Shown piece after piece: positions 1 through 64,000 of a stretch of 64,000 nucleotides of DNA. This DNA comes from Octopus vulgaris. Lineage: Eukaryota. The stretch spans positions 158,348,001 to 158,412,000 of the forward strand of contig OX597814.1 of the NCBI GenBank assembly GCA_951406725.2. Reading direction: 5' to 3'. The position numbers were made by a program, and so were the translations under genes. The notes below the pieces were generated by a model. That model did not search any database. It was not told the DNA's origin and saw only the letters and a program-made list of their open reading frames with translations. The number at the start of each line of letters is the position of its first letter. The first letter of the stretch is position 1.

Positions 1-42
1 AGCCATCTAATCTGTTGAGTGTATATGAATAATAATAGTATT

Positions 43-43
43 A

Positions 44-115
<72 letters not shown>

Positions 116-133
116 ATAATAATAATAATAATA
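43..133. repeat. (ACT)n followed by (AAT)n microsatellite
   Basis: Directly visible; produces the poly-T/poly-N start of ORF 19..372. Confidence 0.98.
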
Positions 134-1011
134 AAACCCATCAATGGTTAAAGGCCTCTGGCTTAAAATCTGAAACAGAAGGGTCTATCATAGTAGCTCG
201 AGATCAATGCCTACATATAAGGAACTACCAGGCCAACATATTAAAGAACGGCAGTAGCCCAACATGTCGTGTATGTCAACAACAAAATCAAACCATTGAT
301 CATGTTGTCTCCAAGTGCAGTCTTCTTGCGCCTACAGAGTATCTCAACAGGCACAATATAATCACAGGGTAATTTGCAAAAGCCTAGACTTGCTTCATGA
401 TAAAAACTGGTGGGAACATAAACCACCCCCAGTGCTTCAAAATGATTACATCTCACTCGTCTGGAACTTCACCATTCAAACTGATAGAAAGATAGACGCG
501 AATAGGCCAAACATCATATTGAAGACTTCAGATAATAATCATGCCTCCTCATTGATATGACTGTCCCAATCGATATAAACTTATCTGTCAAGACCTACCA
601 AAAACTGAGCAAATATAAAGATCTTGAAATAGAAATCAGCAAAATGTGGAACCTGAAGATTAAAACAATACCTGTTGTCAAAGGTGCCCTTGAGAATGAT
701 AGCAAAAGGGGCTTATTGCTACCTAGCTCAGATACCAGGAAACCCCAAAATGGTAGAAATTCAAAAGATAGTGCTCATGGGAACTGCCCATATCCTACGC
801 AAAATATTCTCTATGTAATCTCAAGTTTTAAAACAAACATAATTTTCTTACGGTTTCTTAAACATTCTCTAGAACAACTCTATGTACAAAACCAAATATA
901 TGCCACCCTAGCCATAACACCAACATGAAATTCCAACTTGTTGTCTCTTGAGGTCTCTGGGTGAGACTTAGAGCCAACTCGTACAAATGTAAAGCAAAAA
1001 TCAAACATAAA

Positions 1012-1012
<1 letters not shown>
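134..1012 (+). mobile_element. 5'-truncated, frameshifted R4/Dong-like non-LTR retrotransposon (restriction-like endonuclease 3' end), copy 1
   Basis: ORF pieces give LKSETEG..ARDQ, CCHC knuckle CRVC..TIDHVVSKC, RH, NRP-I and KLSKYKDL. Close paralogue of the 3' part of 1054-2408, bounded by (AAT)n on both sides. Confidence 0.9.
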
Positions 1013-1053
<41 letters not shown>

Positions 1054-1056
<3 letters not shown>

Positions 1057-2406
1057 GAAAAATAAGGAAACTGTTGACAATGCATAGAATGCACCACCCT
1101 AGGGCAGATACAGAACGACTCTATCTGCCAAGAAAAGAGGGAGGCCGTGGTCTTTTGCAACTGGCAATAACAATGAAGATTGCTACAATTGGCCTAGACA
1201 CCTACCTGAAAAACTCTGAGGACTGGATGTTAAAACTTGTCTCAAAACATGAAAACAAGAAAGCATCATACTCAGTCACAAAACAGGCAAAGGAATATCT
1301 AAGTGAATTCCGAATACAACCAATTTCGGAATTAGAGATAGACATACAAGAAACAAGCACAGAAAAAGCTAGGCGCATGAAAACCCGTGCCAAAACTGCG
1401 GCCTTAGATATTCTGAATAATAAATGGCAAGAAAAACCTCTCTATGGCAAATACCCAAAGAGAGCGAATAATGCAGATATCGACAAAGCCCTGACCCATC
1501 AATGGCTAATGGCCTCTGGCTTAAAATCTGAAACAGAGGGGTTTATCATAGCAGCTCAAGATCAATGCCTACCAACAAGAAACTACCAGGCCAACATATT
1601 AAAGATCAGAAGCAGTCCAACGTGTCGTGTATGCAAGCAACAAAATGAAACCATTGACCATGTTGTCTCCAAGTGCAGTCTTCTAGCGCCTACAGAGTAT
1701 CTCAACAGGCACGATAGAGCTGCACAATATATTCACTGGGTAATCTGTAAAAACCTGGATTTGCCCCATGAAAAAAACTGGTGGGAACACAAACCACCCC
1801 CAGTGCTTGAAAATGACCACATCTCACTCCTCTGGAACTTCACCATTCAAACTGACAGGAAGATAGATGCAAATAGGCCAGACATCATATTGAAAGACTT
1901 CAAACAAAGAACATGCCTCCTCATTGATATGACTGTCCCAATCGATATAAACGTATCTGTCAGGACCTACCAAAAACTGAGCAAATATAAAGATCTTGAA
2001 ATAGAAATCAGCAAAATGTGGAAGCTGAAGACTAAAACAATACCTGTTGTCATAGGTGCCCTGGGAATGATAGCAAAAGGGGCTGATAGCTACCTAACTC
2101 AGATACCAGGAAACCCAAAAATGGCAGAAGTTCAAAAGATAGTGCTCATGGGAACTGCTCATATCCTACGCAAAATACTCTCTATGTAACCTCAAGGTTT
2201 AAAACAACCATAATTTTCGGTTCAAAAAAAAAAAAAAAAAAAAAACTTTTTTTTTTAGACATTCATTAGTACAACATCCCCACCCCCCAAATATATGGCA
2301 CACTAGGCATAACAACAACATGAACTTCCAACCCTGTTGTCTCTTGAGGTCTCTGGGTGAGACTTGGAGCCAACTTGTACAAATATAAAGCAAAAGTCAA
2401 ACATAG

Positions 2407-2408
<2 letters not shown>
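1054..2408 (+). mobile_element. 5'-truncated R4/Dong-like RLE non-LTR retrotransposon, copy 2, with 3' UTR
   Basis: Contains ORF 1074..2189, starts right after (AAT)n at 1013-1053 and ends in (AAT)n at 2408-2433. Confidence 0.92.
1074..2189 (+). CDS. C-terminal part of an RLE-LINE polyprotein: post-RT linker (RLYLPRKEGGRGL), CCHC zinc knuckle, PD-(D/E)xK restriction-like endonuclease
   Basis: Motifs CRVCKQQNETIDHVVSKC, RHD, NRPDIIL..LLIDMTVP, KLSKYKDL and PVVIGALG. Open for 371 codons but lacks the RT core. Confidence 0.88.
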   Translation: MTMHRMHHPRADTERLYLPRKEGGRGLLQLAITMKIATIGLDTYLKNSEDWMLKLVSKHENKKASYSVTKQAKEYLSEFRIQPISELEIDIQETSTEKARRMKTRAKTAALDILNNKWQEKPLYGKYPKRANNADIDKALTHQWLMASGLKSETEGFIIAAQDQCLPTRNYQANILKIRSSPTCRVCKQQNETIDHVVSKCSLLAPTEYLNRHDRAAQYIHWVICKNLDLPHEKNWWEHKPPPVLENDHISLLWNFTIQTDRKIDANRPDIILKDFKQRTCLLIDMTVPIDINVSVRTYQKLSKYKDLEIEISKMWKLKTKTIPVVIGALGMIAKGADSYLTQIPGNPKMAEVQKIVLMGTAHILRKILSM

Positions 2409-2433
<25 letters not shown>

Positions 2434-2437
<4 letters not shown>

Positions 2438-2983
2438 GCAGTACCAGGCAGTGGCTCTCATGGCTTCTGATCTTAACTGACTGGAAGTGTTATCATGTAC
2501 ATTGTTTTGTCTTGGTATAAAAGATGGGCTACAGCAAATATTCTGCTCAATACCACAGATTTGCTTGTCAGTTGTTTGACCTTAACCAGTTGAGCATGTC
2601 CCTTAGGGGCTGACGATATGTGCATCTCTGATCACGAGCAGAAGTAGTGGGGGAGCATCATAGCCATGTGTTGAGAGGGATTCTTGGAGGTTTGAATAAT
2701 TCACCTCTGGAAACATGGGTGGTTCTTTCAACATCCTTAAACAACCCTTATTCAGGGACCTTTTGAGCGGGATGGGCTACTCAACCTGAAGAAAATTCTA
2801 ACTGGGCCCCACCTGCAAGGTCATGTGCTGTTTATCTTGATATGAGATCACCATGTCGCGCACATATGGTTGTGATGCATGTGCCTGGTGTACCTTTATC
2901 AGACGGGTAGTCATGATGGGTATATTGGGCTTCGTATATTTTACCCCAGTGTCACTTTGATGGCATGCACTGCTCTCTCACTC
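2434..2983. repeat. Unclassified ~550-bp GC-richer insert between two (AAT)n tracts, probably a retroposon fragment
   Basis: Sharp composition change, flanked by (AAT)n on both sides, no recognisable ORF. Confidence 0.5.
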
Positions 2984-3043
<60 letters not shown>

Positions 3044-3086
3044 TAATAATAATAATAAAAATAATAATAATAATAATAGTAATAAC

Positions 3087-3117
<31 letters not shown>

Positions 3118-3125
3118 TTGCTATT

Positions 3126-3190
<65 letters not shown>

Positions 3191-3266
3191 CATTATTATT
3201 ATTATTATTATTATTATAATTATTATTATTATCATCATCATTATTATTGTTGTTGTTGTTTTATTA
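2984..3266. repeat. (AAT)n switching to (ATT)n, an imperfect inverted microsatellite
   Basis: Directly visible; strand switch near 3093. Confidence 0.95.
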
Positions 3267-4284
3267 TGCTGACTATGAGAGACTGATGCAAATATTTAGT
3301 CTCTTAAAGTAAATATAGTGATTAAGCCAGTAGCGGTTTTGCAAGTTTGTTTTGTTTCAAGACTATTTGATCTAGGAACTTCAAATATGTTACGAATGGA
3401 AAAATAATTCAGCTTCAGGTTGTACTCGGTGAGAACCTGAAACCTGACAAAAAGTAAAAGAAAACGATCAATATATATTTTATAAGCACATGAGCGCCGT
3501 TGACCAAGAATTAAATAAATTCAGTTTTGTAACGCTATCAGTTTAACTCGTGGCTGGATAGGTTTTGCATAAATCAGTACCTGGTTTGTTTACTGATTTG
3601 TTTATCGCAACAAGGATTTTCGGCTTAGCTCAAAACATTTGGAATGCTTTTCCCTTAGGAAATCAAGTCAAAACCACATAATTGGTGATCCACCGATGTT
3701 CTGATTAAAGGCCTGAAATGTTTTTTCTTTACAACACAAGTGTTTTGAGATGTTTATGCAAGAAAATTATCAAAGCTAATATTGTTGCACGTTTTACAGT
3801 CATTATAAATGTTTTACACACAGATTTTAATATTGTTTTGAAACAAAGGAATTTCTTAAAATCCTGTTTCCCTTGCGTACTAGGTTACGAGAATACAAAA
3901 ACGTGTTACAAGCGTCAAAGCACAATTTGACCGAATATATTCAATTCTGAATTATTCCGAATATACACGTGTACCGAGATGTAACTTGAAAAGCCCGCCT
4001 CTTAGATAGATATATAAGTGTGAACATTTCTATGTGCTATGTTGGATACATTTGATCTTCGTCTGATTTTGCTCATTTTTATGTCTTGATTATGCATGAA
4101 CTGACGATTAAAAAGTGGATTATGTACACTAACTATGAAATCATATGATTTGCAGCTGAATCTGTTTTTAAGGGATGATTTTCAAGTTGCATTCCTTCGC
4201 TGTCGGTACACTGTATATTTATTATGGTAGTTCATAGCGTGAGGAATTTACGTGTAGTAATGCCCTTAATATATATATATATAT

Positions 4285-4683
4285 ACTCTTTTACTCTTTT
4301 ACTTGTTTCAGTCATTTTGACTGCGGCCATGCTGGAGCACCGCCTTTAGTCGAGCAAATCGACCCCGGGACTTATTTTTTGTAAGCCCAGTACTTATTCT
4401 ATCGGTCTCTTTGCCGAACCGCTAAGTGACGGGGACGTAAACACCAGCATCGGTTGTCAAGCAATGCTAGGGGGACAAACACACACACACAAACACACAC
4501 ATATATATATACATATATACGACAGGCTTCTTTCAGTTTCCGTCTACCAAATCCACTCACAAGGCTTTGGTCGGCCCGGGGCTATAGCAGAAGACACTTA
4601 CCCAAGATGCCACGCAGTGGGACAGAACCCGGAACCATGTGGTTGGTTAGCAAGCTACTTACCACACAGCCACTCCTGCGCCT
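4285..4683 (-). mobile_element. tRNA-derived SINE, family 1, full length
   Basis: Minus strand starts AGGCGCAGGAGTGGCTGTGTGG (A-box) ... GGTTCTGTCCC (B-box-like). It has an internal CA/TA tract and the tail GGCGGTGCTCCAGCATGGCCGCAGTC..GACTGAAACAAGTAAAAGAG. Near-identical copies at 39470 and 51243. Confidence 0.9.
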
Positions 4684-4694
4684 ATATATATACA

Positions 4695-4740
<46 letters not shown>

Positions 4741-5289
4741 GTACTGATCCGTGATAGAAAATTCAACAAAATAGCACGCCATCAAGTGAGAGATAAATAT
4801 CATTTGTTTAAAGATCACAAAACATGTATTAAAGCTGCATCAAAGTGCTACTAGTAGTTAATATGTTGAGAAAACTCAAACACATTCTTCAGGCACAAAC
4901 CACATATAACAAACTAAAGAAATTGAATAATAGTAGAAACGTGAAAAAAACTGAAGAGGCAGCATATAGAAAACGCAGACAGGAAACAACGGAAAACGAA
5001 AAGCACAACAAAAATGTAAAAATTAAAAAGTAAAAAGAGAAAAGAGCTATCCTCCTTAGACCTTAAATGATAAGGCTGGAAGATATACAAGTTTACTCTT
5101 AAAGAAGACAGCTGCTACTAACTTAATTATTGGTAAACGTCCAGTCATAAAACTAGAAACAAACTGAAAAATGTTAATAAATTCATAACTGAAGAGTCAC
5201 TGTCGTTAGGATTTCTAATGTTTTCTTTAATGTTTCGATCGCGTTCCCTTTTAGGTTTCTGATTTCTTTATGTAAGCTTTTAAACATTT

Positions 5290-5630
5290 AATGGTTTCTA
5301 ATTATCATATTGTTGTAATACAGTATCATTGTTCATCTTTTTTAATGTGGCATACGCAGAATTTGAAGTTATAATCTCTTTTAATGCTGGAGGTTGGAAT
5401 GCTATCTTCCAGGATCTTCCGTGTATAAATAAAATCACACCTATGTCATTCAAAGTGTGGAGACGTAGGGCCTTGAGACGTTCCCAGTGGCTAAGGGCTT
5501 TAACTGAAGTTGTACGAGTGAACGTTCTCTGTGATATTTCGATATCTTCAATGAGAAGAGATGATTTTGGGGACAATGTTGTGAATAGTAATCTAGTCAA
5601 CTAAAAACTAATGTTTTCCATAGCGTCAGT
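5290..5630 (-). pseudogene. Old LINE RT C-terminal remnant
   Basis: IEDIEISQRTFTR..LSHWERLKALRLHTL resembles LEAIQRSYTK..MSYRERLKRLKLYSL in ORF 51691..52497. Confidence 0.65.
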
Positions 5631-6375
5631 CAAACTACTAATTTTCTTGTTATGAAAGTTCTAGGATCTATTATATATGAGGTATCTATTTAGAGACGAA
5701 GTTAGTGATGTGTCCGATGAAAGTGGCATCATTTGACATGATTACTCATGGTCATTAGATATCTGATCAAAGGTCAACTATTCAAATAGTTTCACAAGAC
5801 AATCCATTAACAACCACCAACTCCGAAACCTCCCCCAATCAAATATCTTGTGTTTACCATTCACTATTGTCTTTCAGCTATCGTTCATCAACAATCTTTC
5901 ACTCCCACCCTGATTAACAAACCCCAACCCCACCACAAACATACCAAATCCTATATATAGAATCACAAAACCCTAAATCTTCAGATCTGTTTGACAACGA
6001 ATGTGAGAGTTTTCCAAGGAAGTTAACAAGAAGCTTTTTTTTAACTCTCCACACCCAAGTTAACAAAGAACTTACTAGATCTATGAACTAAAATTTATAT
6101 TATTAAAGAGTTAAGAAATAATAAATGAAACTGATTAGAACTACCAGTAAATTCATTCGTTTTCTTTTTTCATATATATATATATATATATATATACATC
6201 ACCTAAAGCTCCACGAGGCTCCGGCAGGGAGTGGTGGTGATCCCTGATGTACTCTTTCGCCACAACTTTCTCTCACTCTTTCTTCTGCTGGCCTGCTCGC
6301 TTAAACAATGCGCTTCGCATTGTGACCAGCGATGTTTAGCAACATGTGATAGCCTGGTCGGTCACGGTGATCACG

Positions 6376-6420
<45 letters not shown>

Positions 6421-6616
6421 AAACTCGTTAAAATGAATGTTCCATAATTCACCTTTTGTAGAGAGGAAAACAGACAGATGGAGGAAAATTCTTCTTATAT
6501 ATAGAAGATCTGAAAGTGACCGTGCTTTACCAGTAAGCTACCAAGTGTAAACCATTCGTTTTATTATCCATTATATTTTATTTGCACCGTTGCTGACGTC
6601 CTGTATCCATATGTGC

Positions 6617-6667
<51 letters not shown>

Positions 6668-6905
6668 TAAGGGTAGAAATTGATATTTATCAATTAAGAC
6701 CAGTGGTCTAGCATATTAAAAAAGAATCCGAAGATTAAAATATTTATATATACCAATTAAGGACTGAACACGAAAAGTGGACAGTCAACATGCTAGATAT
6801 AGACATCAAATCGTCATTCACCACAAAAGATTATGTTCTCAGATCAAACTCAACACAAAGCCATAGCAATAAACAAGTGAAAAATATACGAAATAAAATA
6901 ATTAC

Positions 6906-6970
6906 CCATGTACTAACTTAGTTTCAGCTGTTATTTTCCGCAAGGAAAACTGCAGCCATCATCAGCATGG
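6906..6970 (-). ncRNA. Type I hammerhead ribozyme, family A
   Basis: Reverse complement of 7537-7601. Confidence 0.85.
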
Positions 6971-7536
6971 TCCGTTATAAATGTAATTTGCTGGACTAGA
7001 TGCAAACACGATACCGAAATATCGCGTGCATGGAGTTCAGCCTATTACATTTGAATATATCTTTCAAATGCCTTTACTTTGGCGCGTTGAAACCCGAGAA
7101 AACTAGCCTGCAGCTAGTAATTAGCAGCAGTTAATTTATCGGTTAGAGAACATATTTATTTATATAAAATTAATTAAGGGTAGAAATTGATATTTATCAA
7201 TTAAGACCAGTGGTCTAGCATATTAAAAAAGAATCCGAAGATTAAAATATTTATATATACCAATTAAGGACTGAACACGAAAAGTGGACAGTCAACATGC
7301 TAGATATAGACGTCAAATCGTCATTCACCACAAAAGATTATGTTCTCAGATCAAACTCAACACAAAACCATAGCAATAAACAAGTGAAAAATATACGAAA
7401 TAAAATAACTCGGGTTTCAACGCGCCAAAGTAAAGGCATTTGAAAGATATATTCAAATGTAATAGGCTGAACTCCATGCACGCGATATTTCGGTATCGTG
7501 TTTGCATCTAGTCCAGCAAATTACATTTATAACGGA

Positions 7537-7601
7537 CCATGCTGATGATGGCTGCAGTTTTCCTTGCGGAAAATAACAGCTGAAACTAAGTTAGTACATG
7601 G
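7537..7601 (+). ncRNA. Type I hammerhead ribozyme, family A
   Basis: CCAUG-CUGAUGA-u-GGCUG...CAGCU-GAAA-CUAAGUUAG-UA^-CAUGG. Stem I is CCAUG/CAUGG, stem III is ACUA/UAGU, with GUA cleavage after 7596. Confidence 0.85.
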
Positions 7602-8043
7602 GTAATTATTTTATTTCGTATATTTTTCACTTGTTTATTGCTATGGTTTTGTGTTGAGTTTGATCTGAGAACATAATCTTTTGTGGTGAATGACGATTTG
7701 ACGTCTATATCTAGCATGTTGACTGTCCACTTTTCGTGTTCAGTCCTTAATTGGTATATATAAATATTTTAATCTTCGGATTCTTTTTTAATATGCTAGA
7801 CCACTGGTCTTAATTGATAAATATCAATTTCTACCCTTAATTAATTTTATATAAATAAATATGTTCTCTAACCGATAAATTAACTGCTGCTAATTACTAG
7901 CTGCAGGTTAGTTTTCTCGGGTTTCAACGCGCCAAAGTAAAGGCATTTGAAAGATATATTCAAATGTAATAGGCTGAACTCCATGCACGCGATATTTCGG
8001 TATCGTGTTTGCATCTAGTCCAGCAAATTACATTTATAACGGA

Positions 8044-8108
8044 CCATGCTGATGATGGCTGCAGTTTTCCTTGCGGAAAATAACAGCTGAAACTAAGTTA
8101 GTACATGG
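8044..8108 (+). ncRNA. Type I hammerhead ribozyme, family A
   Basis: Same as 7537-7601, offset +507. Confidence 0.85.
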
Positions 8109-8550
8109 GTAATTATTTTATTTCGTATATTTTTCACTTGTTTATTGCTATAGTTTTGTGTTGAGTTTGATCTGAGAACATAATCTTTTGTGGTGAATGA
8201 CGATTTGACGTCTATATCTAGCATGTTGACTGTCCACTTTTCGTGTTCAGTCCTTAATTGGTATATATAAATATTTTAATCTTCGGATTCTTTTTTAATA
8301 TGCTAGACCACTGGTCTTAATTGATAAATATCAATTTCTACCCTTAATTAATTTTATATAAATAAATATGTTCTCTAACCGATAAATTAACTGCTGCTAA
8401 TTACTAGCTGCAGGCTAGTTTTCTCGGGTTTCAACGCGCCAAAGTAAAGGCATTTGAAAGATATATTCAAATGTAATAGGCTGAACTCCATGCACGCGAT
8501 ATTTCGGTATCGTGTTTGCATCTAGTCCAGCAAATTACATTTATAACGGA

Positions 8551-8615
8551 CCATGCTGATGATGGCTGCAGTTTTCCTTGCGGAAAATAACAGCTGAAAC
8601 TAAGTTAGTACATGG
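8551..8615 (+). ncRNA. Type I hammerhead ribozyme, family A
   Basis: Same as 7537-7601, offset +1014. Confidence 0.85.
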
Positions 8616-9057
8616 GTAATTATTTTATTTCGTATATTTTTCACTTGTTTATTGCTATGGTTTTGTGTTGAGTTTGATCTGAGAACATAATCTTTTGTGG
8701 TGAATGACGATTTGACGTCTATATCTAGCATGTTGACTGTCCACTTTTCGTGTTCAGTCCTTAATTGGTATATATAAATATTTTAATCTTCGGATTCTTT
8801 TTTAATATGCTAGACCACTGGTCTTAATTGATAAATATCAATTTCTACCCTTAATTAATTTTATATAAATAAATATGTTCTCTAACCGATAAATTAACTG
8901 CTGCTAATTACTAGCTGCAGGCTAGTTTTCTCGGGTTTCAACGCGCCAAAGTAAAGGCATTTGAAAGATATATTCAAATGTAATAGGCTGAACTCCATGC
9001 ACGCGATATTTCGGTATCGTGTTTGCATCTAGTCCAGCAAATTACATTTATAACGGA

Positions 9058-9122
9058 CCATGCTGATGATAGCTGCAGTTTTCCTTGCGGAAAATAACAG
9101 CTGAAACTAAGTTAGTACATGG
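9058..9122 (+). ncRNA. Type I hammerhead ribozyme, family A
   Basis: As above; a G>A change at 9071 turns the first G.U pair of stem II into A-U. Confidence 0.85.
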
Positions 9123-9273
9123 GTAATTATTTTATTTCGTATATTTTTCACTTGTTTATTGCTATGGTTTTGTGTTGAGTTTGATCTGAGAACATAATCT
9201 TTTGTGGTGAATGACGATTTGACGTCTATATCTAGTATGTTGACTGTCCACTTTTCGTGTTCAGTCCTTAATT

Positions 9274-9309
<36 letters not shown>

Positions 9310-9312
<3 letters not shown>

Positions 9313-9683
9313 TTGTTTTCCGTGAAAGTTTGGCGCGCTGTTAGTTGGGGCATTTGAATTATAACGTCGGATGTAATCAATTGAACCACACGCGTATTTA
9401 TCGTTATGGTAAAATCTGGCGTGTGATTGAGTGGATTTCATCCAGATAGTTTTGGCTGAAGAGCTACAAGTGGATTTTATTGTAAGTAAAATTACATTTA
9501 ATTCATTAATAGCGAAACAATTGTCCCAAAATAATCTGTATTTGTTATTTTTTATTTGCCCTGTCCGTGTGAGCTAACAATCGTACTGACTTTCATGGGA
9601 AACATGTATTTTTGTGGTTGAAACCTTTTGGATTAACTGGTGCTAGAGTGAGCCATATAGTGACCACTCTCTTATATTTATTT

Positions 9684-9685
<2 letters not shown>
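9310..9685 (+). mobile_element. (TA)n-flanked non-coding mini-element carrying HHR family B
   Basis: Bounded by (TA)n at 9276-9308 and 9685-9715, with an internal HHR. Confidence 0.7.
9443..9538 (+). ncRNA. Type I hammerhead ribozyme, family B
   Basis: UUUUGG-CUGAAGA-GCUA...UAGC-GAAA-CAAUUG-UC^-CCAAAA. Stem I extends as CAGAU/AUCUG, with GUC cleavage after 9525. Confidence 0.88.
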
Positions 9686-9715
<30 letters not shown>

Positions 9716-9716
9716 G

Positions 9717-10247
9717 TTATCAGTAATAATATAGGGTGAAATTAATTAATTTGGAATAATCATTAATTTCACCAAATTTCATCCCAGTAAATGACCACAA
9801 CATCTTGTCTTAGCTGCACGCTGGTGGGAAGGGGTTGGTGACACAAACTTTCATTCACACTTTGAATTTGGTGATACTGGTAACGGCTTTAGCTCGCTCT
9901 GATACTGAGTTGAGATGATGCCTTCTAGTACCTCGAAATTTAATATACAATTATTCATAATTGTAGTGTCCTACGCTGATGAGAAAATAAGTTGGGTAAG
10001 ACATAATTATCTAATTCTTATGCTTTCCTAAAACTTAATTTCGAAACGTACGTCCGTAGGTGACTTAAAATTGTATGATAGATTGCCGTCATTTCTTTCT
10101 CTCTTGCCTGTCTGTGTTTGCCTTTCAAGTGCTGTGGTTTTACTGAGATCTCCCTTTTAGTAGAAAGAATAGCTATAACTCTTTGACTGCTATTTCTAAA
10201 TTCGGTGTGTGGTGAGGCAAATCGTTGCTAAACCCTTAATTACTTAG

Positions 10248-10248
<1 letters not shown>
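9717..10248 (+). mobile_element. (TA)n-flanked non-coding mini-element carrying HHR family C, with a short inverted terminal piece at 9720-9775
   Basis: Bounded by (TA)n, contains an HHR and ends CCCTTAATTACTTAG(TA)n. Confidence 0.7.
9970..10060 (+). ncRNA. Type I hammerhead ribozyme, family C
   Basis: CCUACG-CUGAUGA-GAAAAUAAGUU...AACUUAAUUUC-GAAA-CGUACG-UC^-CGUAGG, with GUC cleavage after 10054. Confidence 0.9.
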
Positions 10249-10318
<70 letters not shown>

Positions 10319-10691
10319 CTGTGTGTGTGTGTGTGTGTACATACATACATACTTAACTACCTACATACATACATACAAAAATACGTATACAAAATACTGT
10401 AATTCCTGATTGCAATGACTTGCTTCAGAATATCTTCTGGGATAGATTATTGTTGGCGTTTTCGATGTTATTTGTAAATATGATTGGAATGAGGGTTTTT
10501 GTATCAAAATTCCAGCTATAATCTAAGATGAAAATATTTTGCTGTAGGCTAGTATAATCAGAAATATCAATATAGTTATTTATAAGAATTTATATCATAG
10601 AATCAAATCAATATACTTATGCACAAACATACATACGTACATATACATATATATACATACACACACATATATATATATATATATATACAAG

Positions 10692-10727
<36 letters not shown>

Positions 10728-10729
10728 AG

Positions 10730-10787
<58 letters not shown>

Positions 10788-11261
10788 ACATACATACATT
10801 CATGTAATTATATTCAGATTTCTGTTTGGCTTCATATTCACCAACTCTGATGATATTTAATATACATAAAGAAGCATAATATTTTAAAACATGTGACCTA
10901 ACAAAGTGATAGTTGCGAATCTGTGCAGTAGAATATCTTTTAAGAGAAGTTTGCGGTATTACAAAGCGGTAATATTTTGAATCATCGGAAATCCATTGTG
11001 GATAAATACCTGTTTATTTAAATACTCTCCAATAATTGTTTACACAAAATCTCCCTTTTCAATTACAAGATTTGCACAATGTGTGGTTTACGAAAGATTA
11101 GAGTATTGGGGGGATTTGAGGATTGTGTCTTTAGAATTATTCATTGTATTTTATATAACTAGCATGTAAAGGTTATAAGGAATAATACCCGGAGGAGGTG
11201 ACAGCTGCGGTATTACCAGGAAGACAGCTAATTTATCCAGAATAGTAGTACAAATCTTTAT

Positions 11262-11470
11262 TTGAAAGGTCATATTGGTTTCAAATTAGTCCTGCAGTCT
11301 GTTGGATGGATTAAGTCGATTACATCAACTCCCAGTGCACTTATTTCACCGACTGTAAAGGACGAAGGACAAAGTCGACCTCGGCGGAATTTGAATTCGG
11401 AACGAACAGTCGAAATTCCATTAAGCATTTTGCCCACTATGCTAACGATTATGCCAGCTCGCCGCCTTCA
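11262..11470 (-). mobile_element. SINE family 2, degenerate copy
   Basis: Reverse complement of GGCGGCGAGCTGGCA...AATTCCGCCGAGGTCGACTTTG. Confidence 0.75.
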
Positions 11471-12242
11471 GTTGAAATATTATACTATTATACTATTAAA
11501 AAAAATCTCAGTTAGCAGTATTAAAATATTATACATTCAAAGACCAGAATGAACAAAAACGTCTTGACCCTGTCACACTGTTCTCGCTATAGCGAGAATA
11601 AGTTTAATGTTATCTTAGCTGGATTCCTTGTAATGTTGTAATGAACAATACATATAAACAAAGAAGATGCAGTCGCTTCTGTCCATTAGTTTGCCTGCAA
11701 TCGTTGCTCTTGGTCTGCATATGCACCTTCTCCTTTTTGGTTCAGGAGCCCAGGTTGAGAACAAAGTTAGAATTCAGATGCCTAGGTTTGAATATGACAT
11801 TTTACAAACGTTGAAAATACAATGCACATGTCTGTAACATGATGTTTGTGTATCTAAAATCAAAGACTGAAGTTTACATTATGCGTGATTAAATCTCAAA
11901 CAGAAGAATTATTAAGAAGAATCTATTAACATGTTAGAAGACACATTTATATGTCACTCTATCATAGCTGAATAGATTATAATTTATTGTCAAAAACTGC
12001 TATTGTTTTAACAATTTGTAGTCTTTGGCTTTTCTTATTTCTAGAACTTAAATATGTCGATCACTAAAAATGTCTTAATTATATTTTAAGCAACGCGGGT
12101 CTTATGATGTAAAACATGTCCAAATAATTATATACATATATTATTTATAATCAGAAGAATTCAAGCACTTAAGTGTATTTTTGGGTGTAGATACGGTTTT
12201 CCGGTACAGAAAACCTCTTCGAAGTCACGAGGTCACGAGTTC

Positions 12243-12790
12243 GGTGAGCTGGCAGAATCGTTAGCACGCCGGGCGAAATGCTCAGCGGTAATTCGTCTGC
12301 TGCTACGTTCTGAGTTCAAATTCCGCTGAGGTCGACTTTGCCTTTCATCCTTTCGGGGTCGATTAAATAAGTACCAGTTACGCATTGGGGTCGATATAAT
12401 CGACTTAGTGCTTTTGTCTATCCTTGTTTGTCTTCTCTGTGTTTAGCCCCTTGTGGGTAGTAAAGAAATAGGTATTTCGTCTGCCGCTACGTTCTGAGTT
12501 CAAATTTCGCCGAGGTCGACTTTGCCTTTCATCCTTTCGGGGTCGATTAAATTAAGTACTAGTTACGCACTGGGGTCGATATAATCGACTTAATCCGTTT
12601 GTCTATCCTTGTCTGTTCCCTCTGTGTTTAGCTCCTTGTGGGTAGTAAAGAAATAGGTATTTCGTCTGCTGCTACGTTCTGAGTTCAAAATCTGCCGAGG
12701 TCGACTTTGCCTTTCATCCTTTCCACTGAAACACTTTGTCTGTCCTTATTTGTTCCATCTATGTTTAGCCCCTTGTGGACAATAAAGAAA
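12243..12790 (+). mobile_element. SINE family 2, one head plus three tandem ~185-bp bodies
   Basis: TTCGTCTGC.GCTACGTTCTGAGTTCAAA...GAGGTCGACTTTGCCTTTCATCCTTTC repeats at about 12290, 12475 and 12660. Confidence 0.85.
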
Positions 12791-13759
12791 CAATTATTGT
12801 GTGTGTGTGTCTGACACGTTTGGCAAATTTATACAACTATATCATGGAAGTCAATTTTATACAACCATATCATGGATGTTTTGGGCGCAGCAGTTTGCAG
12901 TCATAACAGTTTGCGGTCATAACAGGATTCAAAGTCTATAGATTTTAAAAAACCAAACCATTATAGTGACCACTTTTAAAACGCTGTGTAATATATTGTA
13001 CAGAATGTATATTATTGTGCATACACAATAATGTGCATATCTTTGAGCATACAGTCTTATGTTCAGCTAGTCAGCGTACATAGTGAGATCTTCTGTCTTG
13101 AATTTAAATAATAAACTTCATATATTACAGACCTGTAAATTATCGCCTTCAGCGCTGTTAAAATTTCGTATTGGGCGGAATACCAAAAATATAACAATGT
13201 TTGTGCGTTTCATTCTTCAATTAGACAATATTTCAATACTGCTAAATATGATCGAATTTCACTTCATTATTTTATATATTTCAAATTAAAATCCATGCTA
13301 CCGTTGTGGATGAATTGGTTTTTTTCCTGGCAATATCACTGCTGTCGGCTATGCAGACTATTATACACAACAGCGATAATTATATTTACACATATGTTTC
13401 GATCCAACTTAGCTATTCTGAAGAGACTTATAATCCTCTTATACCCGATCCTAGAAAATATCTTAAAGTATACCTTACGCAAATCTTGCAAGAGAAAAAG
13501 AAACAAACAGAAACAGTAACTAGAGGATAATTGTATGTAACAGGTATTTTTCTTCATCGGATTTTCAATGATTCAAAATATTATATTCTTGTTATAGGAA
13601 ATTTCTCTTAACATATGTTGATAAAGCCTTTTGGGCCATATATTCTGAATCGCATTTTTATGCGTAGAATATCAGCAGATTTGGCAGATGTGAAGCAAAC
13701 GTAAAATATATATTCATATATGTGTGCATTTCAAGTTTATATATATATATATATATATA

Positions 13760-14190
13760 TAGGACATACTCTACGGAGAGCTTGCTAGGGGTACTAGGTC
13801 TGTGGGTAGACCGATCTTGCGTTACAAGGATGTTTGCAAAAGGGATATGAAGGCCTGCAACATCAACATTAGCAGTTGGGAGGCAGTCGCCGGCAACCGT
13901 GGAGAATGACGACGTACAGTAAAAGAGGGTATACAGAGGAGTGACAGAAAGAGAGAGGAGAAATGGAAAGAAAGGAAGAGACATAAACAAGAGACCATGG
14001 CACTACAATCAGCCAGGAACAGTCTTCGCTACATTTGCAGTACCTGCCAGAGGGAGTGTTTGTCCAGGATAGGACTACACAGCCACAGCAAGAAATGTAA
14101 CAGGAAATAAAATATAACAGCCGGACTAGACCTAGAAAAAAAAAAAAAATGCGCAACTCCATTGTCTCCCGAGACAGAAAGGATGCCAAA
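13760..14190 (+). pseudogene. RTE-clade LINE 3' end remnant
   Basis: Translates as DILYGELARGTRSVGRPILRYKDVCKRDMKAC, a typical RTE C-terminus; flanked by (TA)n. Confidence 0.8.
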
Positions 14191-14224
<34 letters not shown>

Positions 14225-14227
<3 letters not shown>

Positions 14228-14450
14228 AAAAGTTCACAAAAAAAAGCAAAAGATGAAGACAGGTGGTGTAGAAAACAAACAGATGTATTAGTATAACGCT
14301 CGGGAATTGAAAAAGTATTTGACATTTCGGGCCTAAGCTCTTTCACAGAAAGGAACACAGAAAGAAACAAGGAGAGAAACAAGGACAGGAATAAAAATGT
14401 GTGTAGTGGCTACCGATCTATCATGGCGAATGCCGGACAGAAGGGTCACA
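14225..14450 (-). mobile_element. Penelope pseudo-LTR-like repeat with a variant HHR-like motif; same family as 62720-62960 and 29380-29435
   Basis: Homologous to 62720-62960. The minus strand reads CTTT-CTGTGAA-AGAGCTTAGGCCC-GAAATGTC. Confidence 0.6.
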
Positions 14451-14936
14451 CAGGAAAGCTAAGAAGTTGGAGAGATAACAAAGTAATAGTGATCCCAAAA
14501 TGAAGGTGCGCGTGTGTATAAAAGAGTACGTTCGTGCGTGTGAAAGAGGGCTGGTGATCTTGACGTATGCATGTGTGTATGTGTAGGTGTGAAAATGTGG
14601 GGACGGGAATATCTATACCCAGCCGTAAACACATATCTACGGCTGTGTGTGTGCGTGTGTGTGTGCATGTATAAATATTTGCTTACGGGTGTGTATAGAT
14701 ATACATACATATAAATGTTTATGTTCAGATATATGCCTACTTATGTAGGTGTATACACATATTTGTATACAGATAATCATACTGAGGCGTAGATATATTC
14801 TCACATATGCACATATATATAACTATACATATATACGCATAAATGTATGTATATCAATGAAAGATATACACAAAATATAAGATTAGCAAACATCCCGAGC
14901 TATGTATTCTGACATCGTATGTATTCTGCTCTAAGT

Positions 14937-15120
14937 ACAGTGAACTGGCAGAATCGTTACGGCGCGAGAGAAAATTCTTAGCGGCATTTCGTTTGGCTTT
15001 CTACACTCTGAGTTCAAATGCCGAGGAGATCGATTTTGCCTTACATCCTTTTCAAAGTTGATAAAATAAGTACTATTTGAGAACTGGGGTCAAAATTGTT
15101 GGCCTGGTACCAAATTTAAA
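14937..15120 (+). mobile_element. SINE family 2, degenerate copy
   Basis: GTGAACTGGCAGAATCGTTA...CTGAGTTCAAATGCCGAGG. Confidence 0.75.
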
Positions 15121-15342
15121 AACAATAATTTGCATGCGTTCTTGTTAAGTTAAAGATTCTGGAACTACTGATTAATTCATTCCAAACCAGTTACCAACGA
15201 TATAATTGTGCTCCAAATGCGGTACGATTAAAAAATGTATAAGCACAGAATTCAAATTTTAAACACAAGTGAGACATTGTTTAAATGGAACCAACTTTGT
15301 AGACTGTTTTATACTTTTAGTGTATCAATATGAAATACAAGA

Positions 15343-15770
15343 AGGCGGCGAGCTGGCAGAAACGTTAGCACACTGAGGGAAATTCTTAGCGGCATTTTGT
15401 CTGTCTTTATGTTCTGAGTTCAAACTCCGCCGAAGTCACTTTGCCTTTCATCCTTTCGGGGTCGATAAATTAAGTACCAGTTACGCACTGGGGTGGATGT
15501 AATCGACTTAATCCCTTTGCCTGTCCTTGTTTGTCCCTTCTATCTTTAGCCCATTGTGGGCAATAAAGATATAAGAAACGTTAGCACGCCGGATGAAATG
15601 CTTAGCGGTATTTCGTCTGCCTTTACGTTCTGAGTTAAAATTCAGCTGAGGTTGATTTTGCTTTACATCCTTTCGGTGTCAATAAAGTACCTGTTGCGTA
15701 CTGGGGTCGATCTAATCGACTAGTCGCCTCCCAAAAAATTTCGGGCCTTGTACCTAGAGTAGAAAAGACT
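15343..15770 (+). mobile_element. SINE family 2, dimeric copy
   Basis: GGCGGCGAGCTGGCAGAAACGTTAGCAC at 15344, with a second AGAAACGTTAGCACGCC near 15574. Confidence 0.85.
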
Positions 15771-16439
15771 GTATCGCATATTTTTACATCAATGAATTGA
15801 CAAAATTACTATCCAATGTAATGGCAAGTGCTTGTTTCAAATCATTGTTAGAAGCATTTAAAAGGCCCTTTCTGTTTATGGGAGGCGCAAATAAGTCTCT
15901 CGTTTCACGTTCTTGGAGATAATCTTGCAGTAAGTTGAAAGAATTTTTCATTATACTGTTTTGCAAAAGATGTGTGTTTCTTACAAATCTGGTCGAGTTC
16001 AATGTTTCCTTAGTTGATGCTATGTTTATGATGACGCTTGCGAGAAGTTGTGTTGCCGTTGTGATCGATGTTTGTGCGAGTTTTCAAATACACTCACATT
16101 TGTGTCAGAAACACCAAGTAGATTATTATTTTGCATTTCATGTTCGCATTTTAGCTATAATTATTTTTGCGTACTGTCCCAAAAAATCTTTTCGATTACT
16201 GAAGAGGCATTTATATTTTTCATTTTTCGTCTTGCCATGTTGCCAGTCAGCAGCGTCTACAGAGATTCCTAAACGGCGAGCAATGTAGTCGACTTTTGCC
16301 AAGCACAACTTCCTACTACTCACCCCCTTGAATAGTTGCAGTCTTGGGTCAGGTAGAGACAAAGAATGTGAGTCTAACACTTGCGTTTTGTCGGAAACTC
16401 ACGGCGCGCAGAACTACGAAGTAGTTTGCACCTGTTCAG

Positions 16440-17000
16440 TGACGGATAAAACGCTTCTAAGCGTTTAGCCCGTCTTTACAACCTGAGTTAAAACTCTGCC
16501 GATGCCATCTTTGTTTTTTCAACCTTTCAGGGTCGATAAAATAAATACTAGTTGAAGCAATGGGCTCGATGTAAGCGATTTAACTCACCTCCAAAATTGC
16601 TGACCTTGTGCCAAAAATTAAAACCATTACTATTATAATGATTAAGTCAGCACGCCGATCTTAGCGACATTTTGTTCGTCTTTAAGTCTTTTTGGGGTCG
16701 ATAAATTAAGTACCAGTGAAATATTGTGGTCCATGTAATCAACTAGTTCCCTCCCTCAAAATTTCAAGCTTTTTGCTTCTAATAGAAAAGATTATTAATA
16801 TTAAGGTGGTGAGCTGGCAAAACATTAGCGCATCTAATAAAATGCTTGGCGGCAATTTTTCCAAGTCTTTGAGTACAAATTCTACCGAGCTTGACTTTGC
16901 CTTTCATCCTTTGGTGGTAGATAGCATAATTACAAGTTGACGTATGGGGTCGACGAAATCGACTTACCCGTTCCCTTAAAAATTACTGGCCAAAATTTAA
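16440..17000 (+). mobile_element. Cluster of three degenerate SINE family 2 copies
   Basis: Repeated GGGTCGATAAA..AGTAC and GAGCTGGCA motifs. Confidence 0.65.
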
Positions 17001-20000
17001 AGGCCTATTATTGTTGTTGCTTTTGTCGTTGTGGTTAACCCTTGAAAGTATGATTTCAAGAATCCTTTGAAATTACCTTCGCATTTCACCATTCTGAGAA
17101 TGATAAATGTCTATAACTATGAAGTACCGGAATCGATGTAATAGAATATATACCGCTTTCTACACATTACTGTGTTAAAATATTTTTGAACATTTGATTG
17201 TCTAAATTGTGAGATGTGGAGCAAAATGCCCCTCGGTTGCTTTTAGAGACATTATTGTCTGTACGTTTAGATACATTATCGAAGAAATCGATACCTCCGT
17301 AAGGAGGTACTTCTCTGTATGGATTAGTATATTACATAGTATGGTCCCTTAGATCTGTGCTTATACCAACTCTTTTTTGTTGATATTTCCTGGGGTTGGC
17401 ATAATTTTCAGTGTATGAAAGACCCAACTCTGTCATACCTGTTGATATATTCTCTCGTGACAACAACTGGGGAGTCAGAAATAACGTAGGTAATTGTTTC
17501 TGTCGGATCTGCTGTATAGTTGGTTACTATTCCGCATTGGATTTCTGTAGTTGAATATATTCTGCTTCAATACATATTCTGGAGTTAGTTAATGTATTCT
17601 TGTCAAGTTAATGATTTAGGAGTTTCCTTACGAAAAGCCTTTGATTCTTTTAGCTGCCAAGAATCTTAAGTATCAGCTTTCAGTTTTGTGCTTCTCTGCC
17701 AGGGCCGCAATTTTTATTTGTGTAGTTTCAAACAGTTCACTTATTTCAGGTATTAGGCATGGGGATGCTTTTATTGAGATCGTTTTAATGTGGCATTCTG
17801 TTTAATGTGGCATTTTACCTGGTATTTAACCTTTTCATAATTGTTGTTTACAAACGGTTCTCTTTTCTCTTTACAAAAGCCTATCACAGCCTTTTATTTT
17901 GTATTTGCCGATTTCATTGAAATTTATTGTTTTGTCCGTGTTTTATCGCTATTTGTATAGGTGTCTCATTGTTATTTACCAGCTATTTTAGTAGAGACTT
18001 TAGTAGTATTTCTACAGTAGTTTTAAAATTTTTTGTACTCGTAATGAATATAATTCCAATATACCGAATTTTGGTAGTATATTCTAAATGATGACGTTCT
18101 TTTAGCTTCGTTAATTAATTGTTGATCCAATAAAAAATATTATTGGGGTAGTGAGTTAATGGTTATTGCTTTATTGTTTGGATTTAGCTCTGTCTGTTTT
18201 CGGTATTAATATCGTGATTTGTCTTACCGGCATTTTCTTGCGTTTTTCTATGGCCTCTACTGTCTGGTTCATTACTTCGTAAATAGTTTATATTTTTAAA
18301 TCTGTGTTTGGTCTAATTCTTCTATATTGGTTTCTTTATCTAAAATTTATATAACATTTATCTGTTGTTATGTTCACTTTCTCTCTTCATTGCGGATTTC
18401 TAAGATTTTTTTAAATGTTGTAAATCAGTGCTCTCTCTCTGTAGCAGTGTTTCTCGGTGTTTGTCATCTTAGCGCACAATCCGAATTCAGTCGCATGCAA
18501 AAGATAGTTGGCTGATCCGTCGTAGCGTTTGTATCTGAATCCAGAGTCATTTAACCGTGTTGGCACCATTTAGAAAATGTCACCACCGTCTTTGTCGTCG
18601 TCATCACCACCACTACCGCCACTACCCTCATTGCCATCATCAGCATGTTAATGATTAGTTCTAATATAAAAATGTAATTTAAGAAATATAACGGGATTAG
18701 CTTTATTTCTGGTTGATTACACACACATATTTTTCTAATATATTGTTAAACCTTATCAACGATATATTTGGCTAGGTTTATACTATGAACATAGTTTTCT
18801 CACAGTTAAGAGACATCAGACATCATCAGATGCATTGTCTGCTCTTTGAACAGTTCTGTGCCGATCAAAATAACACATGATGTCTGTATCAAACAGAAAA
18901 ATAACCATCAGGCTGTAATACAAATAAAGGAATATTCGCATAGTCTATAACAGAGGTACATATTCTACATATGTATCTGAGAAGATTTAATAGAAACCTT
19001 GTTTCGAAAACTTATGAATACTGTTAAATAATCGTTAACATGGCGTCTCATAAGAAATAAGAAGACAAGATGTAACCTCTACTATAGGTGTAGCCTTTTC
19101 AGTGATTTGCTTATGAGTCTTCACTATCTATCTCGTTAACTAAACGCACTTTAATCGCTACAGTTATTTTCATAATATGAATGTAATAATGTCTTCTACT
19201 ATACTGCTGTTGTATTTTTTGTCAGTGGTCATCCGATCGCTCATATGACCTTCTCTAGCCGACCGGCATTTTAAACACTTCAATTATCTTGGAAATGCAT
19301 AATGCCTCATACTAGAAATGTGCTTCAAATAAATACAGTAATGTCATAAACTTTCGAAATCAACTTGTAAAGAAATGTTTTCTAATTGACTGACTTAAAA
19401 TCGTTTAAAATATGCTGAATCAAATCAAGGAGATCTCTTCAATACACCAAGTAAAATGTGAATGTTCGTGCGCAGAACGCGTATAAAATTATTACAATAA
19501 TCTTGCCAAATATAAACATTCGAAATGCAACAATTTATCGGTACGTTTCGGTATGTACAGTATGTATTGGTGAGATTTCGGATTGCAGCTATACAAAATA
19601 ACCAAGCAGGTGTAACCTTGCTAATGATGGGAACTAAATCAATATTCTATCATCAATATTTCTTAATCAATATTAATTAATATTCCATACCTAAAATCTG
19701 TACCAAATAAAGACTGTATTGTTATAGGTTTTCGTTATCGATCCACAATGATATTGCTTCTAAACAATTTATTTATGAACACGCAAAAAACCTAAAACCT
19801 CTGTTTATTTAACTCCAAATTGTGTTATTGAGTTATTCGTGGGGGATTTTTTCTTATCATTTCAGATCAGCCAGTTATTCTTTATCTTATATTGAATCTT
19901 TATTTCAACAGGTCAGTCAGGTGAAGGAGGTCAGAATCGACGACTATTTACAGGGTCAACGAGAATGGCAGGAAAACATGAGACATGGCCCGAATGCCTG

Positions 20001-20550
20001 CAGTAGAGTGTTGTCCTCTAAAGGCAGCCAAACATTAGGTACTGATGCTGTTATACCTGATGTCAGAGTAAATCTTCCATTTAAGGGCTTTCCCTTCGAA
20101 GATCTTCTATTCAGTTTTCTTCAGTTAATATCCAGCTTCCGTCACTAACAAGGGCTCTGAACTGAGGCTATGGAAGAAAACACTCTTAAACTGAATCCAA
20201 TCCAAGTACTTCCACACAAAGTTTAAAACTAAACCACCATGCCTGCACGTATGTATGATTTCCAGTTTCATTGGCTGATTTCCATTTCAGATATATATGA
20301 ATAAAAAAAAGTGTTATTGTATTAGAAATACGTTAAGCATTCTTGAGGAATCTAACAGCGTAGTACACCGGCACTTCTTTCAAAGGCTCAACCCCTACGA
20401 ATATACAGTTAACAAAAGTGCAGTGTGCCACTGAATTTGAAATCAGAGAGTAAAAGGACATAACCAAATACTATAATTTATAGTAACTGTTCTACAACTT
20501 TTCCCACTCGATCGATAATAGTAAGATAAAAATGATAATAAATAATATTG

Positions 20551-20885
20551 ATACATTATTTACATTTCATGGATATTTGTCCTCATCTTGTTTGTTGTTA
20601 TTCAGGTCGCTGCCTAGAATCGAACTCGGAATCTTTGGGGTTAGTAGCCCGCGCTCTTAACCACTACGACATATGCCCACGGGTATAATAAGAAGAATAA
20701 TAACATCGAAAAATACCTTAGGAATGAGAACCCAGGTTCGAAATTTCCCCAAGAAACCTGATGAAGGCTGGAGGGTAAATCAGCCGAAACAACAAACAAG
20801 ATGAAGACAAATATCCGTCAAATGCATATAATGTAAATATTGTAAATAATGTACATAATCCTTCATCTCTTAAATATAGAACTGA
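20551..20885. mobile_element. tRNA-headed HHR-bearing SINE-like element (family E) in an inverted composite: head plus tail on minus (20551-20683), HHR body plus tail on plus (20684-20885)
   Basis: The minus head reads GGGCATATGTCGTAGTGGTTAAGAGCG..GAGTTCGATTCT. The plus strand has CTGATGA-AGGCTG..CAGCC-GAAAC at 20758-20790. Segment 20551-20600 is an inverted copy of 20788-20836. Confidence 0.75.
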
Positions 20886-21132
20886 AAAAACATTGATATA
20901 GGCTATAAATAATGGTTTGCTTCTTATTCTGATCGTAATACGATATAAGTAATATCAATGTAAAGCAAAACAAACAAAACTTTTTCTTAAATTGAAAACA
21001 GCGAAAAATAAAGACAGCAATTGTGATTTTATGTACATGTTTTCTTGACAGCTATAATCTTGTAGCACGCCGATACTTGAAAATATGAATATCTAGAATA
21101 GAATCTATTGCAAAGATATATAAACTGTATTA

Positions 21133-21994
21133 ACTATATAATTTCTCTATGCAAATTAGAGCTTGTTGGTATTCTAAAGCAAAACTGTGGAGTTGTCAGC
21201 TAACTCCTCCTACATCGTTTTATCGATTTTGATGAAACTTGACACGTGAGTAGGACTCATATCTGGAAACCACATGACATACTCAGATTGTTGAAAATGT
21301 CGATAATAGGGCCCCTGGAAGGGATTTTTATATATATCTAATATATTTCATTTTAACATCCTAGGGAAATAACCTATTCGCCCAGATTTTAACAGCCAAG
21401 GGAAATAACCCAAACATTTTCCTAAATCATTTGGTATAAATCAAATTGAGTATGCTTATTTCTCAGTATTTGAGCTGTTAGAGTTATTTTCACAATTTAT
21501 CCAGTACAACCCTTAAACAAGTAAATAGCATTTTCTTAAACAATAGATCCACTTATTTCAGTTAGTGGCTTATTTACGAATATACCATCACTAGCGCTGC
21601 TAAATTGTTATTATCTTATATCTGATTAGTCTTTTATTACGTAATATGTTTCACGATTTTAGTATAGATACCTTATTAGTATATCCTACTAAGTTCAATA
21701 TAATCTGGGAACGCATTAAAGCCCTTTTCGGCGCTACTTTATTTGAATTCTTACTATCAGGTAATTAATTTCATGTTATTGCATAAATGACTTCACTAGT
21801 GGGTATTCATAACTTATTGGGAATTCCTAAAAGCAATATCATGTGTAAGACAGTTTGGTATTCTCTGTAAATGCACAAAAGCCGTTTTAAGCGCTACATA
21901 CTGTATTGTTGTTACTGGATTAGCGAAACAATTATGAGAACGGAACCAAGGAATAAGCCCCGCTTTCCCGGGAATTACCGGGTACATCAGCTAG
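21133..21994 (+). mobile_element. Non-autonomous Helitron-like element
   Basis: 3' hairpin CCCGG-GAATTA-CCGGG followed by CTAG (21991-21994). The 5' end has CTATATA and a CGATTTTGATGAAACTTG motif, as I recall from such elements. The 5' boundary is approximate. Confidence 0.65.
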
Positions 21995-23926
21995 TAGTAA
22001 AATAAAATGGGAAACATCACATTCAATAAGGTCTCAGCCGTTTTATAACCAGAGTTGAAGACTGTCACGGTTCACATTGCCTTTAATTCTTCCGAGGATG
22101 ATAAAAGAAGTACAAATTAATAACTGGTTGGTGTAATCCCCTATCCCTTCCGCGTGAATTTATGACCTAATGTTAATGTCAGAAAACAATAGTATATTTA
22201 ATCGACGGAGTTAATTAGCAGATTTTGTAGAACTTCATACGAAATACCATGCAAATTTTATTTAAGCTCTCTTTTCTTATAAAGTTAAAATGTCGTTGAC
22301 GTTGATGTTGTTTTTAATTCTTTTGTAACAATTTGGCGTGATTAAATCGACATTACCCTGGTCTAAAATTTGCGATCTTCTACAACCCTTACCAATCCAC
22401 ATTACATTTAATCGACCTTTCTCTCGTTTATACGGAAGCATTTTTCATCCTTAACGTTTCATACATTTTTTATTATATGTTGAATTGATCTCGATAAAGA
22501 AATTTCGTAAACAAATGAAATTTCAGAAACTAGAATATAATCTAAATTGACAATTCGTTTTCGATTTTCAGAATGAAGTTACAACAGTGTTATCCATTGA
22601 CAGTCTATTTAGATGATTTTAAAATATTCAGAATTTGAAAGGATTATTTGGAATTTGAAATTTCGCTCAAATTTAATTAACAGGTCACACATTTCAAATA
22701 TTTTATTTCAGTCTTGTCTTTTTTAATTAATTATTCTTATTTCATGTAATTATGCACATATTTAGTGCCTTAAAGTAGGTGAAGTATGGCAGAACGTTTA
22801 AGACTTTCTTGTCCAGACCGAAAGGTCGGGTGTTCAACACCTACTGTGTGGCATTTCAGGCAAGCATAATTTTATAAATTCTCGGGTAAGCCCATAACTT
22901 CTAAGCGAAATTAGGTAGATGAAAACTGCATAGAAGCCGACCAGGTAGATTGTACTTGTAATTCAGAAGGTAAAGCCTTGTCATACATTGTGCCAAGCTC
23001 ATTCTGCTTGAGAGTGCACGTTAATTCAGGAGTAGATAATTCACTTTATAGAACACTATTAAATCCTTAACCTTGAACAACAGAAACCATACTACGAATA
23101 TCTAAAATATGTTAAATTTATAAATATTGGTCAAATTATTTTTAAAATAACATTTCTTTATCGTACTCGTTTTACTGCAAACCACTTTCCATTGATTATG
23201 TTGGATGTCATTCCTAAATTTGATTCATTTTATTGATCTAGTAACTGAAAACTTTTAATGCTTTGAATTTTAATTGTTTCTGTCTTACAATTCTAATTCA
23301 GATTTACTGAATTCTTCGGTTATAAGTTTATTTTACCGTTTATATGATTTTAATAAAATTAAGATGTAACATTTAAGATTTTAAGATCTAATAAATTCAA
23401 GATGTAAGTTCATAAATATTTATATTAGAAGTCATAGCAAATGCTGAGATTTTATGAAAAGATTTTCTTTCCTCTTCCTTGTAAACTTCAATATAAAGAA
23501 AAAAATTTAGAGGCCGAACATTCTAAATATTTCATAAAAATAACTTACAGTGAAAATCGACATAGAAAACATTTTCTAACCATCAATGAATCCTCGATCC
23601 GATCTTGGCAAATACGAGAAAAATAGTCATGTATCCCTCAAATCATACCCCAATGTTTTAAAAAAGGATGCATGATGTGTGATGCCCGAGATACAGACTT
23701 GATGATCAATGTCGGAAAAATTTGCACTCGCGGTCTGCTTACTAAATGCTGAGGGGGGAAGTAACAATAGGAACGCAACTTAAAGACATCGCTTTGATGA
23801 TATATATAAATATATGTATGTATATATAGTCAGTTGATACACTGCTCCATGAGAGACAGCGCAGATATGAAGTGGATGAAAAAATAAACTTGGAATTCCG
23901 AATGAAACTGTAAATATTCTGATGTA

Positions 23927-23959
<33 letters not shown>

Positions 23960-23960
<1 letters not shown>

Positions 23961-24283
23961 AAGACTCCGCCGGTTACGACGACGAGGGTCCCAGCTGATA
24001 CGATCAACGGAACAGCTTGCTCGTGAAATTAACGTGCAAATGGCTGAGCATTCCACAGACACGTGTACCCTTAACGTAGTTCTCGGGGATAATCAGCGTG
24101 ACACAGAGAGTGACAAGGCTGACCCTTTGAAATACAAGTACAACTCATTTTTGCCAGCTGAGTGGACTGAAGCAACGTGAAATAAAGTGTCTTGCTCAAG
24201 GACACAACGCGTCGCCGGGAATCGAACTCACAACCTTACGATCATGAGCCGAATGCCCTAACCACTAAGCCACGCGCCCTCAC
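23960..24283 (-). mobile_element. tRNA-derived SINE, family 3 (CORE-like domain), full length
   Basis: Minus strand GGCGCGTGGCTTAGTGGTTAGGG (A-box), GAGTTCGATTCCC (B-box), then GTGTCCTTGAGCAAGACACTTTA; sits in (TA)n. Confidence 0.88.
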
Positions 24284-24316
24284 ATATATATATATATATA
24301 TATAAATATGTGTGTT

Positions 24317-24376
<60 letters not shown>

Positions 24377-24419
24377 GTTCCAGGATAACCACTGCTTAAC
24401 AGTAACTCTTCATCACGTT

Positions 24420-25240
24420 CTTCATTGCAGGCAAATAATGGATTTCAAGTAGAAGCAACGTACCATCATTGAATTTTTTAATGAAGTGGGGATGCAAGAT
24501 GCCTGACACCCACAGAACGCTACCGATTGTTTACGAAGAAGACACCAACGACAAGAAGAATGAATAAGGATGAGTAAAGAAAGTGAAACCAGATCGAAAG
24601 AAAAATACTGATTTGGTGACCATCAACTGCAACCACTGTGTGGTGGAAGAGATTGCACGAACAAACGAATTCCAATCCTGAACCTTGCTGCACAACTGGA
24701 TAATATCATTGTATTAAAGTAACAGTAGAAGACTTAAGGTAATAGAAAGTGTGTCTACAATGTGGGTATCTCTATAGTTTACGTTCAACTTGAAGACGTG
24801 AATGAGTGAAGTATACTCTGATGTGTTAGAATCTTTTGAAACCTATGATAGTGTTTTCTTTTTCGATTTGGTGCATGGGGTTGAAACCTAGGTGTATTTC
24901 ATGATCCGGAAACGAAGGCGCAATCAATCGAATGGCCTCTCATCTCTTCTCCAGGGCACAAGAATTTCAACAATCAGTGGTTAGCGCAGAAGGATAACTT
25001 GGGGGATGATAAAGGCGCCACCCTCCTTGATTTTCTTGGTACGTGGACGCACCATAAACACTAAGTGATACATTATGACACTCAAAATGCTTAGAGAAGC
25101 CATTAGGAGGAAGAAACATGATAATTGCCCATGGTAATCCACGACCGCACACATCTCTCGCAGCAAATGAAATCAGTCGACAAACTGAGCTCGTCAGAGC
25201 TTCCCTGACCGTAGCACTCGGATCTCGCACCATCTAACTA
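24420..25240 (+). pseudogene. Degenerate mariner transposase remnant
   Basis: DPETKAQSIEW near 24903 and a decayed PYSPDLAPSD motif (TCGGATCTCGCACCATCTAAC) near 25218. Confidence 0.7.
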
Positions 25241-25726
25241 ATAATCCGCGAGAGTGTGTATGTGTGCATGTTTGTGCGTCTGTGCGTGTGTGTATGTGTG
25301 TGTGTGCGTGCGTGCGTGCGTGTGTGTGTGTGTGTGTGTAATCACTATTTGCATCGTGGGCAACATAATCTTGGACAAATATCTGCATCTTTAATCGTAA
25401 TATGTCTAGGCAGGTTCAGAAACAAAATATGGTAGTCGCTGTAGTGTACGCCATGGAAAAATAACTTATCTCTTTTACTATGACAGTGTGTTTAACGCAC
25501 TCGGCTCATTGGCTCATAGGGGTCTGGGACACCGATGTTTCGACATGTTGTGCTACGTCACCCAATAGTACTCGGGCTTTTGAGCCTAAATCAGGCCGTT
25601 AACTTCGTTAATACTTTCAGCGAAAAAATTGTTTGCTCATCGATGCTTACATCTGCCAACTGATGAAAATGCATTATTTGCACCGTGTCTGAACCCGCAC
25701 AGATGTATTAAAATGCAAATATTCAT

Positions 25727-25757
<31 letters not shown>

Positions 25758-25759
25758 TT

Positions 25760-26240
25760 AATCAATATAGGGTGGCAAAAAAAATTTTGTAGAATTCTTT
25801 TGCCACCAGCGGCCTAGTAGGAAAAAATTAAATAGTCATAAACCATTTTTACGTTCAACATCACAATCAAGGAACGGCCATAATAGGCCATTCACCCACT
25901 AGAAATAACAGCCAAAACCTTTAACCGCAAAATAACATTAATACCGTAAACCAGGAGAAAATTGAAAAACTTTTACCCTGTAATTTCTTAGACGATGCAC
26001 CGTTTCATCTACCGTTTAATGGTAAACTAACCTGATTAAATTAAATCAAGCCAATCCACCATAGGCCCTTAGACTCATCAGTAAGAAATAGCCAAATCGG
26101 AACAGATATTTTTCACGAGGCATTCCTCTTGCTGCCTCGGCAATATCTGACCTAAAATTTTCAAATCGTCGCACTCGCGCCAAATTTATCGGCAGCAAAT
26201 GAACCACCGATTCCGTTACGGAACTAACGGAATTGAACAC
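25760..26240 (-). mobile_element. (TA)n-anchored HHR mini-element, family D, copy 1
   Basis: Homologous to 27740-28195, contains an HHR, and its 3' end abuts (TA)n. Confidence 0.8.
25983..26089 (-). ncRNA. Type I hammerhead ribozyme, family D
   Basis: AUUUCUUA-CUGAUGA-GUCUA...UAGAU-GAAA-CGGUGCAUCG-UC^-UAAGAAAU, with an 8-bp stem I and a long stem II extension. Confidence 0.88.
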
Positions 26241-26477
26241 TTGATGTGGTTTTCGTATCAGATTTTGACTGATATTTCAAGCATGGTGGTATCGCTTAGG
26301 TACCCTTTCATTCTTTTTAGTTTCAGCTCAGAGCTGCGGCCATGCTGATGCACCACCGTTATGCCACCACGCCATTATGCACCACCCTTATTTATATTTT
26401 TAATAATTATAACCTTTAAGGTCCTTTCTTTCCGTACTGCCACTTGATTTGACCGTTGTTTAAAATAATGATCTTAT

Positions 26478-26545
<68 letters not shown>

Positions 26546-27128
26546 GCAGCGTGGAAGGTGTTTATAAGCCATTTAAGAAACACACAAAAGCCGTTCGATT
26601 CACTTCAACATTTAAGTTTAATTTATCAAAATATTTTCGTCGCTAAAATCCGCGACCTGTTCACTGACAAAGTCCGTGCTGCATCTAAGAAAGTAACAGT
26701 TAGTTCGTCATATATATGTACGTATGTATGTGTGTATGTATGCATACATGTGTGTATGTATGTACGTATGCATGTACGCACATACGCCTGTGTATGTATG
26801 TATGTATGTATGTATGTATGTATGTATGTATGTATGTGTGTGTATATGCACGCACATACACTAACGGTATTGAACTAACGGTATTGAACACTTGATGTGG
26901 TTTTCGTATCAGATTTTGACTGATATTTCAAGCATGGTGGTATCGCTTAGGTACCCTTTCATTCTTTTTAGTTTCAGCTCAGAGCTGCGGCCATGCTGAT
27001 GCACCACCGTTATGCCACCACGCCATTATGCACCACCCTTATTTATATTTTTAATAATTATAACCTTTAAGGTCCTTTCTTTCCGTACTGCCACTTGATT
27101 TGCCCGTTGTTTAAAATAATGATCTTAT

Positions 27129-27190
<62 letters not shown>

Positions 27191-27518
27191 GCAGCGTGGA
27201 AGGTGTTTATAAGCCATTTAAGAAACACACAAAAGCCGTTCGATTCACTTCAACATTTAAGTTTAATTTATCAAAATATTTTCGTCGCTAAAATCCGCGA
27301 CCTGTTCACTGACAAAGTCCGTGCTGCATCTAAGAAAGTAACAGTTAGTTCGTCATATATATGTACGTATGTATGTGTGTATGTATGCATACATGTGTGT
27401 ATGTATGTACGTATGCATGTACGCACATACGCCTGTGTATGTATGTATGTATGTATGTATGTATGTATGTATGTATGTATGTATGTATGTATGTGTGTGT
27501 ATATGCACGCACATACAC
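26223..27518. repeat. Near-identical direct tandem duplication of about 650 bp
   Basis: GAACACTTGATGTGG at 26235 and 26886; copies differ mainly in (TA)n and (TATG)n length. Confidence 0.95.
26545..26683. repeat. ~140-bp interspersed repeat with terminal TGCAGC../..GCTGCA inverted ends; other copies at about 27190-27328 and inverted at about 36090-36224
   Basis: Three homologous copies; termini TGCAGCGTGGA and TCCGTGCTGCA. Confidence 0.75.
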
Positions 27519-27739
27519 TCTATAAAACATAAAGCTATAAACCTGTAGCGATGGATGGATGTAGAGTGACCACTCATCACAAAGCTATCAAATTTCAACT
27601 TCCTACGGCCGAAGCTAGAAAGTGATTTATGACGCTTACTCCCAAAACTATACCCTAAAATCTATTATCAGATTTTTATCTCTATATCACAGAACTATTG
27701 TTTTACTGTTATATATTGTTATATATTTACATTTTAGTC

Positions 27740-28193
27740 TCATGACTATTTTTCTTTTCCACTGGGCCGCTGGTAGTGATAAATTTCTATCGAATTTTTT
27801 ACTACCCTAAATTGATTAATTGATTATCTTCTGACTAATTCTGAGATTGAATCGGCAGTTTATATTTGCTGCTGATAAGATTGGCGCGATTACGCTGGTC
27901 TTCGAAAATTTTAAGACAGATATCCCAGAGGCTTCGATGCAGTAGCCTCGTGTATATTTGCCTCTACCAAAGGTTTCTTTACTGATGAGGCGTGACCTAT
28001 GGTAGATTAGCTTAATTTAATTTAATTAAGCTGGTCTATCATTAAAAACGCAGAAACGATGCATCGTCTAAAAGATGAATTAGGGTAAACGTTTTTAATT
28101 TTTCACCTATTTCCGAATTATATTACTTTGCGGTTGGAGTTATGGCTGCTCTGTCTAGTGGATGAATGGCCTGTTAAGGCCATTCCTAAATTG

Positions 28194-28195
<2 letters not shown>
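27740..28195 (+). mobile_element. (TA)n-anchored HHR mini-element, family D, copy 2 (diverged and circularly permuted)
   Basis: Blocks are homologous to the reverse complement of 25760-26240, in rotated order. Confidence 0.75.
27975..28075 (+). ncRNA. Type I hammerhead ribozyme, family D
   Basis: UCUUUA-CUGAUGA-gGCGU...ACGCa-GAAA-CGAUGCAUCG-UC^-UAAAAGA, with GUC cleavage after 28068. Confidence 0.82.
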
Positions 28196-28255
<60 letters not shown>

Positions 28256-28258
28256 ACG

Positions 28259-28307
<49 letters not shown>

Positions 28308-28350
28308 CTCTCTCTCTATATATATATATATTTAAAATAATGATCTTATT

Positions 28351-28405
<55 letters not shown>

Positions 28406-28894
28406 TATATACTAAACAGACACATACGCGTTTGTGCAGGTGTTTGGGGTGTGTGAGTGTATCTGTGTGTGTGTGTGGGGGGGGTAAGCACCTGGCTACA
28501 TTGCCCATTCTATCTCTAAGAATATCCGGTAATCACGTACGCGATGAAATTAATTTATATCTTTTCAATTAATTCTTATTAAGGCCATCTCAGTGGCGCA
28601 CTGATATTTCTAAAAATCATTGTTTTCATCTGTCTTGACAAGAAATGAAAATGTCGTCGATAATACTAATATTCTTTTATGAAAGACTTGGATTTGATAA
28701 CTTTTCAAGTGTGATTATGTGAATAACCGACTTTTATTCTTGATTGAGAGAAAATCCTGTCTGATAGAAGAGATTTGTAATAATATAATTTTAATCTGTC
28801 ATAGCTTTCATTATCTCATAATAATCCTCAGCATAATACGAGTCATTTACTACGATTACTAGTAACTTTTGAAAGAGAATGAGCAACAGATTTT

Positions 28895-29190
28895 ACTTTC
28901 TCTGTGGGGCTCATACGCTCGTCTCCATACACTTCCTGCAACATTGTATAGGCCTCTTAGCACGTATCGGCACGACAACTTTCTCTGTCATAGTCACTGC
29001 GTCGATCATACGCTACACACAATTCATTCCAAGCACTGCTGTAAATAGCGGAAGTGAGCTACCACGTTAAATCTCTGTGCGCATGCACAGCAGAGTTCAA
29101 GGTTAATCTGTTCCAAGTGGCTTCACTATTCGCGAATTAGCTTTGTTACTATGGCAACGGTCTGGATAATTGTTGATCAGACCTCGCATA
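28895..29190 (-). mobile_element. Mariner 5' end remnant (TIR plus HTH fragment)
   Basis: The minus strand begins TGCGAGGTCTGATCAA and translates EAYTMLQEVYGDERMS. Confidence 0.7.
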
Positions 29191-29197
29191 TACAAAG

Positions 29198-29250
<53 letters not shown>

Positions 29251-29545
29251 TGTGTGTGTGAATGTATATATATACTTATATCTATTGGCTAAACTGGCAA
29301 TATGACCATTCCGAAATATAACAATATCTATATATCTATCTCTCTCTATATATATTACATATATCTGAAATTTATAGAAAAACGAAAAAGCAAAAGATGA
29401 AGACAGGTGTATGGACAACTATCAAGTGTATTGGTTTATATATATACATATATGTCTATATATATATATATATAAATGCATATACGTATATATATACATA
29501 TATACATACATATATGGATATATATATGTACACATATATGCATAG

Positions 29546-29583
<38 letters not shown>

Positions 29584-29604
29584 GTATACATATGTATATA
29601 TGTA

Positions 29605-29679
<75 letters not shown>

Positions 29680-29680
<1 letters not shown>

Positions 29681-29960
29681 GAGGGAGATAAATTAATATT
29701 AATTTAAAACCAGTAGTCTAGCATACAAAAATCTGAAAAATCAGAGAAAATTCTAATACATGTGTATATTGACAGGGCAAACCGCTAGGTAGTCGGCCGC
29801 ATGCTAGAAATAGATCATCAACGATCAAACTACAAAGAATGTTCTCTAGAGGAAAATTCAGCGAACACCAGAAACAAATTAGGCGGGCAAGACAGATGAA
29901 AATTTATATAAAAAACAGAATTAATCGCATACCTCGGTTTCAACTATTAACAAAAGAAAT
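29680..29960 (-). mobile_element. Diverged, 5'-truncated relative of the 507-bp HHR unit
   Basis: Shares ACCAGT.GTCTAGCATA and CATGCTAGA.ATAGA with 6699-6803. Retains only the HHR 3' half GAAACCGAGGUA and abuts (TA)n. Confidence 0.65.
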
Positions 29961-31399
29961 ACTTACATAATTCAAATGTCCGTAGTTTCGTCAGTACGAT
30001 CGTATTTTCAGGAATAGTGTATCTAACTTTTATGGCATCATAATTTTCATACCCTGTGTAATTAGAAAGCGTCTCACTGTGCCTTTTGCTTCCAGGTACT
30101 AAAATCAGAAACGACGTTGATGGCAATTTTGTCGTTATAGCAAATCCACTTGTATCTATTTTGTGTTTTATAGTATTTTTATAGTTTTTTTTCTATTTTA
30201 TTTTGATATAATTTTATATAATATTATTTCCTTGCATGAAGAATAATTTGTTTCATTCAAACTCTGTGACATTTTTCAGATATTCTCAATAAATCTTATC
30301 TTATTCATGCTAAACGTAATTAATCCTCACTTAAAAGTGGATGCTGTATTCGAACACAGAATACTGCGTTATTTACCATGCAATAACCTTTCATATAGAC
30401 TTGTGGTGCATATAAGCACTCATATTTATATCTCTAGTGGGAGATGATCACCCGCTATCACCGTCGAGTCTGTTAATTCAAGCTATCTCCACCCTTGTTG
30501 GCCTTGTCAATGATAGTCGTCCTTAGCTAGAGATAGCAGCAAATTTCCGTTTGCGATATACATAGTATTTCAGTGTCTATTCAGGCAGTGATGTCAAAAG
30601 CATCCACTTATCTTATATGGAGATAAATACTATCTTTCGTTTTTAATGCTGATTCTATTAGTATTTAATTATTTTTTATAAGCCCCACTGGCTATTTACA
30701 ACACTAATGCCTAAATAGACACTGAGATTCTATGTATATCACTGATGGGGGAATCACTACTATCTCTAGCCACGGGTATCTGCTATTGGTAAAGCCAAGG
30801 AACAGAAGTTATAGGAGCTGGTAGTCCCGGTGGCGATAGTGGACGATTATCTCCTGCCAGCGATATAAATACGACTGTTTGTATCCACTGCAAGTCCTTA
30901 TGAAAGGTTCTCTCTTAGTAATTAACACAGTATTCTGTGTTCTAAAATAACACACACTTTTAAGTAGGAATAAATATTACCTTAACCACGTTGTTTGAGA
31001 TGTAATTCTCAATCTTCTATAGTTGAGAAGTCTTTTCTTTTATATACAATTTAAGGGTTCTACATCGATTATTTTGAATATATATTTTTTTGTTATTCGT
31101 TTTGCATAACAATACACTGATTTCTGACTGAGGATCAAATTGAAAGATGCTATTAGTCTTTGTTTTGTTTTCCTCTCTCTTTCGCAACTGCATGTTACAT
31201 TCTTTTTTTTTCTTTACCTTATTTTCTCTACATTTTATTCCTAAATTTTAGTAGCAGTATTTTAGCACGTTATTTATGCGCGATACATCTAGACAGTATC
31301 TTCAGTTAAGTTGTCAACTTTAATTATTTTTTCATTCTGTTTTTGAGAAACACTTTTTTAAATGAATTCTCCTGTGAAGATTTCTTCTGTCAAATATAT

Positions 31400-31622
31400 G
31401 TCATTGCTAATTTAATTAGCGGTGATGTCATCTTAGGATTTGGTGGCAACAAGTCTCCTCAAATCTCTACAATTTATTTTGGAATTCTTGCAGAATACAG
31501 GATGGCAGTTTTCTGCAGGTTGACAATACGTATTTCCATTCCAATCTCCTTCAATCTCTTAGATATTTGTTTGAATGTAGTTCTGAGTTCAACAATTGCC
31601 ACAAGAACAATTTTCAACTTCT
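31400..31622 (-). pseudogene. Short 3' fragment of an RLE LINE
   Basis: KIVLVAIVEL...LQKTAILYSARI matches the RLE C-terminus PVVIGALG...QKIVLMGTAHI. Confidence 0.6.
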
Positions 31623-31624
31623 TT

Positions 31625-31662
31625 ACTACCACCATCACAACCACCACCACCACCACCATTAT

Positions 31663-31740
<78 letters not shown>

Positions 31741-31747
31741 AACAACA
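31625..31747. repeat. (ACC)n/(ACT)n microsatellite
   Basis: Directly visible. Confidence 0.97.
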
Positions 31748-31749
31748 AA

Positions 31750-32865
31750 GCTAGCACTTGCTAATTTAAACGTTATCTTGAGGTGTAGTGACAAAAAATC
31801 TCAAATTTCAAGAATATTCCTCAGGATTCTTTCAGAATACTGAATGGTATTTTATGCAGTTCGGCAACGTGAGTCTCAATTCCAATATCTTTTAGTATTT
31901 TAGTTATCATTCTGGGAGTTGTGCGAAATGCATCAGTTACTATAGAAATATTTATTGTCTTATGCTTTCACAGTCTCCACAGCTCTTTGGCTTGATGCTG
32001 ATATTTCTCAACTTTACAATTTCTTTGGTATCGAATCTGCTAAAATATGGAATTGCAAAGTCTATCATCTTACACTGATTATTTATAATCATATCTAGTA
32101 TTATTTCTTCTATAACATGGTCAGGCTTTGTGTGAAAGTCCCATAAGATTCTGTGATTCTCAATCTCAGTCACAATGTCTAGTTCGTATTCTGTTGTTTC
32201 GAAATCAAACGGTCAGATAACATCCAAAGGTGGGCACCGTTAATCGCAAAGTTAACTTTGCTACCGTTAATCTGTTAACCAAAAGGTTAACTTCGATAAC
32301 CGTTAATGAGTCAATATTTCGTAATGTAACGGAAGCTATCGATAGACCGTTAATGTTAATTTTTATTATAGAAAAAAAATCAGTTTTTGCTCTTAAACCA
32401 CCTAACAATACTTTTAAAAAGTCCCAAAACTATAAAATCTGTTAACTTCAATTCTATTGAAGTTAATAGAAGTTAACTCAAGTTGACTCGAGTTAACGGA
32501 TGTTAAATGTAACGTAAGTTGATAAGTCCGATAATGATTTCCTATGTTAACAGTTAAATCGTTAACGAAAATGTTAACTTCGTTAATTAACGATTAACGG
32601 ATAAACGGTTTAGAGCCCAGGTTTGTTAACATCCCAATGCAATCTTTGACCTCCAATCATGCCTGTGCTTATAGTCTTTTATTTATTTATTTATTCATTT
32701 ATTTACTGTTAGCTTACTACATTCGCTCAAGATATGATTGAGATTTTCGCCTACTTTCTGCAGATTCTACATTTGTTGTCTGACTTTGTTTTGTCGATCT
32801 TTGCCTTCATGAGATTTGTCCTGAGTGGCCATAATTAGCGTTTCGGTCACTTGCTTCAGGTTTCC
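31750..32865 (-). pseudogene. Old RLE-LINE (R4-like) 3' remnant interrupted by a MITE
   Basis: Minus strand gives LKQVTETLIMATQD, KCRICRK..ENLNHILSEC, YKHRHD and ILWDFHTKPD..CKMIDFAIP..KEIVK. Confidence 0.8.
32225..32625. mobile_element. hAT-like MITE with 8-bp TSD
   Basis: Imperfect TIRs CAAAGGTGGGC / GCCCAGGTTTG (9/11), TSD ATAACATC (32217-32224) / TTAACATC (32626-32633), and many GTTAAC/CGTTAA subterminal motifs. Confidence 0.8.
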
Positions 32866-33555
32866 GCCGGTCAGCCAAAGCCAACGTTTTTTACTTCTAG
32901 CATTCTCGGTTGTGGTTCAATTCATCGCAGCAAACGAATGAAGCATCCTTTAATTATAGCACATTGGTTGTTTATCAAGTTAATCCATATCTATTACAAC
33001 CATATCTATTACAATTTTCCCATCTATAAATTTTGAAATTTTAGTTTTGGCACTTCTTTCTAGCAGGTCGAGCGAATACGCATGCTACCAGGTTAAGTTT
33101 ACTTTAATCTCTTAATTACACTATGGTGTAATGCTTAGAAGTTTATGTCGGCATAATTTATAAGTTGGATTTGATCGAAAAATTCACACACCTATATCTT
33201 AGATCTTGATTTTAGTACAATATAGATAAATCTCTTGCATTTACTATGGCTTTCCTCTTCGGCTGACTGAATGCAATGTCTGATAGAGAAAATAAACTTC
33301 TAATTCTAAATATATCATATGATAAAATTTCTTCTTAAACATTAACCAATTTTCTGTGAATCTTTATGAGTTCGTTAATTATATCGTTTAATCTGATAAT
33401 ATTATCAAAATAATGTTTATATTTCAAATTTACTTATCCTTGTTATTTTTCTTCCAGAATTTGCTTTGTCACTTCCCTTACTGTCTTACATTAGTTCCAT
33501 TGCTGTATTCCTCATCCTCCTTGAATAAGACAATTACTTTTTTCTTACTACTTAA

Positions 33556-33605
<50 letters not shown>

Positions 33606-34544
33606 ATCTGTTATTATGCTTTATAATATATTTACACTAACCAATTGTTTGTGTCTTAAAGGCATATTCGCTTTGTAATAGTTATGTTCTGTTATTTTGT
33701 TTTTCCTATGGTAAACGCAACGAGTCAGTATCTGCCTTTGAGCGATGTATTCAAAAGTTTTTATTAATTTCCTGTGATTTTTCTTTGTCTCTTTCTAGCA
33801 CATTCAACTTAGAATTTATGGAACTATACAGAGAAGTTTCCAATTTCGCATAATCTTGCATGTCTTTGGAAGAAAAAGATCTGATGTTTCAGGTCTTACC
33901 TTCATTTGAGAGAAGGGCAGAGGGAGGGAGAGCAAGACAATCAGACAGACAGAGGGAGAGAGAGAAAAAGAGAGAAAGAGAAAGAAAAGACAGACAGACA
34001 GAGAGAGAGTCAGAGGGAGAAAGTTCCACCTGAAAAAATTTAATTTAAAATCATTTTTTCCCTCTCAGGTAAAAGGACTCACGAAACATAAGATTTCTTT
34101 TCTCCCTAAAATATTCAAACATTAAAACTCGAGAAATCTAGTATATAATTTTAGCCGATACAAACCTCTGTAGTTTGCTAATAGATTTATTTTAGCATTC
34201 CGATTCAAACATTCTACTAACGCTTATTGATTTCATGTTAAGATCTGGTTTCCCTGTGAGTATCAGTCTGTTGTGTCAGTAGTTTTGTTTGATTTCTTTC
34301 TTTTATTCTACAATAAATATTCACTTTCTTATTTATTTAGATATGTAGTTTAAATACACTGCTATTATAATTATATATATTTAGATATGTAGATACTCTG
34401 TTATTATAATTCCTATTTTATATGTCTTTATAAGCTCCTTAGATATCCTTTAAATACATTTATTTCCGATTACATACAAATATTCTTCCTATAATCCTGT
34501 ACATTCTTAACTTGTTCATCCTAATATTTATTATAGTTGATACA

Positions 34545-34965
34545 GTGAGCTGATTGAATCGTTATCGCGCCTGAGAAAATACGTAACGGCAGTTCGTCCG
34601 TCTTTACGTTCTGCCTTCAAATTCTGCCGAAGTCGACTTTGCCTTTCAACCTTTCGGAGTCGATAAAGTAGCAGTTGAGCACTGGGGTAGATGTAACCGA
34701 CTTACCTCCACTCCCTGAAATGCTGGCCTAGTGCCAAAATTTGAAACCGATCTTTATCATAGTCATGAATGTATGACAAATAACGCATAAGAATTATTCT
34801 TTCTACACAGGTAAGAGGACAAAAATTTGTAGGGAAGGGACGGTTGATTGTATCCATTGCCAAGCTCAAGTGGCACTTATTTCATCCATTCCAAAAGGAT
34901 GAAATGTAAGGTCGACCTCTGCGGAATTTGAACTCAGAATGTAAAGACAGACAAAATGCCGCAGC
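34545..34965. mobile_element. Two SINE family 2 copies in inverted (tail-to-tail) orientation
   Basis: Plus copy 34545-34745 and minus copy about 34830-34965 (AAGGTCGACCTCTGCGGAATTTGAACTCAGAA). Confidence 0.75.
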
Positions 34966-37088
34966 GTTTCTTATTGTTGATGCTGTTTACAATTTAGAGT
35001 GCTTTGATTGGGCAAACTTATGATCAAATTCATTCTACCTATGGTGATCCTGTCTTTTCTTTATCTTTGTTGCATTATCCAATGTTGATTTCTAAAAGAC
35101 AATAGAGCGTGATGCAAATAAAATTTGACTGTTTTTCTTTGCAGTACGATCGACCTCATAGAGGTATTCTCTTTTTAGTTTGCACGCCAGAACTCTTAGT
35201 GAACAGCAATGGCCCAAGCGTATTTCGTTGAAATATATCTGAGTTTTACAATTATTTGAACACAGAACGAGACTAGATACTCAAAAATATTTCTCAGAAT
35301 GGGAAGAATGCTCTTCCATTGTTTTCACTTTATCGACATTTTCTTTTCAATAAATGTGAATTCTTATGCAGGTTCCATTCTTCAAAGGCTTGAATATAGA
35401 GATAGCTATTAGAAGCAACAAGGGAACATGGCAGTTGCTATTTTTATAGACTGTACGGTGATAAATGACAACGCTTGTTCTGTAAAAATTTTAAACACAT
35501 AATGTAGAGTGTAATTAAAATTAATGATCACCGAAAAACGTTTAGTAAGACAATTAACAGTTTGAGCTGCTTAACCGTCATTTTTTAGTCACTCTGAAGG
35601 AATTCAAATTCATTATCAAATATATTTATTATGCAATGTGATCATAATTACAAATTTTATCATAATAAACATGATTCAACAATTTGCTGAACATTTGGAA
35701 ACTTTCCAAATTAATATTTGGCATGAAGCTATTTGAAAATGTCATCTCTGATAATCATACAAAAATTTTAGTTTACTCTCATTATCTTTATTAATATATT
35801 CACGTGACAGTACATCATATTCAATTTACCAATGATATTTTTAAATGTTTGTAAACTTTATTGTATGAATATTGACGTTCGCAAAATCGTGAATTTTATG
35901 CGGTTATTTCAATATTAAATGAATGTTATATATTTTAGATGTTTAATTAAGTGAAAGTTTAATAAACATTTAATCATGCGATAAAATTAAAATATATTTA
36001 GGATTTTATTTTCATTATTTATCCGAAAATATTCCCTATTTGCCAGCAATATTTATCTTAATATGAAATATTTTACCGTTTTAAACATATGCAGCACGGA
36101 ATTTTGTCAGTGAACAGGTCTCAAAGCGATGAAAATATTTTGGCAAATTAAATTTAAATGTTGAAGTGAAGCTAACGGTTTTTGTGTGTTTCTTAAATGG
36201 CTTATAAACACCTTCCACGCTGCAAACATATTTTAAAATGTGAAAAATAAAATGAACATACGCACACAGTCACACATAGATACATACATACATACATACA
36301 TACATACATACATGCATACATACATACATACATACATACATACATACATACATACATACATACATACATACATACAAGGACCCTTGGATCTAGGGTAGAA
36401 ACTGGTTCTTTGTCTACTGGCAAGAAATCTTGAAATAAACTGAACATTCTTTTTTTGGTTAAGAGAAGATTTATTGATATGTAAACGTGTGTCTGTGTGT
36501 GCGTCATGTATACAAAATAATAGATAGGCCATCACGAGAACAACTTTTATGTGGGCGTGTAAACCTAGATGTATGCGTGGGTGTTAAAAAATATAAGTAT
36601 GGCAATAAAGAAGATGACCGCGAAAGAGTCAATAGCCATCGAAGTGAGAAGTTCATAGACACAAGAATGAGAATACCAGTAGTCACTTGTACGTGGTAAT
36701 TGAAATACTGTTTCAAGAAATCGCGGCCATAATGCTGAGCAGCTTGTAGGTACATCTCGTACGTGAAGTCGTGGCTGTGTGGGTCATTTGATACAGGAGT
36801 TCTTGCTGTTGATCCATGGTGCAGTAATTCACGAACAGTGAAGTGTTGGGACATTGACTAGTTGCTGGTTGAGCTGTGTACGTAGAGAGATGATGTTGAC
36901 GACATTAAAAAGATGAAGGTTACCGTAATACTGTTGGTAAATCTCCACCGTGGTGCAGGTGTTGTCATCTGCGTTGTCGCTGGAACTGGCTGTGCCATTT
37001 CTGGATTGTGGGTAGACCTTAAAAGGTCTGGAACCGAAAGACCTAATAAATAAAGAGAATAAACTGAATAAACTGTACAAATAATACT

Positions 37089-37151
<63 letters not shown>

Positions 37152-37214
37152 ACGTATATATATATATATATATATTTATCCACAGATGATATTAACAGTA
37201 GTGACATCTTATTT

Positions 37215-37620
<406 letters not shown>

Positions 37621-37691
37621 GCATATGTACAGATTTGTATGTTTTGTTTTATGTATCTATTTTCCTGCATGTACTTTCATATCTATACTTG

Positions 37692-37760
<69 letters not shown>

Positions 37761-38554
37761 TGAACTGAAAGTCTTTCGCGTTTTTGATTCTAAATGGGAT
37801 TAAATTTACTTCATTTCAACACTTCAGAAAGTCACAGACGTTCTATAGTCGCGTTCCTTACTTTACAGTTTTAGTTTAGTGTCGATCTTTTTAAAGTAAC
37901 ATATCAGTACTTAAAGGATTATCACTTCAATTTACTTCAGAAAAAAGCGAACCAAGAGAAAGGCCTCCTACGAGCCATATTCTATCCTTTTATGTGTAGT
38001 AAGGATATACTGGATAATTTCATCTTGCATATATTGTACTTAGAACACACACACACACACACACATCGATATATGTTTTGTTGGTTTCAGCTAGAGGCTG
38101 AGTCCTGGCTGGAGCAACGCCGTTCTCTTAAAGATGTTTACAGCACTTAGGTTTCCCTAGCGTTCACCCAAGTTCTGAGTTCTACGTTACTTGACGTTAC
38201 AGGCATACATACATAAATGCATACATGCATGCATTCATATATGCATACATAAGTACGTACGTACATGCATACATACATACATACATACATACATACATAC
38301 ATACATACATACATACATACATACATACATACATACATACATACATGTCTATACGTTTGATAAATGACGTTTCGATGCATCTTTCTCGTTTGTTAGCGTG
38401 GTACACGTAGTAGATATGATTAGTAGCTGGTTAGTTGTTTGGTTGGTTTTTTGGCTGGTGGGTCGGTTGGCTGGTTGGTTGGTTGGTTGGTTGGTTGGTT
38501 GGTTGGTTGGTTAGTTGGTTGAAAATCTCCAAGCACGCTTTCTATTGTACAGAC

Positions 38555-38714
38555 CAGTGGTTCTAAACCTGGAGTCCCCGGACCCCTGATGATACCCAAA
38601 GTTAGTACTGGAGGTCCGTGAACTAAATTTAAAAATTCATATATCTTTTTAGGAATAAGATTAAGCATGTTTATTTAAATAAAAAGGGTTAGGAACCACT
38701 GTTGGGAACCACTA
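38555..38714. mobile_element. hAT/Charlie-like MITE with 8-bp TSD and duplicated right TIR
   Basis: CAGTGGTTCTAAACC ... GGTTAGGAACCACTG-TTGGGAACCACTA; TSD GTACAGAC (38547-38554) / GTATAGAC (38715-38722). Confidence 0.8.
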
Positions 38715-38836
38715 GTATAGACAGACATAGAGAGAGACCGACAGATAGACAGACAGACAAAGAAAGAGAGCGAGAGATAGACTGAGCGACAAGGATACGG
38801 AGAAAGAGAGAGAGAGTGGTGTATAAAATGAGAGAT

Positions 38837-38891
<55 letters not shown>

Positions 38892-39469
38892 GAGAGCTAT
38901 TACTTAATGTTTGAGATATATACGCACTCACTAAATCTGCTGGCAGGCAATGAGTAAAATAATGTTATATACATACAGTGAGGCAGAAAGGAACATAAAG
39001 ATAGAGGAGGCAGCGGAAGAGCGGGAGTGAATAACAGGCTAGTTATAGGAGGAATTGTACAAACGCAACTTATGCTTTTATTTAATTTTATTTTAGGGTA
39101 ATAGATATGTTTACCCTTTGAAAGTTATCATTCATTTAATTATTTTGCACAAATGCCCAGAAATTAGATAAATGTTAAATTACAATTATTCTTTGTATGC
39201 AATATTTTCTTATCTTATCGATGATGGCAAATTTATGCTTCCAAAGTTACTTGCCATATGACAAGAACCAGTTCTAGACAATACAATTATATAATAATGA
39301 CACTACGCAGTTTTCTGTATACACGATATACGCATATATATATATGAATATATATATAAACTTAGATAAACTTAGATATGTTTCGACCAATGATTGGTCC
39401 ATGCCATGTCTAACTTAAGAGCACCACCTAATAGGATTATTTGAATCATATATATATTTTTTTTTCTTT

Positions 39470-39881
39470 CTTTTTTCTTTTACTTGTTTCAGTCATTTGA
39501 CTGCGGCCATGCTGGAGCACCGCCTCTAGTCGAGCAAATCGACCCCAGAACTTATTCTTTGTAAGCCCAGTACTTATTCTATCGGTCTCTTTTGCCGAAC
39601 CGCTAAGTGACGGGGACGTAAACACACCAGCATCGGTTGTCAAGCAATGCTAAGGGGACAAACACAGACATACACACACACATACACACACACACATATA
39701 TATATATATATACATATATACGACAGGCTTCTTTCAGTTTCCGTCTACCAAATCCACTCACAAGGCATTGGTTGGCCCGGGGCTATAGCAGAAGACACTT
39801 GCCCAAGATGCCACACAGTTGGACTGAACCCGGAACCATGTGGTTGGTTAGCAAGCTACTTACCACACAGCCACTCCTGCG

Positions 39882-39883
<2 letters not shown>
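39470..39883 (-). mobile_element. tRNA-derived SINE, family 1, full length
   Basis: Near-identical to 4285-4683; the head abuts (TA)n. Confidence 0.9.
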
Positions 39884-39955
<72 letters not shown>

Positions 39956-39964
39956 GTTAGATAA

Positions 39965-40041
<77 letters not shown>

Positions 40042-41067
40042 ACAATCTTAGAAGTAATAATTTCTGTTAAACATTCCGGTTAGACCACAGAAATACATTA
40101 ATTAACCTGCAAATATTTGTAAACCAGTACTATATACACGATCAAAGGTTTCTAGAAATACTGCAGATGCTCAACCACGAACTTCAATAAATCTTCAGTC
40201 AAAAGTTCATTATTTTTGTTTTATTTCAATTTCTACTTCATAAAAGTTGTTCAAAAACTGTAGGAGATTGAATAGTCCGAGACTTCAAACACGATGTTAA
40301 AGAGAACAGTAATGAAAGAAGGTTAAATCTTGTGACAATACCAGTTAATTTCTCGAAATTCGTTTATGCATCATATAAACGGATTCATTAGAAGTTCAAT
40401 TTTTCGAACCTTGTGAATGCTTTAAGGTCTACTACGTATATAAAACGTTTAACCAAGCTATACAAAATCTAGTGACAAGAAATTCAACTAATCTTAGGTA
40501 TTTTGAAAGAATATTTAGATGAAGAATAGGTTGGGAAAATAATAATGACGTATAGACTGAGAGCAACTAGTCGAATACAATCTCTTTTGGAAAAATATGA
40601 TTTGTTACTGCGCAAATTATTGTTGTGGATTCGAGGATGAAGTTATTGAGGCAGTATCAAATATCCCCTAAAATATCTAGAATATATGACGGGAATTTTT
40701 GTCAATTTCTTGAATTGTGAGACATGGAAGTTAACGATATATATTATTTCAAGGATAGACAAGTAACATGCATGTGGTGAGGTTGATGACCAAAGCAAAC
40801 AGATGAAACTAAGACATAAATCAAAGAATACTTTGTATGAGGATTTCAAACACCCAGATGCATGTACATCCTCCTTGAACACAATAAATATTTACGAACA
40901 CATTTCTCCTGTTCCAGTAGAAAAACGTGTTGAGATCGGTCGGAGAGACCTTCGTCTTCCTGAGTTTTAGAATCTGCCTCGCGATTAAACAATATTGCCT
41001 GGTCCTGTGTGTTTTTAGCAGCTTTCACTTTTAAAAAGCATTCATTGTCGGTGTTTCTATCCCTAAC

Positions 41068-41475
41068 CTACCTACTGTCTTCGTGCTTGACATTTTTATA
41101 GAGGATACATTTCTCGTCACCAGTTACTATTGGGTCCAAAAAAGGTTCATTCGTGAGACGTGACAGCAAAGAAAAACAAACATTCATTCTCTGCGCGCGA
41201 TTATAGTCGAAAAGTTTGTGAGGAACCCATTGACCCAATTTGCTGATTTTTCCGATGGCACACACGTGACGGTGAATGATTGAATGACAAAATCCAAGCT
41301 TTTCTGCAAGTTCCTTAATAGTTGCGAAGGGATTTTGTTCCACAAGGGTTTGCAGGACATCCTCGTTGAACTCTACAGAAATTCCAGGTCGATGCTTGTA
41401 TTCTAGACTGTAGTTTCCGGCTCGGAATTTCTGGAACCACTGTTGACGCTGGCTTACGCTTATTGTCCGATCCAC
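41068..41475 (-). pseudogene. Mariner (Mos1/SETMAR-like) transposase internal fragment
   Basis: WFQKFRAGNYSLE, KLGQWVPHKL (WVPHEL motif) and FLDPIVTGDEKCILY (first catalytic D). Confidence 0.88.
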
Positions 41476-44318
41476 GTGGAATTACATACCTTTGTACTAA
41501 TGTGGCAAGTATGGGTGCCTCTTGCAGCAGGTTTTACAGTATTCTTTTGGTGAACCTTCCTTTGGCATTTCAGTACGCTGTCTGATGCACATTCCTTTTT
41601 ACACCACCCTGTGAGGGGAGGTGCCGTTTAATGCATTGCTAACACTCTCAGTGTTTGGATAGGTTCTCTGATGATTTCTAAGGCCTACCTTACTTAAACT
41701 GGTACCAGACTCGTTACAATGGGGCTGTATACCAAAATATTCGTACCAAATTAGCATCAGTATATCCTAAAGAACATCTCTCTGAAACTTACGAATTCCC
41801 TACTTGCATTATGTACTGCATTCTTTCACAATATACAATCGAGAGGGAGGTTTTTTTCCCATTTTCTAAGGCTTTACTTTTTCTAGTGTATCCGATGCAG
41901 TCCTCAAAACTTTACTCGGTTTTCAGCTCAGGTTTTTTACTCTAGGTTTACTCACAGTATCAAATTGCTTAGGGTTCTGATCATCTTCTATCCCCAGTAC
42001 ATAACCTCTCCGTCCACTCACCCATCCATCCATCCAGCAATACATACATACATGCAATCATTCATACACAATACACACACGTGTGTGTGTGTTTATATTT
42101 ATGCATATACTCAGCTGAAAATCTACAAAGGTGACAAAAATTCTAAGAGTTTTGTAGGTCAAACTTATTAGATTTATCAATGTTGATAGTTTTCAGGATC
42201 TAAATTAAAAAAGATCTACCTCTGAATTTTGATCTTTGTTTATCTTGTTTGAACGTATGTGCCTACATATATTTAAAGAGCATACGCATATAATAGCAGT
42301 CCCAAACATTGTCTTGTGATGCACTAAACTCTGAAATATAATAGGTATAGAATAAGAATATAATCGTGACATTATAGCAAATTTTATGTTTGCCCTCTTC
42401 CGCTCTGACATCAACAAAATGTCTATCCAAACTATTCAGATTAAAAATAGCAACATACCTGGAATGTAACTGCACACCTGCTAAACGAGTCTGCAAGAGA
42501 GCAGAAATGTGGTATTTCTGGTGCAACGCTTCTATAGGCGTTACTTAGTCAATCCACCGATGACCTGAATATTTTTAAATCTAATCGATCACCAATGATT
42601 GGTGGGGAATGGAACACAAGTGTAGCAGCTCAAACTATTAAAATGATCATTTTAAAGAGCATCAACGAGAAAAGAAAACACGATTATAATCTTCAGGCAT
42701 AAAGTCTGCAGTAACAAACTAATTCAGAAAAGTGCTGCAACATCTCCAATTTCATAGTGATATGTTTAAATGTTTTTATTAGCTGATAACATTTAAAGTA
42801 CAAATAGCAGACTCGAAGTGAAAACACTTTATGCGATAAGCATATATTAGATGAGCGAGAAAATATATGCAGATAAGCCGTTTACTATTTATATTTATTT
42901 CCTACGTAATGAACAAATCGACATTTCTGATTTTACTTTAACTTTTATTCGGCATGCTTATTAAATATAATAAGTAGGTTGTTAAAATAAGTTCTGATAT
43001 TGCCCGTATTCAGAGAATTTGATATTATGGCTGAATAGTATTGAGAAAACCGTAGTAAATGATGTACAATCTAGGATAAATAAACAATAATAAAATAATT
43101 ATTAAGATAAAGGTGAACATATATCATATTCATATCGAAACAAGAATGCCAACCAGCCGAAAAATCTGTAGATAAATATACGCATATCAAAAATCCAATA
43201 CCCACGAGATTTTTATCAAACAAATTTGATAAAAAAAAGTTATATATGCTTCAGAAAAATAAACGAAGAATAGTATATGCATCATCAACAGAGAAAAGAG
43301 AATATCTAACATAGATATCAGAATTATCTTAATTTGATAAAATTTTATTCATCCGTGTTATGAATAGAAGTAGCTAAGATTTATGTCTAATCACAGATAA
43401 CAATATTGTATATTATATCAATGGGTGCTAATACGCAGCGCCAAGAGTTTCATGCATGACTAAGCTGCATTTTGATCTATCCAAAAAGTTCAATGAAATA
43501 AATATTAGCTACCTGTTATTGAAAACATACTAGATAAAACTACTAGAATAAAATCGCGTTGAGACAGTTACGATAATAAATGTGAGCAGAAGCATGAGAA
43601 ATTGTGAATTCTGAGTGAAAAGCTTACTCAACAAGCTTAAATTTGTCGCTGAGAGAAAACACGTCTGCATTTGAAAACAAACCAGTTTTACCCTTTATTA
43701 TAATCAATATATGAAAAATCTACTCCTTGATCAAAACTGCATTCGCTGCAGAGTATGTTCTGATATACTACACGTGGTTGCAAAAGAGAGATGTGAATTC
43801 TATTTTACTATAAGAGTGTGTATATACATCTGCTGTACGAAGTCGCTGCTCTTATACGTATTTGTAGATACTCGTAAATTTATACTATGGAATATCGTTG
43901 GTGATGAGAGCAGTAATATTTTTTTTTATTTTAAGCTTCAAACAGGATCTTGTACACAGTTAACCAAAAGTTTAATTCATCATCTTTCTTTCGCCCGACT
44001 ACGGCCCAGTGTTTTATTCTCGGAGTTCTTAAGGTGGTAATAGCGTCTTTTTGCATCCATTTTTCCAGCGCGTAGAGAGGCTTATAGCCAATCCTTCATT
44101 ATTATGTATATAATTAAAATATTCGTAAAATTTATCTATAAGGATTTTATTTCCGCTCTGACCTCCTGGTAAAATCATGAATGATTTTTGCCCTTTATTA
44201 TAATATATGTGTGTGTTTGTGTATGTGTATGTGAGAGAAAGAGAGAGTTGTATGATATATAGATCAAACATTATTTAATATTGAACTCAATGATCTGTGT
44301 GAGAAGAAGTTGACAGTC

Positions 44319-45555
44319 TGCGAGGGTCGACTGAAAAGGGCAGAGGCTGACCAAGATATTTTCATGAAATGTGATCAAATGCGGTTTAGTTTTCAACATA
44401 GTCCCCGTAGCGGTTCACACACTTCTTTCATTGGTGTTGCTGTGCTTGGATCCCATCGGTGAGGAAGCTTTCATCCTGTTGCTCAAAAAAGTCATCAACA
44501 GCAGATGTAACGTCTTCGTCACTACTGTACGTGTTCACTTGTCAAGTGTTATTTCGCGCCAGCGAACAGATTACAGTCAGATGGGGCCAAATCAGGAGCA
44601 CAGGGGCAGCTCAAAGATACATTCACGCACACCAGCCTTTGAAACCAAGAACTTGTATGCTGGAGTATTGTCCCCATGGAACAAGACCCCTTTCGTCATT
44701 TCCTTTGACGTTTGATCTTCGTAACTTTCGAAACTGCCCCAGCTGGTGCGAATAGTACTTTCCATTGATGGTGTGGACTTTTGGAACACAGTCAATAATC
44801 ACAATGTCATTTGCATTCCAAAATACTGAAGCTACATGAAACAACCATGATCTTCTTTTGGGGAAGATGAGGAGGGGTGCTTCCATTGCATGGATTATCT
44901 TTGTCTCTGGTTCAAAGTGATGGAGCCAACACTCATACTGGTTTAGAAAACATTCAAAGAACCAAGCTGGATCTGCCTCAAACAACGTCAGATTTTTCCG
45001 TGACGTGATCAACCTGGTGCGCTTTTGATCAGGTGTCAGAAGACTGCACCAACTGAGCAGAAACTTTCATCATAGCAAGTTCATTGCAGAATATTATCAA
45101 TGCTTCTATGGGATATGCTAATAGCAGTTATTATTTGATTTATAATCAATAGTCTGTTATCCATTATCTGCGTTAACACAAGGTGAATGCAAGCAATTTT
45201 TAACTAGGAGGTAGTAGTTGCAGGACGTCCATAACTTGGATCATCTTCGAAACTCTCTCTTCAATTTTTAAATTCAGCTGCCCACATTTGCACTGTTAAT
45301 AAAGCTGGAGCGTTATCGCCATGTCAGCATGAATTTCCTTGGGAGATAAACCCTTTTTTCTACACGTATTTGATGCGATGCGAAATTTTATCTATTTTCA
45401 AGAGAAGTCGCTACTAGTAACGTTGTTATTTTTTTTGAACAGTCAGATGTTAGTTTACCTAGAGAAAAACAATTCAGTTATTAATGCGTTGAAATTAATG
45501 CATGCAAGATTTCACAGCTCTAGCATCACTCCTTCACAGCCAGCTCACCTTCGTA
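44319..45555 (-). mobile_element. Near full-length degenerate mariner element
   Basis: ECWLHHFEPETK, ASVFWNAND..HTINGKYY, GVLFHGDNTPA and DLAPSD motifs; ends resemble TACGAGGG TIRs; about 1.24 kb. Confidence 0.8.
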
Positions 45556-48500
45556 CAGACCGGAGTGTCTCCCCGGTCAGGGTAACAATCATGAACAGTG
45601 GAGTCTGCGACGAAACTTTTGATCAGATTCTCAATTTTTGATATATCATGTGTAATTAACATCATAGGAAAAAGAACATTGTCGATTGTCTACAAAATTG
45701 AAAAAAATTAGACACTGAGTAGATTTTTTTCTCATTTATTGTATTCTTCTTTGTAGCTATTTGGTTTAATGTTCTCTACATTAAACATTTATTACATAGT
45801 AGAGAAAGAAACAACAATTACAACAAATAATTTTGGAGCTGTATTTGAAATCATGTGTTGAAAGTGAAGCATTGTGGAAGAAGCATTTCATTTATGATCT
45901 GGTCAACACAAAGTTCCAATGCAACTGCTATGGAACTGCGTCAGTGATCTGGTCATTGCTGTGCCATATTTTGACAGGTAAGGGAATAAATTTCAAATTC
46001 AAATGGAAGTGAAACTAATATCTTTGCGCATCATTAAACGGCTCTTCCACAATATAGTGACTACAAATAATATTGTAAGAATTTAAAGTTGCACAAAGAG
46101 TTATATGTTTTCATAAAAGCGTAAACAGATTTTAAATATCTGGGTTAAATATGGTGAGCTTAGGCATCTAAAGCCATCTATTCAAAGAAGCATGGAAAAC
46201 ACTATCAGTTTAGATTAATTTTTAAAAGAAATATGCTGATTTGATATTAAAGTCATTGCTTCTAAAATATTTTTAAAATGAAAATATTTTTAAAATGAAA
46301 ATTTTTCATATATACTACATATAAATTGAGACTTGGAAAACAATGTAACAACAAACAGGCTGTTATTGCAGTGAGTTTAGTTTATAGATTTATGATATAC
46401 TTTCATCAATATAATTTCTCGTTCACACAAAGATATTTTCGAAGTATTTGAACTTCTGACACATAAACTCCACATTTTGTCTATTAATAGTAGAATTAGA
46501 ATAGCTGGTGTGTTACAAGGAGCTTTTGTTTATATTTGCAACAAAATATCGAATTTTACTTTATTTATACATGCCATATCTTTTCCCTACTATTGAATGC
46601 CTTAAATCTTATATAATCTCAGAAACAGGAAACTTTAACTGGACATATTTTTGAGACTAAAGAATAAAAAAATGTCTGCATTGTAATTCTCTTGAAATAT
46701 TAACCAAGCATTTATCTTTAATGGATAAACTGAACTATATCAATGTTATTTATTAGAATGGAATCTGGAATTCTATTTGCAATCGAAGCTGACATTTGCC
46801 AGACTTAATTATTTTCTATAGATCTCTAAACTGATAAAAGCCACCTACAAATTCTTTGGTTATGTTACAAAAGAGGATAAATGGATGGATACTATGAATG
46901 TAACAACTTAAAAGACAACTGGTCTGTTAAAGAATTTCATAAAATTGGAAACTACGGCATGGACACTATAGAATATATAAAAAGAAGAAAATCGTTGAGA
47001 ATTAACTACGGCTATGTTTTACTGTTTAGTTACATTAAAATGCTAGTGAAACTTTAATGCAGTATATAGTGTATCATGTGTACGCACAAAATAAGCAGTG
47101 AGAACTTAGAAAGGATACAAGTATCCGCATTTGGTACATTTTTCATGTAATCTAATATTCTAATCTTCGAAATGTGAATAGCAGTGATGTCTGTCAAGTT
47201 GTCAGATTAAATTGAAAATTTAATTTCCTCATGCAGTCGAAGATGTCAGAGTGTGATTGAAGCTAAAGGACTTCACGCTAAATATTAAATAATTCCAGTA
47301 TTCTCTGTCATCTTTGATTATTTTGTTATTTTTTCAATCGTTCTGATCATTTTGGCCGCCATGGGTTTTGCAGTAAATCACTAAATCATCGATAACTTTT
47401 GTATTATCCTCTCAAATTACACCAAAATCTCAGATAATAACAATTAATATTGTATTTATTGTCTGTAAAAATTATAGAATATAAAACTACTTTGATAAAA
47501 ACTTATACTTACTTTTCCGACGAAAACAATGCCGTTCTGAACATTTTGGCCGCAACTGTATATCTTATTAAATATTAGAACTAACGGCCAAAAGTATGTA
47601 ATATTTTTGAATCAGTCTATTCATATACCTGATTTAGTTATACGATTTATAAAAGTGGAATTTAAATACAATGATACAGTGCTCATTTAGGATTAGGTTA
47701 AGTGTTTGCTAAAAAGAACATAATGCGATTTGAAACTATTGTCAAGTGGAATTCTCTTTTCATGACCATAGTGATGTTGTAAAAATAAGACCGACGTTTA
47801 AGATTGTCGAAAGCATCATTAATGCAAAGATGGTTAAATCTAAAGTTTAGCAAGAAAAATATCAATGCTGAAGTTTTTCCAGATATTTGCACTGTTAAGT
47901 TAAAAATCAATGCGCATTTCACAAGCTCATTCCCATTTAAACATAAGCTATAATTACACACGCTTTAATAATGCTTGTCTGTACTTGATTCACTTTTTAA
48001 CATCAGCCTCAGAACTTACTATCTAGAGTATTAATTATTCCAGCTATGATGTTGCTAAATACATCTAACAGATGTAAATGATTGCCTGATTACTAAATCA
48101 ACTTCTGATGTATTGATCATAAAGCTAATTACACCCTAAATTTGTGGTCGTATAAAATATCTCAGCTTTAATTTTTCTGGAGCTATATGGTATAAAGTTT
48201 TGTCAGAATAATAATTTAAACACTCGATAAAATATTGATTGAAATAAGTAATGGTTTAGATATCACCAGTTCAACACTCTTAAGGATGGTGTCTCAGTAA
48301 GACTACAGTCCAATTTGTGAAACTTATAAAAGAATTTTAAAAACTGGAGAGTTTGTTGGTTGTGAAATCAGTTCGAGCGACTACGTAGAGGCAATCCTAA
48401 TAATTTTTAAATGTACTTCTGTTAAACAAGAAACGAAGATGAATATCATGCCATACTCATAGAAACATGTATTTTTGATACATTTGGAGAAAGTAAGCAG

Positions 48501-48614
48501 ATTTGCCTGTATGGAACTATATTAAATACCTTAACTGATAAGTGGATGTTTATACAAGAAATATCGCTACCGCAACCCCACTGTCAAAAGTTTGATAATT
48601 TTTCTCATTCGTAT

Positions 48615-48617
48615 CTG

Positions 48618-48684
<67 letters not shown>

Positions 48685-48685
48685 G

Positions 48686-48716
<31 letters not shown>

Positions 48717-48718
48717 GC

Positions 48719-48788
<70 letters not shown>

Positions 48789-48830
48789 GTCTTTCTGTCT
48801 GTCTGTCTATCTATCTATACATTTATCTAT
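48615..48830. repeat. (TATC)n microsatellite
   Basis: Directly visible. Confidence 0.97.
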
Positions 48831-48898
48831 CTTTTTACATACATACGTACACACATATGATGGGTTGATATGCAATATATTTAAATATAATTAACGCG

Positions 48899-49320
48899 TA
48901 TATATAATATATTAATATATAAAACAAATGTAGATCTCAATACAAGAAACAAAAGACAAATCATTAAAACAAGAAATATAATATATAAAGAATGTGCTGG
49001 ATCAATTTAATGTCCCATCCTTAAGAAATCTTCGGTGGACAGAAATTCATAATTGAAGATGATAGGCGAAATTATTCACTTCTAGCTTGATAAAGATTTG
49101 ACATGACTTCCCTATACGTTTTGAAAGTATACATTTATATGTCATTGTCTTTAAAGAAAAAAAGCTGCCAAGAAACATGTAGTGTCGTACATTCTCAGAA
49201 TGCATTGTGAATAAATGAACGAATAACCATAAATTTGAATTTCAATAATTGCATATGTATAGTTAGAAAATGTTTATCTTATATTAAACTTATTAATACT
49301 TCTTGATAGTTATATATATA
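48899..49320 (+). repeat. Left arm of a ~420-bp near-perfect inverted repeat
   Basis: Reverse complement of 54413-54832, with about 3 differences seen. Confidence 0.95.
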
Positions 49321-49379
49321 TATATGTAAAATAATATATACGGACCGACAGAAAAGAAAGGAGTCATGGAGGAGTTGCT

Positions 49380-50189
49380 ATGTACATCCGTGAGGACCTC
49401 ACACCCCAGGTTTTTCTGTCATACTCAAACTCGGTGTGTGACACACTAATTGTACATGTAAGGCAACTTGGTGTAGTTGTGTGTGCTACATATCGCCCTC
49501 CAGATGCCCCAAGCCATATGGGCAAGTTTGAAGACTGCCTTATAAAAATAGAAGAAGTTCTAGTCACACTAGAACAGCACATGAGTGTACCTCTCATGGG
49601 AGACTTCAACCTACCCAATGTCAGATGGCCCGAGGGCCCTTCTCTCCCAGGAATGACACGATGTGAACGGGGACAGGCGAGGTCCCTCCTGAACCTCATC
49701 AACACCCTGTACATGGAGCAAGTAATACTCCAACCAACCAGGGCAGGTAACACACTGGATCTCTGCTTCACAAATAATATGGATCTCATCCATAATGTGA
49801 AAGTGACACCGACACTACTCTCGGATCACAACATGGTAGAGCTGACCATGTACGGGCCAAAGGAAAGCATGGACATGCAGCCTACAAGAAACTCTCAGAA
49901 TCTTTCCAGCTTGAACTTCAATAAGGCAAACTGGAAACAAATTGAGAAAGAGATCCTCAAACAAAACTGGCCTGAATGTCTCTCCTCGCCGGACATCGAC
50001 ATGAAACTTCAACAATTCATGTCTGTAATGCAAGCCATATACTACAAATGTTTCCCAGAGAGAAAGGCCACTATACACAAGAACAAAATCCCCAGAGAGA
50101 GGAAAATTCTAATGAGACGGCGCACAAAAATCTCAAATCGCCTAAACAAACAAATTGAAAGCAGTGAAAATGAAACTGTTGGAAATTGA
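49380..50189 (+). pseudogene. LINE ORF2 AP-endonuclease domain (partial)
   Basis: YRPP, GDFN, PTR, LDL and SDH motifs; frameshift near 50165. Confidence 0.9.
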
Positions 50190-52497
50190 AAACTGTCTGC
50201 AACTCTCCCATGAAAAGGAAAGAACAGACAAAGAAGCCTGGGCTATAGACAACATAAAATCTAACCCCAGAGCTTTCTACAGGTATGCCAAAGAAACAGC
50301 TACGGTGCACTGTAGGATAGGGCCACTCCTTGAAAGGGATGGCACACTCACAGGAAATCCAATGAGGGTAAATGAAATACTAAATGAGCAATTCAAGAGT
50401 GTTTTCACCCCACCCCTTGGGCATTTCCAGATCAGCAATCCAACTGACTTCTTCACCACTGCAGATATGGGGTCAGAGGCGGCGATGATTGATTACATCA
50501 ATATAAAGGAAGACGATGTAATAAAGGCTATAGATGAGATGGAAACAAACTCAGCTACTGGCCCCGATGGATTCCCAGCAATCCTTCTAAAAGTATGTAA
50601 GAGGGTCCTAGCAAGGCCACTGCGGTCTCTCTTTCAGAGCTTCCTTGCAACTGGCAAACTTCCAAGAAAACTGAAGGAAGGTAAAATATGCCCTATTCAT
50701 AAAGGAGGTAGCAGAGCGGAGGCCAAGAACTACAGACCTATCTCTCTAACCTCACACATCAGCAAGGTCATGGAACTAATAGTCAGAAGGAAACTAATCA
50801 CCTTCCTTGAAGAAAATGACTTGCTGCCTGACACCCAACATGGTTTCCGACCAGGAAGAAGCTGCTTAACTCAGCTCCTACAACACTATGACTGGGTGCT
50901 GAAACAACTGCTCAACCACTCAAATGTGGAAGTCATATATCTCGACTTTGCAAAGGCCTTTGATAAAGTCGATCATGATAAAGTCGATATGTCACAAACT
51001 GCGTGATCTTGGCATAGTTGGAAAATTGGGAGAATGGCTTCATGACTTTCTGAAGAATAGAAGTCAGGTGGTAGCAGCCAATGGGGCCACTTCCATTAAC
51101 ACGCAAATAGTGAGCGGTGTTCCGCAGGGCACTGTTTTGGGACCACTACTGTTCATAATGGCCCTCTCAGACATGCCCTCAGCCACGCAGAGAGCCACGA
51201 TCACAAGTTATGCAGATGATACAAAAGTTTCACAGGCAATACGATGGTTCCGGGTTCAGTCCCACTGCGAGGCATCTTGAGCAAGTGTCTTCTGCTATAG
51301 CCCCGGGCCGACCAATGCCTTGTGAGTGGATTTGGTAGACGGAAACTGAAAGAAGCCTGTCGTATATATGTATATATATATATGTGTGTGTTTGTGTGTC
51401 TGTGTTTGTCCCCCTAGCATCGCTTGACAACCGATGCTGGTGTGTTTACGTCCCCGTCACTTAGCGGTTCGGCAAAAAAGAGACCGATAGAATAAGTACT
51501 GGGCTTACAAAGAATAAGTCCCGGGGTCGAGTTGCTCGATTAAAGGCGGTGCTCCAGCATGGCCGCAGTCAAATGACTGAAACAAGTAAAAGAGAAAGAG
51601 AAAGAGAAAGAGAGAATACAGAACCCTGAAGACACTAAGCACCTGCAATGTGAGCTGGACGAAATATACAAGTGGGCTGAAAAGAATAGCATGCAGTTCA
51701 ATGCTGAAAAGTTTCAAGCTTTATACTATCAGCATGCAAAACTGAATGCAATACCCAATGAATACACTGGACCCGGAGGGATTGCAATCCCAGAGGCACA
51801 ATCAGTGCGTGACCTGGGTATTCACATGAGTGATGACGCGACCTTTCATGTACATGTTGCTAAACTGGCAAGGAAATGTAGACGGCTGGCTGGATGGATT
51901 CTTAGAACCTTTAGAACAAGAGAACAAGAAACCATGATGGTCCTCGGGAAGACACTTGTCCTAAGCCACTTTGACTATTGCTCTCAGCTATGGTCACCAT
52001 CCAGTGTCAAGTTGATCACAGAACTTGAGGCGATCCAACGAAGCTACACGAAGAAGATAGCCTCTGTGCAGCATATGAGCTACCGGGAAAGACTCAAGAG
52101 ATTAAAGCTCTATTCCCTGGAGCGCAGGCGAGAAAGATATGCCATAATATATATCTGGAAGATCCTGGAAGGACTTGTCCCAAACTTTGGCATCGTGAGT
52201 CACACAAATGCCAGAACCGGGGGCCACTGCGTAGTACCAAGGACTCCAAATTTGCCATCAAGATGTAGGACAAGATACTGTGATAGCCTGGGCTTCAGAG
52301 GCCCACAGCTCTTCAATATCCTCCCGAAGAATCTGAGGGACCTGCATGGTGTAGATGCGGATGTCTTTAAAGTAGGACTGGATCTCTTCCTGTCAGGTGT
52401 CCCGGATGGACCAACTTCACGGCAGGAGGTGCAGATGAGGGCAGCTGCATCGAACTCTCTCATGCATCAGATGGCGTTTGCTAAAAAGCATCCGTGA
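50155..52497 (+). pseudogene. LINE ORF2 reverse transcriptase and C-terminus, split over ORFs 50155..51006, 50924..51280 and 51691..52497
   Basis: Canonical RT blocks. A short TGATAAAGTCGAT duplication near 50960-50990 and the SINE insertion break the frame. Confidence 0.92.
51243..51614 (+). mobile_element. 5'-truncated SINE family 1 inserted in the LINE RT
   Basis: AATAC is duplicated at 51238-51242 and 51615-51619; removing the insert restores YADDTKVSQAIQNPEDT. Confidence 0.92.
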
Positions 52498-52590
52498 GGT
52501 AAAATCGTGTAGCAAACCAAATGGCGGTGCCCCAGCATGGCCACAGCTCATTAGCTGAAACTGGAAAAATCAAAATCAAATCAAAATCAA

Positions 52591-54402
<1,812 letters not shown>

Positions 54403-54412
54403 ATATATACAA

Positions 54413-54832
54413 ATATATATAACTATCAAAAAGTATTAATAAGTTTAATATAAGATAAACATTTTCTAACTATACATATGCAATTATTGAAATTCAAATT
54501 TATGGTTATTCGTTCATTTATTCACAATGCATTCTGAGAATGTACGACACTACATGTTTCTTGGCAGCTTTTTTCTTTAAAGACAATGACATATAAATGT
54601 ATACTTTCAAAACGTATAGGGAAGTCATGTCAAATCTTTATCAAGCTAGAAGTGAATAATTTCGCCTATCATCTTCAATTATGAATTTCTGTCCACCGAA
54701 GATTTCTTAAGGATGGGACATTAAATTGATCCAGCACATTCTTTATATATTATATTTCTTGTTTTAATGATTTGTCTTTTGTTTCTTGTATCGAGATCTA
54801 CATTTGTTTTATATATTAATATATTATATATA
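54413..54832 (-). repeat. Right arm of the ~420-bp inverted repeat
   Basis: Reverse complement of 48899-49320. Confidence 0.95.
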
Positions 54833-54847
54833 TTATAATATATATAT

Positions 54848-54916
<69 letters not shown>

Positions 54917-55892
54917 TATAGATAGATAGTTAGATAGATATGTACACATACACACACACACACACACATATATATATATGGCCAAGCACAATGAACTTCA
55001 ATGGGGAGGAGTGTGTGCATGTGTGTCTCTAAATGTGTGTGCGCATGTGCCTCTGGATCTTAATGTTATTTATATGAAAAACCTAATGACTCACTATCAA
55101 TCGTTACATATTAACGATTTAACATTTTTTTTCGATTTTTCAACTAGAAACTCAAACGACATTCAGCCTTTAAAACACGGGGCATGCGGTGGATTATATG
55201 CTTCAATAGGTGCAAAGCAGATGCTTAGTTCAAAATTATAACGCATTTTATATCTTAAATTTTTACCTGTTTTTAGACTAACATTTATGCTGATTATTAT
55301 TTTATCTATTTCAATTTTATTCTTATTTCATTTTCCCTTTTCTAACAACGCAGTAATGCCATAAAGGATGAAAAATACTCCCAGCAAAGAAAGAATACAT
55401 CTAATAACATCACCTTATTTCTTTTTAAAAAACTGTGTTGGCGAACTCGACGTCTGATTTGGTATGCAATTTTGTACAATATTCTCGTCTATCAAATGTC
55501 ATTGGGGATTCTAGCTGAAAAATTTCAGAGTCATCAGCAATTGATAATATCAAAAATGTGGAGACTAGATCATTAATTTACATCCCATTTAAAATTTTAT
55601 CATCCACCTCTCCGATATTAAGCATTATTTTCGGTTTGTTGTTAATACAACACACACGCACGAAAACGTACGCGCGCGCGCATTCACACACACATACATA
55701 CATATATACATTATTATCGGGCTCCTTGGAGATGAAACACACTATATAAATATCAATCTTATGAAATTAGACTTCTCAAAACCAAACAGAAGAACCCTAA
55801 TTCGAAGACTTCAGATCCAATCTATCACTTGGAACTATAAAAATCTGTAAAACGTTCCAGAAGTTTATCACTTGAATATATGTGAACATGTG

Positions 55893-56123
55893 AGGGCGGC
55901 GAGCTGGAAGAAACATTAGCACGTCGGGCGAAATGCGTAGCCGTATTTCGTCTGCCGTTACGTTCTGAGTTCAAATTCCGCCGAGGTCGACTTTGCCTTT
56001 CATCCTTTCGGAGTCGATAAATAAGTACCAGCTTCGCACTGGGGTCGATGTAATCGACTTAATCCCTTTGTCTGTCTTTGTTTCTCCCCTCTATTTTTAG
56101 CCCCTTGTGGGCAGTAAAGAAAT
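55893..56123 (+). mobile_element. SINE family 2, well-preserved monomer
   Basis: GGCGGCGAGCTGG..GAGTTCAAATTCCGCCGAGGTCGACTTTGCCTTTCATCCTTTCGGAGTCGATAAATAAGTACCAG..GTAAAGAAATA. Confidence 0.88.
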
Positions 56124-56224
56124 ATATATATGTGAGCATGTCTACATATGCAACTATATGCATGAGAATACATATATAAAGCAAAACATACAAATTTGCA
56201 CAAATACATACATGCATACAAAAA

Positions 56225-56330
56225 TGCCCTGTTGTTGATGATGAAATTCCAATGAACGAGCCTTGAATCTAGGTTAGGAATCGACTCTTTCTCTATTGGC
56301 TAAAAATCTTGAAATAAAGCTGAACAATGA
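56225..56330. repeat. Short interspersed repeat next to (CATA)n; second copy at about 36375-36450
   Basis: Shared CCTTG.ATCTAGG.TAG.AA....TCTTT.TCTA.TGGC.A.AAATCTTGAAATAAA. Confidence 0.7.
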
Positions 56331-56349
56331 CATACATACGTACATACAT

Positions 56350-56403
<54 letters not shown>

Positions 56404-57049
56404 AATCGTACTAAATATATATACAATAAAGTAGGAATCTCAATACACGAAATAAAATAGAGAGTAGATAATACTTTGTAGCAAGAAATATATTTGACCA
56501 CACCTTCAATCAACTCGGTCAACAAAAAGCACTAAATGAAATTAGAAGCAATCACCAACATTTAAAATTTACAATTTATCTTTTATTTAACATATCAAAA
56601 TAATTTCTGACTTGATAAGGATTCAGGGTATTACAAATTACCTTTAGGTTTCGAGGATGTAGCTTTTTATGTTAAGGTTACATGAAAGCAGTATAAAATA
56701 TAAAATGTGTACTGCTCTTTATTCCTCCCCATCTTTCCTCAATCGTGCACTATATGTTTACAACTCGAATCAACATGCCATGCCCACACTCACTATATTC
56801 AAAGACGTCAAATGCATCCTTCTATAGGGACATGCCAATTTTGTTTCTTTCAATACAAGAAAATATAAACGTTGACTACATCGAAAGAAAAGTCATCGCA
56901 TCACACACCCCTTAATATTTAGTAGCACACAACTAGAAGTCACAGAATTATTCTGATTATTGAGTTTCAATTTCACCAAGAAGATCTTACGACAGCACGT
57001 TCTAAAAACATAACTAGAACCACATCTCAATGATTGTATCTTTGCCTCA

Positions 57050-57378
57050 GAAGCTGAATATCCAGAAAAGAATTATCCCACTGATAACTACAGCTTCTGA
57101 AGAGAGAGTGGACTGCGGGGTTACTCCGAAAAGCTCTATCTACGACGATTTCATCTCAATCGAAGGGGAGGGGCTTTCTCCGTCCGGGTTGCAGATCCGT
57201 AGAATAAGCTGCCGCACGAGATAGTGAAGATGCCGACGACCGCTCGGTTCAAAGTCTCTCTTGACCAGAAATGGCCTGAACTCTTTGTATGACCACCCTC
57301 CCTGTACATAACTGCATGTCCCCCTACATGACCTTGCTTTTGCTTTTAGAGCCAATAAAAATTGAACTGAATTGAACT
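57050..57378 (+). pseudogene. CR1/L2-like LINE 3' end
   Basis: Translates LRGYSEKLYLRRFHLNRRGGAFSVRVADP*NKLPHEIVKMPTTARFKVSLD, followed by AATAAA and an (ATTGAACT)-type tail. Confidence 0.75.
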
Positions 57379-58794
57379 ACAAGTATGCTGACTCCTATTT
57401 CTGCCTTTTCTAACGCTACTTTTATGAGCTCTTCTTCCTTAGAGCATGTTGGGTTCATGTTATTCCTCTCGCTGTTTCTCATAAACTTGTATCCAACGAC
57501 TCTGCCCAGCATTAATTTCTACATTCATTCCTTCTTCACCAAAATGTGTGCTTATATCTTTCCTATACATGTTGACTTACTGAGATTTAAAACAAACGTT
57601 TATAGCATCAATCTTACCAGTCTAAGTAGGCACTACAAATGTCATGGGCTCTTTCTCTTCCTCAATAACCAGCACCCGCCCCCCAAAAAAGGAAACTTAC
57701 AGGAAAATGTTTTCTTACCAATATACTGACCTCGTATCCATTGTATTTAGTTTGTCACACACTTGATTGGGTGTAAAGCATGGCTTAGATAAAGCTATGC
57801 ATAAGCTATTTCTTGAGTTAGTTTCGTAGTTATATATTTATTATATATTGCCAGAAAGAACAGTTACATTCGGGTGTTTTCTTCTAGTATATCTAATACC
57901 TATATGCTATCTCATCTTTTTTTATTTACATGAGACTAAATTGTCCGAGATATTCTTTCCCAATTTAATGTCGTGGGGTGTAACTTGTGGGAAATTTGAT
58001 TGCAATTTCTAAATTTTGAGCGACCTCTCTGTACCGTTTCCTGTCAATATAAAGATCTTCACCCGGGAACAAAATATACACATGATCTGATTTTTCTGTC
58101 ATAACTTACGATAAAATGGATATATATTGATTTAAATCACGTGTTTGGTAATGGAGGATCCGATTCTGAAAAAAAAATTTTCCAAAAATTGCAATTTCAA
58201 AATTTCATCAACCCCGCTTCAGTTTTACTTTTTCCGTAAACTTTTTTTTACGAAATACGTAGAGAAATACGAAGATTACGATTCTGAAAAAATTCAATTT
58301 AAATTTGAGTTTATTTTTTCCATATTCTTAATCTCCGTAGATTGATGGGGAAAAATTCGGAAAAGCGGTTTAAAAAAAAGTTAAATAAAAAAACACTTTA
58401 CTTTACCATGACTTACTTTGTCATATCACTACGGGAAATTACTCTGAAAGAAATCTTTGCAAAAAGTTGAGTAGATTAATTACATTATGTTATCGCAGTT
58501 TTGTGAGATTTAGCAGTTATTTCTAGCATGCGCAAAGATAAAGCAAAGATAATGCAAAGATAAAGCAACGCGATTGTTTAAATATCTGTAGAAAATTCTA
58601 AACCAATTTTATACTACCCTTTTTTCTCTTATATCATGATATGGAACATAATAGCATGATATGGAATATATTAACGTTGAAGACTAATTAGTAATATTGT
58701 TAGTCCACATTACTCCGTAAGGGAAATCGGGCCGCTTTCCCGCTTTCTTCCGCGTATGTATTCAGCCTTGGATGAGACGTCGGTCCGTCGCAGG

Positions 58795-58945
58795 GTAACT
58801 ATTTTTTACTAACTGGGCGGACTTGAGCAACGCGAAATCAAGTGTTTCGCTCAAGAACACAATGCATCGTCCGGTCCAGGAATCGAAACTGCAATCTTAT
58901 TATAATGAGTTCAACACCCGAACTACTAAGCCATGCGTTCCACAT
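58795..58945 (-). mobile_element. SINE family 3 head fragment
   Basis: Homologous to 24150-24283. Confidence 0.75.
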
Positions 58946-59764
58946 TCAGTAACATGGGAATAGTTTATTTTTACAAGAATATGTTTACATATCATTCGTT
59001 ATTGTTCTCTCACCGCTGAATTTGTGTTAAAAGCCTGCTTGTATACGTAGTAATATGCCAAAATTTAGAAATACGTCTCTTGATTTTTTAGACATGATAT
59101 TCATGGAACCATACTGCGGACGGAAAATCATGAGACTAATTCGAAGACAGTGTGCTATACTTGAGATTTCTAACTTGAGAATATCACTTAGTAAAACACA
59201 AATTGAATACTTGGTTGAGAAAAGAACAGCAATTAGAGGATCAAATGACTGATATGATTACATAATAGCATATTTCTTAAATATAAATACACCTATTAAT
59301 ATAGTACCATAAACAACTGATTCACAGAATCACAAGAGCACAGGACTAAGTACTTCGCTATATTTAGTTATGCCTCTTCAGTTCTGAGTTCAAATACTGT
59401 GGAATTCGGCTTTCTTTTGTCATCATACTCTGGTTGATAAAACGAAGTTTCTTCATTACTTTAATATTTTCCAAAACAGTGTTTGTGAAACTCTGTCGAT
59501 GTTAGAAATCAAGAACGCACTATTTAACCTTTACAATCGAAATTAACTGTTAAAAATTATATTAAGAAAAATACGTCAGCAGGTTATGGTTCCAAATATA
59601 CACTTATTAACAACTTAGCTTAAGCATTTAATAGATTTTCTTATCGCATCCAAGATGTAATGGTTCACTGAGTTGATATTATATACAATATTAAGATAGC
59701 AGATAATATTAACATATTGCAAGATAAAAATATTCTGAACTATAATGTGTGTGAGTACACACAA

Positions 59765-59810
<46 letters not shown>

Positions 59811-59882
59811 TTGATGTAGTTAGCCAGCACTTGGGTTAAACCTTAAACAGACCTGCCTGAATATATTATCCTTACCTATCTG

Positions 59883-59940
<58 letters not shown>

Positions 59941-60097
59941 CATCCATCCATCCATCTATCTATCTATCTACCTATCTATCTATCTATCTATCTACCTATC
60001 TATATATCTATCTATCTATATATATATATATATTTGTATATATATATATATATCCAAACACATGTGTACTTACATATACAACACTCGTATAATACAC

Positions 60098-60172
<75 letters not shown>

Positions 60173-60533
60173 CACACACGCACACACACACACACACGCA
60201 CACACACACACACACACAGACATAGCTTTAGTGAAATACGCCTCGAATGAGTTACATATAGCCTCAAACACGAATATAAAGCGTAGTATAGTTGCCATAG
60301 TTACTTTTCTGAAGACTTTTCCGCTGTTACACTTTCATAAAGCTCTTATCGAGAAACCTCAACGCTGATTGAGAATACGATATTTTCTTTCCTTGTCGCT
60401 ATGATATAGTCTACAGCAGTAACTTAAGATAGAGTGAAAATAACACTTAATTGAAATCACAAGAAATGAAGACGGACTTCACGCAGCAATATTGGTGTAG
60501 CATTATTTTCGCGTAATAAGTGTATGTGTGCGC

Positions 60534-60574
<41 letters not shown>

Positions 60575-60584
60575 GTGTGTGTGC

Positions 60585-60622
<38 letters not shown>

Positions 60623-60709
60623 CAATAATATTTTAGCGCATATATATGTGTATATAGGTATATACATATACATATGTATGCATATATATATATATATATG
60701 TGTATATAT

Positions 60710-60774
<65 letters not shown>

Positions 60775-60927
60775 TATATATGTATATATATATATATATG
60801 TATGTATATAAGAAATAGTGATACAACAAGGCACCATTGTTTGCTGGAAATAGCAGTAGATAACGATACGATGCTAAGTATGGTGCTTTATTTGGCTCGA
60901 AAGTGATTCTATCGTATTGCAATGATA

Positions 60928-60994
<67 letters not shown>

Positions 60995-60995
<1 letters not shown>

Positions 60996-62620
60996 CTTAG
61001 ATTGGTTTTCGGCCATTATCGGCGCAGGCGATGACTAACTCCATAGCACTACCTGGAAAAGTTAATTATTTCGTGGCACCATGGACCACTCGAGCAAAGA
61101 GTTGTTGAGACGTATCCAGATGTAGGTGCTTTATCCGGTATTTCCTGGAGGAATTTGTCCAGGTACTGTTTGAAAGTTGTGGGGTCTTTTTCTTCTTCAA
61201 TTTCTTTTGGATAACATTGGAAAATACAGGACCATTTGCAGTGAAGAAATTGTGTGGCAATGTTCTTATGTGGTGTGATTTAGACCTTTGTAGGGGACTC
61301 ATTGCACGGGTGCCTAGTCTTGTATGAATTGTAAACATAATGCCAATATCATTTGGATAATATTGGTGGAATATTTTCCACATGGTGCAAATAATGTATC
61401 GCTCAGGCTGCTTTGTAGAGAATAGCCCAATAATCAAGTCCAAGCATGCTATTTATAAGTTTTTTGTGTGATAGATCTTTATGACGCTTCGATCCTCGTT
61501 ATGTCTTGTTTTTTTGCAGGGGGACCACAATGGGTAGCAGTATTCTAGATAGGACCTAATGAATGTGGAGAAGAGAAGGATGATGGTTTTATGATCCCTA
61601 GATTGGAAAGTTCTGAGGATCCATGAGCACATTCTGCAGGCAACATCGACATTTATGTTGATGTGCACACTCCAGCTAAGGTTGCTGTCGACAGTTACAC
61701 CTAAGTCTCTGATATTATCCGACGGCTCAAGTAGGTTTCCTGATGGTAGTGTATGTGGTTGTTTGAGTGTGCCCTCTTTTCCAAAGTGGATGAGCTCAAA
61801 TTTTTCTTCGCTCAAATGCATATTGTCTTTTTTTTTGTACTCACTGGTTTACAGCGCATATATCTGATTGAAGCATTGTTTGATCATATGCTCCCTTAAT
61901 GAGATTCTGGAGCTTAGAATTATCTGCAAATATTTTTAAAGCGCTATGTTCAATGGAATCTGCAATGTCATTGATATAGACAATAAAAAGAAATGGACCC
62001 AGCACAGTACTCTGTGGGACTCCACTGATGACTTTTGCTGGTCTTGAGTGGATGCCATCAACCACAACATGCTGGGTCCTGTTTATTAGGAAATACCTAA
62101 TCCATTGAAGTAGTTTTCCACGGTCGACTCTATCAAAGGCATTGCTGAAATCAACGTATATGACATCCGCGTTGGAGCTCTCACTTAGTGCATTTAAGAT
62201 GTCATCAAAGTGATGGAGGAGCTGTGTTAGACAGGCCCTCCTACCACAAAAGCCATGCTGGTTGCAATTTAGCAGAGGATTTTGTTCTAGGAAGGCTGCT
62301 ATTCTTGATCTCAACACTCTCTCAAATATGTTCATGATATGTGAGGTGAGTGAGATTGGATGGTAGTTTACAGGGAGCGATTTATTACCCTTTTTAAAGA
62401 TAAGAACGACTGACTGCGAGAGAAGGTTTTGTTGGATAAAACCGGCAGCCAGTGATTTTCTCCAGAGATTTCCAAGAGGAGCTGCAAGTTGTTGTCTGCA
62501 TTCCTTCAGCACTTCAGCGGGGAACCTGTCCGGCCCCACAGCTGAATCAGGTTTGATTTCTTTTATTGCTGATAGGATATTAGTGGCGTCGAAAGTTACG
62601 TCGGAAAGGACATGTTGAGG

Positions 62621-62623
<3 letters not shown>
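60995..62623 (-). mobile_element. 5'-truncated degenerate RT LINE (second family, related to 49340-52590)
   Basis: GPDRFP, NYHPISLTS, NQHGF, DFSNAFDRV, SGVPQSTVLGPFLF, FADN and RDLGV..WILRTF; bounded by (TA)n and (CA)n. Confidence 0.92.
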
Positions 62624-62711
<88 letters not shown>

Positions 62712-62719
62712 CGTACATA

Positions 62720-62960
62720 CTAGTCGCCATGATTGATCGTTAGACACTACACACATTTTTTCTCTCCATGTTTCACTCCTTGTTTTTTCTCTCCTTTTTC
62801 TCTCCTCGTTTCTCTCCTTGTTTTTTCTGTGTCCCTTTCTGTAGAAGAGCGTAGACTCGAAACGTAAAAGACTTTTTCTATTCCTGAGCGTTATACTAAT
62901 ACATCTGTTTGTTTTGTACACCACCTGTCTTCGTCTTTTGTTTTTCCGTAAACTCTCACT
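62720..62960 (+). mobile_element. Penelope pseudo-LTR-like repeat with a variant minimal HHR motif (62835-62870)
   Basis: CUUU-CUGUAGA-aGAG..CUC-GAAA-CGUA-AAAG; homologous to 14225-14450. Confidence 0.6.
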
Positions 62961-63204
62961 ATACATACATACATACATACATACATACATACATACATAC
63001 ATACATACATACATACATACATGCATACATACATATATCCTCATAAATATATGTACACATATGTATACATAAGTATGTCCAAACCGAAATAGTTACTAAT
63101 AGTTTTATGCTTTTATGCCTTTTGCCTATGATACTTTGAACCTGAACTATTGTCTGGAGATAAAGGGTGTCTTTTATAAATATGACTAATAAAGAATCAT
63201 GATG

Positions 63205-63520
63205 TGAATGCGCATGGTTGAGTGGTTAGATCGTCGGGTCAACAATCATGAGGTAGTGAGTTCGATTCCGGGACCGGGTTTTGTGTTGTGCTCTTGAACA
63301 AGAGACTTTACTTCACGTCACTCCAGTGCACTCGGCTATGGAAATGATTCCGTCGTCACGGGTGGCAGACTCTATCGGCGTTTGCGTTTCGCTTGGAGGG
63401 AAGCTGGTATTCGACTGCTGGACTTCCATAAACAACATTGCCCGGAATTGTGCTAAAGAGGGAAACTTTCTAAGTGCAATCCCATGGTCACTCATGACCG
63501 AAGGGGCTATTTACCCTTTA
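63205..63520 (+). mobile_element. tRNA-derived SINE with a family 3-type head and a different body
   Basis: GCGCATGGTTGAGTGGTTAGA..GAGTTCGATTCC..GTGCTCTTGAACAAGAGACTTTA. Confidence 0.75.
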
Positions 63521-64000
63521 TATGGATGGGTGGTTGGATATTATATTTACACATAGATGCATGTATCTATACATACTCTAGCGAAAACCTTTATATTAAA
63601 TTAGCTTCGAGGACTTAATACATCAAAGAATTTATATTCTCAATCAAGTACCTTGATATCTTCCATATTCGGCCATATTCTGCTGCATTACAGGGCTATA
63701 CATTTTCTTCCCTCACACTCATTCAATTGCCAATCTATCTGCCTATCTATCTATCTGTCTGTCTCCCTATCTATCTAGCCATCTTTTAATTTTTCTGTAT
63801 ACATATCGATCTATTTATATCTGTATATGCATACGCAGTGAACATATATGACAAAAATATTTGTTTCCTTTGTGTCCAAAAGTTACACTACATAACATGA
63901 TTGATTTTTTTAAAAATATATTTTAGATTGGTGTTCGATATTTTTTAGAAATTTTAGATAATTTTTGATTCTACAAATCGCATCAATTTTGGCTTATGAC

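Follow-up and report, generated by a model that had tools for sequence, protein, structure and literature searches.

A hammerhead retrozyme array lying in a (TA)n microsatellite of the 64-kb window analysed here (a stretch of 64,000 nucleotides from Octopus vulgaris) was probably inserted in one event by the reverse transcriptase (RT)-endonuclease of a Penelope-like element (PLE), with priming at two preferred sites on the RNA. A preliminary description of this DNA had recognised a Penelope insertion signature, and the combination of an inverted truncated arm, a partial tandem, (TA)n and an extension at one end supports that view. It had also proposed two priming events, which is likewise supported, with one event for each target strand, in that each arm ends at an end site of the family within (TA)n.

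Array anatomy and the identity of the unit

The array is built from a 507-bp unit whose phase 1 falls at 7409, 7916, 8423 and 8930. A tandem arm on the plus strand (7409-9288) begins at phase 1 and comprises 3.71 units. An inverted, 5'-truncated arm on the minus strand extends from 7408 to 6645, covering 764 nt or 1.51 units from phase 198 to phase 445/454. The arms meet at a blunt head-to-head (5'-5') junction (7408..7409), where phase 198 of the minus arm abuts phase 1 of the plus arm. Each side has no letters in common with the sequence that would natively continue the opposite one, and the minus arm begins 9 nt past the predicted hammerhead cut. The orientation switch and the unequal starting points of the arms are therefore as originally reported. 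The foldback of about 750 bp is borne out as sequence, since 6645-7408 is complementary at 99% to 7606-8369 over 764 nt, enclosing a 197-nt loop.

Assembling inverted repeats within microsatellites is difficult (PMC8557442), and the array might in principle be an assembly or read chimera. Against this, its flanks are only 21% identical to each other and are not mirrored, and the arms are offset by 197 nt, an anatomy unlike that of a read fold-back artefact. Moreover, the private variants described below are not mirrored between the arms and the layout fits a known biological pattern. We consider a chimera very improbable, and the observed layout is confirmed as real in the assembled sequence. 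Contigs of the four runs examined (X1, X2, X4 and X10), which can show presence but not absence, gave no cover of 7389-7406 in any of the four. A joint spanning the whole array, as expected from an empty site, was absent from the best 15 of 60 joints, in which rows at (TA)n were skipped.

Each unit carries a predicted type I hammerhead, to which the preliminary description made no reference. The motif lies at 7542..7596 on the plus arm, with copies at 8049-8103, 8556-8610 and 9063-9117, and at 6911..6965 on the minus strand in the minus arm. Its stem I measures 5 bp, its stem II is long and its stem III is close to palindromic; an additional U follows A9, and the predicted cut falls between phases 188 and 189. 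A scan for core plus stems recovered the core and stems I-III in all five complete unit copies, with two hits in 20 shuffled windows as a control, none of them scoring 12 or more. Rfam at E<=1 reported no hammerhead in the unit and returned only chance hits to TA repeats. The unit has a GC content of 33% and its RNA is strongly self-paired (folding z of -7.5 against shuffles). No reading frame of at least 120 amino acids is present in 6645-9288, no LTR-like layout is visible in the array, and the unit motif had no matches among viral contigs. Having no ORF, the array was not filed as an autonomous PLE. As judged from its sequence, the unit fits a non-LTR retrozyme, being non-coding, AT-rich, self-paired and tandem with a predicted hammerhead in every copy.

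The array resembles known non-LTR retrozymes in its non-coding, AT-rich, self-paired tandem unit, in the type I hammerhead of each unit and in its co-occurrence with PLEs. Its 507 bp exceed the 150-450 bp of the animal units described in one study (Cervera and de la Peña, 2020; PMC7229834), but lie within the 51-972 bp of a later preprint (Li, Clavereau and Pollet, 2026; 10.64898/2026.07.22.740005). In the latter study, eight of nine predicted frog elements did not cleave.

Array ends, copy divergence and family copies

Both arms end within the target microsatellite. The minus arm leaves the unit at TTTTATATA, the TA run of phases 440-445, and enters the left (TA)n (6620-6659), 13 of 15 letters fitting (TA)n through phase 454. 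The plus arm leaves at TTGGTATATATA (phases 347-354) and enters the right (TA)n (9276-9308), with 12 of 13 letters fitting through phase 359. On the plus strand of the first tandem unit these correspond to an upstream end site, TATATATA (7755..7762, phases 347-354), where the plus arm and other copies in the genome end, and to a downstream end site, TATATA (7848..7853, phases 440-445), where the minus arm and relatives end. Among the alternating TA runs of the unit the plus-arm site is the longest (8 nt) and the minus-arm site one of the two second-longest (6 nt), and together they are the two best 14-nt matches to (TA)n in the unit (12/14 each). Breakpoints touching a TA run of at least 6 nt number 23 of 507, and both ends would do so by chance with a probability of about 0.002, which upholds the earlier statement that both arms end at internal TA motifs inside (TA)n. 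The minus arm reaches 91-95 nt beyond the plus arm, and the resulting 91-nt 'tail' (6654..6744, minus strand, phases 355-445), found at the minus-arm end only, equals the spacing of the two 3'-end sites. Any target-site duplication is hidden inside (TA)n, and the letters beyond it differ between the flanks; neither the left flank (6380-6640) nor 6190-6380 has similarity to the unit above that of shuffles.

The microsatellite appears to have been there first. The two TA motifs are unexpanded in all nine of their internal copies but long at both array ends (Fisher p 0.018), which favours insertion into a pre-existing (TA)n and supports the target proposed initially. The window holds 51 TA arrays of at least 12 nt. 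A CCTTAATT-like motif precedes the ends at 5 of 102 TA-array sides against a background of 1.3%, and four of these are true element ends; the pattern was derived from those same ends and misses two others, and we treat it as a lead only. The array belongs to a chain of (TA)n arrays (6172-10298) in which neighbouring arrays enclose one insert each. These inserts are 6197-6378, 6416-6619, the retrozyme array itself, 9313-9683 and 9716-10247, and three of the five carry hammerheads. We read this chain as a microsatellite serving as a repeated landing site.

Divergence among the copies is slight. Unit copies differ by six variants in 2630 bases, all of them transitions and each private to one copy, so that the 5.2 copies diverge in a star-like manner with no variant common to copies. 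At five sites that are polymorphic in the family all copies of the array agree, and at position 7693 all six array copies carry the letter that is in the minority by summed depth in each of the four runs. That all six transitions are private and no variant is shared argues for a single template copied in a single event. A homogeneous source array could also give homogeneous copies, which leaves the form of the template undecided. These data bear on a stepwise origin, in which a monomer or short array came first, unequal crossing-over enlarged the tandem, a later DNA inversion produced the minus arm and the (TA)n grew by slippage from the TA motifs. Unequal crossover is the favoured model of local amplification in 10.64898/2026.07.22.740005, and the abundance of TA arrays in the window is compatible with slippage. 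Such a history is nevertheless improbable given that the copies have no variant in common, that internal TA motifs have not expanded, that both outer ends fall on family-wide end sites and that head-to-head joints occur in other copies as well. It is possible that the plus arm alone grew later, from 1.7 to 3.7 units.

The preliminary description also raised the possibility that the foldback forms dsRNA as a substrate for ADAR or siRNA production. A read-through transcript would form a long duplex, and the inner part of the foldback folds computationally, but the idea found no support in the data. The only A>G site listed in X10, a run guessed to be RNA, is position 7693, which is equally present in the DNA runs; it was therefore rejected as evidence of A-to-G editing and is a genomic variant. 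No RNA data set was among those listed as containing this sequence.

The unit represents a multi-copy family, with 1551, 646, 1718 and 102 contigs of the four runs falling on one unit. Loose ends were considered among the best 24 of 132 rows. Among those listed, exits at 7767 (phase 359) into TA-like sequence were made by at least 9 contigs of X2, at least 14 of X4 and at least 2 of X10; they form the biggest listed loose-end groups of X2 and X4, and the X2 contigs concerned differ in their flanks. One X10 contig among those listed enters (TA)n near the downstream site (7842-7862). No 7767 exit appears among the six rows listed for X1, yet two listed pieces stop at 7762 and 7767. A single (TA)n loose end at a 5' end was seen in X5, at phase 224. 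Contig depth is higher over phases ~190-450, a measure that cannot rank parts of the unit.

Head-to-head (minus-to-plus) joints are also found in other copies, as 10 clusters at varied phase pairs in four runs (among the best 15 of 60 joints), although these are weak, with sides of 18-29 nt. A single-orientation reference at 93% likeness gave no strand-change joints, only 'goes back' joints, among the rows listed. The unit's own hairpins were rejected as a source of the other-copy joints, their identity of 9-13/25 being that of background. A stop near the hammerhead cut was not supported as a family rule (1 of 20 arm starts against 0.47 expected). In two of the 10 clusters the joints are near-perfect fold-backs, at phases ~284-289 (7317-7696/7697) and ~247-258 (6850/6852-7657/7666); those at ~284-289 occur in runs of three organism labels. 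Joints of this kind are relevant to the idea that self-priming or snap-back of one cDNA or antisense template made the inverted arm with no second target-primed event. This has been suggested for head-to-head PLE junctions with palindromes (PMC3846280), and the two fold-back clusters would agree with it. The focal junction, however, is non-palindromic, its arms start 197 nt apart and share no letters, and its minus arm ends at a family-wide 3'-end site in (TA)n, just as a target-primed end would. We therefore judge a snap-back origin of this array to be improbable and favour priming on both target strands.

Related elements, a Hydra-clade PLE remnant and the role of TA pairing

Five further hammerhead elements lie in the window. 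A distant relative occupies the right flank of the array (9313..9683, plus strand), with a type I hammerhead at 9456-9525, and ends in (TA)n. Another element (9716..10247, plus strand; hammerhead 9976-10054) stands between two (TA)n arrays. Two elements belong to a sister subfamily: one on the minus strand (25758..26213; hammerhead 26081-25991) ends at the downstream site and one on the plus strand (27740..28194), of more than one unit, ends at the upstream site. A diverged relative (29679..30000, minus strand; hammerhead 29994-29930) ends in (TA)n at the downstream site. All four of the other elements detected by the scan reach (TA)n 159-252 nt past the cut (159 nt for the hammerhead at 9456, 194 for 9976, 252 for 29994 and 234 for 26081), against a background of 0.14 each for 0-260 nt, and a fifth (27985), found by alignment, also ends in (TA)n. 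Alignments place the ends of the window elements at homologues of the same two sites, the two most distant aligning poorly. In the sister subfamily, the read-through version of the upstream site in element 25758 and that of the downstream site in element 28194 have no TA run, a comparison of two old copies at 72% identity. Between the two head-to-head sister hammerhead elements there is a tandem duplication of about 650 bp (26221-26862 and 26872-27519; 97%) that includes microsatellites; it may be genuine or may reflect a haplotype in the assembly.

The sole PLE remnant in the window is a 5'-truncated element (53290..54252, minus strand) that retains thumb, linker and GIY-YIG regions. Its CxCX5C linker and the CxxC and CxH endonuclease motifs were found, the Pfam GIY-YIG match is weak (E 0.0065), and full-length homologs at 38-45% identity carry RWK and DKT in the RT. 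The Hydra clade is defined by a C-terminal GIY-YIG, the CxCX5C linker, CxxC and CxH, and RWK and DKT in the RT (PMC8557442), and by these motifs the remnant classes as a Hydra-clade PLE. We regard it as a candidate for the kind of element that would supply the partner enzyme of the retrozyme. The unit has no match above shuffles to the 3' region of the remnant, and the window yielded no autonomous partner element with sequence in common with it.

The remnant adjoins (TA)n at 54289-54332, carries a decayed hammerhead-like motif in its 3' region (52590-52700) and abuts a LINE tail. An inverted duplication of about 570 bp (48756-49328 and 54404-54940; 89.5%) surrounds the LINE and the PLE remnant; both copies have TA-rich borders, and no hammerhead was found in it. 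Broken LINE remnants lie at 49335-52497 (plus strand; endonuclease and RT) and 61453-62719 (minus strand; RT at 61844-62719). A further LINE is represented at 136-2435 (plus strand) by two 3' fragments in tandem, which carry TAA tails and are 86% alike. Fragments of mariner-like transposase are present on the minus strand at 41068-41481 (a weak HTH_48 match) and 44623-45066 (recognised by eye). A SINE-like repeat with many copies (11308-11470, 12242-12723, 14934-16976, 34545-34748 and 55891-56124), partly as a 185-bp tandem, presumably resembles an octopus SINE family.

Relatives of the remnant were collected from metagenome contigs, 80 loci being used of 243 confirmed. These 80 contain 65 relaxed matches to the hammerhead core, and a conserved GCTC...GAGC hairpin follows the core at 46-66 nt in 28 of the 65 (background 5.6%; one at 12 nt was dropped). 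A GCTC...GAGCAC hairpin stands right behind the commonest Hydra 3' end (for example, L025:290-320 and L012:2365-2390), and this hairpin is a candidate start signal for reverse transcription. In 10 of the 65 the core is followed by (TA)n, at 39-59 nt in seven and at 110-124 nt in three, which suggests that Hydra PLEs use two fixed end zones relative to the hammerhead. The end sites of the octopus unit lie 159 and 252 nt from the cut, much further than in the Hydra PLEs.

These comparisons help to define what TA pairing may contribute. The simplest form of the microhomology idea holds that nicked (TA)n anneals to the longest TA run of the RNA and alone sets both ends. In its favour, the array ends at the two best TA matches of its unit, and 11 of the 28 Hydra read-through copies, which are related loci and not independent, have a TA run of at least 5 nt within the 18 nt preceding the hairpin. 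The corresponding figures are 1 of 28 for positions farther upstream and 4 of 28 for positions downstream, and shuffling predicts 3.7. However, the remaining 17 of the 28 sites have no such run, and among 10 hand-picked pairs of terminal and read-through copies, of which six were informative, three have a TA run at the end site and three end at a fixed site without one. The sister elements 25758 and 28194 likewise end at homologous sites that lack a TA run in their read-through versions. The unit's remaining 6-nt TA run (phase 39-44) has no (TA)n loose end among the rows listed, and the start sites of a PLE are not homologous to the cut DNA in vitro (PMC11167929). Microhomology as the only determinant is thus unlikely. 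Given sister elements and Hydra sites without TA runs, the ends are likely fixed start sites that are TA-enriched, with pairing acting as a helper but not a requirement. The original appeal to TA microhomology therefore stands in so far as both ends sit at the best TA motifs, but not as the sole or a necessary cause, relatives having sites without TA runs.

Mechanism, known systems and significance

The explanation that we consider probable, insertion by a PLE enzyme in one event, can be set out as follows. The enzyme would nick both strands of a pre-existing (TA)n. The bottom-strand 3' end would then prime at about phase 354 and copy 3.7 units, the top-strand 3' end would prime at about phase 445 and copy 1.5 units, and the two cDNA ends would be joined bluntly head-to-head. 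Where synthesis starts would depend on position in the RNA or on RNA structure, as for the PLE 'tail', and pairing of the TA runs with nicked (TA)n would assist. Each arm is longer than one unit and runs across hammerhead sites, so the template would be a circle or an uncut multimer. The proposal of rolling reverse transcription on a circular or multimeric template accordingly holds with regard to a more-than-unit template and is divided as to its form: a circular monomer copied round has a little over an even chance, and a linear multimer with uncut hammerheads, resembling L1 twin priming, a little under. The latter would explain why a gap of 53-62 nt separates the second primer site from the beginning of the plus arm (chance 0.12) and why the minus arm stops at a distance of 9 nt from the cut (chance 0.02), both arguments being post hoc.

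Insertions of EN+ PLEs show a partial tandem, an adjacent inverted 5'-truncated pLTR copy and an optional tail of 30-40 bp at one end only, and (TA)n targets are used by Neptune, Naiad and Hydra PLEs (PMC8557442). The inverted and tandem arrangement is also described in PMC3846280, where self-priming is proposed for palindromic junctions, and PLE hammerheads have an extra base after A9 and a palindromic helix III (PMC4209133). The octopus array shares the arrangement and the (TA)n target and has an extension at one end only, and its hammerhead shares the extra base and the palindromic helix III. It differs in having no ORF, more than five units, a tail of 91-95 nt instead of 30-40 and a non-palindromic junction. 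A second precedent is biochemical. The purified Poseidon PLE protein of the green anole nicks and extends both strands in vitro. Its two internal start sites, whose spacing equals the tail, lie in an AC-rich stem-loop that has no homology to the target (Frangieh et al., 2024; PMC11167929). Priming of both strands and two internal start sites spaced by the tail would be common to both systems; the Poseidon start sites are unlike the target, whereas the putative ones of the array coincide with target-matching TA runs. In L1 twin priming, the second target strand primes internally, giving a 5' inverted segment and a small deletion before the direct segment. A 5' inversion and a small gap between the putative primer site and the direct segment are found here too, and internal second priming would be shared, but the array has no poly(A), would involve a different enzyme class and a multimeric or circular template, and the gap, at a chance of 0.12, is not significant.

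Literature searches, which covered main texts and few subscription papers, found no retrozyme array that combines (TA)n ends with an inverted arm. In its main text, PMC7229834 does not use the words 'inverted', 'microsatellite' or 'target site', and the available text of 10.64898/2026.07.22.740005 does not contain 'inversion' or 'tail'; insertion ends of this kind are undescribed in those texts. The available portions of PMC13282606 and PMC7943196 add nothing on retrozyme array ends. Each ingredient has already been published, which makes the array a good test case and not a new system. A bolder extension, which we offer tentatively and regard as doubtful, is that a dimer of the PLE enzyme, priming both target strands on one more-than-unit RNA, writes each array in full as it inserts. 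The family would have evolved TA runs at two fixed start sites that pair with nicked (TA)n like a telomerase template, and PLE microsatellite targeting would be partly RNA-guided, with the conserved hairpin marking the start of synthesis.

Published work leaves open what enzyme mobilises the retrozymes of animals, whether reverse transcription or later unequal crossover produces their arrays (PMC7229834; 10.64898/2026.07.22.740005), and how PLEs form tandem and inverted structures and choose microsatellites (PMC8557442). A young array with readable ends, a readable inversion point and per-copy variants bears on both the retrozyme and the PLE questions, and the family is small enough for the existing in vitro PLE assay.

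Follow-up and report, generated by a model that had tools for sequence, protein, structure and literature searches.

The window, that is, the whole 64,000-nt stretch analysed, is AT-rich animal DNA crowded with SINEs, LINEs and microsatellites; one of the SINEs may point to an octopus. Our own pattern scan for core boxes and stems led to type I hammerheads, with stems I-III and a UH cleavage site, in the elements designated A (five copies), B, C, D+, D- and E; Rfam gave no hammerhead match for these elements or for four Hydra-clade loci, returning simple-repeat noise only. Family A consists of two arms. The inverted arm (6660..7408, minus strand, 1.5 units) starts 9 nt past a hammerhead cleavage site, at the inversion joint 7408/7409, and the direct arm (7409..9275, plus strand) holds 3.7 copies of a 507-bp ORF-less unit, with 1-2 bases different. 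The hammerhead at 7537..7601 (+), recognised by its core boxes and stems I-III, has a predicted cleavage site after 7596, and further ones are located at 8049, 8556 and 9063 (+) and at 6965 (-). By eye, the start of the A unit looks like the antisense of the E hammerhead (29930-29994). Element B (9313..9683, +) carries a hammerhead at 9456-9517 and a hairpin at 9639-9670, which can be read either as GGU/ACC followed by ACU or as AGAGUG/CACUCU followed by CU, and it ends at (TA)n. Next to it are F, a 59-nt inverted cap (9716..9774, -) with no hammerhead of its own in the window, and the 5'-truncated element C (9775..10247, +; hammerhead 9976-10046). D- (25758..26230, -; hammerhead 26081-26003) and D+ (27620..28194, +, 5' boundary approximate; hammerhead 27982-28056) are 72% identical and show the same relative layout as an inverted pair, but lie 1.4 kb apart. 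Finally, E (29679..30100, -, 5' boundary approximate; hammerhead 29994-29938) is related to A.

With five hammerheads in 507-bp units and no ORF of at least 100 aa, family A is built as a tandem ORF-less retrozyme; tandem units are represented by A and D+, B, C and E being single truncated copies in the window. A-E are non-LTR retrozymes, ORF-less hammerhead elements whose self-cleavage and circular RNA are putative. Published non-LTR retrozymes (PMC7229834; bioRxiv 10.64898/2026.07.22.740005) likewise consist of tandem units that are AT-rich, lack ORFs and contain a single type I hammerhead, and their derivation from PLE pseudo-LTRs has been proposed in the same sources. The unit lengths found here are retrozyme-like (507 bp for A, ~430-450 bp for D). 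Unlike the published elements, as far as the accessible text of those sources describes them, the insertions of the window are arranged head to head within (TA)n, and their hammerheads have a long stem II. The core boxes of the B, C, D-, D+ and E hammerheads are separated by 45-70 nt, compared with ~10-35 nt in Hydra-clade loci. PLE insertions are described as having inverted and direct arms with a tail at one end only (PMC8557442, PMC3846280), and an inverted 5'-truncated arm, a direct arm and a one-sided tail are present both in A (6660-7408/7409-9275) and in F/C. All eight element ends are inserted into (TA)n. Similar short stretches at 6578-6619 and 25674-25732 precede the far-side (TA)n runs of A and D-, and possibly belong to a further TA-targeting family.

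The original prediction described a GGU-stem-ACCCU hairpin near the (TA)n junction at five places, and all five are present as written. In family A it is located at 7806-7835 (+), with further copies at 8313 and 8820 (+) and at 7208 and 6701 (-); in D- at 25807-25771 (-), in D+ at 27772-27806 (+) and in F at 9773-9735 (-); and in E at 29711-29684 (-), where the third pair is broken (GGU vs UCC). A sixth hairpin, overlooked at first, was found in element C at 10211-10234 (+). There are 13 closed GGU..ACCCU hairpins in the window, nine within hammerhead elements and four outside. Such a hairpin stands directly before 4 of 76 (TA)n flanks, compared with 37 of 6000 random positions (~0.6%; binomial P ~0.001), and all four flanks are ends of hammerhead-bearing elements. 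A covariance model built from the six hairpins retrieved from the window, at E<1e-5, those six and their repeat copies only; eight further weak non-mirror matches (E 1-9), which are not significant, include the other ends of A and D. The hairpin thus sits at (TA)n-joined 3' ends of the elements, the distance to (TA)n being 19 nt in F and 13 nt in C, whereas the D+ copy is internal and away from its (TA)n junction.

Alignment of the families from the hammerhead onward revealed that the near end is likewise preceded by a stem and then CU. The near-end stems lack GGU/ACC and are located at 7721-7745 in A, 28164-28185 and 25893-25872 in D, and 29800-29777 in E, so that A, D and E carry two stems each, both followed by CU. 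Specifically, hairpin 1 of family A (7721..7747, +) is a GACUG/CAGUC stem with a pair probability of 0.95-1.0; its copy at 9242-9266 stands before the end at 9275, where the direct arm meets (TA)n 9 nt after the hairpin (the untailed end). Hairpin 2 (7806..7837, +), the one originally predicted, has a copy at 6701-6672 (-) before the end at 6660, where the inverted arm meets (TA)n 12 nt after the hairpin (the tailed end). In unit positions the direct arm stops at 7754, upstream of hairpin 2, and the inverted arm runs ~96 nt further, beyond it. The D elements parallel this layout of a near end and a far end past hairpin 2: D- has hairpin 1 at 25893-25872 and ends at (TA)n 13 nt after hairpin 2 (25807-25771), and D+ shows the order hairpin 2 (27772-27806), hammerhead, hairpin 1 (28164-28185), without an ORF between hairpin 2 and the hammerhead, and ends at (TA)n 9 nt after hairpin 1. 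E (hairpin 1 at 29800-29777) retains a decayed hairpin 2 and ends at (TA)n, while C together with its inverted cap F likely forms another two-stem family. Because the near end falls before and the far end after it, hairpin 2 sits in the PLE tail, an optional stretch between the two end sites, which measures ~95-105 nt in the window families. The predicted motif is therefore real and placed at element ends, but it was drawn too narrowly, since A, D and E carry two stems followed by CU; the claim that it is common to the system is not borne out, the near ends of A and D having stems that lack GGU/ACC.

When the rule is widened to a hairpin of -4 kcal/mol or less, followed by CU, 5-24 nt before the junction (a rule set after these ends had been seen), seven of the eight element ends pass, with an offset of 9-19 nt, and E fails. 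Elsewhere the rule is satisfied by 7 of 68 other (TA)n flanks and by 151 of 1500 random positions (Fisher p=2e-4, computed on a first count of 6/8 ends). An alternative explanation is that TA microhomology by itself sets the ends, the hairpins being inherited structure (e.g., for compaction of a circular RNA) or template-switch quasi-palindromes that no protein reads. Each family A unit has three TATATA tracts, of which two coincide with both ends used, so microhomology alone could choose the ends of A; moreover, the families have little stem sequence in common. However, the third tract (7447) serves as no end at this locus, and the fixed CU together with the 9-19 nt spacing recurs in families that barely align. 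We regard this explanation as rather unlikely, with further evidence on both sides coming from the folding and from the Hydra-clade elements below.

Folding of the window hairpins gave unequal results. The GGU/ACC closure in A has a probability of 0.26 in a 200-nt context, where an AGACC/GGUCU stem competes, versus 0.95 in the 507-nt circular unit, and the upper stem of hairpin 2 reaches 0.99-1.0 in both. Shuffling z-scores are -4.3 for F, -3.3 for D-, -2.4 for D+, -1.6 for A, -0.5 for C and 0.1 for E, the last two hairpins being no better than shuffles. With unpaired probabilities of 0.24-0.98, the tracts at the ends cannot clearly be called single-stranded when the circle is folded. D- and D+ can be aligned directly, so that their covariation is free of alignment choice. 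In their hairpin 2 all 11 pairs are kept despite two double and two one-sided changes; in simulations with five random substitutions in the basal eight pairs, all pairs were kept in 1.3% of cases, and together with two double changes in 0.5%. Hairpin 1 keeps 8/8 pairs, with one G-U/A-U change. The six-hairpin alignment has 86% paired cells and a covariation of 0.308 versus 0.154 in shuffles (0/500 reaching it), a value inflated by hand-picking of the hairpins. Pairing is thus kept despite changes in stem sequence in the D pair; the third pair of E is broken, and the closure of A depends on context. Among the contig variants of family A, 7809 and 7819 fall in loops and 7818 T>C breaks the top pair; no compensatory pair was seen among them, which, like the decayed stem of E, favours microhomology. 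DNA template switching can yield compensatory changes without selection, a further point for that explanation. On the other hand, nine of the 11 hairpins are more stable on the sense strand than on the antisense strand, the remaining two both belonging to A, and G-U pairs favouring the sense strand speak against it.

Family A and F/C proved to be dispersed, high-copy families in other sequencing runs, where their genome-wide extent was judged from contigs aligned to these two stretches. Contigs aligned to A numbered 1970 and 1837 per DNA-type run and those aligned to F/C 424-2069, figures that are not copy numbers. Among the loose ends listed, family A contigs run into TA at 7857 (10 contigs), 7767 and 7862, and the summed contig depth on family A drops after ~7760 and ~7850, in accordance with the two end sites at the locus. 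A unit-length joint in family A contigs is as compatible with tandem DNA as with a circle. No RNA run appeared among those listed for family A, which is uninformative as to its expression. Head-to-head joints between F and C occur at nine places between 9801 and 10192 (three runs, one contig per joint); typical F copies have CUACU before GGU, as in A, D and E, and loose ends of C variants retain GGU/ACC with an altered loop. From these contig sequences F would be the tail of family C. All nine joints break inside hairpin F, and stalling of the RT there was considered and dropped, since breaks further 5' could not show as joints on the stretch aligned.

A 5'-truncated Hydra-clade PLE fragment is located at 52585..54288 (-). 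It starts at (TA)n and encodes a CxCx5C linker and a GIY-YIG endonuclease (a weak match, below cut-off), followed by a 3' UTR of ~750 nt; the RT part is absent, and a decayed hammerhead can be discerned by eye near 52670-52610. Its relatives carry the RWK and DKT motifs, in agreement with the Hydra clade. A LINE (~49335-52560) interrupts the fragment ~25 nt after the hammerhead cleavage site, and the block containing it is enclosed by a flank stretch present twice in inverted orientation (48756-49328 and 54404-54940), each copy running into (TA)n; counterparts at L085:950-1165 and 5335-5510 may represent another TA-targeting element or an insertion-linked duplication. A metagenome scan with the single fragment as query gave no match and a scan of viral sequences yielded one weak, irrelevant locus. 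With an alignment of 18 relatives as query, metagenomes yielded 77 loci (from the best 80 of 581) and genomes another 16, 93 in all. In five genomes labelled as bacteria (G001, G002, G003, G004 and G005; L078-L093), PLE contigs and contigs rich in (TA)n are numerous and probably stem from host-animal DNA that entered the bins.

The Hydra-clade loci have 65 hammerheads after an ORF, of which 44 are followed by 85 nt or more of element. For 38 of these 44 we found, no more than 100 nt away, a hairpin of their own, consisting of GCUC, a variable stem, a 2-nt bulge, GAGC and ACU, which starts 36-61 nt past the hammerhead cleavage site; the pattern occurs in 34 of 8800 shuffles and in 0 of 44 upstream windows, and the six hammerheads without a match include variants and truncations. 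A second copy follows 55-73 nt on in 17 rows (e.g., L061:3169-3192 and 3236-3255). In a model-free count, the first variable pair (pair 5) is Watson-Crick in 91 of 107 distinct hairpins versus 50.5 in shuffles, and only the 2-nt bulge register pairs. The model-based covariation (0.312 versus 0.100) leans towards the structure of the nine-row equal-length seed, to which the remaining rows were aligned. Judged by eye on a protein tree with polytomies, several lineages have switched pair 5 between C-G and U-A, and in 8 of 14 distinct hairpin pairs it also switches from one hairpin of an element to the other. The invariant bases equal those of a tRNA D-stem and the bases directly following it, and D-arm-like sequences were also among the matches of the pattern search.

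Two sets of ends were observed here as well, the (TA)n junctions lying at +28-56 (12 cases) or +92-128 (10 cases). Insertions end 2-11 nt upstream of a hairpin in 18 of 18 listed read-through sibling comparisons, a count that left out comparisons without a hairpin within 40 nt. These read-through sites are poor in TA and yet lie at that short distance from an invariant bulged hairpin, contrary to what ends set by microhomology would predict. In 20 regions chosen by hairpin shape from 126 pattern matches, (TA)n follows within 75 nt downstream of 16 of 23 hairpins. Tail-only inserts, consisting of one Hydra hairpin between two (TA)n tracts with neither hammerhead nor ORF, occur at L129:~290-362 (-) and L137:~1530-1600 (+), both in a Hydra host. 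They would suit a hairpin that acts as DNA, namely as a site for the GIY-YIG endonuclease in the tail of the element or in single-stranded cDNA during resolution of the insertion, and the tail of Drosophila virilis Penelope has been reported as required for endonuclease recognition (as cited in PMC11167929). Nevertheless, the hairpin energies under DNA parameters are weak (-0.5 to -9.4 kcal/mol), and a free upper-stem sequence with kept pairing, in which G-U outnumbers A-C 18 to 5 in the Hydra upper stem, is better explained by RNA; recognition as DNA appears decidedly improbable to us.

A third explanation would see in the hairpin and its AU- or U-rich tract a signal for transcription or processing (3' end formation, pausing or an internal promoter), after which the RNA 3' ends formed there would be used for priming in the manner of normal target-primed reverse transcription. 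A stem with a pyrimidine or AU tract behind it does resemble a terminator, and in 24 of 28 loci the last Hydra hairpin is found 19-47 nt upstream of the start codon, a place expected for regulatory elements. Against this, family A was copied through 3.7 units and hence repeatedly past both hairpins, the Hydra hairpin lies beyond the insertion end, and the anole element initiates internally in vitro (PMC11167929), so that we consider such a signal very improbable.

Taken with the same two-hairpin, two-end layout in Hydra-clade PLEs, where a different hairpin lies 3' of each start, these data lead us to prefer, as somewhat more probable than its opposite, the hypothesis that paired RNA hairpins position a borrowed Penelope-type RT at two starts and thereby set the length of the tail. 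Transcription would give a multimeric or circular RNA, which the hammerhead would trim, and a PLE RT-endonuclease, probably a dimer, would nick a (TA)n target on both strands. Each nick would prime at the AU-rich tract beside one hairpin, aided by a few bases of TA microhomology, and the two cDNAs would be joined head to head, the inverted arm reaching to the far site with the tail and the direct arm to the near site, which would make the tail (~95-105 nt) the spacing between the two start sites. Two-site internal initiation and the dimer are adopted by analogy with the anole Poseidon PAc, for which the RT has been reported to start at two adjacent internal sites in a stem-loop, with the tail between them and a protein predicted to be a dimer (PMC11167929); binding of such a protein to the hairpins of the window families is our extension of that case. 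The likeness to PAc comprises the inverted and direct arms, the extension at one end, two RT starts and a stem-loop at the start region (PMC11167929; PMC3846280; PMC8557442). PAc, however, has its start inside a single stem-loop within the ORF, a tail of 30-40 bp and no homology between RT start and cut DNA, whereas the window families have two hairpins outside any ORF, a longer tail (the spacing in Hydra loci being 55-73 nt) and TA microhomology. The suggestion that the predicted hairpin is a cis-acting RT or endonuclease element draws support from the 9-19 nt offset, the double changes of the D pair and the use of the same end sites elsewhere. We conclude that it is a real feature of known element types and plausibly a cis signal, though not a universal motif: GGU..ACC hairpins were found in none of the 93 autonomous Hydra-clade loci, which bear the other hairpin.

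Like the window families, Hydra-clade PLEs (PMC8557442) target (TA)n, have a type I hammerhead in their 3' region and show two end sites with two hairpins; they differ in the motif itself (GCUC/GAGC with a 2-nt bulge and ACU) and in its position 3' of the start, the geometry being opposite to that in the window families, where the hairpin lies 5' of the start. A model of the Hydra hairpin (R1) had no match in the window elements, which accordingly lack the GCUC/GAGC-ACU form, and the window-hairpin model had none in the 93 Hydra loci. Elements A-F show no sequence similarity to the Hydra 3' UTR of the window or to 143 loci. Homology of the two hairpins found no support, as there were neither cross-matches between the models nor sequence similarity; a GGU..ACC-ACU stem in L085 is not linked to a hammerhead. 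Window-type stems occur at only 9 of 45 Hydra ends, and the GGU..ACCCU-(TA)n pattern was not found in the host-contaminated genome G001. A GRCY-RCU motif in A, B, D and E is like the Hydra 3' arm with a G/C swap; the swapped arm (GACC-ACU type) reaches P ~0.04 in A and likewise in B, while C, D and E show no significance. The published octopus Hydra consensus, inspected by eye in its available form, shows a GGUC/GACC stem and then GCU. The Naiad type, which has an N-terminal endonuclease and no canonical hammerhead, does not fit the canonical type I hammerheads of the window, and the ends of five cephalopod Naiad consensi (the 3' ends for four of them) gave no clear match by eye in the available sequences.

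These comparisons bear on a further reading, which we hold possible while leaning against it: the PLE tail would be written in RNA as two protein-binding hairpins at a fixed distance, each loading one RT of a dimer and fixing its start, the tail being as long as the hairpins are apart, with GCUC/GAGC-bulge-ACU as the lineage-wide Hydra code, and the retrozymes would use a diverged code, possibly with swapped G-C, that tells which PLE they parasitise. SINEs and their partner LINEs have common 3' stem-loops, R2 has a 3' UTR structure, and these recruit the RT in cis or in trans. The present case is similar in that an RNA structure close to where priming takes place would recruit the RT; the difference is that those systems have a single element near the true 3' end of the RNA, compared with a pair, internal initiation and a putative GIY-YIG PLE enzyme here.

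The accessible text on non-LTR retrozymes describes no second conserved hairpin or end signal, the word hairpin occurring 0 times in that of PMC7229834, and the Hydra hairpin is unmentioned in the main text and supplement text of PMC8557442, although four of six published consensi show it by eye and the remaining two have it in a swapped or decayed form. Neither hairpin was found described in the literature searched, including the accessible text of PMC4209133, and subscription papers, Repbase reports, supplements or figures may annotate them; the paired-hairpin layout, above all the conserved Hydra hairpin, appears to be undescribed so far. The choice of template and start site by PLEs and the origin of the one-sided tail and inverted ends are named as open questions (PMC8557442, section 15; PMC11167929), and as PLEs are the closest retroelement relatives of telomerase, start-site choice matters. 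With a small covarying hairpin present in two copies, each at a fixed distance from an end site, the question of the PLE tail becomes testable. Such a hairpin would further allow non-LTR retrozymes to be assigned by rule to their autonomous partner, and could serve as a minimal RNA signal by which cargo is loaded onto a microsatellite-targeting RT. Finally, minimal hammerhead-like cores whose stem II is GGCUG/CAGCC are located at 20758-20789 (+) and 37340-37309 (-), beside trinucleotide repeats; the two are related and likely represent the ends of another PLE family.

Follow-up and report, generated by a model that had tools for sequence, protein, structure and literature searches.

Elements in the window

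The window (the whole stretch of Octopus vulgaris DNA that was analysed, 64,000 nt) is microsatellite-rich animal DNA with a GC content of 35% and 87 tandem-repeat rows, in which six elements, here called A to F, carry hammerhead ribozyme (HHR) motifs. Array A (6645–9288) is built of tandem, non-coding, HHR-bearing units of 507 nt, arranged as a direct arm (7409–9288) with four HHRs and an inverted arm (6645–7408) with one. Elements B and C follow, chained through (TA)n tracts: a first tract (9276–9308, delimited by tandem-repeat and TA scans) leads from array A to element B (9309–9683, + strand), whose 3′ end enters a second tract (9684–9715) from the left, with an inverted 3′ tip (9716–9775, − strand) entering it from the right. 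The body of element C (9771–10247, + strand) overlaps this tip by 5 nt (9771–9775) and is followed by a third tract (10248–10298) that goes on as (TG)n and (TACA)n.

Elements D (25758–26213, − strand, HHR core at 26081, 3′ end in the TA tract 25733–25757), E (27715–28194, + strand, HHR core at 27982) and F (29679–29994, − strand, HHR core at 29994, 3′ end in TA) lie within 4.3 kb of each other and are thus not fully independent. E, a relative of D, is a single unit of about 480 nt in circular permutation (27715–28201), with ATTGTTATATAT at both ends, a 12-nt terminal redundancy as expected of a tandem or circular template, while F is related to A in its 3′ part. A remnant of a Penelope-like element (PLE) ORF, 5′-truncated and comprising a C-terminal endonuclease, is located at 53449–54285 (− strand) beside an (AT)n tract (54289–54332).

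Other repeats include a 650-bp tandem duplication between D and E (26221–26862 and 26872–27519, 97% identical) with TA and TATG tracts, LINE remnants with RT, endonuclease and zinc-finger fragments (136–2435, 49335–52497, and 61453–62719), and a SINE-like repeat present in many copies in the window (e.g., 12242–12723); the SINE-like repeats and the amount of satellite DNA are similar to those of an octopus genome. The flanks before the TA tracts of array A (6570–6620) and element D (25675–25733) have TTATTTGCACCG in common, possibly the end of another TA-associated repeat.

Hammerhead motifs B and C

The whole window was scanned with an HHR descriptor (core, three helices, and cleavage triplet), with 100 dinucleotide shuffles of the microsatellite-masked window as control. 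Nine cores were found (four on the + strand and one on the − strand, the latter in the inverted arm, in array A, together with those of B, C, D, and F), against 0.04 per shuffle at loose settings and 0.01 at the stringency of B and C; the core of element E was added by a relaxed scan. HHR B (9443–9538, + strand) has the core CUGAAGA (9456–9462), a helix I of 6 bp (UUUUGG/CCAAAA) plus an extension, a helix II (GCUA/UAGC) with a long extension, followed by GAAA-CAAUUG-UC, and a predicted cut after C9525 (9525/9526, GUC). HHR C (9965–10066, + strand) combines the core CUGAUGA (9976–9982) with helix I CCUACG/CGUAGG, helix II GAAA/UUUC plus an extension, GAAA-CGUACG-UC, and a predicted cut after C10054 (10054/10055, GUC). 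Both show the type I arrangement, that is, CUGANGA...GAAA...UH with helices I, II, and III and open at helix I, and both share the canonical metazoan type I geometry as outlined in the available part of PMC4209133. Helix III is merely 2 bp with a palindromic loop (CAAUUG in B, CGUACG in C). In whole-segment folds, helices I and II had pairing probabilities of 0.90–0.98 and helix III of at most 0.03 in the monomer, with fold z-scores of −3.5 for HHR B and −2.1 for HHR C. Across the six elements helix I pairs in 34 of 36 cells with differing base pairs, a pairing that was itself a search requirement.

An Rfam scan of the whole window (E ≤ 1) returned no hammerhead family and matched microsatellite-driven miRNA only, so the HHR assignment rests on the descriptor; the long helix II extension is a likely cause of the miss for B and C. 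The Rfam result, together with core changes among variants of the C family (see below), would be in line with chance matches or fully decayed sequence, an explanation that deserves hardly any weight given a chance rate of just 0.01–0.04 per window and the intact state of all core positions and all helix I and helix II pairs in the window copies of B and C. The sequence-only reading had recognised HHR B and HHR C by these cores and cut sites, at these positions, and a scan far above shuffles and the folds both agree with it. It had also counted six co-oriented ribozymes of three families: six + strand cores do lie between 7542 and 9976, but a seventh copy is present in array A on the − strand (6965–6911), the segment of C opens with the inverted tip (9716–9775), and the six cores amount to three insertions, whose common orientation is unremarkable (p = 0.25).

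Limits, kinship, and variants of B and C

The 5′ and 3′ flanks of the six elements were compared pairwise (30 comparisons, 500 shuffles each). Four comparisons lay above all 500 shuffles, namely A–B on the 5′ side (z 8.1), A–F on the 3′ side (z 14.2), and D–E on both sides (z 23 and 28). The region shared by A and B spans about 65 nt on the 5′ side of the ribozyme (score 43 vs. a null of 19.1 ± 2.9, 0/500 shuffles). Like the right end of array A, B also stops precisely 159 nt past its cut site. No other pair reached significance in the 30 tests, including C with A or B, and an apparent likeness of B and C in the 3′ alignment was dropped (z 0.1). Judged by these flanks, B is distantly related to array A and C is a separate family, so that the description of both as unrelated elements stands for C and falls for B.

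The stretch 9313–10247 was compared with four of 24 sequencing runs, among them X9 and X19, which consist of contigs and are RNA by guess alone. Contigs matching B and C at 85–100% identity numbered 328 in X9 and 208 in X19 and covered 30 of 30 bins in both, so B and C are multi-variant families, and the repetition elsewhere on which the sequence-only reading had made its case depend is borne out for both elements in two runs. Summed contig depth was higher for B than for C, depth not being equivalent to copy number, and the raw DNA runs X22 and X23 gave 0 and 25 reads, the latter at element ends only. Among the 40 of 70 variant rows listed, B variants contained one core change (9460 A>C, at the free, variable position N7), and in the variant 9470 G>A pairing is retained, A-U replacing G-U. 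C variants included the core change U4>C in three contigs (122/171 of the depth in X9) and a break of helix I at 10060. Part of the C family has thus decayed, and a large number of its copies may be inactive.

The contigs also bear on the limits of the elements. In one X19 contig, B goes on for another 56 nt ahead of 9317, in sequence other than TA, and the B copy of the window is thus likely 5′-truncated. Six X9 and two X19 contigs match up to 9775 and then continue into other shared sequence, and one X19 contig begins at 9771, which marks 9716–9775 as a separate inverted piece, likely the tail of C’s own family or of another one. Among the joints listed for the four runs, no unit-length joint that goes back was found for B or C. 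Contig depth was increased on the terminal modules (10177–10247 and 9729–9792) relative to the C body, and seven X23 reads joined sequence upstream of the inverted tip to the last 50 nt of C; numerous copies may consist of nothing but the tip, or there may be sharing or rearrangement of the modules.

Both elements are non-coding, a few hundred bp long, low in GC, and equipped with one type I HHR each, the features by which non-LTR retrozymes are recognised. Coding similarity to 46 PLE proteins or their profile was not detected in B or C, and an ORF with RT and C-terminal GIY-YIG domains is absent from both.

Association with (TA)n tracts and the 3′ module

All seven element ends (two of A and one each of B, C, D, E, and F) reach TA 127–252 nt after the cut site, and 15.2% of random non-TA positions have TA within 260 nt downstream. 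On the upstream side, TA is found at distances of 217, 339, 490, 881, and 3627 nt, so the link between HHR and TA is polar. Outside the B and C finding, the neighbouring elements D, E, and F all end in TA (3/3, p about 0.004). These three ends, set against the 15% background, and the order HHR then TA in autonomous relatives (see below) speak for (TA)n targeting, in line with the earlier proposal that (TA)n tracts are hotspots for these elements. Almost all PLE families of the Hydra clade insert into (TA)n and have readily detected canonical HHRs, and TA targeting is described for both Hydra and Naiad PLEs (PMC8557442, available part).

At their 3′ ends the elements have a module consisting of a stem-loop, C-CTWWATT, a short spacer, and TA. 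It comprises the stem AGAGTG/CACTCT and CTTATATT in B (9645–9683, + strand; weak fold, z −0.4), a 12-bp stem-loop (z −4.0) and CCCTATATT in the inverted tip, and a stem-loop (z −1.1) and CCCTTAATT (10233–10241) in C (10211–10247, + strand), followed by TA in each case. A C-CTWWATT-like pattern within 14 nt of a tract, which is post hoc as it was derived from these same ends, matched 7 of 100 TA edges, all of them element ends (A both, B, the inverted tip, C, D, and E), against a background of 1%; the end of element F was missed by the pattern. A stem-loop precedes the pattern each time (fold z from −0.3 to −5.4 over eight ends), strong in five ends and weak in B, C, and F, and the stems of D and E differ by two double changes that both preserve pairing. 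A and D/E have two modules each, about 95–105 nt apart (vs. a tail of 30–40 bp described in the accessible text of PMC3846280), and insertions end at either. In array A, the inverted arm begins about 10 nt past the unit cut site and stops at the second module, and the direct arm stops at the first.

The TA could also be partly a product of the elements, if the RT slipped on the terminal TATA and lengthened the tract. D, E, and F do have long TA at the 3′ end only, the 5′ end of E showing just a short TATAT, and the clustering of three of the six events in a single tract is a mild excess and modestly unlikely by chance (p 0.015–0.05, post hoc). The module is missing from 93 of 100 TA edges, so TA tracts are plentiful even where these elements do not occur, which together with the published TA targeting of Hydra and Naiad PLEs (PMC8557442, in the part available) makes such an origin of the tracts rather unlikely; it would be compatible with the TA-targeted insertion that we favour.

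Upstream motif

The sequence TTTGGCGCG (9329–9337, + strand) is situated about 120 nt upstream of the B core. Its shorter form, TTGGCGCG, has eight matches in the 64 kb against 0.34 expected, all inside A (five), B, D, and E, and 94–119 nt upstream of HHR cores (e.g., 7421–7428, 9330–9337, 26176–26183, and 27881–27888). It is absent from elements C and F and occurs in just one of 78 Hydra-like PLE loci (see below). We take the TTTGGCGCG/TTGGCGCG motif to be E2F-site-like, and it is a possible internal promoter element.

Penelope-like remnant and related loci

The PLE remnant contains a CxCX5C linker as well as CxxC and CxH around conserved E and N, which are Hydra-clade motifs (given as such in the available part of PMC8557442), and was assigned by motif only, with no Pfam family matching it. 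In protein searches it was 37–47% identical to its relatives, the matches including RT-endonuclease proteins of 600–720 aa (38–45% identity), and no intact helper was identified by these searches. No HHR was found behind the remnant ORF in the window. The remnant is likely to represent the type of helper that would move the short elements. A Naiad helper was rejected, as the endonuclease of the remnant is C-terminal and that of Naiads N-terminal; the latter are furthermore described as being without canonical HHRs in the accessible text of PMC8557442.

The comparison set consisted of 78 Hydra-like metagenome loci related to the remnant, 50 of which had a 3′ tail of at least 200 nt. A sense HHR was present in 29 of these 50 tails and an antisense one in a single tail (0.02 in shuffles), with the core 93–367 nt past the end of the ORF, and TA followed the HHR in 11 of the 29. 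One locus (L074) has the same CUGAAGA core and CAAUUG helix III as B. TA density was 0.007 per kb in the ORFs vs. 0.81 per kb in the tails, a weak control in that coding sequence excludes TA runs. Nucleotide similarity of the short elements to the 78 loci, which are from other hosts, did not go beyond 17–31 nt, and the 3′ module was not seen by eye in the printed locus tails. HHR-bearing pieces are chained through TA near Hydra-like ORFs in L055 (2900–3345), L009 (60–520), and L048 (2780–3060), and TA-linked HHR chains thus occur in other animals.

An alternative reading takes B and C to be 5′-truncated 3′ ends (pseudo-LTRs) of autonomous PLEs with long 3′ UTRs. Truncation at the 5′ end and inverted tips belong to normal PLE insertion (PMC8557442 and PMC3846280, available parts), and B and C have only about 150–200 nt upstream of the core, a length that fits within the 93–367 nt between ORF and core in the Hydra-like loci. 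On the other hand, B aligns collinearly with the 507-nt unit of A, which is non-coding, the 3′ module of E runs directly into the unit start and the HHR without an ORF, and neither B nor C retains a coding remnant. The anatomy of A and E and the lack of PLE coding similarity in B and C make this origin less likely, and we regard it as an outside chance.

Chained elements and the proposed chimeric transcripts

The sequence-only reading had further suggested that a single A-(TA)-B-(TA)-C RNA is cut at each HHR, and that the resulting chimeras (408 nt for A–B and 529 nt for B–C) found new families. All sites being on one strand, such a transcript would contain them together, a 1251-nt read-through fold likewise contains helices I and II of HHR B and HHR C, coral and mussel retrozymes are reported to cleave as monomers (PMC7229834, available part), and the seven X23 reads mentioned above show rearranged end modules at the DNA level. 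The helix III palindromes are nevertheless predicted to pair within families (B:B −6.4, C:C −9.8, and A:A −8.6 kcal/mol) and not between them (A:B +0.3, A:C −1.0, and B:C +0.2 kcal/mol), so dimeric activation between neighbours in cis is predicted to be disfavoured. The co-orientation of the three events is not significant, a B–C bridge was absent among the contigs listed (a weak test, as 9667–9726 was skipped), and none of the six window elements has the internal long TA tract that a chimera would carry. With predicted cross-family energies of +0.3 to −1.0 kcal/mol, the A–B and B–C chimeric fragments find no support here, and we consider this route to new families very improbable. Cleavage of B and C as monomers is possible, as in the coral and mussel retrozymes; in Xenopus, eight of nine dimers were without cleavage according to the available part of bioRxiv 10.64898/2026.07.22.740005.

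A proposed model of passenger elements

Taken together, we favour, with a probability of roughly 0.7, the interpretation that B and C each represent one copy, from two short non-coding families that probably travel as non-autonomous passengers, of the non-LTR retrozyme type, with a TA-targeting PLE, and that they probably entered their common TA tract in separate events. Tandem loci of the kind of array A would serve as sources of transcripts, with TTGGCGCG possibly marking an internal promoter, and the RNA would be cut by HHRs of the same family into units of about 480–510 nt, aided by the pairing of palindromic helices III. The RT/GIY-YIG protein of a Hydra-type PLE would then nick a (TA)n tract, with reverse transcription beginning at the 3′ module (stem-loop, C-CTWWATT, a few bases, and TATA). 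Synthesis may stop early, as presumed for B, add a short inverted tip (C), proceed once round the unit (E), or produce tandem and inverted arms (A). As TA would be left beside every insertion, the tract would remain a target and elements could accumulate in it.

Comparison with known systems

The closest described systems are the metazoan non-LTR retrozymes (Cervera and de la Pena 2020, PMC7229834, and Li et al. 2026, bioRxiv 10.64898/2026.07.22.740005, available parts), which likewise consist of GC-poor units that lack coding capacity and carry a single type I HHR, occur as tandem arrays and dispersed monomers (tandem here for A only), co-occur with PLEs, and are proposed to derive from pLTRs as non-autonomous PLE derivatives. 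The unit size of about 480–510 nt exceeds the 170–400 nt given in the available text of PMC7229834 and falls within the 51–972 bp of that of bioRxiv 10.64898/2026.07.22.740005. The elements in the window differ from retrozymes in their long helix II extension and in 3′ ends that dock at (TA)n via a common stem-loop module, a feature not found in the available portions of the retrozyme accounts. Like Hydra-clade PLEs (Craig et al. 2021, PMC8557442, available part), they show 5′ truncation, insert into (TA)n, and carry the HHR close to their 3′ end, whereas B and C encode nothing and have no alignable DNA with the 78 autonomous loci; the distance from HHR to TA (127–252 nt vs. 9–113 nt) and the helix II span (32–68 nt vs. 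10–25 nt) are also larger in the short elements than in the Hydra-like loci. A further shared feature, with the HHRs of PLE pseudo-LTRs (Cervera and de la Pena 2014, PMC4209133, in the part available), is a helix III that is short and palindromic and so lends itself to cleavage in dimers; B and C differ from those HHRs in that helix I (6 bp) and helix II (4 bp) are canonical and not of the minimal type. The pLTR-plus-tail insertions of Arkhipova et al. 2013 (PMC3846280, available text) resemble those seen here in an inverted 5′ piece joined by microhomology and an optional tail at one end.

Non-LTR retrozymes, TA targeting by the Hydra clade, and inverted pLTR-plus-tail insertions are known, and the class as such is published. 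Octopus repeat annotation mentions Penelope-like elements, and hammerheads do not appear in the available part of that account (PMC13282606). No account of the families described here or of their 3′ module was found in the available literature, and the families may already be catalogued in Repbase, Dfam, or the supplements of PMC8557442.

For the A-B-C chain as such, the best reading is that elements inserted repeatedly, and in an ordinary manner, into a target that they prefer. More tentatively, and with the odds against it, at least four to five divergent HHR mini-element families in one genome may share a 3′ docking signal for PLE priming on (TA)n that is kept by compensation and present twice per unit; together with the E2F-like motif as an internal promoter, this would provide the first defined cis-signals of non-autonomous PLE mobilisation, with A-B-C chains as end-swap sites. 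The parts worth following are the 3′ module and, ahead of the HHR cores, the TTGGCGCG motif. RT priming, the choice of microsatellite, and the use of hammerheads are listed as open questions for PLEs in the available part of PMC8557442. Small non-coding passengers would reduce the problem of PLE priming and targeting to cis-signals, for which the common 3′ module, with two alternative end points per unit, may offer a concrete minimal substrate.

Follow-up and report, generated by a model that had tools for sequence, protein, structure and literature searches.

Two copies of a repeat with a predicted hammerhead ribozyme lie on opposite strands of the 64,000-nucleotide stretch of Octopus vulgaris DNA analysed here (the window; contig OX597814.1), and the order of their sequence blocks differs by a rotation. 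This raises the question of which template was copied at this locus and which enzyme inserted the copies. For animal retrozymes, the mobilising partner and the template have so far been inferred. The accessible text of a 2020 review describes animal retrozyme repeats as having no conserved motif that points to a mobilising partner (PMC7761336). Mobilisation of non-LTR retrozymes by PLEs has been proposed before (PMC7229834; 10.64898/2026.07.22.740005).

Two rotated copies of one unit

The minus-strand copy, B1 (25758-26214), and the plus-strand copy, B2 (27715-28201), had been predicted to carry the block orders B-HHR-C-D and D-B-HHR-C, respectively, both terminating at (TA)n, and a blastn comparison of the two regions confirmed this arrangement. 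Minus-strand sequence from 26213 to 25860 aligned with plus-strand 27849-28197 (72% over 363 columns, E = 7e-41). Block D was matched separately, 25839 to 25758 on the minus strand with 27742-27819 on the plus strand (77% over 82 columns, E = 2e-9); it scored 85, whereas the scores of 1000 shuffles averaged 31 and did not exceed 50. When B1 and B2 were set in one register, 332 of 436 columns (76%) were identical. B2 consists of a 475-bp unit (27715-28189) followed by a 12-nt repeat of its own start, which runs into the (TA)n. B1 amounts to about 0.95 turn because about 20-30 nt of the D-B linker are missing from it; weak homology may reach position 26226. The conclusion that B1 and B2 are rotations of one unit of about 475 bases with a predicted hammerhead, forming a retrozyme pair, is well supported.

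The 12 nt at the start of B2 (27715) that recur at its end (28190) were considered as a TSD and rejected. Since they align with an internal stretch of the unit of a related 507-bp array, they represent a terminal redundancy internal to the element. Where metazoan non-LTR retrozymes have a TSD it is large; here any TSD of either copy would be masked by the microsatellite flanks. The 475-bp unit is non-coding: no ORF of at least 110 aa overlaps B1 or B2, and the region has a GC content of about 35-40%. A blastn self-comparison of the region found no LTR pair, and the RT plus GIY-YIG ORF that is a feature of an autonomous EN+ PLE is absent from B1 and B2.

About 1.5 kb of other repeat DNA separates the two copies. 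It includes a 651-bp tandem duplication of unrelated repeat DNA (26221-27519), which carries 2 substitutions and, at its junction, a doubled piece of 14 bp, and which may be recent or an assembly artefact. A separate high-copy repeat (27520-27707), other copies of which run on into microsatellite, abuts the 5' end of B2, with 5 nt of microhomology at the junction. To the right of B2, a 26-nt piece and the (TA)n of the 651-bp unit recur at 28331-28357, suggesting local template switching.

The plus-copy sequence was present, at least in part, in 20 of 24 listed public runs (9 studies, 4 organism labels). Contigs of four of the 24 runs (X1, X3, X6 and X8) were compared at 80% likeness with 27520-28194, that is, with the plus-copy side only. 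All 30 bins were covered in each of the four runs, and two large runs gave 806 and 576 contigs; such coverage indicates a many-copy family, depth being no copy number. A joint leading from 28189 back by 475 to 27715 was found in 2 of the 4 runs, in one contig each of X6 (shorter side 141 nt; 6 of 314 nt differ) and X8 (59 nt), and not in the contigs of X1 or X3. Among the loose ends listed, one X3 contig had a 17-nt loose end before 27715 that equals the end of block C. By guessed labels X6 and X8 are RNA and X3 is DNA, all of the sequences being contigs, and X6 and X8 are uninformative on expression because the unrelated upstream repeat was covered too. End and start of the 475-bp unit are thus joined, also in the DNA-labelled run. 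The D-to-B junction is present in B2, and the C-to-D junction in B1 and in public contigs. Head-to-tail occurrence is seen both in the C-to-D joint of the contigs, each without a second hammerhead in view, and in the 507-bp array.

These joints bear on the possibility that B1 and B2 are solo 5'-truncated pLTR fragments of an autonomous PLE with its ORF outside the window, in which case the D-B order would be a partial tandem and there would be no free retrozyme. Partial tandems with inverted copies and tails are typical of PLE insertions (PMC8557442; PMC3846280), and vertebrate retrozymes resemble pLTRs (10.64898/2026.07.22.740005). However, the contigs close the unit at 475 bp with no intervening ORF, and the 507-bp array has 3.7 repeats without an ORF. 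The 4-bp stem III of B1 and B2 is also unlike the minimal pLTR hammerheads of the window. We therefore regard an origin as PLE fragments as unlikely.

The pLTR-like repeat of the window has a predicted minimal type I hammerhead and is found once in each 651-bp unit (26543-26700 and 27188-27345, both minus) and at 36089-36231 (plus). Two copies end at (TA)n and the third is decayed; a G3-C8 swap is present in the hammerhead core at 26664 and 27309 (minus). Comparison of the retrozyme elements with these three pieces gave p > 0.1 in 12 of 12 cases, and a likeness of the pLTR 3' end suspected by eye was rejected as not significant. A second pLTR-like family with a minimal hammerhead-like core lies near (TAA)n at 20685-20880 (plus) and 37223-37413 (minus), and neither copy passed the hammerhead descriptor.

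No viral contig had the hammerhead pattern. A pattern scan of metagenomes returned 14 loci, which were rejected as chance matches. Eleven of them were GC-rich and without likeness; the three AT-rich loci had a stem I of 1 bp and were within shuffle range in 5 of 6 comparisons and just above it in 1 of 6. In the one AT-rich locus that was checked, the match falls inside an ORF.

Predicted hammerheads and conservation of pairing

Each copy contains a predicted type I hammerhead. That of B1 lies at 25983-26089 on the minus strand (stem I of 8 bp, core at 26081, predicted cut after C25991) and that of B2 at 27978-28072 on the plus strand (stem I of 4 bp plus a bulge, core at 27982, predicted cut after C28068). 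CUGAUGA, GAAA, a 4-bp stem III with a UGCA loop, a GUC site and an open stem I are found in both; stem III of B2 is palindromic. Stem II comprises 68 nt in B1 and 64 nt in B2, each with a terminal 19-bp hairpin. The helices quoted in the original prediction, GUCUA/UAGAU and GCGU/ACGC at the base of stem II and UUGAUU/AAUCAG and UUAAUU/AAUUAA in its extension, were all found. The claim that the two hammerheads keep their pairing holds for these helices, but a G.A mismatch at the stem II base of B2 had been passed over. Because B2 has G.A where B1 has G-U (10.1/11.1 in what we take to be the usual hammerhead numbering), the base helices are offset by one pair. A mismatch at 27989 is a family trait, since A is the majority base there (about 98% of summed depth in X1). 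Axolotl HHR_Amex2 has U.U at the equivalent position (PMC7229834).

In a descriptor scan with a combined-stem cut-off, B1 passed and B2, with its weak stem I, was just below. Across the window the scan found 12 hammerhead motifs, whereas 20 shuffles gave 0.15 on average. The hammerhead fold is 3.9 (B1) and 7.9 (B2) kcal/mol above the minimum-energy fold. Fold z values were -3.0 and -5.9 for the sense strand and -0.95 and -2.35 for the antisense strand. The circular fold predicted for the unit has an energy of -139 kcal/mol with 63% of bases paired (z = -6.8 against 25 shuffles; antisense z = -4.4). Rfam gave no hammerhead match in the whole window at the gathering score, and no hammerhead family was among 79 matches in 25500-28500 at E ≤ 10; miRNA-like Rfam matches were rejected as microsatellites. 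Because the long stem II escapes Rfam, such retrozyme families may be undercounted.

The original prediction took compensatory changes between the hammerheads as a sign of selection on the fold. In the 19-bp hairpin, all 8 pairs that changed between B1 and B2 still pair, 7 by one-sided changes through G-U and 1 by a two-sided change; the hairpin has 9 G-U pairs and no A-C pairs. For the whole unit, pairs were predicted from one copy and scored in the other under two nulls, with antisense controls. With the structure from B2, 22 of 32 changed pairs were kept (p = 0.003 and < 5e-5); with that from B1, 19 of 32 (p = 0.11, which is not significant, and 0.004). The antisense controls gave p = 0.22-0.95. 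Substitution rates at paired (0.22) and unpaired (0.25) positions were close. Strict two-sided covariation between the two sequences amounted to 4 changes against 1.7-1.8 expected, which is not significant (p of about 0.08), and a shuffling control of two-sequence covariation gave 122 of 500. Two of the four two-sided changes sit in the D hairpin (27742-27819 in B2). In the public contigs the majority state differs from B2 at both 27991 (C>T) and 28050 (G>A), which together make a C-G to U-A swap, the contigs giving no phasing of the two. Changes in the core and cleavage site, U7>C and C17>A among 40 of 58 variant rows, are at positions that we presume to be tolerant. Thus pairing is conserved on the sense strand, and the covariation argument stands in that form, strict covariation falling short with two sequences. 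The strand-specific conservation supports the idea that selection acts on the RNA fold.

A-to-I editing of hairpin RNA before reinsertion, a speculative reading that concerns the covariation claim alone, could also yield fold-compatible changes, and of the 7 one-sided changes in the 19-bp hairpin, 4 concern A/G opposite U. The other 3 of 7 are C/U opposite G, two-sided swaps are present in stem II and D, and the variant rows listed for X1 have no A>G excess (5 A>G, 7 T>C, 5 G>A, 6 C>T). We find this explanation hardly credible.

Related elements and their ends at (TA)n

Four further hammerhead loci of the window are informative for the ends. The 507-bp array, element A (6660-9288), is an inverted arm of 1.48 turns head-to-head with an arm of 3.68 turns, 99% identical. 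The inverted arm has D and the direct arm lacks it, (TA)n lies outside both ends, and there is no ORF; A is likely to be one two-sided insertion. Three elements with type I hammerheads and long stem II also end at (TA)n: E (9310-9686, plus, core 9456), F (about 9800-10249, plus, core 9976) and element C (29678 to about 30230, minus, core 29994). A fragment at 9716 to about 9800 (minus), head-to-head with the 9976 element, has a D-like hairpin and a CCTWWATT end at (TA)n; no hammerhead was found in it. Weak collinear similarity was detected for B2-A (z = 6.2), B1-E (5.0), A-E (4.9), C-F (4.3) and A-C (3.5), and the remaining 10 of 15 element pairs (B1-B2 left out) had z ≤ 1.6. The B1/B2 pair had been put forward as support independent of the array. 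It is a separate insertion, but a distant relative of A (z = 6.2-6.3) and no unrelated system. A likeness of the left flanks of the array and of the B1/B2 pair was rejected (z = 1.4).

None of the seven termini at (TA)n, with the TA-side ends read by eye, is at the predicted cleavage site. They lie 126 (B2), 160 (A), 161 (E), 195 (F), 233 (B1), 251 (A) and 252 (C) nt past the cut. By alignment within this window, 6 of the 7 occupy two homologous sites next to (TA)n, separated by about 100 nt. The site before D is used by B2, the right arm of A and E; the site after D by B1, the inverted arm of A and element C. The end of F fits neither. In B2 the first end type is at 28183-28194 (plus), has the CCTWWATT motif and is homologous to the right end of the array; the tract at 28195-28251 is the presumed target. 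In B1 the second end type closes the C-D linker and block D (25758-25863, minus); together these form a predicted tail, about 105 nt long and including a 13-bp hairpin, that terminates in CCTWWATT next to the presumed target tract at 25733-25757. Block D of B2, which has its own hairpin, differs from that of B1 by two compensatory pair changes. The expectation of free rotation, with ends anywhere on a circle, is contradicted by these fixed termini.

Of 6 flanks linked to a hammerhead, 5 have the CCTWWATT motif no more than 32 nt from the tract, as compared to 1 of the 29 remaining flanks (Fisher p = 1e-4), a test in which the motif was chosen after looking, two of the five motif ends come from one array, and 35 of 90 flanks were used, 55 simple-repeat flanks being dropped with that of E among them; E is without the strict motif. 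The tract is always at the RNA-sense 3' end of the elements. TA microhomology or internal TA runs are present at both ends of family A and at the B2 end, and the sequence examined at the B1 and F ends has no long internal TA run.

A second motif, TTGGCGCG, is found in B1 at 26176-26183 (minus) and in B2 at 27881-27888 (plus). All 8 of its matches in the window (7079, 7421, 7928, 8435, 8942, 9330, 26176 and 27881) are inside hammerhead elements, where 0.34 is expected for a motif that was picked after looking. It lies about 95-126 nt 5' of the core, with its orientation flipped in the 507-bp family, and is absent from elements C and F. We take the motif to be E2F-like, and it is possibly a candidate internal promoter.

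These ends allow a DNA-level origin to be weighed. Satellite DNA could spread by extrachromosomal circles and unequal crossover, its units entering (TA)n by microhomology with the ribozyme as a passenger. The junction in the DNA-labelled run, the coincidence of the A and B2 ends with internal TA runs and the 651-bp duplication between the copies, itself a DNA-level event, all agree with such a process. It does not account for pairing conserved on one strand, for a hairpin with G-U and no A-C pairs, for the constant position of (TA)n at the RNA-sense 3' end, or for an end motif common to diverged families. Spread as a satellite is thus quite improbable.

Template and mobilising enzyme

We consider it probable that B1 and B2 are diverged copies of a 475-bp non-LTR retrozyme that were put into (TA)n by a PLE RT starting at two fixed sites on an RNA that spans the ribozyme. 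A tandem source array would be transcribed, and its hammerheads would cut the transcript into monomers, which would be ligated into circles. A PLE endonuclease would nick (TA)n, and the RT would start on one or the other side of D, before it for the plus copy and after it for the minus copy, which would make block D an optional tail. About one turn would then be copied, giving D-B-HHR-C or B-HHR-C-D. If D is read as a tail, the rotation is directly explained by a start before or after D.

A hammerhead-released monomer would begin and end at the cut site. Since the ribozyme is intact in the middle of B1 and B2, the template spanned the cleavage site and was a circle or an uncut tandem; a cleaved linear monomer is excluded as the template by the rotation. 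Rotation had been taken as the mark of a circular or tandem RNA template. That the template spans the cut site stands, but rotation does not separate circle from tandem, and the inference should be restricted to two fixed start sites on either kind of template, in place of free rotation on a circle. Tandem DNA alone could explain the contig joint because that joint is also in the DNA-labelled run. The length of both copies, close to one turn, speaks mildly for a circle, but the pair was chosen for study and the 5' junction of B2 could have been fixed by the 5-nt microhomology. Within the PLE-retrozyme reading we lean to a circular template and give an uncut tandem transcript a substantial share.

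In the PLE PAc, the RT has two internal start sites, and the stretch that separates them forms the optional tail; it extends both DNA strands, starts with no homology to the cut DNA and uses uncut RNA as its main substrate (PMC11167929). Because uncut RNA dominates in PAc, a circle is not required. PLE insertions form partial tandems, carry an inverted copy on the 5' side and a tail at one of their ends, and favour (TA)n (PMC8557442; PMC3846280). The ends found here show a pattern that a PLE RT makes in vitro. Similar to EN+ PLEs (PAc Poseidon, PMC11167929; Neptune/Naiad, PMC8557442), the elements have two end sites flanking an optional tail, an inverted 5' arm in the case of array A, partial tandems, an AT-rich or (TA)n target and a type I hammerhead. 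Unlike them, they have no ORF, a full stem III in place of a minimal hammerhead and TA microhomology at some ends. A further point against the PLE reading is the length of D, about 100-105 nt as compared to 30-40 nt for described tails. B1 and B2 are head-to-head with the same polarity as array A, but their arms are 76% identical and 1.5 kb apart, and a single insertion event for both is conceivable but doubtful.

The window contains a PLE-like ORF fragment of 320 aa (53290-54252, minus) with a Cys-rich linker and a GIY-YIG-like region, 5'-truncated near (TA)n. In its Atlas clusters, 28% of members have GIY-YIG and 17% have HTH_animal; the ORF had no match in Pfam or NCBIfam. No sequence similarity was found between the elements and the 3' region of this fragment, which, like the lack of similarity to the pLTR-like pieces, counts against the PLE reading.

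Mobilisation by a LINE (R4/Dong-like, CR1/L2-like or RTE) would require microhomology priming at any UA-rich site of the circle, the end classes being two such sites. LINE fragments are present in the window, and internal TA runs occur at both family A ends and the B2 end. However, the B1 and F ends have no long internal TA run, and the R4-like copy of the window ends in (AAT)n, not (TA)n. Moreover, a head-to-head arrangement in which one arm carries a tail is known from PLEs (PMC8557442; PMC3846280), so a LINE is a rather poor candidate. B1 and B2 belong to the animal non-LTR retrozymes and were likely mobilised by a PLE.

B1 and B2 share the sequence-level features of metazoan non-LTR retrozymes (PMC7229834), with cleavage and circRNA being predicted. 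As in coral, mussel and axolotl, a non-coding low-GC unit has one type I hammerhead and head-to-tail junctions, the predicted RNA is highly paired and PLEs are present in the same genome; a mismatch or wobble at the stem II base is shared with axolotl HHR_Amex2 (PMC7229834). The described families are transcribed into linear and circular RNAs, self-cleave in vitro and have no LTR, PBS or PPT (PMC7229834). Differences from the metazoan families are a 475-bp unit, slightly above their 150-450 bp, a stem II of 64-68 nt with a 19-bp hairpin, and (TA)n ends at two fixed sites with a common motif and head-to-head pairs (PMC7229834). Similar to vertebrate non-LTR retrozymes (10.64898/2026.07.22.740005), the size is within the 51-972 bp range, solo monomers and tandem arrays occur, and a PLE partner is proposed. 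The vertebrate PLE link came from co-occurrence and pLTR similarity, whereas here it comes from insertion anatomy with no similarity to the pLTR-like pieces of the window; the accessible main text of that work does not mention 'tail', 'head-to-head' or 'target site'. Plant LTR retrozymes (PMC7761336; 10.64898/2026.07.22.740005) are likewise non-autonomous hammerhead retroelements with a proposed circular intermediate, but they have a type III hammerhead, LTRs, PBS, PPT and a 4-bp TSD, as compared to a type I hammerhead and no LTR pair here. Our literature search, conducted mostly outside subscription journals, found no cephalopod retrozymes or tail-type retrozyme ends; the supplement of PMC7229834 may list similar invertebrate families. 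The accessible main text on the Octopus vulgaris repeat annotation does not mention ribozymes, hammerheads or retrozymes.

A broader model is possible but tentative: a superfamily of circles with long stem II may hijack a (TA)n-targeting PLE through block D between two CCTWWATT start sites, with both nicked strands priming and an orientation-free TTGGCGCG site as internal promoter. If so, one event would write two retrozyme subfamilies head-to-head, one tailed and one tail-less, and the conserved D module would supply the so far missing signal in cis that identifies which partner mobilises animal retrozymes. The two exact candidate start sites and their common motif can be used in genome-wide and bench tests.

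The window as a whole is AT-rich and microsatellite-dense, with LINE fragments. At 136-2435, tandem 3' fragments of a LINE that we take to be R4/Dong-like lie between (TAA)n tracts. An imperfect palindrome of about 660 bp at 30317-30976, with a self-match of 67%, is possibly a decayed foldback element.
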